A stretch of DNA of 55,056 nucleotides, the filler included, from Dimargaris cristalligena (Eukaryota), in the NCBI GenBank assembly GCA_003614675.1. It is 3 parts of 3 records of this genome, joined end to end, with 100 filler letters (N's around TTAATTAATTAA, not from the genome) between each part and the next. Parts side by side here need not be neighbours in the genome. Positions count along the whole stretch, not along the records: positions 36,798 to 55,056 come from ML002772.1; 2 more parts are not named here. One strand, 5' to 3'. Under the pieces are notes generated by a model. It searched no databases. It worked only from the letters and a program-made list of their open reading frames with translations, and was not told the DNA's origin. A program made the position numbers and the translations under genes. Shown here piece by piece: positions 1 to 55,056 of this stretch. Positions within the stretch are counted from its first letter, which is position 1, and each line of letters opens with the position of its first letter.

Positions 1-2012
1 TATATGTGTATGGGAGAATATATGGGAAATGTATTTTTAGCTAGTAATATTGGCCGAATCTAATGGATTTTTCGTTAAACAGCCTTGTTGAGCCACTCCC
101 ATATAGTGTCTACCTACCGTTCAACCAATTATTTCTAGTTAGTTCATATGGTACCACAATAATGTACGTCAAATATGACTAACTACATACCACATGAGTT
201 CTCGGTACGCGGAAATCGAAAGCTCCGACTAGGCGTGTATATGGCCGAGTTTTAGGCCACAGCTATGCTAATTGGTTTATGCAAGAGGATATAAAGTATA
301 AAAAAAACTTATATCACCAGTTATTTTACCGTATATAATATGGTATTTAAATACCAGCTCGTGTAGAGATCATTGCCCAAGGAACTGGTCACTGGATACT
401 GAGGGTCTAATAGATTCATTAGATAGTGGCGTATGATAGCTCCTGTGCCGGTTAATGTAGTGGTGGTTGTAAGAGGATAATATAGTCACCCCTTAAATGT
501 CACCAGGCCAAACTATTACACTTTTGGATGGTTTGATTCTAACGGCATAGTTCATATGGCGCCTATCGTTAGTTTTCATTTACATATAATACTGTGCTTA
601 TCGCTTTGGGCCATCAACCTACACTGGGTCCAAAAAAATTGCCTTCCTTGTCTAATGTTTGATGGTTTAAGCAGTACCTGTGCCCGTTTTAGGTCACGCA
701 CTACTATGTCTAGTGACTACTTTCCAACCTCTATGACTGACACAAGTAAGCCACTTATCCTTACATTGACATGTAAACCAAATCCCCCCCCCAATGGTTA
801 TTCTATTGTTTTGTATGGGCACCATAAGCTTATACTATCGGTACTACATAGTATATACCATTTTGCTCTATTAATTTGCCAGACAATAGCCATCTATATC
901 CATTTTTGAACCACAAAATATCATCAACGAATAACTTACATCTGCTTTTTTAATTGTCGAGGGCTGTTTTCTAAATAAATAATTGCCATATACATATATT
1001 TATCACTTCTCTAGGTATATAACCCTATAGCGACATGTACCTAGTCCTTGGGAGGGGGCTCCAATTTACTTCAATTCTATAGAAAAGGCACACGAACTCT
1101 CATTTTTTTATTGTGCACTTGATCAATCACATCCCCTCTGTCCTCCGAAGTGGTTTAGAAGTCTCAACAGCGGAATCGGTATTTACCTGGCCCAGCGAAG
1201 TATATGATACACTGGTACCAAGTTGCGTCACTATACAATGAAGCTCCGGCTGAAGACCGGAACGGTAAATAAAATGCATCTAGCCATCGGAAAGGTTTAC
1301 GATATATTCACCGCCTTTTCAGCTTAATGGTATTAAGCTAGATATTTTATTCGGGTAGCTTTTTTTATTATATACATTCCGATTCATCAGAATATGAAGG
1401 GGTGCAATAGTTTGGCCAGCTGTAAAAGCCAGCAAGCCATGTTGATTAACTGGTGGAGTGTGGCTTCCCATTCAACGCCCTTAGTATATACAGTGGAAGG
1501 ACTTCCCACCCCGCATATCATAATGTACTTCAGGAAATGAATTATCCCCCCATTCTACATTGAAGAGGGGGAAATTCATTATGGTTTGTCTTTTTCCCTC
1601 TCTCTCTCTGTCACCAGTACATTTCTCTTTCTTTAGGAGGGGCCCAATGAACTTTTCTCCTTCCCCTTTTATTCCTCAGAAGGCTGTTCCCAATTCCTGC
1701 TTTTTCTCTTCCTTGTCCCCCCAGCCTTTTGGACCACCAACTTAACTCACTCTCTTTCTCTTTCTCTTTCTCTCTCTCTTTTTGCCTTCTTTTCCGCATA
1801 TCCTCCCGCACTGTTTGGACACACCTCATACTTTTATATTCTCACTTATTGGCCAACGAAAGAAGCCCAAATTATCTTTCCTTTGCTTTGCTGTCTTAAC
1901 AACCCCTCCTCCCCCCACGCGTGTGTGAGCGAGCAACGCGGCTGGCTGATCGCTATTTGGTTCGATTTTTCTTATTATTATTATTTCCAAACCCCTTTCA
2001 TCATCCTCCGCT

Positions 2013-5000
2013 ATGGGGGGAACCCGCATTTTGTATTTGTAAGTTCAACTGACTATCTTTAGGCCATATATAAAGGTGCCGACTCCGAGACCCTGTCAAA
2101 GTACTATAAAACCGCAACTAAAAGCTACAGCGGGGGGTTACTGTCTCGCTACTACCGCCCCTCCCCTCGATTCGCACTCCGTCTTACACCGGTCCAGGAA
2201 TCCGCTGAATGAGGCTAACCGAAACTCCATACCTTATTCTTGCCCATACTATACCCCCGATCCCCCCTCTCTCTTTTTACCTCACCGATACCCAGGTTGG
2301 AAATCAGCCGGGAATACCTCTTGTCTATCCAAACTATCCGCCGGGCCCAACCCCATTCCCCACTCCTATCACGCTTTAATCGTAAATGCTACCGCACCCT
2401 GGTCTACGCTTTTTACCATGCTGTCCATGAATTAGCCCAACTGGTGGAACGTTGCGAGTGTATCGATGCTAATCAACCCTTCCTAGTATCAGGTCACGCC
2501 AGCCCATCCTTCGCTTCCGCTGTGGTGGTGCCCTCTTCGCTACCCCCGCCAACCACCTCGGGCCCTAAACAGGTCACCATTATCTCACCCCACCGGTTAT
2601 CGCGATCGGCCCAATCGTCCCAATCATCCCAGCCATTTGCATTGCCTACCCATCGGACGGCGGCCCCTCCGCTGACCTATCCGGCCCCAGGCAATCCGGG
2701 CTTCACCGGCTATCCGGGGCAATCGGGCCCGGCTATGCCGCTCCGGCCATCTATTAAACACACCTACGAATCGGTGGTGCCCCGCGCATTGTACCCGTCG
2801 TTGGCTCAGGTGAAAGAATTATTGGATACGGCCCAGTTGCTGATGCACGATGTGTGTAGCCGGACTGTCCCCGGAGCCTTCCCCCCAGTAACCAATATAA
2901 CTGTGGGTCAACCAGTCGCTCACCATATCATCGACTCGGACGAGGAAATGGACGATGTCGTGGTGTCCAACCCCAATCCCAATACTAATACCACTTCCAA
3001 TATTGCGCCTCCCTCCACCGCCCCAACAGCGCCATCTACTACTCGGAGTAAGCCGTCTTTCAGTCTATTTATATCCGGTGTAAACAGCTCACGTGTCATT
3101 CTCGTTGGTGGGGGTCTTTCATGGGCTATTCAAATGGTATCGCTCGTTCAAGATTGCCTGTGCCTAGTATTTCACCCCATTTCATTACCCGTTAGTATAT
3201 ATTTCGCTATTTTATGTATAACTAAATGGTTGAATAGCTCTGTCGTATTTGCTTAAATGTCCTGTACCTGTTGGATAAAAAGACTCTGTCCCAACTGCCG
3301 CCGGTAATGAGGCCATCATCATTATTGATTCAGAAGCCGAGAAAGACGACAGTTTGCCGGACTATTCGGACTCCAGTGAGAGTGATGTCGAAGTAATCCG
3401 CATCGACTTTTCCACTCTGACGGCCCGCTCGGCGGACTTACGGCGACAGGAGCAAACCACATCACTGACCACTCCTGTAATATCCTCGAATCTACAGGTC
3501 CCCCCGCCCGGCTTACCTTCGTCAGTATTGTCATCATCATCATCATCATCGCTACCGTCCGCTTCGACCTTACCCAAAGTGCAAGAACTCCGAATATCGC
3601 CAGCTTCGTCGGATAATAAACCCGCCCTGACACGGGTAACGCCGCTAGCCTTCGATCTCCTGAGTCTGGTGCGGGACGAGGCCCAAGCGGCCCCCACCCA
3701 TGACCACCTCATCCGGTCGGTGGGTAAAAATCCAGCGGTTGCGGAACGCCCGGAGTGGTATACCCAAAATTTTGTTCAGGCCAGTGCGAAATCCCTGGCG
3801 GTGTACCGGCCGGCTAATACCAAGGTAAGTGCCATCTGATCTTTCTTGTCTTTCCCCCGCGTTTTCTTTTTATTTAATATATATATATATATATATATAT
3901 AATTGTTTGTATTTTGATTATTTTGTGGATTGTCCAATTTTGGTAATATATACTTTGGATAGGAGGAAGGGGGAGGAGTATCTGGAAAAGATTAACCTAG
4001 CACCATTCTGCATGATTCGGCAGATTTTCCAGCACTGCAATTGGATGGCATGCCAATCAGGCTGAACATCCGAAATTGGTGTTTCATATGACCTTTCAGC
4101 ACCAGGACTTCCACCCTGAATAAGTGTTTATATATATATATATTTCATATACGAAAGTTCTTACCAGTCTCCCTAACCATAATTGTTTGCAACCTTCCGT
4201 CCCCCCTTTATTATTATTGGCACCTGGTTACAGAAATCAACTAGTCTATTTCCGACCCCTTCCCGCTCTGTCCACTCTCAGCACCAGGGATATGGACGCC
4301 TTTCGTCCTGTCGACTGAGCCAGCGTGAGATTGGTAAGTCCCGATTTTCAAATACGTTCGTTTCCCTAGACCTGGGTGAATTAATCTATTGGTAACACAT
4401 GTCCGTGACTCTACTACTGCCGTCGCCCGTGTTTGCCTAATTCTATTCGGAAGACAAAAAAGCGTGTCAATCATTCCCACTAAATCATTGCCGTACTGTC
4501 ACTAAGCATGGTTCCGATTTTCGTAACCAATTCCCATACACCTGGTGATATACGTTTACAAGCTAAAACCCTAAACCTTATAGCCCTGTCACCATTACCT
4601 ACACCCATACTCACACACATATATATATATATATATATGTATATACTATTATTTTATTTAATATAGGCCTAGGCGGCCGAAGTGCCTTCCAAAAGCAGCT
4701 ATGGGCCCGCCAGCCGTGGAAGCTGGCCACCACCATCCGGGCCAACAGCGGCGAAATCATGAGCCTGTCCCTCGCCTCCATGGTAGTGGGGGGTACCGGG
4801 GGGGTGCCTAGTCTCCAATGCGCTATTGCGGCGTCATCCGATTTTAGCCGCGAGTATAACCGGGCCAACAACCTCAGTGTGTATGATATTCACCAGAACC
4901 GAGTCGTGCATTTACGGGGCCATACGACCCAACACCCCCAGTTTGGTGAAATGCACCGTACCGTGAATGCGGTGAAATTGGTACCGGCGACGGGCCATTT

Positions 5001-6087
5001 ACTGTCCATTGGACACGATGAATACGTCCGGATTTGGGATGCTGCGAGTCCTATGAGTACGACCAATAGTAATGGTAGTGGTGATACCCGGTCGGCCGGT
5101 GGGGCGGGGGTGGGGTCATCACGCCCCTACCCGTTGCTAGGCTCCCATCACTGTCCTGCGATACCTACCGATATCGCGGTGTTGGATAGGGCCGCCGTAG
5201 GTCAGGCAACCGTGGCTTTGAGCTGTAATGACTGTCAGGTTATTTTATTCGATTTGGAGGCTACGGCCTCGCACCAGAGGATGAATAGTAACCGTGGTAG
5301 CGGTAGCAGTCAATGGCACAGTTTCGGTATGGCCGCCCCATCGAAACTGATTAGACCGACTATATTGTCCGATCCAACGCTACAGGACCACGTTATTTCG
5401 GATATGTTATTCACCTCAAACCTAGTTTACGACCGTCACCAGGGTACCCGTAGCTATGGGACCAAACCCGTTTATATCGATGATAGTGACGATGACTATG
5501 GGGATGAAGATGCTGGTGGGGGTGATTTTTTGGATCCAGGTACAGGTAAGCGAAGACGCCGGGAAGCGGCCCAGGCGGCTATAGGTGCAGTTGCCGATCT
5601 GACCCTGAATTACAAAATAAGTGGGTATCCCATACCCGGTAAACCCAAGCCCCTACCGACCCCCAACCACTCCAACAACGCCCATTTCCTGGCCTCGGCC
5701 TCGGCCTCCGCCTTGCGGAGCCGGATGCCCCGTCCGAATTCGTTGCTCGTTACCGCCCACGAAGCCCCCAGCGCCCGGCGGGACGGCTGCGTGCAATACT
5801 GGGATATCCGGGCCCAACGGCCTCTGCACCGCCTCACGGATGTGACCGGATCCGTGTATTGTCTCGATTACCACGCGTCGGCCGAGACCCTGGCGTACGC
5901 TCACGGCCGGGTATCGGACCCGGGATCCACGCCTGCGAGTCGGGCCCGTAAAAATACGATCCGCCAGGCCCGGGTGTCGCTGGGCCAGGTGAATCAACCC
6001 AAGTCGTTCTTGGCGATGGAGTTGGACCATGGGTTTATCAATGTGGTTAAAATTAGGTAAGTAATACCCGTGTGATAGTATATCATC

Positions 6088-6119
<32 letters not shown>

Positions 6120-7322
6120 TATGTTCCAGGTAAATTCTGAGCCGTGGAGGCAATTTGGTAAAACACTGCTCTTTGACGAGTTGACTGTTCGAAATCTTTC
6201 ATTGTACAGGTTTGATATAGGCTGGGCTTGACGGGGTGTACCCTGAAATGCGAACTAATGTAGTAACCTATATTTCTTGTTGCAAAACTAATAATGCCAT
6301 ATGGCCAAATCCGGGGGGTGTATACTATCATTTAATTATTATTATTATTATTTTAGTCCGTGTGGTAGATTTGTTGCTTCTGGCACTCAAGATGATCTGT
6401 GTGTGATTCACGACATTCGATTTCCCACCAAGCCCCTTCATAAACTCGCCCACCACCGTAAGTACTCTCTTTCCCCCTCACCTCGCTTCGCCGTGTATTT
6501 CATCAATTCCGCTGAGGATTCCAGCCGGTGATTTAGTAGGACTCTCACTCCGATGGAAGCAAGCTGTATTTTTGCGCCACTTCACACCATTATTAATAGC
6601 CTTTTGTCTGCGCCTCGATGGTAATTTATCGGGGGATGGTTGTATACTTTAATTACCCACTTCTACTGCTATATACGTATCAGGTGACGTATCGTTCAAC
6701 CACCATGATGGTATTTTTGCGGTACATTGGCTTGATTCCTCACATGTCATTACTGGGGGTGCGGATGCTAAGGTATGTTACAGTCTATTGTATTGTAGCT
6801 GGGGGCGATTTTAACTGTTCAAGAAACATATGGGCTTTATCTGGTTTGGATTGTTTAGTAGTAGGGACCTAGTAGTATATTCATCGTCTATACAATGCCT
6901 AATCCGTATGCAACAACACACCCATACCCCCTTCTTACTCTACTAGATAAAATGCTGGGACATTGATTTGGGCGACCCTTTAGTCCATGAGCTGAGTGAC
7001 CCAGAAGGTCCTATTTGCAACATGACTGTTTACGGTAAGTGATGAAGCGTGTCCGCAACCCTATCTATACTTAACCACGGATTGCCTAATATTGATGTTT
7101 GCAGATGACGGGTGACACACTTACCCAGTATTACATTTTCTTCCCCGCCCCTTATCGCGCCGGTACCTGTTGTCACACATGTTTAATCTAACCCGCTGAA
7201 TTCTATGCAAACCCTGTAACCTGTCATTATGTATCACCTTACTTTGGTCGTAACTAGAAAACTATATGGCGGTAGGCACACAGTGTGGGTCCATTTTCAT
7301 GTACAATATTCATTCCCTTTAG
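2013..7322 (+). CDS. WD40-repeat DCAF protein, Raf1/Dos1/Clr8 (CLRC) / DIM-9 (DCAF26)-like, ~1050 aa, 9 exons
   Basis: Manually spliced with GT-AG introns and consistent phases: 2013-2038, 2296-3047, 3283-3824, 4234-4333, 4667-6056, 6357-6457, 6684-6772, 6947-7034, 7258-7322 (3153 nt, ends TAG). WD40 repeats: GHDEYVRIWD, SGTQDDLCVIHDIR, TGGADAKIKCWD. WDxR motif YWDIR. The segments LSQREIG, ANSGEIMSL and EYNRANNL..GH resemble Raf1/DIM-9 family motifs from recall, not a search. WD40 call is strong; orthology is moderate. Confidence 0.8.
3878..3900. repeat. (AT)n microsatellite (others at ~4130, ~4620, ~6105, ~20175; (GT)n at ~10275)
   Basis: Directly visible dinucleotide runs, mostly intronic. 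Confidence 0.85.
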
Positions 7323-10300
7323 CAGAAACAGGAGTTTTAACGAATTATTACCCTGTTTATATTTCTTCCATAGTACCCTGTTATTTTTAATTATTGTTAG
7401 CCTTGATCAATTGATTGATTTCCCATGAGGGCTCCTTACCTAGCCCTCTCGTTTTTCCGAACTTGTTTAATCCCGATCTTAGGGGGAAGGAGGGGGATCG
7501 TTTATACCAATCTAGGTGTTATGGATTGTAGGAGTATATATATAATGGGGTATTTCATTATTATAATTTTTTGAATTTATAAGACCTTTAGTATAAGTTA
7601 ACGGGCATTTAAGAACATACACGCACATTTGGCTTGAGTTGAATTGTCTTTATCCCTAACCCACCAGCATAATTGCACAATAACACCATTTTGTAATGCA
7701 TTATTATTTAATACTGCTAAACTGGCGGCTTGGGTACACGCGGCCGTAGATAATTTACATGCTTGACGAAGACTGGTCTATTTGGTTTGGCTTAGGCAAT
7801 TGCTCCAAAAAAAAATCAATAAAGAGCGATATAAAACCCTCTAACTCTTGAAGATGATCAAGTAGAGCTGAATATGATATTGTAGGTTTGTCAGATTTTA
7901 GGGAAGCGGGAGATGCATCCCCACCCGGTCCCTGTGGATTTCCTTCCCATATTGAATCTTATTATTCCTGGAATAGATGGTGGTAATAGAATCGGCAGGG
8001 TACACCGTCTCGACCGAAGAAATACACTTAATACCTCATAGTTGAGCCTTATTACCCGAATCAATGCCAGTCCTATCCAACTTGGGGGTATGAAGCTCCC
8101 CCCCTCATCTCTTTTCAGTTTACCTGACCAGGCAAAGGGTAATCCAGTCGACTACTTTTCGCCCTGCCCTTAAGTTCCCCTATAGGCTAATCGTAGTTTT
8201 TGCAAGACAAAAATGATTGACAGATTGTCGTCACTCACCTCGGTGGACATCACGCCTATGCCATTCATTACGGGCACACATCGGCACTTCACAATAGTCA
8301 AGTTATACATTTCCCTAGATCCATATATATAAAGCGATTTTTATTATACAACGGAAGAGTCGATACTACCGATTTGCTCGTTTACAGCACCATGGGTTAA
8401 TCCGAATATATAAATTAGACTGACTTTGTCATGGATGATTTACAAAATGTATGGAGGGTAATGAGGGTCGGTTAGCTGTCGATCCGGACACCTTAATGGC
8501 CAGACCAAATAATTAACCCAAGGTGGTTCTAAATAGAATGGTTTACTAATACCATATATCCTCCCTCCCCCATACCCCCCCCCCGACTGTTTGCAGTCAA
8601 AATGGCGCCTGTTTTTATTGGTTGCCTGTAATTTCAATTTTAAAAATAAAAATGAAGTTTGTAAGTTGGAGGAATGGCTAAAAGGGTGAAGGGGGCGTGG
8701 GGGAGCATAGGAATTGACCTGTGGTGGGATAGGTAGTTGTGAGTGGTAGGAGTTGAATGGGAATCGCCCAAGAGGGCACACAATTGAGATTATCAACCCG
8801 ATGCGCCTTGTATAGTTTTTTCTACGGGTTAACGAATGGACTTTACAAGGAGCTGAACCAATTGACCTACCGACTATTTAAAGATTGGGGGAGGGGATGA
8901 GGGAGGAGGGAGGAGGTTATCGAGATTGAGTTGTGGTTGGATAAGATGGGGCGGGTCGTGAAGGGGGAGAGGGTAAATCATATAAACGGGATAGAAGGAG
9001 GAGAAGGGGGGGATGCTAATGGCTGTGGCACTTGCAGTGCTGATCAGACCCAATTGGCAATCTTTAGGCCAAGATATAATGGACTGGGATTGGGAATGAC
9101 CAGTTAGTTGAACGGGAAAACCTTGGAGCTAAGAGCGTTGAATTAAACAATTGAATGATATCCGGAACACTTTAAAGTATGGCTCGGATTTAGTTACGTA
9201 CGGTATTTTAGGAAGCATAGGTTACACATATAACAGTGGCAGTAAATTACATATAGCATAGTGTGAAATAGAGTGGCTAGGGATAATAGGCATGATAATA
9301 GGGATACTGTATTATAGCCGTATTGAGCAAAGCAAGCGATAACAATGGCAATTCTTCGATTGAATGATTCCCAAGAAAAACTCGGTATGTATAAAGGGAG
9401 TAGTATATTATTAGATGCGCCGGTTTAGTTGCTGTGGCCTGGGTCGACCCGAAATGATGCTGGTGGTAATCCACATTATTTTCTAACTATTTATATAATA
9501 ATAATAGTTTATAGATGCGAAATCTACACATTCGGTATATTGGCTTGGGGCCTGAATTACCGAATCACTCTATAGTTTCCGAATCCACATTGGGGATTGT
9601 AGATGGAGATGATTGGTGTAAATGGGCGGAGCGGATGAATGGCACTTTCCCTCTTGACTAGCCAACCACCAACTAGTAGTAATAGGCGTAAACCCTAAAA
9701 GTAGAGTAAAAAATGGGTATATGAGGTGGGCAAGAGGGGGAGGGGTGTGTGTGTGTGGTGGTGGTGTGTCACCCACCGTTTCCTCTTACTCTACAGGGGG
9801 GGATCTCAGTGGCGAATAAACGCGCGCGAAAGAGAAGGATGTCAAAGAAAAGGGAAGGAGTGATGGGGATAATCAGCGTGACACCAAAGGCCAATTACCA
9901 AGCGGATGTGCCGATCCGTGTTCCCTACTATCGGTTTGGCGGGCGCCCGTTGGCGGGAACCGAACAATTACGGCGGTTGGATTACAACAAGCCAGCATAT
10001 GCCGAGCGGTTTTCCCATGATACTTACCTATACTAAATTAGAGGAAGGTGATGGCGCGGTTGGTGTATCTTCCGGGACACACTGACTGCTCTACCCACTC
10101 GGTCGGTTTGGCCGGGATAGTCTAGGATATGATTACGGTACTTCCGGGTATGGTGTAGTGATATTTAAGTGACTGGAAGAGCGTGAGAGAGGGTGAGATA
10201 CTTACTTATACTATATACTCTGCATGGTTTGATGAATACGTCCATGTTTACCATGGTTCCGGATCCCCCCCTGTGTATGTGTGTGTGTGTGCGTGCGTGC

Positions 10301-12283
10301 GTGTACTATGAGGGGGGGGAGTAGTGGTGGACCATAATAACTAGCAGTGAATCAAATGGTCTATGCGTGTGCGTCAAAGCGCCGAAGGCAGTGTTGTGTG
10401 CTGTGCATCGAATTGCAAGTTGTGTGCGTCCATTAAACCCTTCTTCTCTCCTTCCTTTTTTCTGGTGGAAGGGCAGGAGTGAGCACCGCCGGTGTCGCTT
10501 GCATTTGAGCCATTGTCCATTTTGGGCTATATGGAGAGAGGACTAGTAGAGTATAAGCTATATGCAACAAGGGGGAAGAGGTCCAAATAGGAGAAGAGAA
10601 ACCCCCCAAACACACCCGCCGTAGTATAGTGATGGCAGTTGTATGCCTGTGTCACCCATCTGGCCGGATGGTTGGGCAAATAGCACGGCCAAGGGAGGGG
10701 GGGCATATAAGTATATAGAGGGGCTGACGAAGGCGGCTAGGATTTGATGCACATGTCTTATTAGCAAGGAACTGGAAGGGGAGCCGCGCAGACCAAAAAG
10801 CCAAGGTAATCTGGTGGTGGTGTAACCCCAATAGGGGAAATGGTGAAAGAGAATTTGTCATGGGGTCGTTACTAAAGGGCAGAGCGACCCGATGAATAAA
10901 AGTAATACCGACGGGTGGGGGAGTGGCACCAAGCCAAGACCAGCAAGGGCTACTACTACTAGTACTACTTAGCCAAAGAACTCAGCCAATGCCCCCCACA
11001 CCGCCTAACATGTGGTGGGCCGCTACCACGTGTGGGTGGGGGGGATGAGAAAGGGAACAAAAGGGCCTTGTTAGGTTTACTCCCCTCCCTCTCTCCCCGC
11101 ACACCTGCCTCTTCCTCCTCACACTGCACCCCCCTCTCTCTCCACTCCACTAACTCACCCATCCTTCCGTGTTTTACTTTACATACTGTGCGGCTCTCCT
11201 TCATTCACTAGGCAAAGTCCTCCACATACCTACTACTAACAAATGCACCACTGGCCTTCCTCTTTTCTCCCTGTATATTACAATGGCCGCTACTATCTTT
11301 TTTATTGGCCCCTTTACCAACTCGTGAGCAAAGCGAAAGACCCTTCTCCCCTTGCCCCTCACTCACTCCCTCCCTATGGTACAAAGCGTCCCATCATCCA
11401 TATATGCGCATGAATGGTAGTGGGATTGGTGGATGGATGATGTTCATGCTTGGGGGGATTCAATGTGGATGGAGAGGATGTATGCGCACCATCTCATCCG
11501 TCGTATGAAGCGGTCCCCTTTATAAACAACCCGGCTCCGTCGCCCGCCGAGCTCTTGTTCTCCTTTAAATATTATCCTATTTGATTTTATCTTATCCCTT
11601 ACCTATCCAATCCAGCCAGCGAACTTGCTTCTCTTTTACTTACTACCATATTCTTTTGTTTCCACGCACGCAAGTCGCTTCTTCAGCAACTTACCCGGTA
11701 CACTCATATCTCTGTCACCCTTTCTTTATCCTTCAATATTCATTTATTTACTCTCACTCACTCACCACTATTACTACTACTTATACCCCCCCTTCTATGT
11801 GCGTCGTCGTCACTGGCCCCACCCCCGGTTTGATACTATTTTATCTACATATATTATTCACTCTGGTGGCTTTGTCGCTCCGTAAACTAAAGCCGTCGTT
11901 TACGCGTTTTTGTTTTTTTTGCTCCCCTGTCCACTTTCTCTTTTGTGACCCTTTCCGGGCGCATCATTTTCCCTGAGCAGTGAGTGGTGAACACACCCCC
12001 TCCTCTGAACCGGGACATTCGTCAATCTCGATCCCCCTGTTCAGCCTTTTTTATCAATATTTAAAAATCCCTTTCCTTTTCCAGTTGTCCGGCTACAATC
12101 CCACCCCTCCTCTCCTTCTCGCTGGGCGACGCTTGCGAGTAGTCAAACGCTATCATTCTCATATACCTTTGTTCGCCCCCGCGTGACCGCCAACAAGCCA
12201 ACTAACGTGGAAACCAAGCAGTACTGTCCTGTCCCTTATAAACCATACCCGCATATTACCCACCCGCGCACCATCCGTTTGAG

Positions 12284-13879
12284 GTAAGACATTTCTTCAT
12301 ATATCAATGGCACGTCTATTCGAGGGCAGCATTCCACTACTCTACCCTCAGGACCAGTAGTGTTCTTCCACTATCTAGACCCAGCTATGGGATGGTCTAT
12401 TTGTGTTCCCCCATCCAATGGGGGATGGCGTGGTCAGTTGGCCTTGGGGAGTGGCCACGCGCATTATTTTCTATTGCCCCGTTTTTGTTTTTTTGTTGGG
12501 GCCTTTTCCTGTTTGGTCGGGCGCTCTTGATTTTTCAATTTATTTCCCTTCGTATTTTCGCGTGGCTGCTATTACACTAGCGCTCGTGGCGTGTCGGCCC
12601 CATTTGATGTTCCTTCTTCGTCCAAGACTTAGTCAAAAACACCCCACAATACGCTGCTGTGGATCCTGTGGTGGTGGTGGGCGCACCAGTGTTCCTCCTC
12701 TGTCCTCAATAGGAAGGGGGTGGTATGTTTGTAGGTTTTTAGTTCGGTTGAGGGCCAGCAATGTCGGTGAACCTGTTTCCCCACAATACTCGTCTCTCCA
12801 CCGACCGACCGACAGTAACCCGGGTTTTAAGGAGTAGCCTGTAGAGAGAGCAGGGGGGGGGGGTGTACTCCGTCTCATCTAGTATTCATCGCCATGTGAA
12901 GTAGGCCAGGTGTGTTTTTTTTTGGTACATCGTGGCGTTTTCCGTGGCGACGGTATACTGGTGAATAGAGTGAGGGAGAGTGGCATAGGGTGGGATGGGG
13001 CGGGGGATGGGAGAGGGAAGGGAGGGGGCGGTTGGGATGTAAATGCAAAGAGGGGTTAATGTATGTCAGTCCTCACTTCTGCCATCTATACTATTAATTT
13101 GCCTCCCCCCCAATTCGTGGCCCATGTCCGCTGTGTAACAACAAACCTACCGACTGCCATGCCGGCTCTCCCTTTGCCCCACTTTTCCTTTACTGCCGAC
13201 ACTTGCCTTCCCCTCCCTCCCTGGTGTCACTTTTGTTGGGAGCTTACCCTTCTTCATATTTGCCACTCGGATGCGCGGGTTACTCGTTTTTAATGTAATA
13301 TTGGGTGGTTTTTAGTGCCTGTATTTATTATTATATCGGGCCTTAATCTTCCCCATTATACACTGGTTCTTATTTACGACTAAGGTTCACCACTTTCTTC
13401 TCCCTTTGTAGTTTTTTGCTTTTAAAGTGCTGCGACCCCTTTTAAGGGATCTAGCCGCTCTTCCCGTTCCTTTTGCGTCGCGTGTCCTTTTGGTATAGTT
13501 TGCTCCCGCCCACCTCGTTCCCCCCCTCTCTCCCATTCTTCAACTATCCCCCCATCCCCCAATAGGCTGTTGTCCTCTCCTATACTCTACTCGCTACTCT
13601 CAGACCATTTCCACACCCACCCTTTCTGTCCCCTATTGAGTCATGGTTACTCCAAGAATTCTGCTCTTCGTTTCTTAGCTCCCCTGAGTGCCTCGTGTGC
13701 GACCTTCATTAGGTCGTCCTTTGCCCTGTTTATTTTTTTATTCTCCCTTTCTCCTTTCCGTTCGCCCCTCTCTTTTTATGCGCCAGACAGCCCCCCGTTT
13801 ATCCCTCTGCTCACTATTTAACCAGCCCTAACCCCCTCATCTCGACCTTTTCCACGTACCTGTTCTTTGCTGTTTGTAG
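12284..13879 (+). other. probable 1.6 kb 5'-UTR intron of the bHLH gene
   Basis: GAG|GTAAGA donor at 12284. CCTAAC branch-like site and pyrimidine tract end in TGTAG at 13879, 21 nt before the ATG. The upstream exon has an in-frame TAA (12239-12241), so it is non-coding. The donor-acceptor pairing is inferred. Confidence 0.5.
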
Positions 13880-13900
13880 ATTTGCCGCCGTTCTACCCAC

Positions 13901-15439
13901 ATGAGTACTTCTAACGAACTCCCTTCCCTTACCAAAATCCACCAGCTACCTCCACTCGAGCACCCTGGTGCCCAAGCTCAGGGCCATAATAATATCCGCC
14001 CGACCAGTGCCCCCCAACTGCCCCTGCTCAGCACCTATCGTTTCCCCCCCAAGAACGAGTTCTGCTCGCCCGAACGCCCTCCTTCCACCGACCGCTTCGG
14101 CCACGGCCCGTCCTCCTCCACATCCCCGGGTCGCCTAGACCATTCTTACCCGGAACAAGTCTCTCCTGACTCTAGTCTGGAGTCTTCCCTACTCACCGAA
14201 CCCCTGAAGATAAAAATGGAGGACCCTTACCTTCCCGCCTACCGACGCCACTCTATTGCTGCGGCCTCGCGCTTTAACGACGGGGGCTCCCCCCTTTCCC
14301 GTGAAATCGACCCGCGGGACTCCCATTTACCTCCTCCACCACCACTTCCCTCTATGAGCCGCAACAGCTTGCACCCGCACGATGTCCGCATCCCAGGCCC
14401 CCGCGACCTTCCTCCTATCCCTGAGATGAACACTTCCCCGAACAAGCGAAAGGAGCCCTCGAGCCCCGCGGACCACATGCGGCCGGATAATGAAATTAAA
14501 CGCCCAAACCCACATGGCGGAGAATACTATGCCCACCCGCCGCCGCCACCACTGCCCGGTCACGAGGGTGGTCGCCACGGCCCGGCTGGTCTGTCGGCGT
14601 ATCCCCGTAATCGCCTGCTTCCCCCGGGGGCTTATGATAACGCCAACCGTCGGTTTTCACTGCCCGCACCGCCCCCACATATGCCCCGACCCGGTCCTAA
14701 CGGGTCCGTCCACCAACACTCCCCCCATCACACATCCAGTAATTACAACGCCTCAAGCAATACCAGCACCGGGGCCGGTCCCCCGCCGAACTACTACAGT
14801 CGGCCACCACCCCCATCCGAATTCGCCCACCCGGCCCACGGTGGCGGCCCTTCGTCTTCATCTTTCCGGCCACCGACCTCGGGTCCCTCGCCCCCTGGTC
14901 CGAATGGCCCCATGTCCAGCAGTCACTCCGCCGAAATTCCGGACTACCCTGACTCGTTTAATATGGCTCGCCGGGCTTCAATGCCGGTAATTGCCCACGA
15001 TGGAATGAAACCCAGCGGTGACCGGTTCCATCATCCTTCCCCATACCCAGGCCCCACCAATGGAACCAGCGGCCGTCCCGAAGGGGCCTCCGGCCCCTAC
15101 GGCTACCCTCACCCCTTCTCGAGTTTAAATGGCCATGGCTATGTGGCCCATCGGGAAATTGCCAAGAGCGAGACTCCTTATTCCCGCTCCCCCGAGCTGC
15201 GTGTGTCGCACAAGATGGCCGAGCGGAAACGGCGAAAGGAAATGAAGGATCTCTTTGACGAACTGCGGGACACCCTTCCCCTCGACAAGAGCCTCAAAAC
15301 GAGCAAATGGGAGATTTTGAGCAAGGCCATTGACTTTATCACCGCCCTGAAGTCGAGTGAATCGGACCTGAGGAGCGAGTGCGATAGCCTACGTAACCAA
15401 TTGTCGGTACTCAAACAGGGTCGGAGATCTTCAACATAA
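13901..15439 (+). CDS. bHLH transcription factor, Esc1/DevR family, 512 aa
   Basis: Single coding exon. Pro/His-rich disordered N-terminus. C-terminal TPYSRSPELRVSHKMAERKRRKEMKDLFDELRDTLP..KTSKWEILSKAIDFI matches the S. pombe Esc1 / Aspergillus DevR-type bHLH and is followed by a short coiled coil. Confidence 0.92.
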   Translation: MSTSNELPSLTKIHQLPPLEHPGAQAQGHNNIRPTSAPQLPLLSTYRFPPKNEFCSPERPPSTDRFGHGPSSSTSPGRLDHSYPEQVSPDSSLESSLLTEPLKIKMEDPYLPAYRRHSIAAASRFNDGGSPLSREIDPRDSHLPPPPPLPSMSRNSLHPHDVRIPGPRDLPPIPEMNTSPNKRKEPSSPADHMRPDNEIKRPNPHGGEYYAHPPPPPLPGHEGGRHGPAGLSAYPRNRLLPPGAYDNANRRFSLPAPPPHMPRPGPNGSVHQHSPHHTSSNYNASSNTSTGAGPPPNYYSRPPPPSEFAHPAHGGGPSSSSFRPPTSGPSPPGPNGPMSSSHSAEIPDYPDSFNMARRASMPVIAHDGMKPSGDRFHHPSPYPGPTNGTSGRPEGASGPYGYPHPFSSLNGHGYVAHREIAKSETPYSRSPELRVSHKMAERKRRKEMKDLFDELRDTLPLDKSLKTSKWEILSKAIDFITALKSSESDLRSECDSLRNQLSVLKQGRRSST

Positions 15440-18311
15440 TTTTAATTGCATTTATTATTATCGTTGTGGGTGTGAGTGGGTGACTGAGATGTACAGCGGA
15501 GGCCAATCTGTTACGCGTTTCTTTATGGGTTGGGTGTGTGTACATGAAGAGGGACTGGCGATGGAGCAAGGTGTATATCATTGTAATATGGGAGTGTCGT
15601 TCTTTGGTCCATGGTTGTGCACACCCTATCCCAAAGACAATCCTTTACCCTGATCCAATATCCTCCCAACTCGCGGGTTAATAGTGGAGTTGGTGAGGGG
15701 CAGCGAAAGGGGGGAGATGAGGGTTTGGTCGTCGAAAAAGGGTGACCACCCTCTCCCTTGTGACGATCACCCATTACCAATAGAACAGTGTGGATATCAA
15801 TCTTCCTCCCGTTTCGTTGCTTGGCCTTATTGTTAATTACCCCGCAATGCCTCATGAATTGGATTGCCCACCCATCGTTTGATGCGCACTCCACTGGACC
15901 TCTTGGATAATTTCACCATCGGCAGTTGAACTTATTGTCAGTGAATCCTTGCTTTTTATATTTGCCATCTTTTCTCGCTTTTTATAGTTGGTTTAAAATT
16001 ACTATATACGCAAGGTTTTGACTGCTCTGCTTATGGCATGCGTCTATGCGATTCTCTTCTCTCCGCCGATACATATTCCCCATGTCCCTCATTTTCCCGA
16101 AACCGTCTCACTCCCACTCCCACTAACCACCCCTTACAATATTACCGCCGCGATGCTCATCCTCGGCCCGCGCCAATTGAATTTGCTTTTTTGCTATTAT
16201 CAATATATAACCAATCTCGTTATTTCTTTCCGCCAATCTTTGTCTATTCTACACGTTCACCCTATCCCCCACCCCCTTCCCCAGTTAAGCGAGATATATG
16301 TTTGTACGGCTTCTCAATATACGCCTTCCACTTGATAGCCCTACTTTACCCTACCTTTGATGTTTTTATCTATTATCATCCCCTGTTAGTCTTCCCCCGC
16401 CCCTCTCCTCCCCCCCCCTTACATTCATTTCCTTCCCACACACACGCGCGCCCTTCACATCCCCCTGACTTTTTTCTACCGTTGTTCTCTGAATATAAAT
16501 TCATATACATACTGTTTTTTCGATAATTACCTTAAATTATATATCGCTAATCACTTTCTTTATAACTCTCTTCTACCCACCTACCCCTCCTACACGGCTG
16601 GTGCTTTTCCCTAGTTTATTTCAGGTTTTTGGTCGCTTCTTGCTTACCTCTTTGTGGGTGTAGGGGGTGCGTGCCTATGTTTCACCCTCCCCCACCCCTG
16701 ACTCCTACCCCCTCTTCATGTACCATCGTCTTTAACGCTCCTCATTTATTTATATACTACTAATAGTGTTCTTTACTCCGATTATTCTTCTCTTACTATA
16801 GCTACTGTTATCGCCAATTTAGGATTTTGGTTCTTTTTATTATTTATTTTCATTTTTACTTTTCGAATTTGTCTTTATTTATTATTACTTTGACAGAAAT
16901 CTTGTCCTGTATTCCCACTTTTGTTACTACCATCATACGTGTAGCCCATTCGTCAGTTACTAATAGGATCGCCATGTTCTCTCGAAATATTAAAATGCAA
17001 TACTTGGTATACGTATTATGTTTCAGTGAAGGAAGTTTTAGTTAAGGGAAATATTGCAACCGCCAGGCGAGGCGGAACACCCAACTATAGAGCGACTAGG
17101 ACATCCGGCCAATGAAATCGTCCAACCCGTCCCTCCCCTTACATCCACCTCCACCGGGCAAGTGGTGAACAGCAGCCGCCCAAGCCAGTAGACAACCAAC
17201 CGAGTAGTATATAACGAATAGACACAGCATAATCTTGACTCCTTAAGTTTCGATTTAATAATCAATAAATAACTCTTTAAAACTTTTCCCGCCCAACTCG
17301 GCGCCTTGTTATTTTGTCAAATCCTTCCTTCTTTGGAAACTCGGTTAATCCATAGGTCCCACTCGACCCAAACCGTTACAATATTGAGTTATACCGATTC
17401 TTAACGAGATCTGCATACCAGCAATATGATAACTGTGGCCAACCTAAAGCGTAGCCCACTTGGATCAGATTACTAGACTACGGATATAGATATGTGTGTG
17501 TACATGCCTATCTTGTCCCGGCGGTTAGGTAATGTCCCGAAATTGTATAATTAGGGTGGTCAAAATAGGGGGATTAAATATATATATTTAATCAACCCTG
17601 TTGAGTATTAAGAGATTTCCACAGATTAAGGAACGATAGTCAGATGCATTTTAACATTGTACACGTTTTAGTAAACATGGTAATTTCAGCATTCCTTTTA
17701 CACATATAGTGTCCTATGATTATGTATATATGTGCGTGGGGGGCAGCGGTAAATGAGGAAATGGTGTTGGGATATCATATATATATATAGATATAGATAT
17801 GCGTGAGACTTAACTTAGCTTTATAAGATTTGGAAAGTAATATGTATGGGAAAACATATGAATACGTTACTTTCCACACTCGAAAATTGCTTCAAACGAG
17901 TAGTATATTATACGACCGGGTTGAACCGTTCACTTACCATGCCATATCGGCCTTAGCCCAGTCGGACTCAGTTGGGGAACTCCCGGTGCCTAGGTTGACA
18001 TGAAGCCCAGCATTTTCTCCCTTCATCTAGGCCGGCCTATAATAAAATCAACCGTCCCAACAACAACAGCAGCATCCATTGCGCCTCACTCTAGTAGCTC
18101 TCGACACCACTGCCAGTATCACATTACCCTTATTTCTGGTCTATCAGGTGATTAATATGGTATAATATGCGTGCAGTCTCTCTATGGAACGTGCCGAGTG
18201 TAACGGTTCGGCCACACAAGTAAGGCACCCACCACATACCGTGAACCCAATAGACTACGTAGGTGGCTGTGGTTCAAGGTAGGACACAGAAAGGCGATAA
18301 TGGTGGGACCT

Positions 18312-18411
18312 NNNNNNNNNNNNNNNNNNNNNNNNNNNNNNNNNNNNNNNNNNNNTTAATTAATTAANNNNNNNNNNNNNNNNNNNNNNNNNNNNNNNNN
18401 NNNNNNNNNNN
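18312..18411. other. artificial contig spacer (N44-TTAATTAATTAA-N44)
   Basis: 100-nt block with a central six-frame-stop palindrome at 18356-18367. An identical block occurs at 36698-36797. Confidence 0.97.
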
Positions 18412-18412
18412 A

Positions 18413-18484
18413 TCCGATATGGTCCAATGGTTAGGATTTCGCGCTTTCACCGCGACGGCCGGGGTTCGATTCCCCGTATCGGAG
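18413..18484 (+). tRNA. tRNA-Glu (anticodon TTC), intronless
   Basis: Acceptor stem TCCGATA/TATCGGA, D-loop with TGG, anticodon arm TCGCG-CTTTCAC-CGCGA, T-arm CGGGG-TTCGATT-CCCCG; 72 nt. Confidence 0.97.
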
Positions 18485-18487
18485 TGG

Positions 18488-18494
18488 TTTTTTT
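18488..18494 (+). terminator. RNA polymerase III T7 terminator
   Basis: A run of 7 T begins 4 nt after the tRNA discriminator base. Confidence 0.8.
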
Positions 18495-21000
18495 AATTTT
18501 TATTAAAAATAATTTTCTGTGATAACTTACTGTACTGAAGTAGGCTTTATTTGAATGAATCTCACCTTTCTAGGTACCTTTTAACAGTATTATATTATTA
18601 TTTCATTAGCAGTTTAGTATTATTGTGATTAACCACTGCTGGCCAATACTCACTACTTGCCTAGTACTGGGGGGGTGGTAATAAGGGGTTGTAATAAATA
18701 TTACTACATATGTAGTACTGTGGCCCAGGGATCTGGGAGGGTTCAATATAGCCCCACTGGGTTGAGGGGTACTGGACTGTGAGGAGGAGGATGGCATCAA
18801 TAACTACTTAAGTATGGATCTAGGGCAAAACAGCAGTAGTGAGGGTAATGATAACTAGGACTATCTCTTTTGGAAATACAAAATGGTGATGGGACATATG
18901 AGACATAATATAATTTAATAAGTATCAAAAAAAAATTATGAAAAAAATTGAATAAATCAATAAGATTGGCTGATATTAACACAACCAAGGAATCCTAGCT
19001 ACTTTTGGCTTCACCCTTGTGGATCCTTTTATAATAAATAAATGAACAGGATATTTTAAAGAAGTATTCAGAAACTAGATTATATAAAACTTATTTATAA
19101 ACACTTGGGAGAGTATCAGATCATCTAATCCTTCTTAATCCAGATGCCTCAGTCTCTGTCTCTATTAGGCCTTATAGTACCATATTAACCTTCCCATGGT
19201 CACCCCTGGTACTATGGGGTTAACCTATATCATATAACCCTTCCCCTTCTGGACTCTGCCTCTTTGCACTAATCACTCAGGTGCTAATCCAAAGACTCTT
19301 TTAGTTACCATCAGAGTCTTCCAGATACTAGCAGCTCTCCAGTTGGCCTATTTACCTATATTTAACTATAGTAGTATCCTTCCCCCGGGACCTCCCTCTG
19401 GAGATGTCTCTGCATATATATAACTAGGCCCCATTGGGGCCAGTTTGAGAGCTTAGCTTATTTTAACCCCTTAGTTTACCCCAATAAACACTATATATGC
19501 TCACACCCTTTATACTGACTAGTAAGTGTGCCTGCTGCATGTCCCTTATATATATGTACTACCTGGGATGTCCGGCCTATTGTTAGCAGCCTTCGGGATT
19601 TGCAAGGAGGCAGTGGCCTCCTTATCAATATGGCCTGAAGTCACGGCAGCCAGCTCCCTGGTGGCAGAAGATGGAGGTTCACAGAGTGGGATGAGACCAG
19701 GGTAGAATTGGACATTGACATAGTGGGGTTTCAGAGGGGGCAGGTGGTCAGTGGATTGGACAGAGGATGGGAGGAGGATATAATAAGTGATATAAGAGTT
19801 TTATTGAAAATAAATATAAGAAATGGTAGTATTAAATAATAAGAAATAATCAATAAAAAAATCAGGACTGAGTTCAAGGAATTATGGAATTTGAGTTTGA
19901 AATAAAATGAGTGATAATTGATTTCTCAAACAAGTAGGAATTCACTGGTTACTTATGTAGCCATCCTGAGGGCCTTAGGGACCGTTAGGTGCAAGAAAAA
20001 GGATGTAGAGAAAGGTCAAGAAATGGAACAAGATGGAATAACTGGGGATCCACCAAAAAATAGGTCAGACTTTTAGAAGCAAGGAAAAAAAGGTGGGCTT
20101 TTTAATGCAAACCATGAGTATAAAGTAATGAATAGTATTTTTGTTAGCTTTTGTATATGCCACAGTGTAGGCAGTATATATATATATATATATATTTATG
20201 GGTAAATGGCGGGAGTAATACTGCTATTGCATGTTACGGCATATTCTGCCCTCTGACAATGAGGACTGGCTGCCCATAGTCTGGGGATAAGTGCCAACCT
20301 CCAGATGGCACTACATCTACAAGTATAGAAGAGTGCCTCTCTAAATGCAATTGCCACTCCATCTTTTGATGGGCTGAAATAGACCCCTGATGAGCAGTGG
20401 GGGCAATGCTGTTTTACAAACCCACTAGCCTGTGTCACCTATTAGGATTAGGGACAGTTTAATACCCATGCCGGGAATTTAGATTGGGCCATGAGTAGTT
20501 AGTTTTTACAAAGTAGCTAAAAATGGGGGTCGGCTTGAGGATCTGCTCATATGCCCCGCCTTTCACTGACCTAATGCCTATATAGATGCTACAGTATGTA
20601 AACATACTAAGATAGCGTCTGACATCTCTACCGGACTGGGTGCTGCTCAATCTTCATATTATTTCTACCCAGCACCAGTTGTCTCAAGGGATAGATGGCT
20701 AGTATTCGGCTTAAGATTCTATACGACTGTGATTATATGGTTACATATAACCATTGCTCTGTCTATAATTGAAAATTCTACTAAACATGATGGGCTTAAC
20801 CATCACCTTTCGGGCTAGGGCACTTTGACATATTTGTAGTGTGGTTGGTAACCACTGCTCTTGTGATTTTGAACTAAGCCAATCTGGTAGATTTCAGCTG
20901 TATTTGTTTAATATTTACAGCTAAAAGTTCAGGGGCCGTATACTTAGTGTTAGACCAGTCGGGCTCTGTGGAGACATCCTAGTACTCTAGTCACACCCAC
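18495..21000. other. CpG-depleted degenerate sequence (probable decayed repeat/transposon or pseudogene)
   Basis: No CpG at all in 18485-19385 and only 10 up to 20600, with abundant TA/TG/CA and no long ORF. No recognisable transposase motif or terminal repeat was found, so the identity is unresolved. Confidence 0.5.
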
Positions 21001-21576
21001 CGAAGTGCAATTATTCACTTACTCGACCATTTAACTAACCCCATCAACTAAAACCTATAGTAACCCTGCACTTTTCCGCCTCTTGAGGACTTTTGGGGCT
21101 GTTAACTACTTTGGTCGACCGGCTGTTCGCTTTAGCCAACACCCGTATAATTAATTATACCTGATGATCCAGCTCATCCCATTAGTAACACCCAAAAACC
21201 GATAATCGGGTACGGTGGGTTATGAGTGATACCCCAGGAACTATATAGCCCCTCAGTACCCTAAATATACAAGTAGCGTAAAATCTAAACAGAGCTGCTT
21301 AGTGTTTAGATTCCGCGACGTCCCAACCATAACTGTTGTTTATTTACCCTCTGCTCGAGCTGGCTGCACTTCTAGACCTCAGTTGGTTCTTTTCGTTAGA
21401 TATTTCTTTCCTGATTCCACTCATGCCCTTCAGACCATATTTAGTTGGCCATTCTTGCATTTCCGCCCGCTGTCCATTCGGCCTGTCCCGTTATTGACCA
21501 GTGTCTAAACTTACCAATCGCCGTGATCGACACGCCGGGGACGTGTTATCAGGCTGGGCGAACCCGCAATCCAACC

Positions 21577-24500
21577 ATGACCTGCCAGGATGATTTGTCA
21601 CGATTCTTGAAACAATACGGGCAGAACCAAACAATCCAAAGAAATCTGACTGCCCTCCTAGCCAAATTAAGCGAGACCTCCCTAAACACCAACGAATTGA
21701 GCGCTATCCCCATTTCCGGCGATGCGCCGTCTCTCTCCACATTACCCTCCGACCTACGGCACTGTGAACGCCTTTTCCAGACACCGTCTACTACAGCCCT
21801 TTCTCCAAGTCAAGCGGCCCTCCCCTGGGTCGAGGCGTATAAACCACTGAAGGACAGTGATATCTGCGGTAATGTACCCCAGGTCGAGTACATGGTACGC
21901 TGGCTCGAGCACTGGAAATTACCGGGTGCCTCGGACTCTACCTCGGCAACCGATGCCGAGGCGTCCACTGTGGACGAGACCCATGTCGGTTTTGACCGGG
22001 CCCAATCAGCACCATCCCGGGTTACGGACAAGAGTAACCCCGCTCGTCCTCCGGTAACGCGGCTGCCATCCCTGTTTCGAACCGAAGTATCCCAATCGTC
22101 ATCACGCAGCACCAAAAATAAGACAGCTGATGCGGGACTTCCTCTTACCAGTGATGGCTTTTATCGGTATAGCATTTCCGATCCCATTTTTGATGAGGAC
22201 TCCTCGTATACTAGATTAGCCGCTAAAGGAAACGACGATGAAGACTTCATGTCGCCTCGGTGGAAAGCGGTAAAACGTAGTAACTCTACCCAGCGAACTG
22301 GGCCCAGTCAAAAAAGATCCCGCTCGGACAATGATACTACCGGCGTAGCTCCTCCTCAGTCGATATCTGAAAAGTGCCGGCCCCTTCGTCGATCACCAAG
22401 GGAGGATATTACCGATCCCGAGTTTCCGCTTGATCCTCATCTTAAGGCATCGGTTGCCGAAACCCCCGCGTCGCCTGAAGGTCATTTATCCAATATCATC
22501 CTGGTCCTTGGACCGGTCGGTTGCGGAAAAACTGCCGCTGTGTACGCATGCGCCCACCAGTGTAATTACAAAGTCCTCGAACTCAATCCTGGCGTGCGTC
22601 GAAGCGGAAAAATAGTGGTGCAGCTATTAAGCGAGGCTACCCAAAGCCACGCCGTCCGGGGTATTTCTGCAAGTCAATCCGTGATGCACCAATGGGCCCG
22701 CTCAGTCCAAGCGAAACATGCCGCTAAACCACCACCACCCAAGGAGGCTAAGCCAACTTCCAAGTCTATCAAGTCGTTTTTTAAACCAGCTCCGCAGCTT
22801 CCCGCTCCACCCCCTCCCCTGACTTCAAAGCCGACCAGGCCGTCCTCGCCCACCCAACCAGCCCCGGCTAATAATACACTCGCGCGATTTTGGACAGCGG
22901 CGCCCAAAGAAGAGCCTACTGGATCCCAAAAAGCCGGGCCAACGCAGACCAAATCCAAACCAGCGAACCCCCCGCACCCGGAAGCACAGCCCCCTAAGCA
23001 GGTGGACCCGGTCGACGATGCTATTATTCTATCGGACGAAGAGATCCCATCGCCATCGTGGGAGAAAACGGATACCGATGAAAGGGCCGAAGGCGACGTG
23101 GACGATGTAGCTGTCGAGACCCCTTGCCTAACCACACTGGTCGACGACAGCGACTCGGATGGCTCCACTCCTTCAGCCGTGCAGACCCAGCCCCGCCAAT
23201 TACTTGTTCTGATTGAGGAAGTCGATATCATATCAGAGAGTGATCGGGGCTTTATCGGCGCTATCCAAGCCATCGCCCGCAAATCCAAACGGCCGATTAT
23301 ACTTACCAGTAATACAATGCTAAGTGCATCCACTCTCCAGGAATTGGGAATCACCAAAATCCTTAATTTCGAGTATCCTTCCCCAGGAGCTCTCGCTGCG
23401 TACCTCACCCTGTTAACAGTGCGGGAAGGTGGGTTTGAGTTTACCCCGGCTACTTTACATGCGGTGTGCCGTGCCTACCGGGGCGATATTCGGCACCTGT
23501 TAAACCAAATGGAGGTATACACCCGGTACCGGGCGAAGTCTTCGAAAGCAAACTCCGACGCGGATTGCCAAACCCAACTGCATGCGGCGCTAGCCCGCGT
23601 CCGACGGTATTTTGGTTTGCTAGAACCCCCTCTGTCGACCGACTCGGGTACTACTAAGCCCTACCATCTGGATGCTAGGGCCTTTTGCCAGCTTCTTAGT
23701 TTCCCAAGCTGGCCCATTCCTCGGCCAATTGTGCTCTCGTCTCGGCTGGATTCCGAACCGACAGATGACCTCAGCTTTGTCGCGGACTTTGGTCCTGAAG
23801 GTCACTGTGGCGGTAATTTTGGCGACAATCAGGCGTGTAAAAGGGGCGAAACATCCCCCTTCCACCGTATTGCATTAAATTACCAGTCCCAGCTATGGCC
23901 CTATCTCGATGCCTCGGATTCTGGTTGCCAATCCCAGCCAGCACCAACATTGCCCGCCCTCTATGATCTGCTAGACAGGTGGCCCTTACAGCGCAACCCT
24001 ACTTCAGAATCGGCGTCAGCCCGGCAAACCTGCCAAGTCCTTGATGGACTAGCGGATTATTATGAATCATTATCTAGTCTAGATTCCACTTTCGGTGATG
24101 CTACTATCTCCCAGTGGCGGGACCTTAAGCTGGATAACTTTGATGAAGGGGTGTATCCAGAAGAACGTGAGGATGCGATGCAAGACCGCAGCTTGGAAAC
24201 TGAATTTAACACCACCACTGCGGCTTACCGTGCATGTTTAGGGCCCCTGGTGGCCTATCGGGTTACCGCGTCAAGTTTCGCGCAGGACTCCGAAGAAGAA
24301 ACACCACCCCCACCCAGCCTCTCCGCTGATGAAATGGCCTTTTCGGCCGGCCTGATTTTGTCCCAAACTTATCCACACGCCTCGACCAACCCCAACCACA
24401 CCCTATTCTCGGCCCCTATGGCGGCGCAAGGGGTACCCCCAATCCGGGCCGTGCTATTTTTCCCCATTACCCTGGGGATTATCAACACTTCCTGCCAGGC

Positions 24501-24771
24501 GTTGGCGTGCGACTATAGTACTCAGCTGCGGCAAATACTGGCTACCTACCACGCCCACCGGCAATTGGCACTGGCCAACAACGATACGCGGGCCTTCCGT
24601 CGGGCCATGCGGGGCTATGGCCAAACGATTGTCCAAACCATGGACCCGTTTCTGCAGCAAGACCCGGCGGAGTTCACCCACGATACGTACGATTCAATGC
24701 TGAGAACGCGGTATGAAGTGCTGCAGGGACTCATGAAACCACTCCCTGTTGAACTCCGAATGGTCGATTAG
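21577..24771 (+). CDS. ELG1: Elg1/ATAD5, large subunit of the alternative RFC (PCNA unloader)
   Basis: WVEAYKP (RFC box), Walker A GPVGCGKT, ELNPGVRRSG, Walker B LIEEVD, SKRPIILTSN, GDIR. The frame is open from 21445 and the first ATG is at 21577; a further upstream exon cannot be excluded. Confidence 0.9.
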   Translation: MTCQDDLSRFLKQYGQNQTIQRNLTALLAKLSETSLNTNELSAIPISGDAPSLSTLPSDLRHCERLFQTPSTTALSPSQAALPWVEAYKPLKDSDICGNVPQVEYMVRWLEHWKLPGASDSTSATDAEASTVDETHVGFDRAQSAPSRVTDKSNPARPPVTRLPSLFRTEVSQSSSRSTKNKTADAGLPLTSDGFYRYSISDPIFDEDSSYTRLAAKGNDDEDFMSPRWKAVKRSNSTQRTGPSQKRSRSDNDTTGVAPPQSISEKCRPLRRSPREDITDPEFPLDPHLKASVAETPASPEGHLSNIILVLGPVGCGKTAAVYACAHQCNYKVLELNPGVRRSGKIVVQLLSEATQSHAVRGISASQSVMHQWARSVQAKHAAKPPPPKEAKPTSKSIKSFFKPAPQLPAPPPPLTSKPTRPSSPTQPAPANNTLARFWTAAPKEEPTGSQKAGPTQTKSKPANPPHPEAQPPKQVDPVDDAIILSDEEIPSPSWEKTDTDERAEGDVDDVAVETPCLTTLVDDSDSDGSTPSAVQTQPRQLLVLIEEVDIISESDRGFIGAIQAIARKSKRPIILTSNTMLSASTLQELGITKILNFEYPSPGALAAYLTLLTVREGGFEFTPATLHAVCRAYRGDIRHLLNQMEVYTRYRAKSSKANSDADCQTQLHAALARVRRYFGLLEPPLSTDSGTTKPYHLDARAFCQLLSFPSWPIPRPIVLSSRLDSEPTDDLSFVADFGPEGHCGGNFGDNQACKRGETSPFHRIALNYQSQLWPYLDASDSGCQSQPAPTLPALYDLLDRWPLQRNPTSESASARQTCQVLDGLADYYESLSSLDSTFGDATISQWRDLKLDNFDEGVYPEEREDAMQDRSLETEFNTTTAAYRACLGPLVAYRVTASSFAQDSEEETPPPPSLSADEMAFSAGLILSQTYPHASTNPNHTLFSAPMAAQGVPPIRAVLFFPITLGIINTSCQALACDYSTQLRQILATYHAHRQLALANNDTRAFRRAMRGYGQTIVQTMDPFLQQDPAEFTHDTYDSMLRTRYEVLQGLMKPLPVELRMVD

Positions 24772-25072
24772 TGGGAAGGAGAACGAAGGGGAGAACATTC
24801 CCGCCACCAACGATAGCATACTGTGTATTTTAATTACTGTCGCTTGAGCTGGCCTTACTTTCCTGCCTATCCATACCCTCCACCCCCTCGAACTTTTAAA
24901 TTCCATTCACTGGCATGCCTTTTTGTTTCCTTGGCTTATATATACATACATATAAATTCGACATTTATTTATTACTGAGAATCTCTCGCCTGATTTATTA
25001 GACATAATTTATCTCGCATCAGGAAGGACTCTCGTAGAGCCCAACACCAATAATAGTATTCAATGTACCTTA

Positions 25073-25082
25073 ATCACGTGAC
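25073..25082. promoter_or_regulatory. palindromic E-box ATCACGTGAC (Cbf1-type RTCACGTG on both strands) upstream of IPI3
   Basis: Motif match ~265 nt upstream of the IPI3 ATG; function is inferred only. Confidence 0.3.
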
Positions 25083-25342
25083 CATTTGTATTAACGTATT
25101 CTTTTACATTTATTGATTTGGGATGGATCGAGGGCAAGAGTGAGAGGGATATCCCACCAAGCTTACATTTTACTTTTTTCTTACTCTTGTATAATTTAAT
25201 ACTGGAGGTGCGCTAGACGTCGTGGTCGCCTATTATATTCTTCATTCGTATGGACCCCTCCTAATTCTACACCATTTCCCGACTTGCCTTAAAGGACTAA
25301 TATTTCTATTGCCCCTAGCCTACTTTTCAGCCGTCCACTGCC

Positions 25343-27184
25343 ATGCTACACGAATTGGCCCTCACCACCTCAGGGTCTGCGCAGGACGATACCACCTACG
25401 CCTGGGATGTCCGTACAGGCACCATTCTGACCACATTCAAACAGAGCGGGTTCCTCGGGCATACTTTAGCCCCCTTCAAGGCCCCCGGGTACCCCCTCAG
25501 CTGCAGCGGCTTCATGGGTGCGATCCCCGGCCGACCCATGGTGCATTGTTATGTGTGGAATAAGGACCAGGCCTTTCTCAAATTCCCCTGCCCCGAGAAA
25601 CTGAGTGCCCTGGTGCTATCGTATTCGGGTCAATGGGCCGTGGGCGGTACTCCGACGGGTCGCCTATACCTATGGGAGACGTCTTCCGGCCAGCTTCTGC
25701 GGTACTGGGACGCCCACTACAAGGCCGTTACTACCATCCAGTTCGCGCGGGACGATACGTTCCTGATGACGGGGAGCGAGGATGCCGTGGTAAGCATGTG
25801 GGAACTCCCCGAAATACTAGAACCCTTGGGCTATGACCTCGACCCTAATCAGCCGATGGGACTCACCAAGCAGCCCCCGATGGATCAGGCTCCGTCGGCC
25901 CGGTACACCTGGACCGACCATACGCTGCCCGTCACCGCGGTCGTGTGTGGGTTCGGATTGGGCCCTTACACGCGTACCCTGACCGCGTCCCGGGATCGGA
26001 CCTGTAAACTGTGGGACCATACAACGGGCCATCTCCTGACCACGTTTGTGTTTCCCGTGGCCATTACCAGCATCGTACTGACATCGACCGAAACGGCTTT
26101 CTATGCTGGAGGGGCAGACGGATCGATTTGGCAAATTGATCTGTTCCGACGGGGCTCGCGTGATACGACCGGGGTGGCCAATCTATCGGATTTGGCGAAT
26201 ACTTGTGAGGCGGTCGGTGGTGAACAGCGGATTATTGATGTAGCCAGCGATAATCAACAAACCGCCCCGGATAGCGAATCGGCCTGGCCCGTTATGGTAG
26301 GCCACTCGGACGCGATCACCGGGCTTCAGCTTACCATGGATGGTACACTGTTGGTGTCGGCTAGCGCTGACGAACGGTGTATTGTGTGGGATGTATTTAG
26401 TCGGCAACAGCTTCGTACCTTTACCCAGCACAAAGGTAAGACCATGGTTTTTTTTTAGGATTAATTAAATGATCGATTGGTTTGAAACGAGACGTTTTTA
26501 GTAGGGTGACTTACTTAGCCTGACCAATTAATCAACTGAAAATTGGGGCTACTATCTTATCATGTATTTTTACTTATGTGTGTACATTCGCTAATCCACC
26601 TGCTGCTTCCGATTTTCCCCTCTCCATTTTTGAAACATATGACTATAGGCCCCGTATCTAACCTAGCCGTGCTCCTGCGACCACCCGAGTTGGTGGGGCT
26701 CAATATGGGGGCCTCCGCCCAGACCAGTCGGAGGGTGCCCTGTATCCAGCCATTCAAGCGTGTGATGCAGGATACCAGTCTAACGGCCACAATCACCAAC
26801 GAGCCCATCCCCCAGCCACCCAAAGACAATGGTGTCGAGACTCCCGCTACCACTGCCACCACTGCTCCTACGGCCGTAATCACCACTGGCCCTGTTACCC
26901 ACTTGGTGGATCGCCGGTCCGACCTCAAACGCCAGCTGGGCGCACTCGAGTTCGACGACCATTCATCCGTGGGACGGATCCTCGCCCAGGCCCACCACCG
27001 AGGCCTCAACAGCCAGTCCGGTGGGTCATCGGCCCAGGTTGGCCAGGAGATGGATAAGCTGAAGAAGGAGCTGGCAGGTAGTCGCGAACATATCGTCCGG
27101 CTACGTCAAATTAACCAGGACTTGCACAATTTCCACGTTGACTATTTTTTGGCCCAGCGAACGGACCCGACGACGGATGAATGA
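25343..27184 (+). CDS. IPI3: Pre-rRNA-processing WD40 protein Ipi3/WDR18 (Rix1 complex), 542 aa, 2 exons
   Basis: Exons 25343-26435 and 26649-27184 (GTAAGA..TAG, phase 1). Contains AWDVRTGT..TF, GRLYLWETSSGQLL..WDAHYKAVT, WTDHTLPVT, TASRDRTCKLWD, HKGPVSN and a C-terminal coiled coil (LRQINQDLH). Confidence 0.92.
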
Positions 27185-28128
27185 GAGGCCCGCACCCCAT
27201 TTTATTATGTCACTCTGTGAACGGGGTATTGAGGGGTCGACTATGAGCAGTAACCAAGGCACTGCCAAAACACCCGTTGTTAGAATAAAAAGCCATATTG
27301 GCATCCTGATTTAAACCATGTGACCCTGATGGATCGACTTGGGTGGAATTCAGTGCAGATGTATAAAGTTTTGGATAATACGTGTATGGGAAAGTATATG
27401 AGAAATCCATTATTAACCAGTGGTTTTTGCCTCATCCAACGGATTTATCGTTATACAGTCTGGTTGAACCTTTCCCACTTCTTAATTACTGGTGGTGGTT
27501 GTTGTTGGAACTTTGGCTTAGATACAAATGAGAGATATGGAGAGCGAGTGCTATGGGGCTCGGAATAAGGTTAATCACTGGATCTGACGAGGTGGTGTTA
27601 TTCCAATTGGTATACAGTTGCTCCTGGTAGGGGCTAGCACTACTTCTTTTGAGCTAATCACAATAGCCAATGGCTAAGCTACATTTCCTGTGAGGGTTGT
27701 TGTTTACATACCAACTAACCCCTACAGAGTGCGGTGTTCTATTACACGAGGCTATCTAACGCCTATTTGGAAATGCGCTTGAACAAGCTGGGAAGAAAAA
27801 CCTTCAGTTTTCCTCGTGTGTTCTTATCTTCACAAATGGTTAGGCATACTTTTTATAAACTCCGCCGCTGTGACAATATGTATTAGAAGGGCGCGTTTAT
27901 TTAATTATATGCTAGTCCTTTTTTAACGTACGTGCGTGTTTTTTTCCCTCTTGAATTGCAGCGTCAGCTAGCTAGTCCGCTTCCTCTGCATCCGTTCTTT
28001 TTCTCGTGCTCTTTATTCCGTGGACCAGTTGGCGACGCTCTGCATTTTGGTTTACCTGCTGGTCTGGTACCTTCGGCACCTCTCTTATTGACCATTATCC
28101 AGCATCGTCACTGCTGTGCCTACTGCTC

Positions 28129-31100
28129 ATGCATTTCGAACCCGTTGCGCCCGAGCCGTACAATGAGCGGGGCTACAAACGCGTCCGGGAACTGTGGCTC
28201 GACCGCCGTCACAGGCGCCAGGTGGCAGCAAGTAGCGGCGGAGATGTGTAAGTGATTTACAGTATACCCATCTGGCCTCGATTTGCATTGGCTTCTCACG
28301 TCCATTAAACATGGCAATGTACTATTTGGAGACCAATAAGTCGCGATGGCAGTCCGCTTTTGTCAGTGAGAGCCCGTTACTAGGAGAATAGCTTTCCCCA
28401 CACCACTTTTTACCCCATAATACTTATTGGCATAGTCCATTTTGCTCGTTGATTCCAATGTACCCCTGTATATCCGTCGACCTAACTCGATAGTCCCGCC
28501 CTAAACGACATTGATCTGAGGCTCTGTCTCCAGGCCTGGCGAAAGTAAGCACCTCCCTTAAGCATTTAAATAATCAGCCCTGGCACTGGCCCTTATAAAT
28601 TTCCGGAGTTTATTTTTTTTGTTTTTATCTTTGACTCCACCAGGTGTATTCCAACTAAGTTTGGATTTCCTCCTATACCATATTCTACCTCACTATTCGA
28701 CAGGTACTCCCAGTATTTCAAATGGCGAAAACAAGTTATCCGGCAACTCTGGGCCCAGTCCGTCCATGTGAATCATTTACGCCTCATGCGTTGGGCTCTT
28801 CGCACCATGCGACAGAAAATAGACTACCCACCGGTCTCTAAAAATGGTATTGTCTACCAGACGCCCTCTTGCGAGCTCCTGGAGCTTGATGAACCGCTTG
28901 CCGAGGCGCACTACGAAACTGCGCTGAAGCGTCACTGCTTGGCTCGTTGGTCTGAACAGTTGTGTGCGCACCGCTCAGCGATTGCTTTAGTTGATCAGCA
29001 CGAGATGTCACTTAAATCAACTACTCTACAGGTACGTCCAATAACCTAGTCATCCGAATCATCGACATCTTATTTTAGTTGCCGTTTGCCTTTTCTGTAA
29101 AATTGGTATTTAGTGATATAAGCACGATTCTAATACCAGCTCCCGCTCTATCATATATAACCATTTATTGGCTGCATAAGCTCTGGCGCCAGTATGTCGA
29201 CCAATCTAAAAATATAGCCCATCAGCATCATCTAGATAGGCTAGCCGATCAGTATTACAAGCGCAAAGTTCTAGATCGTTTATACGCGAGTGTCAAAGAC
29301 CAAATCCGTAAGTTAAACTCACCTTATTTCTTTAACCAAATTGCCCAACCTCTTATCAGGGTCCGGTGTGATTAACATGTCAATTGTTTTACCGGTGGTT
29401 AACCCCCTGCCCTCAGGGGCCCTTCTTCTCGATATGTCCACTTTCGACTACAATTTCTGTACTCTCCTGCGTGTAGAGCTTAGCTCTTACCAAGTGTATT
29501 TAGATAGGCGCATCCTCCAACGAGCATACCGCCTATGGGAATTTGGGTGGTAAGTTCACAAGCCCTCGATGATTGCATCTTCCAAATACAACTCGCCTGT
29601 CTCTTTTAACCAGGTATTATCATTATCTCATACTGGCCTATTCGCTTTTTTCAATTACTCAATGCCCCTCTTAACGTATTATATCCCCCTATCGCTTTTG
29701 GCATATATATTTTATGATTTGTAGTGCCAGCCGTTTATACGACCGTGATTGTCGGTTCCAAGTATTGGCACTATGGCGACAGCAGTTGGGTGTAAGTAGA
29801 ACATTTGGTAATTGTCGGGGTTAATATTTATCAGCAGTGGTTCTGCAAAACACCTACAAGATCAATGATATTATCTGGATTCCTTATTAACTCAGAGGCC
29901 CGTAATCTGGCTAATATGTCCACTGTTAATATGTATGTAATTGTTCATTAGGCCGTACAAGCCACCCGAATCTACAACCAGTTGGCCGAAACCCATCAGA
30001 AGACTGCGATATTCCACCATATGCATGCCCGCGTCAACCTTAACCATTATCAGCGACAGCGAGCTATTACATCGAAGCACGATGTTTTGGAACGCTGGCA
30101 ATCTGCCACACAAGTAGTCCAGTATAAGACAGGTAATTATTACCAACGATTCGGTTCCCTACGAAAACTTACTACCGTATATTCTATATACTGGTGGAAT
30201 GTATTCACCGTATTTATTTTTTGGCAGCTCACCACACCTATAACTCCGCACTATACGATTTACAAGTAGAACTTATACTAACACCTCTGCATATTGCACT
30301 ACAATGCTTTACTGGTCTCTAGGGATCGCCGGATCATTGAATGAGAAGGGCCGCGACTCGATTGCTCGAAAATTTCTTATCCAATGGGCCCATGCCTCGG
30401 AGGCTTACCAGAGAGAGAGTCAAGTTGCGCAGGTAGGCCTACCAGCGCTTGTGCTATTGTAGCCGATCATTGATTAAGTTTTCGAGCTATTGTATTACGA
30501 TATTGCTGAATAGAAATCTGCACTCGGGATAGCCAGTGGCGAAGCCAGCCCATTAATTCACATTTCTAATACCTCTCTTTCGATATGGTTGGCAATACTA
30601 TTGACGTAACCGGGGCCGGCCTCTACTTCTAGCGGATGTACATCCAGTGTTTTCTACCGCGGGCATTCCGATGTTGGGTCGAACGGTATAACTGCCTCAA
30701 GAATATGGAATCCGAGGCGGAATATACTTATAACCATAAATTTATTCGGCGGTGGGTAGATCGGTAAGTCAGTTCTGTTAATGGAGAATACTGTAATTTA
30801 TCTTTTTGTATGGTATAGCGACTAGTTCCAGCCTGTCCCAGTCTGATTGGCGGCGGCCTCGTCTGCAACCTTTCCGCCCAAAAATGGGTAAATGATCTGG
30901 TTAACTAAGAGGCTAATTTAAAGGAATAGGGGGGCATAATCAAACCCGTGAAATTAACTTGGCTTATGGATATCCGAACTTATCTCCATCCGCGACTTGC
31001 CGATTTTTAGGGTCTGTGACAATGATCAAACCCGCAAATGCCAGGGGTTGTTGGTTGATTTTAATCGACAAGCCGAGTTTAGGTGCAAGTGGCAGGCTCT

Positions 31101-34100
31101 GCGAGGTAACTTTCCTAATCCCTTATAGGGTGTTATATTCAATTCCCATGTACTTTTGACGCACTAACCTGTGTGTAAACGTAATGTGTGTTTTTATATA
31201 CTGCTGTAGCCCTGAAACTGATTTGATACAATCCCATCGGATTCATTTATCCCTCAAACTATATTCATTCCTCATTCCAACCGAACAGGGTTAAGGCGCC
31301 GACTTGACAAGGTTCGGTCGTTGGACCGGAGTGCCGATGAGCATTTCCGTCGCCAACAAAAAGTAGGCTTAGTTATTTTCATCCCAAGTTATGCCGTACC
31401 GACATTATAACCTGCTACATGGCCGTGTCCCACAGCTGTATTCGGGGAAACCCAACTAATTACTTATATTGCTCAATTTATTTTTGATACTGTTTGTCGA
31501 ACTCCCCCATGGTTAGGCCCGTTTGGCACGAGTGTATTACCACTGGTATAGCCGACTTCGTCGGTTATCGAAATTGCAGGCCCGGGCTGAACAAATCAAT
31601 CAACGGAAATTACTTACGTAAGTATTGCGCCACTACCCATACCTAATTAGTTTTCTCTGATCATACCGAATCCAAAACCTTATTGAATACCGTGGCTAAC
31701 TATTTGTATTGGACCTTTGTTAATTATTTATTATTTTTGGACTCCGCATATCCCCATCTTTTGATCATAGAAATACCATGGCCTGTTTCCATCAAACCAA
31801 AACCGGGTTTGACCGGTCGATGGTCTTGGTTGATAACTTTAAAGTTGGTCGCATCGAAGGTATGTGTAATAGAATCCCGGGTTTATACCGCTACTGTGTA
31901 TATATCTACCATTCACTCCTATTTGATTTGAGCCGCGGTAGTTTAGGAGGGCAGATATCAGTCGAATATAATCTAATTCCTTAACCGTATAATGTTAATT
32001 TGCATGTCTCTTGATGTAATATCGCGGGGCTATAGAACGGAGATCCTCGGCTTTCCATGCCTGGCGTAAATCCGCGGTGGCGGTAACCAGAGCCTTCAAC
32101 ACTATAGCGACGTCCGTTGACCGTCACCAAAAAACTACGACATGGAACCGATGGGGACGAACTCTCATGATTCACAAAGCTGATGCCTTTGGTCAGCGGG
32201 TACAAGAGTCGACTGACCGTCGTTTAGTCGAAACGATCTGGAACCGCTGGGTGCAGATCCGACACTTGGGGACATTCGATCGCCAGCGGCAAGTAGAACT
32301 TCTCCGCTATTATTATCGGCTATGGATCACCGCCTCCCAACGAGAGCCCACCCCAAGGGGAATACGGGAACTCCTGTATCAAACCGTGAAGTCGGAAATG
32401 ATGCGACGGTGGGTCAAACTCATACGGGTCGATCCTCAATCACATGGCCACCAGCCCTACCCATCTTCCGAAACTAGCAAACTGGGGCAGGCCCAGTTCC
32501 AGGGCGATTTACAGGTCAAACGGCGTATGTGGTTGGCCTGGCGCCAGCGTCGATGCCAGCATATCGATATGGAGGCAAAGGCGGCCAGTAAAATCCAGAA
32601 ACAGAAGTTTAATCAGCTTACTCGTTTTTGGGTCCGTTGGGGAAATCGTCTACAGGCCACGCAGGACCTCAATACGCAAGCCGAATTTCGCCATCGCAAA
32701 ACTAACCTATACCCCTTGTTTTTCCGTTGGTATTCTAGCTATATTGACCTTGCAAACCAGGAGGGGGAGTCATATCGGTTTGACCATCACCGCCTGCTCA
32801 ACCGATACTGGAAACACTGGAAGGGCCACTATACCGCGTCAACTACCCGGCCCAACTGGGATACTACCGAGGATGATAGGCCGAGTCGGGAATATCCTAA
32901 ACGGGCCAGCCAGGAGGTATTGTTTCACTGGAAATCAGTATCCCGCGATATGGCCGGTCGACATGATAAAACCGTCAAATCCTGTGATTTACGACTGAAA
33001 CGGTTTAGTTTGCAACGGTTAGTTTCCGGCCTTGAACAGCGACGGAATAGGCAGATATCTCACTCGGAAACCCTGAAGAAGTTTACTGACAGGAAATGTC
33101 GCGGTCATTTCCTTAAGTGGCATTCCCAGCTAGTTGTACAGCAGCGACGAGTGGTAGAACACCGGCGACTATTCACATATCAGTGCACAAAACTCGCCTA
33201 CGAACTCTGGCGTAACCGGGTCTCCGAATTACAGAATGAGGCGAATTATTATTTACAACAAGGATCACAAGTCCAAGCAACCATGAGGTGGCAGCAATGG
33301 AAAGAGGCGTGCCATCACCGCCGAATCCAACCCGAGCTGGAGCGCCGTCTTATCCAGTTCCAGAATCACCGGGCCTTCGACCTTTGTCGGCAAGCCCTCA
33401 ACCGCGGGTGCGAGCGCTCAGCGACTTACCAACGCCTACTAGAGGATAAAATTCCCCGGTCCTTTACGGGCCGAGTCGATTATCCGTCCTACCCGGCCTT
33501 TCACCACTTCCATTTAGTTCAACAGACACTTGCCCACTGGCGGCAGGAGGAGAACCGCCAGCAGGCCTTGTCGGCCCGGTTGGGGTCATTCAGGCGCTTG
33601 AATGACGACCGATGTTTGCACATTCTATTATATAAATGGCGGATCCGCGCGAGCCAACAGGGCGCGAAGAATACCCAGAGCCGTAAAGCAGCCCACGACC
33701 ACATTGCGACCATTTTTCGGGACCATATGGCCCGGCGCCGCCTTCCTGCGGTGTTCCAGCACTGGCGCCAGGCCACTGCCCAGACTGACCGTCTAAAGCA
33801 GCTGACGCGCAAGGCCCGGCCGTTCTATCGGCGCATGTTCGCGGGTAAAGCGGTACAAGTTTGGCGTGGACAAACGTTCCGCAAACAGCTCCGAGAGAGA
33901 CTGGTTCTTTTGGACGTTAGGCTGAAGGAATTCCAACAGAAGTGGGTGCTGCGGCCCGCATTAGCCAAGTGGGTGGAGCACGGTCAAGACAAGCCCGGGC
34001 TAGTCCAGCTATTTATTCGCATGGCCCACCCCACTGCCCAGGCGTTATTAGACGATAAGGTTGCCCTACCCGACACCGCGGATGATGATGATGCTGATGC

Positions 34101-34470
34101 TGATGATGATGCTGACGATGATGCTGACGATGATGCTGACGATGACGATGACGACGACGAGAATGAACCCTACCAGAGCGGTCGACTCTCGCATCAGTTC
34201 ACCGTACGCGTAGCTCCGGTCGCCGAGCATCAGTACCGGTGTTACCTACTGCAAAATACGCTGGACCATTGGCGGCTCATTGTAGATAGATACGCGGCTA
34301 GGGAGCAGGGTCGAAACCTGTCCGCCAATATATTTATCAATATGCTGCTCCAAAAGCGAACCATCCGGGCGTGGCATGCGAAATGCCAACAAAGACTGAC
34401 TTACCAATCCTCCCCAGCACCTGCTCGACGGGCTGTTAGACCAATGAGCAATATCAACGGGTTTGTGTAG
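28129..34470 (+). CDS. SFI1: Sfi1-repeat (centrin-binding) spindle pole body/centrosome protein, ~1326 aa, 14 exons
   Basis: Phase-consistent GT-AG model: 28129-28247, 28494-28544, 28704-29031, 29181-29307, 29477-29549, 29725-29791, 29952-30132, 30323-30432, 30633-30763, 31011-31105, 31289-31362, 31517-31617, 31771-31859, 32036-34470 (3981 nt). Basic helical protein with regularly spaced L/F-x2-W-R/K repeats (AFHAWRK, IWNRWVQ, VFQHWRQ, TLDHWRL). Confidence 0.8.
34081..34161 (+). repeat. GAY/GCT trinucleotide repeat encoding a poly-Asp/Ala tract in SFI1
   Basis: gatgatgatgatgctgatgct...gacgacgacgag; translates DDDDADADDDADDDADDDADDDDDDDE. Confidence 0.9.
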
Positions 34471-35085
34471 CACGGCGATCAAGCCAACACCCCGGTTAAG
34501 CAACTTTACTTATGCTATTTCCCCTTGGGACCATTTAGAATACAATAAATCCTCAGGGAAATCATTCCACCTTGTATAAATATATTTATGAATTATTCAA
34601 CGTACTTCCCCATTTATCAGTTCTCTTCTATCCATGGTCGTTGATTATGTGATATTTGAAAGAGGTTGGATTTCTTGTAAAGAACCTAACAGTTAGCAGC
34701 CGTAATTGTGAGTGAGGCATGGTAATCCGAAAAGGTCTTACCTACTGTTGAAACCCTTCTGACTGGTATTTGTCGTTCTACTTTAGGTGAGTATCAGGGC
34801 CAGTGTTTAAAGTCAGCTAGCTAAACGGTGTCTCTGGCCTGGCAATTGGAACCTCATCTATTCCATGTCGCTCATTCCTTATTTTTATAAACATTGCCCT
34901 TCACCTTAGCTCGTATACCTATAGGCGTAATCGGTGGGAGCAAATTAGGGTTTGCCCTTTATTGACTTTTATTGCACCCCATTCCATCGGCGGCCATTTA
35001 GAGCCCATTTTTTTCGACGTCCCATTTGTGTACAGCTCAGTCAGGCACTCACTCATTGGCATACCCCTTTGTCGTTCATCTGGCC

Positions 35086-36644
35086 ATGCTTACGACTCAG
35101 CATCTCCAACACTACGTCAATGAGCACTTCCGCTCTGTGGCAGACCTGACCAAGCTCGATGAGCTCCTACCCATCGAGACTAAGCACACTACCCAGCTGC
35201 ATACTGAGGTAAGTACTACTTTAAAGCTATATGCACCAGCCTGGACCTGGACACGTTTTATCCACCGGCTTTCTCCAACCGCCCACAACCTATAACGAAC
35301 TTCATGAATGGGTGTTGGACCATGTACCCCCTTCAGTCACATTTCACTGTGTCCCTAACCGCTGACTATACTTTTCCGCCGTTACTATGGTACCACCATT
35401 ATGGCCGGCCCTATTATTATATTAGCTATGCGCGGTTCGTAAGAATACCGATACCCTCGTCCAAGAGCTAACCCAAGCCACCCGACAGTCTCAGGTTGAA
35501 ATCCAGCGATTGCGCAGCCTCCACGAGACCATTCGTCAAATAGCGGTGGCCTCCCCCGATACTAACCCTTTGTGGGCCGACCAGCTCCTACCGCGGCACC
35601 AACGGCTGCAGAGTTTATACACCGTCCAAGCTTACTTGAGCACGGTTGCCCGTGCCAATCAACTCGGCCAGCAGATTAAGGATGAAGCCAGCCGTAACCC
35701 CCAGCGGACAGTGGCCCTGTATCACCAGCTCCACGACATGGTATTCGCCTTACGAACCACTCCCAATCACCCACCCTACCCCAACTTGGACCAGTTCCTC
35801 GACGGTCACCTTGGCCAAGTGTGGGAGAGTATTCGGGCAACCCTGGTTAAACGCTACATTGAATGCCTGAATGCCTTGGAGTGGCCCAAGCCCATCAAAA
35901 TCCCTGCTCCCAAGTCCCTTGGCGCCAAGCTCGACGCCCTTCAACATGCATTCGCCGATATGCTACTCCTGGAACGGCCGCGGGGATCCACATCGTCCGC
36001 CACCCACAGTCCCGGGCCGGTCCTGTTCGCCATGCAGACCCTTACTCGGCCTCTGGTGGTTCGATTCCGCTATCATTTCGAGTCCCCCCGCCCGACTAAC
36101 CGTCTCGATAAACCCGAATGGTTTCTGTCCCACGTTGTAAATTCCATCCGGGACCACTACCCATTCCTAGAGGAAGAGCTGCAACCCGTGCTTGACCACT
36201 CCCGCAGCCACGAGTACCGGGTGAAGGACGAGTTTATCCGGGTGTGGGTGCAGTGTGTCGAGGAGAAATTACGCCAGGACCGGGGGCGCTACTTGGACGA
36301 GCCATTGCTTTTGGCCCATACCGTGCAGCAACTGGTAGAATTCGACCATACCTTAACTGAGGTATACTTTTACCAACCACCACCCCCCATCTTGCCCAAC
36401 GGGGAGACTGCACCCACGGACTGGGATCCGATGGACTGGCCCGGTACTGTTGATGTTTTACTGGCGGACCAGGACTTATTCGACCACTGGCTCAACGCCG
36501 AAAAGGAATTCGCTGCGGATCAGTACAATGAGCTGATCCTTGACGAAAATGCGTGGGCCCTCCTTTACGACGACCTACTAGACCCCAATGATCCTCACCC
36601 CACCCAGTCCGCCGAGGCTCTTTTTCAGCTGGTGGAGGGCATTG
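35086..36644 (+). CDS. TIP20: Tip20/RINT-1 (Dsl1/NRZ tethering complex), 3'-truncated at contig end
   Basis: Exon 1 35086-35208 (GTAAGT donor); exon 2 starts at 35426 (TTAG acceptor, phase 0). Family motif RFRYHF...TNRLDKPEWFL and LAHTVQQLVEFD. Sequence after ~36644 is a copy of the gene's own intron 1/exon 2 junction. Confidence 0.9.
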
Positions 36645-36692
36645 GTACCACCATTATGGCCGGCCCTATTATTATATTAGCTATGCGCGGTT
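36643..36692 (+). repeat. exact 50-bp direct copy of 35388-35437 at contig end (probable chimeric artefact)
   Basis: TGGTACCACCATTATGGCCGGCCCTATTATTATATTAGCTATGCGCGGTT is present at both positions. Confidence 0.9.
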
Positions 36693-36697
36693 AATCT

Positions 36698-36797
36698 NNN
36701 NNNNNNNNNNNNNNNNNNNNNNNNNNNNNNNNNNNNNNNNNTTAATTAATTAANNNNNNNNNNNNNNNNNNNNNNNNNNNNNNNNNNNNNNNNNNNN
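36698..36797. other. artificial contig spacer (N44-TTAATTAATTAA-N44)
   Basis: Same structure as 18312-18411. Confidence 0.97.
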
Positions 36798-39700
36798 CAT
36801 CCAGCTCGATACGGAACCCCCGCAGTTTCACCTGGCTGTCCATGCGCCCCAAACACACGACCTGTCCATCGGGTAGCCATCGGCCCAAATCGCCGGTTCG
36901 GTAGATTTTGCCACACCCCGTGAATGGATTGTTGACAAACTTATTTAAGTTAAGATCTGGTCGGTTGATATAGCCGAGGGTAACACCGACACCACCGATG
37001 CATATTTCGCCAACAGCACCAATCGGAACCACTAGCAGATTTTCATCCAAAATGTAACACTCATAGTCGGCCATTGGTCGACCGACTGGAATACACACGG
37101 ACAGCCGAACCTCCGTCAAAAGACAGGCGATTGTAGCTTCAGTTGGCCCATAAATATTGTAAAGGGTGGTAACCGCTGACCACTGACTTGCCAATTCTTG
37201 TGGTATATGTTCACCTCCTACCACCAGACTGGTCAGATTGGTATAATCCTGGGGATCTAACGTCGAGATGACAGACGGAAGCAAGATAGTCTGGTGTACG
37301 GTTTTCAACGTACCAGGGAGGTCGTCGCCATAGAACACCAGAGTGCAACCATAACATAAGGGAAGTAAGGTGTTCAGGAAAAACCCATCAAACCCAGCTG
37401 CCATTCCATTCATGGTTCGGGTACCGGGCTGTCGCAGCATCTCAAGGGTAGGGCTGCTGATAATATTTACAAGGCTGCGATATTCGACCATGACGCCCTT
37501 GGGGAGACCAGTGGAGCCCGACGTGAACACAATGTAGGCCAGGTCTGTTAGTTGAATGGAGTGGAGGGAGGATGCTGTGGCGGTAGATTCAATACCATCG
37601 ACAAGGTCGTCAATGGTAATGACTTCGCACCACTCGGTGTTCATTCCTGACGCATTCACCACACATGCGCAACCAGCCGTGTCGACAATGTATTTTTGAC
37701 GGGCAGTTGGGAGCTTAAAATCCACCGGTACATAGACGGCCCCGACGCCCCAAACGGCCAGCATGCACATGACTGTATCGGGGTGATTAGACACGATAAC
37801 ACCGACCTTTTCTTGTGGCTGAACATTGGCATGTTTGAGACGCTCAGCCATTCCCAAAACTCGCTGGGATAGCTGGGCGTAGGTGTGGGTGTAATCAGCA
37901 ATCTCAGTGGCCACTCGATCAGGGTACTTCTGAACCATATCAGAGAATAAATCCAATACACTTATGCAGGGATTCTCCTTTGTAAGTGGATTGGGGGACC
38001 CAAGTGCAAATTTATCCAGGATGAGACTGACCTCAGCTGGGCACACTAATGATGCCATGGTCCTTGACTGGTGAGCAACCATTACCGAGTGAGCATAGGC
38101 CAGGAAATTGTGAAGTAGACGGTTCACTGTGTCGACATTAAAAAGGCACGGATCGTATCTCAACTGGCACATAGTCGTATGGTCACAACAATCGACAACC
38201 AGCTGTAAATCGTAAGGGAACATTGTTCGAGGCGGCTGGGGCCTGGCGTACTGAACTGCAGAAATATCTCGAGATGCGGATGAATGGTGAATTACGACTG
38301 CTACACGGGGAAGACCGGAAATTCGGTGCTGACCTTCGAGAGACAAGTGCGGGACAAGAATATCCATTGGAGGCAAAACATGGAGCCGGGAGCCTCTGAT
38401 CTGGTGTGACAGTTGTTCGACTAATGCAAGGAAATCCAAGCGCAGTTCTCCCGTCACACGAAGAGGTTTTTCTGATATTGGCGGGCCTTCCAAAAAAACT
38501 GAACCATTTACAATTTCACCAACCGGTCCACTTACGGCCAAGATCAAATCGGTCTGTCCCGTCAGGCGTAGCAAGAATGTTGCAAAGAGAGTCGACCAGA
38601 GCCCATGTTCACCGAATGATTCCTTTGAAGCCCAATCATGAACAGTCTCAATCAACGAGTCTCCAACTGCGGTTTCTACCAAACTACAAAGGAACGAAGG
38701 CAAGAGCGGACGAGGCCGATCAGTCGGAAGAAGTAATTCTACTGGTGGATCCTGAAGAAGGGTGCCCCAGTAATCAATATCCACTTTAGATGGCTCACTT
38801 TCATTAAGGAAGCTCATAAGCGGGACATCGGATAGATCATTCGGAAGTCCAGCCAAGTTTTTGATGAACGCACGTAGAATGGCATCGAAGTCACCATCTG
38901 TTCCGAAGATTTCGTGAACGCAAATTACAATCGCCGAGGATTTGTCTACATTTGCACTAGCTGCTAGTCGATACCAGTCAAATTGGATCAGTACACCCCG
39001 GTTAATATCAAATCGAGGCGATTCTACTTCAAATTGATCTTGGTTAAGCTTCTGGGGACTGGGAAGTTGATGCTCAGTTACTCCAATTTTCACTGGTGGT
39101 AAGACGTAGCAGGCGAGAGCACCTTGAACAGAATGGAACCGGCAGCGAAGAGATTCAAATGTGGCAATTAGGTGGTCAACTGCCCGTTGAACCTCCACCA
39201 ATTGTAGCTGGGCCTTGATATTGATCACACGATGATAAAAGAAGACTGGTGCGGGATTACCCAATCGACTAAGGGACCAGGTGCGCTGCTGATGACCGGT
39301 GACCGACTTGGCACGTATATGCAGTGGCGAGGTTTTCGATGGGAAATTATCGATCACTTCAAGGTTGATATCTGGGGATGCCCCACTCACACCCCGGTCA
39401 ATTCTTCCACCAATAGTAGTAGCCAAGACCCCGATCTCACTATGTTTGATCAAATCATCCAAACTCAGATTGATACCGAATCTCTGGCAGATACGATACT
39501 GGAGCAGGTCAAGTTGAGCCAGCGGAAGCATTGCTGTGGACTTTAGATGTGCAGGATTAATGTTATCGGATGGATAGCAGTTGGAAGATACGTAAAGCTC
39601 ATTCACCACTACCATCAACCACCATTCAGAATCCGACAGGGACTGGACTGAGCGAATCGGAAGGCTGGCGAGATACGCCCGGGCGAAATACGGGAGAAGT

Positions 39701-41409
39701 TGGTCGTCAAGCTCGGCCGCGTGTGGGAATGCGCTGGTCGAAATGATCTCATCGGGCACGAGAACGGCTGGAATAGCGAGGGAAGTCATGGTGGACTCTA
39801 GACTAATTAATTCGGCCTCCTCGGCATTGGAAACCAGGGCCACTAGCTGGTCATCAGGTAAGACCAGGCATCGGGGAGATTGGGCACCGGCTTCCGTTAG
39901 TGCCCGAACCAGAGTACCGAGATGGAGCTGCCAGTGCTTAATAACCACTCGCTGTTCAGCTGGGCCTAGAATATGGACGAAATCAGCAGTATCCCGATAA
40001 CCAAGCACAGATTGCTTTAGCAGGCCAGTTTGTTTGGGGGACATGGTATCCAAGAGTACCAGTCGTCCAACCACTCCGGGGGGACAAGGGTGGTCATGGC
40101 CATCCAACACCTCTAAGAAGCAGCCGCTGGATGACCTATCTAGAACGGGCAGAGAACAAGAGACCAGTTGCTCTGGTGTAACACGGCGGTGGCCATGAAA
40201 GACGGATTCGATGAAAGTCAGGAAAATGTCAGTTGAATTGGCCAGACTTCTGACATGAGGCCAGGAGTTTTTATACGAGTCGATGAGAACTAGACGACCA
40301 CACTCTCCTGATTCGCAAGTTAGAGCATCGGCTGCCAAAACATGACAAGAAGTGGGTTTTTTATTACTCTGCACAATTGGACCGGGTGTCGAAACGGTTG
40401 CTTGGGATGTTAGGCAGGATAGAGCCAGCCAGGCGGTCTGGGGGCTGCCAAGGGCCAAGGAATGATCTATAATATATTGATATTTTCGGTCGATGAAGGG
40501 CCGAGTTGAGGCGAGGCTTCGCTGGATGTCCTGCTCAACAATAGCCAGCATGCTAAAGTCTGTCGATTGATTACGGGACGTGAACATCAAACTGAGTTCT
40601 AATTGGTCAGAAGACCGTTGGAATCGGCGAGTGGCTCGAACTTCACTGCTTCGTTGGTCAGCCGAGTCTGGAATACCGACCATAACAATGGTACAATCCA
40701 TGTAAGGACGTATCAGCTCGGTTTGATTGGACGGCAGCCATAACAGTTTTGCAGACATAGCTTTAGTATACGCCGATAGTTGCTCAATGTTATAGGGCGA
40801 TGCCAGAGGTAGGATTCGCGCCCCCAACTTGATGGCACTCACAAGGCAAATCAACAACTGCTCAACCTCGTCAACTACCGCCACGATTGCTGTGTTAGCC
40901 GTCTTGACGATTCGACTGGATTGGTGGGCAAGACTATCTGCCAATTGGTCGAGTTGCCCAAATGACAAGGTATGGGATGTTGAGACATATGCCGGGTGAT
41001 TAGCATGATCTAGCAAAGCAGTGTCCCAAGCCTGAGCTAAAGAAGGTGGGATAGTAGTATCAAAATTGGACGTCTGGATAGACTCAATGTGGCGGTGTGG
41101 TGCCGAATTATCGAGCATAAGTTGATTGATAGTGGTACCATCGACCGCTGATAGAATTTGGAGGAGAATGGACTGAATCATCTGGACAACACAAGCAATA
41201 GCCGTTTCAGAATAGGTGGATGCATTGTAGATGACCTTGGCCTGGATATCACTAGACTGGATAATAAAATCGATAGATAACAGGTATTCCGTACATTCGT
41301 GGGTTTGGAAATCGGACAGAATCAAGCTGTGTGAGGTATCAGGCGTGTAACCGGAGTAATTCTCGAACCCCAGAAGCGTCTGGAATAACGGCCCTGGTAT
41401 CCAATTGTG
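36798..41409 (-). CDS. NRPS fragment, partial at both ends: C(tail)-A*-T*-C*-A
   Basis: The frame continues upstream of the listed TTG into a C-domain tail (HNWIPGPLFQTLLGFENY). A degenerate A, T and C (LPTDRPRP, HEIFGTDG) follow. The last A domain is intact (LAYIVFTSGSTGLPKG, FDG, YGPTE, GEICIGG, YRTGD, QVKLRGFRIEL) and is cut by the contig end. Confidence 0.93.
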
Positions 41410-44400
41410 CCACTACTATCCCACTTTCTTTAGCTCAGGCTTGGGACACTGCTTTGCTAGATCATGCTAATCACCCGGCATATGTCTCAGAAGCCCATAC
41501 CCTGTCATTTGGGCAACTCGACCAATTGGCAGATAGTCTTGCCCACCAATCCAATCGAATCGTCAAGAAGGCTAGCCCAGCAATCGTGGCCGTAGTAGAC
41601 GGAGTGGAGCAATGGTTGATTTGCCTCGTTAGTGCCTTCAAGTTGGGGGCGCGACTTTTACCTCTGGCATCACCCTATAGCATCGAACAATTATTAGCAT
41701 GTTCTAAAGCCATATCAGCCAATATTGTGTGGCTACCATCGTCTCAAATCAAGCTACTAGGCACTTGTATTGATTGTACTGTAGATATAGTCGGTCTTCC
41801 AGACCCGGTTGGCTATCAAATCAGCGAAACTTGGGCTACTCACCAATCCACGTGGCCTCTTGACCAAATCGAACTTGGTTTGGCGTTTATATCCAACAGG
41901 CAATCATCGGACTTCGGCATGTGGGCGATTGACGAGCCGGAAATTCGGCGCACCCTTACCTTAACTCGGCCCTACATTAGCAGTGTGCGTCAGTATTCTC
42001 TGGACCATTCCTTGGCCCTTGACAGTCCCCAGACCGCCTGGTTGGTGTTATCCTGTCTAATGTCCCAAGCAACCATTTTGACACCCGGTCCATCTATGCA
42101 GGGGAATAGCAAAACTACCTCTTCTCATGTAGTGGCAGCCAATTCTCTAACTTGCGAATCAGGAGAGGGTAGCCGTCTGGTTCTCTGTGGCTTATATGAA
42201 AACGGCTGGCCTCATGTCAGAGGTTTGGTCAAGTCAACCGACATTTGCCTGACCTTTATCGACTCCATCTTCCATGGCCACCGTTGTATTACACCCGAGC
42301 AGCTGGCTGCATGCTCTCTACCTGTTGTAGATAAACTTTTCAGCGGCTATATCTTAGAGGTGTTAGATGACCATGGTCACCCCTGTCCCCCCGGAGTCGT
42401 TGGACGGTTGTCACTCTTGGACACCCTGAACTCCAATCAAACTAGACCGCTAAAGCAACCTGCGCTTGGTTACCGAGATACAGCCGACATGGTCCATATT
42501 TTGGGCCCGGCTGAACAGCGAGTGATTATTAGGCACCAGCAGGTCCATTTCGGAACACTGGTTCGGAAACTAACTGAGGTCGGTGCCCAATCTTCCCGAC
42601 ACTTAGTCTTGCCTGATGGACAGCTGGTCGTGCTGGTTTCCAATGTCGCCGAGGTGGAGTTGATTAGACTCAAGTCCATTATGGTCCCGCCTGTCATTCC
42701 ATCCGCTCTCGTGCCCGATGAGATCATTTCGACCAGTGCATTCCCCCACGTGACCGATCTTAATGACCAACTTCTCCCACACTTTGCCAAAGCATATCTA
42801 ACCGCACGTCCAGCCTATTCAGACCAGTCCTTATCAGAATATGAATGGTGGCTGATAGTGGTGGTGAATGAACTTTACGCATCTTCCAACCATTCTTCCG
42901 TTGGTAACATTGATACCGCACCTCTAATGTCCACATCAAGGATTCCACTGGCCCATCTGGACCTACTTCAGTACCGCATTCGCCAGAAATTCGGTGTTGC
43001 CGTTGGTTTGGGCGAGTTTATTAAACACACCGAGATTCGTACTTTGGCTTCTATCGTCGAGAGATTTATTAATCAAGGCACAGATGAGCAGTCTCCTGAT
43101 TTCACCATCGAAGATGCCGTTATCGCCCCTCTGGACATGTCACCTCTGTATAATCGTGCAATATCAGTCACTAGTCATCAACAACGAGTCTGGTCCCTCA
43201 GTCGGTTGAGCAATCCTTCATCAGCTTTTTACCACCACTGTACGATAACTTCCAAGGCCCCACTTCAGTTGGTGGAGGTCCAGTGGACTATCGATCACCT
43301 AACTACCGTATTTGAATCCCTTCGTTATCGGTTTCTATCAGTCCGGGGTGTACTAACATGCCATGTTTTACCACGAGTGTCAATTGGAGTAACTGAGCAC
43401 CAACTTCCCAGCTCTCAAGTATTCGATGGCGACCAGTTCGACGTACATGTACCTCAATTTGATTTGAATCGATGTGAGCTGGTTCAAATCGACTTGTATC
43501 AGCTTCCGATGGACACAGCCTACAACAAATCTTCGGTGATTGGAATTCGTGTCCATGAAATCCTCGGACCCACCAACGAATTTGATGAAATTGTGCGTAC
43601 GCTCACTAATCAATTGGTTGGACATTCACCCAGATTACCCAATGTCCAATTCATGAAAACTTGCAGTACTAGTGAGCCTACTAAAGCAGACCTCAACTAT
43701 TGGAGCACTCTTCTACAGAATCCACCGGCTGAACTGGCTCTCCCGACCGACCAGCCTCGCCCCCTTGTGCCCACTTTCCTCTGTAATGTGGCCGAAACCG
43801 GAGTTGAGCAGCAATTTCTTGACACTGTTCAGGAGCAGACTTCGAAAGAGTCGGTTAAGGAACACGGAATCTGGTCATCTCTATTTGCGACATTCTTGTT
43901 GCGCCTGACGGGGCAAACTGATTTGATTATGGACTTAAGTGGTCCATTTATCGAGAATGGTGATACTTCGGTTGGTATGAAAGCCCTGTCGGTACTGGCA
44001 CAACCTCTCCGAGTAAAGGGGGAACCATCGTTAGATTTCCCCGAAATAGTCGGACAATTGGCCCACCAGATCGTAGACTCTCAGCTCCACCCTTTGCCTT
44101 TAATGGACACTCTTGCCCCCCACTTGTCTCTCGAAGGCCAACACAGAATTTCCGGCCTGTCTCGTATATCAGTTTCATACCACCACCCGGCCGGACCCGG
44201 TGGCAATTCTACTGCAGTCCGCTGTGTCAGGCCCCGATTGCCCCGAACGATGTTCCCTTATGATTTACAACTGGTTGTTGACTGCCATGACCATACACCT
44301 ATATGTCAATTGAGATTTAACCAGAGTCTCTTCAACGTTGACACGGCGAACCGCCTACTTCATAATTTCATGGCCTATGCACATTCGGTTGTAGTCGCTC

Positions 44401-45675
44401 ACCAGCGGTGGTCTACGGCATCACTGATATGTCCAACTGAGGCCAACCTCATCCGGGACAAGTTCACACTCGGGCCTCCTAATTCGGTTACGCGGGAAAA
44501 CCCTCACCTAAGCGTTCTAGACTTATTCTTGGATATGGTCCAAAAATACCCCAATCGAGTAGCCACTGAAATTGCCAATGTTACCTACACCTACGCCCAG
44601 CTATCCCGAAGAATCTTCGTACTGGTCGAGCGTCTCCAACGTGCTAATGTACAACCATGCGACAAGGTGGGTGTTATCGTAACCAATCACCCAGATGCGG
44701 TCATGTGCATTCTAGCCGTTTGGGGCGTCGGGGCCGTCTATGTACCGGTGGATTTCAAGCTCCCAACTGCCCGTCAAAAGTATATTGTCGACACGGCTGG
44801 TTGCACATGTATCGTGAATGCATCAGGAACAAGCACAGAATGGAACGAAGCCATCTTCATTGACGGCCTTAGCGATGACATCGAATCTACCACCACAGCA
44901 TCCTCCCTCCACCCCATTCAACCAACAGACCTGGCCTACATTGTGTTCACTTCGGGATCCACCGGTCTCCCCAAGGGTGTCATTATCGAACATCGCAGCC
45001 TTTTAAATATGCTTACCAGTCCCACCCTCGAGATGCTGCAGCAGCCCGGTACCCGAACCATGAATGGCATGGCAGCTGGGTTTGACGGCTTTTTCCTGAA
45101 CACCTTGCTTCCCCTATGCTACGGTTCTACCTTGGTTTTCTATGGTGACGATCTTCCAGGCACATTGAAGACAGTGCAACAGACTATTCTGCTTCCGTCC
45201 ATCATCTCTACCCTGAATCCCCACGACTATACCAACTTGAATAGCTTGCTGGTCGGTGGTGAACATTTACCTCGAGAATTAGCGAGTCAGTGGTCAACGG
45301 TGACCACTTTTTACAATATCTACGGGCCGACCGAAGCCACAATCATATGCCTTATGATTGAAGTACCATCCTCCGGATGTGTTCCAATCGGCCGACCAAT
45401 GGCCGATTACGAGTGTTACATTTTGGATGAAAACCTGCTAGTGGTTCCAATTGGTGCCGTCGGTGAGATTTGTATTGGTGGTGTTGGGGTTGCCCTCGGC
45501 TATATCAATCGACCGGATCTTAATCCGATTAAGTTCGTTGACAATCCCTTCACTAAGCATGGTAAAATCTACCGAACCGGTGATCTGGGCCGTTGGCTGC
45601 CCGATGGACAGGTCATGTGTTTGGGGCGCAAGGACAGCCAGGTGAAACTGCGGGGGTTCCGTATCGAGCTGGATG
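36798..45675. repeat. diverged inverted repeat: 36798-41070 versus 41400-45675 (two NRPS paralog segments), ~330 bp spacer
   Basis: Colinear protein alignment over the whole length. Perfectly identical patches are 40981-41044/41426-41489 (64 bp) and 36798-36841/45632-45675 (44 bp). Confidence 0.92.
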
Positions 45676-48600
45676 AGATTCGCAGCGTTTTGATGCGCCA
45701 GCCCTGGGTCCAGGACTGTGTCGTGTTCGTCCACGACCAATTCTTAGTCAGCTACGTATTTTCGGATTCTACTGCCAGTGAGAATACTCTTCGTTCTTCC
45801 GTCGCGGACCAGCTACCGTCTTATATGGTTCCCAGTTATATCATTGGCCTTCCGAAAGTTCCTCTGACCACCAATGGCAAGTGCGACACCCAGTTTCTCC
45901 GGACTCACTTTGCTGACCATTTGGCCACACAGCGGCAGCAAGTCCCGCTTGTTGACAGTGGGTCTGAAGAAGATGAACCATTAACTGTCCTAATTCAGGC
46001 ATTGTGTGAGGTGCTTGGTCTATCGCCTAGCCAAGTTAATCCTAACTTAACTTTTATCAAAATTGGGGGAGACTCCATTTCAGCCATTCAGGTCTCATCC
46101 AAGTGCCGCCAATTTGGGTTTTCCCTACCCACCTCCGGCCTACTGGGATCCCGGCCCTTATGCGATGCCTCCAAGGAAATGTCTCATATTTTACCTTCCA
46201 GTGGCAAAGCCAGCCAATTCCATCACGTAGAATACCACACAAAATTCCCGCTTACCCCGATCCAACAGTGGTTCTTTGACCACCCCTGGTCCAACCCAAA
46301 TCATTTTAATATGTCGTTTGCCCTGGAATTGACTCGACCATTAACTATCGCTGAGCTCACCCCAGCCTTGCTCCGTTTGATAAACTGCCATGATATGCTG
46401 CGCTGTCAATTCACCCAGGTCCCGCATGGTCTTCCAGGCCAGTGGTCCCAAGAAATTATACCACCTTTCGCCGAATTGCCCATTCCAATTGTAGAGTTTG
46501 GCGTATCACCCTCTAGTCTGCCGGAAAAACTTATATCAATCCAGGCATCGCTTGACATCACCCAAGGCCACCATTTGGCTGCGGGTCTCATCACCATTTC
46601 GGATGGCGATAGTAACACGCCGGTGTCTAACGGATCTCGTTTGACCAGCATCTCTCCTCCATTTAAAAGGCAGTTACTATTCCTGACCATCCACCATCTT
46701 GTAGTGGATTTGGTATCCTGGTCGATTCTACTCGAGGACTTGGCTCACATTTTAGACGGTCAGTCACCAGCGCCGCAGCCCTTGGAATTTGCCACCTGGG
46801 CAACGGAGTTAGTAGACTGGGCCAAGCTAGATATGTCTAATGCCAATCCGAGCCATCCGCAAGCGACTCCACAGTCGTCGTTTTTGCCCCTCGCTGGACC
46901 GGACTGCCTGGCTTTGAACACCCAAGCAAACACTCTATGCCAATCGGTCACACTCGATTCTGCTCTGTCAGACGCCATTCTGCATATTGACACTGGGGGT
47001 ATCCGGCCTCTAGATCTGATGCTCACTGGTCTGTTCCAGGCCCTACACTTTATTTCGCAGGCCCCGACCATTACCATCTTCAATGAATCTCACGGCCGTC
47101 ATCCGTGGCAGTCCAATATTGATCCCAGTCGAACCGTTAGTTGGTTCACTTCTATATTTCCCTGCCGGGCGCAAGTAGATGCTGGTACAACGCTCTTAGA
47201 TTACCTCAAACAAGCCAAGCAGGCACTTCGCTCATCAAGCGGGACTCAGGGGCTGAAACCCGGCCTTCAACAGCTATTGCACCGTCCGCAAAACACAACG
47301 TCTGATGAACAGCCTTATTCGCCGATGGACGTCTGCTTCAACTACCTGGGCCACACAACAAGTAACGGGACGTTATCCATGCACGGTCGAGCTCCCTGGA
47401 CCCCTCTCCCAGAATTGACGACCACCTTGGCCATCTGTGACCCGTCTGAACTTCGTGCACAGATACTTGAGGTGATTGGTCTGCCAACTCCCGGTGGATT
47501 AACATTCATGATTTACTACTGTCCCCAGGTCATCCCAACAGGCGTTATTGAATCTCTTTTGGACCATCTTCGACAGTCTCTGGTGGATATCGTACAGTGC
47601 CTCGATCAGTCGCATCATCCTTCTCTCTGGACTCCGTCGGATTTCCCCAGTCTGAACACCACCCTCTCCGAATTGGCCAAACTGGAGGCTGAGCTTTCCA
47701 CCGTTGGACTTTCCCCGCACGATGTCGAGGATCTCTACCCCATGCTACCCATGCAGCAAGGTTTGTGGACGGCTACTGCCAAGGATCCCACTAAATACCT
47801 GGTCCAATTTGTCTTTACTGTAACGGGGATTTCAGATCAAACCCAACTTGAAATAGCCACCCGGGCCATGGTTGCCGATAATACTATTCTACGTACAGTA
47901 TTCTTGACCACCTGGAGCAATTCTCGATGTGACGGCGTCCAGATAATCCCCCGGACCCCGCGTTTTGATTGGCATGTCCTCCATGAGTGGGCAGATATGG
48001 GTGCTTCCAGTGAAGACGATTTCCTACAGTCAAATCGGGCGCGAGGGTTTGCACTTGATGGGCCGCTCCTTCGGGTCTATGTCATGCAGCTCTCACCTAG
48101 CTCGTTCCGTTACCTTTTAACTGTTCACCACGCCCTGGTCGATGGCTGGTCGGGTAGTCTTATGATTCAACAACTCCGTAGCCGCCTTCAAAATGAATCC
48201 CCGGCCCATGTTAATGATGCCCTATCATTTTGCGACTACGCTGGGTATTACTTGAACACATATAATCCCGAAGCCGAACCATTCTGGCGTGGCTATCTTC
48301 AGGGAGTTGATAATCCCACCGACCTAGAACTCCCCAAACCCTCCGACATATCGAAACCAAGTAAGGCCGAGTTTCACTTCACCCTGTTCTCGGATTATGA
48401 CCGAGTTCAGCGAGTTGCCCGGCATTTAGGATACACCCCCTATACACTTATCAAAACCGCTTGGGCCATCCTCCTGAAACGCTACACCGGTCAGGCTGAT
48501 ATCATATATGGCATTACGGTGTCTGGTCGAACCCTTCCTTTAGCCGGCATCGATTCTCTTCTGGGGTGCCTCATTAACACCGTACCTTTTCGAGTCCAGT

Positions 48601-51600
48601 TTGATTCAGATTTGGCCGTGTCACAGCTTGTTTCGTCCATCAATGACACCACCCAACAGATGGCTCCGTTTGAACACTACCACCTATCAAATATAAATGG
48701 GTGGGTAGATGGCGAGGTCCGCCCCAGCGACACGTTCAATACTTTAATGGTGTTCGAGAACTACCCCGATACCGGGTTGGGCGATTTAAGTCATCCGATC
48801 ACTTTTACGGAAAACAAGACGGTTGAATCCGCTGAGTACCCCATGGCTGTCATTGCTCGAGTAGATCATGATGAAATTACTGCGTGTCTGAATTGGGATG
48901 CATCCCAGTTTGGTCAGTGCTACGTCGAAACCCTGTCCCAGCATTTCTGTACATTATTTGATGGGCTAGTCTGTGCCCTTGCTGATTCGGAAAAACACAG
49001 CCTCGTCGACGATCTTCCGATGCTATCCGCCAATGATATCGTCTTGGTCACTGAGCAATTTGCCCGTCCAACTCTGGCCATCGATTTCGATGCCTGTGTG
49101 CCTAGCCTATTTGCTGATACTGCCAAGGCCACTCCTGATACCGTTGCAATTGAGTACAAAGAAATGCAATGGACCTACAGAGAGTTGTATAACCAAACGA
49201 TTAACTTGACTCACCGACTGCAACATTATGGCGTTCAGCATGAGGCGCCAGTCGGCCTTCTAATCGACCGGTTACCCAGTACTGTCGCAGCTTTTCTGGG
49301 TGTCCTCCAAGCCGGAGCTGCCTTTGTGCCTCTCGATCCCGCCTTTCCCGTCGACCGAATCAACTACATAGTGGAAGACTGCGGTATCAAACTTGTACTT
49401 ACAAATACAGCCGACCAAACCAAACTAGATTCTATTCGACTGGCCCTTGTAGGTGTTGACTTCCATAGTATCGATAAGTGGCTCCTCCCCCTCCGGTTAC
49501 CCTCAGACCAACTATCCCCCTTACCCCAGATTAGGCCCACGGATTTGTCACATATCCTTTACACGTCAGGCACCACAGGCCGACCCAAGGGTGTCCAACT
49601 CGAGCATCGTCTGATGGCCAATTTTGTTCAACAGGCCGAGTCGACGGTTTGCATCACTCGTGGATTAAGACTGATGCAGAATATGGCACTGACCTTTGAC
49701 GGAGCCCTGATTGAGATCTTCACCGGCTTGTGCAAAGGCAGTACCATAGTCATACGCACGGATATTCTGGACACGCTTCCCTTGGTGGAGGCCTTGGTGA
49801 CCACACCCACTGTACTCGCTTCCTTGGATCCATCCAAGTACCCCAAGTTAAAGAAGGTCATTTCAGGGGGAGAGGCCCTTCCGCGTCAAGTGGCCGAACT
49901 CTGGGCAAACCACTGCCGCGTGTTCAATATGTACGGCCCCACCGAATGTCTTCTCTCGCATACCATTGAATACAAAATTGGAAATGTACCTACCGTTGGA
50001 AGACCAATTCCCAACACTGAGGCCTATATCCTTGACCAAAATCTGCGACCTGTTCCCATTGGGGTCCGGGGGGAAATCTGTATTGCAGGTATCCAGGTTA
50101 CCCGAGGTTATGTCAACTTGCCGGAACTTAACCGTGAACGATTATTGCCCAATCCCTTTACTGACAAGGGTCTCCTCTATCGTACAGGCGACAATGGTCG
50201 CTGGTTGATTGATGGCACTGTCGAGTATTTTTCTCGACATGATGACCAGGTAAAAATTCGTGGCCACCGGGTGGAACCGCAGGAGATTGAGACGGTCCTA
50301 CTCAGCCATCCCGACGTGAAGAGCACCGCCGTTGTCATCGCCAGTCGAAAAATTTACGCATTTATTTGCCCTGGTTCAGTATCCGTCGAGTCCGTTAAGT
50401 CTCACATTGGTCGGATTCTACCCGCCTATATGAACCCTAACGCCATATTTAAAATTGATGAACTACCCCGCAACACCAATGGCAAGACCGACAAGCATGT
50501 CTTGAATGCAAAAATCGCCGAATTAACCTCAATGGATATTGGCCGTGCCATTACTGCCCCGCAGAATCCAATGCAGGCCCTGGCCATTGAGGCCCTTAGC
50601 CAGACCTTGGACGTTCCCTGTAGCGAAATTGACATTTATGACTCATTTTTCCAACACGGCGGTGACTCGATTTCTGCTATTCGCCTATCCTCCCTCTGCC
50701 GAGACCGTGGCCTATATATCACCATTGCCCAGGTGTTCAAGTGTAGTAATATTGTCGAGTTGGCCGAGTGTGCCTCTGATCACTCGAAATCCGACGGACC
50801 ATTGGAACGCCATAGCTCTACCCACTACACACCCTATAGTCTACTTGGCGAAGTGGGCGCACCTTCCTTCGTTACGGACTCCCTCCTGCAAGAGGCCACT
50901 TCCCAACTTAAATTAGGCTTGGATGAAGTCACCGATATTCTGCCGGTTTCAGGGCTCCAATTGGGCTTTCTTGTGAATACCCTGAAAGACCCAAGTTCGT
51001 ATATGGTGCAGGAGTCTTTCACCATTTCTGGAGATTTGGACTTGGATCGCCTCCAGAACGCGTGGCACCGGTTGGCTGAGTACCATGACATCCTAAGAAC
51101 GAAATTCTTCCAACCCGCATCTCTGCCAAACCACTCCTTCCTCCAGGTTATCACAAAATGGTGTGACATTGAATGGTCAATCCATACAGATGTGGCTGAC
51201 GACTGGTCTGCCTTGGAAAAAACATACTTTGCAACCGACCGCCAACGTGGTTTTACTTTTGAAGGGCCGTTATTACGGATAGCGCTTTTCACCTCACCTT
51301 CCACTGATATTTACCGGCACCTGTGTTTCTTTACCTTCCACCATGCCCTACTCGATGCCTGGTCCTGGAATATCGTTTTGGCCGAACTGGTTGACCTATA
51401 CCACGGTACCGAACCTACTCCCACAACACAGTTTAGTAACTATATTTCATATCTTCAAAACGCCGACCAATTCCAGCTCCAGCAGTACTGGCAGACGGCC
51501 CTAGTGAATGCCCGACCTACCCCCTCGATCCACTTCCCCGTTTACGCAACTCAATCTCCAGTATGCAAATATGGCGTACACCGTAACACACTGTCATCCA

Positions 51601-54600
51601 ATTTGGCCAGCCTGCACGCATTCTGCCGCCAGCAACGTATCACGCTCAATTCCCTCCTGCGGGGTGTTTGGGCCCTCACTCTGTCTCGCTACCTGGGCGT
51701 GTCTGACGACATTTCCTTCGGTGTGCTCACCTCTGGTCGCAATGTCCCCGTATCAGATATCCAGAATATGGTGGGCATGTGTATCAATACTCTGCCATTC
51801 CGAGTGTCACTGGACCTACAGACCACCATTTCTAGTTTCGTTCAGCGTGTACACTGTCAATCCGGTGAACTGACAGTGTCTGAGCAGTGCGGTCTTCTTG
51901 ACATCTACAAATTGGGGAAAATCAGCCGCGAAACCAAACTCTTTAATTCCCTGATGTTGTACGATAACTTCCCGCCTTCCGCATCTGGTACGCCTAACCC
52001 CGATATCACCTTCAAACTGCATGGTGGGCAAAACTTTACTGAATATGCTTACACTGTTAGTTTTTTGGACAATGGGGACAATCTCGACTGCCGCGTCGTT
52101 TATGACGAGACACACTGCGATGCCACTTATGCCAACTACTTGGTTCAATATATTGACCATTGTCTATTCGTGATGGTAAATGACCCGTGCCTGAGTTTGG
52201 GTGATCTCATGACCCTACCAACTGACGAGGCCCGGCTCGTCGATAAATGGGCTCAGGGGCCTGTTCGCGAGTTCCCTCAGCGACATTGGCTGGCTTACCA
52301 GCTGTTCAGCCAACACGTTTCCTCCAGGCCGGAGGCCATCGCCCTCGAAACTGCCAGTCAGCAATTCACCTACTCAGAGACGTACCATCGGTCGTGTTGC
52401 ATTGCACTGGCCCTTCAACAACGCGGATTCAAACCCGGCAATCTTGCCGCCCTAGTCTTCACCAAATTGGCCGATTTTATATTCAGTTACTTAGGTGTTC
52501 TTTTGGTCGGCGGTGTGTGTGTCCCAATGGATGCCACTAATGCTGCTGACCGCCTGCAATACACCTATGGACTGTTGGACGACCCTTGGCTCCTGTCCAC
52601 CGCCTACCATTTCGACAATATCCGGGATCATGTTTCCGTGGTAGAAGATCGGTGTTGCCTTGTCGACATTCTAGACCACAGCGGGGTACCCACCAACTTG
52701 TTCCGACCCGACACCTCTCGCTCTTCTTCGGACTTGGCATACATCATGTTCACGTCTGGAACCACCGGTCGACCCAAGGGTATCCCTGTGCGACATGAGT
52801 CGCTCGTCAACTTTACTCTATCTAACTGTGAGACCGTCCAGCTTGACTCTAACTGTCGCTTCCTACAGCTTCTGAATACTTCCTTTGACGGCTGCCTACT
52901 GGAAATATTTGGTGCTTTCCATTGTGGCGGTACATTGGTACTCCAGGATGGAAATCTTCCCGAAACCTTAGCGCGGGTCAATACCTGCTTCCTCATTCCA
53001 TCTATGCTTTCAGTCATTGATATCGAAGCTTATCCCAATCTGAAAACAGTATTCATTGGTGGTGAACTTGTTCCGCTCAATGTCGCCCATAGATGGTGCG
53101 AGCGTGTTCGCCTATTCAATATTTATGGCCCAACTGAGATTACAATCGTGTGCCACGCAGAACGAGTCCGTAGCAGCGAGCCACTCTCCATTGGCCGTTC
53201 ACTAGCCAACATCCAAGGGTATATCCTTGATGATCAGCTCCGACCTGTCCCTGTAGGTGTACCCGGCGAACTCTGTATTGGCGGGGTTGGTGTCAGTTCG
53301 GGTTATTGGAAGCAGCCCGAACTCACCGTTAACTCATTTGTCCCAAATCCGTTCGGCCGCGGTTACCTATATAGGTCGGGTGATCTCGTCTGCTGGCTAT
53401 CCAGTGGCAAGGTCCAGTTCATTTCTCGAAAAGACTCCCAGGTCAAACTGCGTGGCTATCGTATCGAACTAAGCGAAATCGAAAACACTGCCTCTTTAGT
53501 GGAGGGCGTTACAAACGCTGTGGCCTGCGTGACCCAGCAGCAACTCGTTCTCTACATAGCCCCCAGTTCAGTTGATATTGTAGCCCTCCAGACCCAAATT
53601 ATCTCTAAACTCCCGCAGTATATGGTGCCCAATTTCATTGTACCACTGGACTGTATCCCCATGACCAACGTGGGTAAGGCCGATCGCAAGGCACTTCAGG
53701 TTCGTCCACTGCCAATGGACACCACAGACGAAGCGGTTGATATTGATTCCTTATCTTCGACATTCCTACTTATGAGAGAAGCCTTGGCTGACACCCTCAA
53801 GGTTGATCCCAAACGGGCCACGCCATCGGCCTCGTTCCTCCGACTAGGTGGCGACTCTATTTCGGCCATCCAGTTTTCCAACCGCTGTAAACGACTAGGC
53901 CTCCAACTATCGGTGGCTGATATCCTCAAACACACCCAACTATCGGTCATGGAACAATATGTACATTTGGCGGATTCAGAAAATACGGCACGTATTCAAT
54001 ATATGGAACCCATTGGGTCAATTCCATTGACCGCTGTGCAGCGGTACGCCCTGGAGGAATACCAGTTTATCAACCAATTCAACCAGTCCATGCTTCTCAA
54101 GTGCCGACAGACTTTGACCCGCCCCATGTTGAGACAAGCCCTCACCAACCTGATGGCCCACCATGATATCCTTCGAATCCGACTTGAACACTCCAACGGC
54201 CAATGGCAGCAGCGGGCGCTGCCCATACCCATCGACATGACCTCTTGTCTAAGCCGGTTCGTATTCATTGAAGAAGCCACGGTTACCCTCGACCAATACC
54301 CCGCTTGGGTTAATAACATGCAGCGGACCATTTCAATTGAGCATGGCCCCACCGTGGCTTGTGGTTTGTTGACTCTGGATAGTGAGCAATACGTTTACAT
54401 GACCATCCACCATTTTGCAGTCGACTTCGTCTCCTGGCGGATTATTCTCGAAGACCTGGAGGCCCTGCTCACAAACCAGAGTATGCCTGCCAAGACAATG
54501 CCGTTCCGGGAGTGGGCTACTCAGGTCCACGCCTATGCACAGACTCTGTCCGACACAACCTGGCCGGTGACTTCCACTCCAGCCGATCCTATTCCACTGG

Positions 54601-55056
54601 ATTATCCACTTTCGTCTACGAGCGATCAAAGCGCTCCTCTCGCAATAACCTACCATTCGTTCGAAGTCCAGCGGGCATCATTAGGACTTGCTCTGTCAGA
54701 CACCCTATATACCGACGTTGCCCCTACCGTAGGGGCCTCGCCTCAAGAATTCCTGATAGCTTCACTTTTGCTCTCTCTACAAGCGAATTTTGGAGTCTCG
54801 GTAATTGAATTGGAACTAGAGGGACATGGTCGTCGGACGTGGGACTCTGCTATTGACATCAGTCGTACGGTAGGCTGGTTTACCTCCATCTACCCTGTTG
54901 TTTTTGATCTGAAACAGTCGCAGGCCCACTCGACCAATAGTTTTAATATTCGAACGTTGGCCCTAGCGAAGCAGCGAATGCGTTCGATTCCTGATCACGG
55001 CTTCCCCTATAGTCTTAAGCGCTACCTCAAGGGCACTCTTCCTATTTCCATGGAAA
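41400..55056 (+). CDS. Multimodular NRPS, partial at both ends, >4,550 codons, intronless: A*-T*-C*-A1-T1-E1-C-A2-T2-C-A3-T3-E2
   Basis: Translated by hand with no stop codon to the window end; it is absent from the ORF track. Approximate domains: A* 41400-42800; T* 42830-43070; C* 43160-44420; A1 44520-45900 (FTSGSTGLPKG, TNGK); T1 GGDSI ~46070; E1 46250-47620 (PIQQWF, HHLVVDLVSW, ESHGR, FNYLG); C 47720-49000 (HHALVDG); A2 49090-50500; T2 GGDSI ~50660; C 50930-52200 (HHALLDA); A3 52290-53700; T3 GGDSI ~53850; E2 from 54020 (HHFAVDFVSW, EGHGR, RTVGWFT). Confidence 0.96.

Follow-up and report, generated by a model that had tools for sequence, protein, structure and literature searches.

A conserved A-T-C unit without catalytic motifs in NRPS genes of Dimargaris cristalligena and its relatives

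The window, a 55,056-nucleotide stretch of DNA from the mould parasite D. cristalligena, holds two NRPS copies, each with a complete adenylation-carrier-condensation unit whose catalytic motifs have disappeared in frame. What can such a unit, written here as A*-T*-C* and called the ghost unit, contribute to a working megasynthase? Individual domains that have died, and now and then a skipped module, have been described before. The present case stands apart, since a complete A-T-C module is dead three times over, keeps a fixed position in at least 17 genes and is still under purifying selection.

The ghost unit in the window

The window consists of three contigs with linkers of N/TTAATTAATTAA between them. 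The segment 36798-55056 is 18259 bases long. Self-BLASTN returned a single inverted match, 41400-45675 against 41070-36798, with 75.5% identity over 4298 columns, and TBLASTN between the copies gave 67.5% amino-acid identity over 1425 residues. The ghost unit occupies 41400-44405 on the plus strand (copy A) and 41070-38068 on the minus strand (copy B), and the coordinates and A-T-C content given for both in the original prediction were correct (Table 1). The pair starts with a gene-conversion tract, in which nucleotide identity is 95% over the first 50 codons.

Copy A lies inside the ORF 41331-55055 (+). Its ghost unit is followed by active modules with motifs at residues 1207 (A, P-loop), 1579 (T), 1788 (E), 2266 (C), 2745 (A), 3110 (T), 3337 (C), 3808 (A), 4173 (T) and 4360 (E), after which the contig end cuts the ORF. 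Copy B lies inside an ORF ending at 41325 (-) whose frame stays open to 41412, and the contig ends within its active A domain, at motif A8.

The sequence at the junction of the copies, 41071-41412, resembles the C2 tails of paralogs, C2 being the C domain directly upstream of the ghost unit. Read depth at 41188 was 1.6-2.5 times that of single-copy sequence, and the inverted joint 41084/41389 was seen in all four sequencing runs. The interior of this stretch is two-copy sequence that has been collapsed, and the head-to-head arrangement of the copies is probably an assembly artefact. In read-derived contigs, copy A is preceded in frame by the tail of a C domain. A protein start at copy A was considered and rejected, the first ATG occurring only at about ORF residue 197. 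The two paralogs first described belong to a set of at least eight ghost loci in D. cristalligena.

Table 1. Features of the ghost unit and its neighbourhood, in window coordinates
Feature	Position	Strand	Basis and remarks
Artificial contig joiner, N44-TTAATTAATTAA-N44	36698..36797	.	second one at 18312-18411
Active A domain of copy B	36799..37965	-	AMP-binding 227.8 bits; P-loop at copy-B residue 1297
C* of copy B	38068..39297	-	Pfam Condensation
T* of copy B	39403..39645	-	Pfam PP-binding, C-terminal helices only
A* of copy B	39646..41070	-	AMP-binding; aligned codon by codon with copy A
C-terminal tail of the upstream C domain and C-A linker, as the window places them	41071..41412	-	open frame, paralog similarity
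A* of copy A, degenerate adenylation domain	41400..42824	+	ORF residues 24-498; Pfam, hhalign, motif table
T* of copy A, carrier-like, without the GGxS serine	42825..43067	+	residues 499-579; hhalign, model
C* of copy A, condensation-like, HE replacing HH	43173..44405	+	residues 615-1025; Pfam, hhalign, PDB
Active modules downstream of copy A	44508..55055	+	motif positions; AMP-binding

Motif loss, distribution and predicted fold

Both ghost copies are collinear with genuine domains. hhalign matched A*-T* to a set of 13 active A-T didomains over 527 columns at 98.9% probability and 16% identity, and C* to nine active C domains over 381 columns at 96.4% probability. Against the Pfam AMP-binding model (cut-off 29.9 bits), A* scored 32.4 bits in copy A and 24.6 bits in copy B, compared with 238.7 bits for the neighbouring active A domain. 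The PP-binding model gave no match to T* of copy A and 12.8 bits (E 0.14) for copy B, and C* scored 63.4 and 51.5 bits in copies A and B against the Condensation model (cut-off 30.6 bits). Sequence matches of C* in the PDB were the Txo2 and Txo1 C domains.

The core motifs of adenylation domains include A3 (P-loop), A5 (GPTE), A7 (YRTGD), A8 and the A10 lysine. In the profile-profile alignment of A*, the P-loop TSGSTGxPKG has become ISNRQSSDFG and TSRNQSTDFS in the two copies, GPTE has become KSTD, YRTGD has become GYRDT and GRxDxQVKxRG has become GPAEQRV(I/V)I; the A10 lysine is missing from both. A* has the homology and fold of an A domain, yet lacks the active core (A3, A5, A7, A8, A10). 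The carrier GGDS maps by hhalign to (I/L)PLA(H/Q) in T*, with His or Ala at the serine position. In C*, which likewise has C-domain homology and fold, HHxxxDG is replaced by HEILGPT and HEIFGTD and the second His is gone. The mapping shows these losses to be common to both copies and, together with the Pfam scores, bears out the initial observation that all three domains of each have lost their catalytic motifs. As judged from their sequences, A*, T* and C* are recognisable homologues of real domains whose catalytic residues are gone.

A search for the unit in other NRPSs found it far beyond the two copies and with the same losses. We compared 17 ghost units, of which eight are D. cristalligena loci and the others come from D. 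verticillata, Tieghemiomyces parasiticus, Dispira parvispora and one further protein. The unit occurs in at least 17 genes, in four named species and three genera (Dimargaris, Tieghemiomyces, Dispira). The P-loop was found in none of the 13 units covering that site, and neither the A10 lysine nor GGxS, including the GG(D/H)S serine motif, was found in any of the 17; T* of D. verticillata retains GG, followed by AL. All 16 units that span the second His of the C motif have E, D, P or Q in its place. A regular-expression scan found no P-loop, GG[DHN]S or HHxxxD inside any ghost interval listed, and none of the scanned motif positions falls inside the ghost stretches of P0135 (1226-1484, 1545-1824).

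The position of the unit is also conserved, internal rather than terminal. An intact HHxxxDGW-type C domain stands directly before it in all 15 proteins with upstream sequence, and A1-T1-(E1)-C2 directly precedes it in all 13 proteins that hold an N-terminal part. It is followed by a P-loop A domain in 13 of the 17 units and by a T domain as the next motif in two, while two proteins stop earlier. Five comparisons extend into the downstream module, and in these the ghost domains share 22-47% identity with copy A, the following A domain 44-60% and the following T domain 35-64%. The whole N-terminal A* core (ghost-profile positions 1-364) is missing from three relatives, P0194, P0135 and P0149, and part of the unit is therefore dispensable; the natural loss of exactly this core suggests that reduction proceeds by whole folding units. 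Gene models of several paralogs omit ghost stretches, including parts of A*, and the unit is hidden in databases because public models splice parts of it away. Paralogs with such trimmed models were compared as proteins, and frameshifts may hide in those loci.

AlphaFold with the 17 sequences predicted an A-PCP-C fold (pLDDT 71.9) in which T* is a helical bundle. The top Foldseek matches of the model were LgrA A-PCP-C constructs (E 2.6e-38), together with a DhbF cross-module fragment; the target TM was 0.62 against PheA (1amu) and 0.68 against the SrfA-C C domain. The ghost unit is thus modelled as a compact A-PCP-C body, foldable across genera.

Selection and the role of the ghost unit

Of the 3003 ghost bases aligned between copies A and B, 829 (27.6%) differ, with a bias towards the third codon position (238/209/382 by position). 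No stop occurs in either ghost copy, and the codon alignment contains only two single-codon indels in 1426 codons, so the reported absence of stops and frameshifts holds. Under neutral simulation each lineage gained 12-13 stops, and none of the 2000 simulations ended stop-free. The dN/dS of the whole ghost unit, calculated on the one pair of copies A and B, which carries the gene-conversion tract and reaches a dS of 1.2-1.9 in some segments, was 0.315 (bootstrap 0.26-0.38) rather than near 1; the active A domain next to it gave 0.14. By domain it was 0.40 for A*, 0.28 for T* and 0.23 for C*. Purifying selection acts on both copies, as had been proposed, although the active A domain is constrained 2-3 times more strongly. 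The further step from a stop-free frame to a positive role does not follow, because active modules sit downstream in the same ORF and force the frame to stay open anyway.

We consider the ghost unit likely, with a probability of about 0.6, to be an ancient, permanently skipped relic A-T-C module under moderate selection to remain folded. The adenylation, carrier and condensation chemistry would have been lost in an ancestor of the Dimargaritales NRPS expansion, leaving the assembly line A1-T1-(E1)-C2-[A*-T*-C*]-A-T-. Since T* is predicted to be unable to hold a phosphopantetheine arm, C2 most likely acts on the next live carrier, joining the donor on T1 to the amino acid that the first live carrier after the ghost unit bears. 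The upstream C domain was expected to reach across the dead unit, and its intact state in every protein with upstream sequence supports this: it would have to work across the ghost unit. The whole module would be skipped through C2, which would serve a carrier about 1550 residues downstream. The unit would be translated as part of the NRPS, retained in frame by the active modules that follow in one ORF, and kept under moderate purifying selection by having to stay compact and folded within the megasynthase. As it is in frame and foldable across genera, the peptide is probably built across a 1000-residue inert insert. The literature searched contained no description of a Dimargaritales NRPS product.

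It is possible, although we think it unlikely, that the ghost unit has been co-opted for a non-catalytic positive role, as a rigid strut placing the downstream carrier at the C2 acceptor site, an oligomerisation surface, or a recruitment platform for a trans-acting enzyme. Length and sequence are kept over genera and in at least 17 genes beyond the needs of ORF maintenance, which leaves room for a positive function. All three domains are under purifying selection, non-catalytic blocks (CPPGVxGRL, LGYRD, FPH, EWWL, HQQRVW, YWxTLL) are kept across genera, the predicted fold is confident, and the A_sub*-T*-C* part is retained even where the A* core has been deleted. The structural matches of C* also include the teicoplanin synthetase X domain (4tx2, target TM 0.65; 4tx3 also listed). 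We can only tentatively suggest a true pseudo-module, a non-catalytic block on which this fungal NRPS clade would depend for its function. It might fix the geometry of two C-A platforms, allowing one C domain to reach a carrier about 1500 residues away, or mediate megasynthase assembly. However, the weaker selection than on active A and the three relatives that do without the A* core argue against such a role. The catalytic-site replacements vary by genus (H-E, H-D, H-P, H-Q) with no new common motif, and no partner gene is visible on the contigs, which carry the NRPS alone. Of the spacer, docking or gating element first envisaged, the dead tri-domain under purifying selection stands, and the positive role is possible but unlikely.

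We find it rather improbable that the ghost unit splits the line functionally, with module 1 and C2 forming a separate unit in which C2 gives the first residue to a free acceptor, and synthesis restarting at the next A with C* as a vestigial starter C. The predicted inability of T* to hand anything on would agree with a split. Fungal NRPSs are described in which the N-terminal C domain is truncated and inactive, PlmA C1 being one case (PMC10549243), and the paralog N-termini, by reading of the sequence, also start with a partial C-like stretch. However, the halves are fused in one ORF in all genes seen, the 13 N-terminal parts all running from A1-T1-(E1)-C2 into the ghost unit, and chain elongation from a D-configured donor usually involves just such an arrangement of an E domain with an intact C domain after it.

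Residual non-canonical chemistry, such as T* modified at a nearby Ser, C* active with Glu, or A* binding a ligand without adenylating, is very improbable. Ser residues occur 2-5 positions ahead of the site that aligns with the carrier motif (STSRIP, or SSPV in Tieghemiomyces), C* still reaches 51-63 bits with the Condensation model, and the second His is not known to be strictly essential in every C domain. But the GGxS context is absent throughout, the residue replacing the second His varies between genera, the motif Asp is also gone in most units, and the P-loop and A10 lysine are both lost. A family-specific active A-T profile found two of the four ghosts tested, at 27.1 and 19.6 bits, versus 876-966 bits for active domains. 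Plain decay into pseudogene fragments, or a meaningless assembly chimera, is hardly credible despite the probably artefactual junction and the gene models without parts of A*, being contradicted by the motif table, the low dN/dS, the third-position bias, the stop-free frames that neutral simulations never gave, and the presence of the unit in reads of two independent studies, a second D. cristalligena assembly and three other species.

Comparison with known systems and implications

The myxochromide S synthetase reportedly skips a module after loss of the carrier serine, and module skipping is also said to occur in Trichoderma peptaibol synthetases. As in those systems, a whole module would add no residue and the chain would be passed across it. 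Unlike them, the ghost unit is dead in all three domains rather than in the carrier only, its state is old and fixed in several genera and at least 17 genes, and its skipping is deduced from sequence.

Degenerate A domains (dA) are found in ferrichrome-type siderophore synthetases, namely in module 2 of S. pombe Sib1 and as A3 of O. olearius Fso1 (Bushley et al. 2008, PMC2644324). They resemble A* as fungal A domains that have lost several core motifs in frame inside a synthetase that works. In that account T and C of these ferrichrome modules are used, and a different A domain is proposed to charge T in cis. The functional T and C beside the dA are lacking here: T* has no serine and C* no catalytic His, and therefore the ghost unit is not rescuable as the ferrichrome modules are. 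The first module of PlmJ in penilumamide biosynthesis is proposed to be skipped, either whole through the upstream C domain or by relay through T, the two mechanisms discussed for skipped modules (PMC10549243). PlmJ, too, is a fungal NRPS that has one more module than its product calls for. However, its A1 adenylates in vitro, T1 keeps the serine and C1 the catalytic His, so that the module looks alive but unused (PMC10549243), whereas the death of the ghost unit can be read from its sequence and would leave the upstream C domain as the sole route. The X domain of glycopeptide NRPSs shares with C* a C fold with a mutated active-site motif and is retained for a non-catalytic purpose, but it is a single terminal domain that recruits P450s as partners (PMC11546977). 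C* is internal and accompanied by a dead A and a dead T, and the comparison covers contigs that carry the NRPS only.

The ghost unit offers a natural experiment on the maximum distance between a condensation domain and its acceptor carrier, and on the duties left to inert parts of a megasynthase. It bears on NRPS engineering, including module cut sites, tolerated spacers and the prediction of product length from the gene, and genome-mining tools that count modules would overpredict these products by one residue. If the pseudo-module reading were true, the ghost unit would stand in the same relation to NRPS modules as pseudokinases do to kinases.

Extent and remnants of the ghost unit

The ghost unit, a series of adenylation-, carrier- and condensation-like domains (A*-T*-C*) whose catalytic motifs are gone, lies in two NRPS reading frames, here called copy A and copy B. 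A single inverted match (41400-45675 versus 41070-36798) relates the two copies, with 75.5% nucleotide and 67.5% amino-acid identity. An active A domain comes after the ghost in both.

Reading frames and domain borders of the two ghost copies
Feature	Copy A (+ strand)	Copy B (- strand)
Open reading frame	41331-55055	open from 41412 down to contig end
A*	41400-42824	41070-39646
T*	42825-43067	39645-39403
C*	43173-44405	39297-38068

Pfam recognises only remnants in the ghost. The AMP-binding family scores 32.4 (copy A) and 24.6 bits (copy B) in A*, versus 238.7 for a live A domain, and Condensation scores 63.4 and 51.5 bits in C*. PP-binding reaches 12.8 bits in T* of copy B and has no Pfam match in T* of copy A. 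A profile of 13 active A-T didomains, taken from the ghost-bearing proteins themselves, picks up two of the four ghosts tested, with scores of 27.1 and 19.6 bits, versus 876-966 bits for the active domains. In profile-profile alignment the ghost matches a real A-T didomain collinearly over 527 columns (probability 98.9%, 16% identity), and a real C domain over 381 columns (96.4%). Each motif substitution named in the original prediction falls in this alignment at the position claimed. A direct sequence search of the PDB matched C* only (7 sequences, best E 1.6e-09), with no match for A* or T*.

The AlphaFold model of the ghost from 17 sequences has a pLDDT of 71.9 and a pTM of 0.57; 688 of its 1007 residues reach at least 70. 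With 6 sequences the pLDDT is 37.7. In a Foldseek search of the ghost model against the PDB, LgrA A-PCP-C constructs are the top matches (E 2.6e-38, about 1100 columns), followed by a cross-module fragment of DhbF and PCP-C didomains. Further targets include PheA, the SrfA-C C domain and the teicoplanin X domain, with target TM values of 0.62, 0.68 and 0.65. The predicted model shows that the ghost sequence is still compatible with the three domain folds, though not that the protein adopts them.

Selection and distribution of the ghost unit

Copies A and B differ at 829 of 3003 aligned bases of the ghost (238, 209 and 382 at the three codon positions), with two single-codon indels only in 1426 codons. 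The absence of stops in both copies, which had been remarked on from the sequence, exceeds chance: neutral simulations with half the 829-difference load per lineage averaged 12-13 stops, with not one stop-free run among 2000. For this single sequence pair, the Nei-Gojobori dN/dS (bootstrap ranges in brackets) is 0.40 in A* (0.31-0.53), 0.28 in T*, 0.23 in C* (0.15-0.31) and 0.315 in the whole ghost (0.26-0.38), values to be read with the caveat that dS is uneven along the pair, 0.5 in A* and 1.2 in C*. The active A domain gives 0.14 (0.105-0.20), and the purifying selection proposed in the original prediction is borne out. These ratios, the stop-free frames and the few indels indicate a ghost that is translated and constrained, 2-3 times less than a working domain. 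The first 50 codons of A* (41400-41550 versus 41070-40920) are 95% identical, and 98% at third positions, versus about 72% for the ghost overall. This similarity suggests a recent gene-conversion tract that takes in both the C-domain tail and the beginning of A*, a further caveat on dN/dS.

The unit is not confined to these two copies. Residues 24-1030 as a query matched D. cristalligena paralogs at 35-70% identity and, beyond them, generic bacterial NRPSs only (19-29%). An A*-T* profile run against 1.84 billion representatives matched 67 proteins, adding two more D. cristalligena loci, several Tieghemiomyces parasiticus proteins, and proteins of Dimargaris verticillata (P0130) and Dispira parvispora (P0131). 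Copies A and B are distinct from all of these, so there are at least eight ghost loci in D. cristalligena. The unit first noted in two paralogs extends to further genera. Among proteins of 553-1763 residues, the 1007-residue unit had no match at E <= 1e-10.

The losses are shared. In an alignment of 17 units to a ghost profile, the P-loop is missing in all 13 units that span its site, the A10 Lys in 17 of 17, and GGxS is found in none (0/17); D. verticillata retains GG, followed by AL. In each of the 16 units that span the C motif's second His, that residue is replaced: D. cristalligena has E or D there, D. verticillata and Dispira have P, and Tieghemiomyces and the database protein P0149 have Q. 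Non-catalytic blocks such as CPPGVxGRL, LGYRD, FPH, EWWL and HQQRVW are retained. Five comparisons, three of them between genera, extend into the downstream module. Measured against copy A, the ghost domains are 22-47% identical, the next A 44-60% and the next T 35-64%.

Shortened ghosts occur in three database proteins, the Tieghemiomyces paralogs P0194 (1230-1420) and P0135 (1132-1320), and P0149 (1640-1830). They start at the A8 hinge region directly behind the linker of C2, the intact C domain preceding the ghost, and A_sub*-T*-C* stays; it is thus precisely the A* core that is lost. Several public gene models omit stretches of A* or C*, where frameshifts are possible. P0003 (BJ085DRAFT_35539, Dimargaris cristalligena), the public model of copy A, is 100% identical to the + strand ORF. 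Set against 41331-44420, it begins at an internal Met (ORF residue ~197) and splices away about 100 residues of A*. Since public models skip such stretches, the ghost is partly concealed in protein databases.

Contig structure and genomic surroundings

The window has four runs of 44 N, as N44-TTAATTAATTAA-N44 at 18312-18411 and 36698-36797. These are six-frame-stop joiners, so that the window is three separate contigs glued together, and neighbourhood across the joiners is meaningless. The third piece covers 36798-55056 (18259 bases). The remaining ORFs are eukaryotic in type (HLH, WD40, Sfi1, RINT1/TIP1), and this gene content rules out a bacterial origin of the window. The RINT1/TIP1-family ORF at 35510-36694 (+) matches profile positions 2-188 of 514 only and ends with the second contig; the gene is cut short where the contig stops rather than by the NRPS. 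A large ORF at 21445-24771 (+), weakly similar to AAA ATPases, precedes one with WD40 repeats at 25343-26458 (+), and the two may form one intron-bearing gene of NACHT/AAA-WD40 type. Ahrendt et al. (2018) report 27 NRPS genes in D. cristalligena, falling into two lineage-specific expansions with 'modular synteny', mostly as the sole gene on short contigs (PMC6784888).

An assembly error, a fold-back through a repeat shared by the two copies, probably produced their head-to-head layout. A joint between 41084 and 41389, on opposite strands, occurs in the read-derived contigs of all four runs from two studies. Its depth is that of a single copy (189.8 in X4), and its shorter side has 55 letters. 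At 41050 the sole contig is a variant contig, V (41050A, 41089A, 41090C, 41108C), at a depth of 192.6, and the depth at 41089-41108 equals V plus the joint contig. From these sums, the joint contig spans 41085-41139 and not 41050. It reads through 41085-41139 in reverse complement and goes on from 41390, which sets the C-domain tail '...HRHIE' in frame ahead of 'ALVSNCATTIP...' in copy A. V represents copy B, which continues directly into a slightly different C-domain tail of its own. The interior of the spacer (41085-41390) has a depth 1.6-2.5 times that of a single copy. Probably both genes carry a C domain upstream of A* and share a near-identical stretch there, through which the published contig folded back.

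Place and possible role in the assembly line

By motif positions, the order is A-T-E-C-[ghost] in 10 proteins and (A)-T-C-[ghost] in 3. The C domain immediately before the ghost has an intact HHxxxDGW in all 15 proteins containing upstream sequence, and this C2 often sits behind an E domain. Thirteen of the 17 units are followed by a live A domain; of the other four, two have a T domain as the next motif, and in two the protein ends first. Besides the ghost, P0006, at 7380 residues the longest model, contains five A domains with a P-loop. A siderophore-synthetase architecture is ruled out by the E domains and the differing domain order.

We put at about 60% the reading that the ghost is a relic module that the line permanently skips, and that C2 condenses the donor on T1, the carrier of the preceding module, onto the next live carrier domain. 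By its motifs T* would not be loadable, C* lacks catalytic residues and C2 is conserved intact, which makes a skipped relic the economical reading. For skipped modules two routes have been discussed, one of them the skipping of a whole A-T-C by way of the upstream C domain (PMC10549243). Judged by the motifs of the ghost, it would be the sole route of the two remaining here.

Selection for a compact folded body would fit the amino-acid constraint, the conserved length of the ghost and the loss of the A* core as a whole domain; the integrity of the frame needs no special cause, because live modules come later in the same ORF. A positive scaffold or recruitment role is less likely, and that the ghost marks a functional split of the assembly line is less probable still.

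The ghost is unlike the degenerate A of ferrichrome synthetases, the myxochromide S module and the X domain, in that all three domains are dead and the unit is fixed across genera. In myxochromide S, the skipped module reportedly has a dead carrier. Ferrichrome synthetases are described as having degenerate A domains next to T and C domains that still work (PMC2644324), and the X domain as C-like (PMC11546977). The available portions of the literature on D. cristalligena and nonribosomal peptides give NRPS counts and expansions and do not mention degenerate modules; that on inactive or vestigial NRPS modules, judged by titles and abstract openings, contains no conserved dead module. We found no published description of the ghost in these sources, and the supplementary NRPS lists or A-domain tree of Ahrendt et al. 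(2018) may include the genes. If the ghost is a skipped relic, C2 would join the T1-bound donor to the amino acid on the next live carrier past it.
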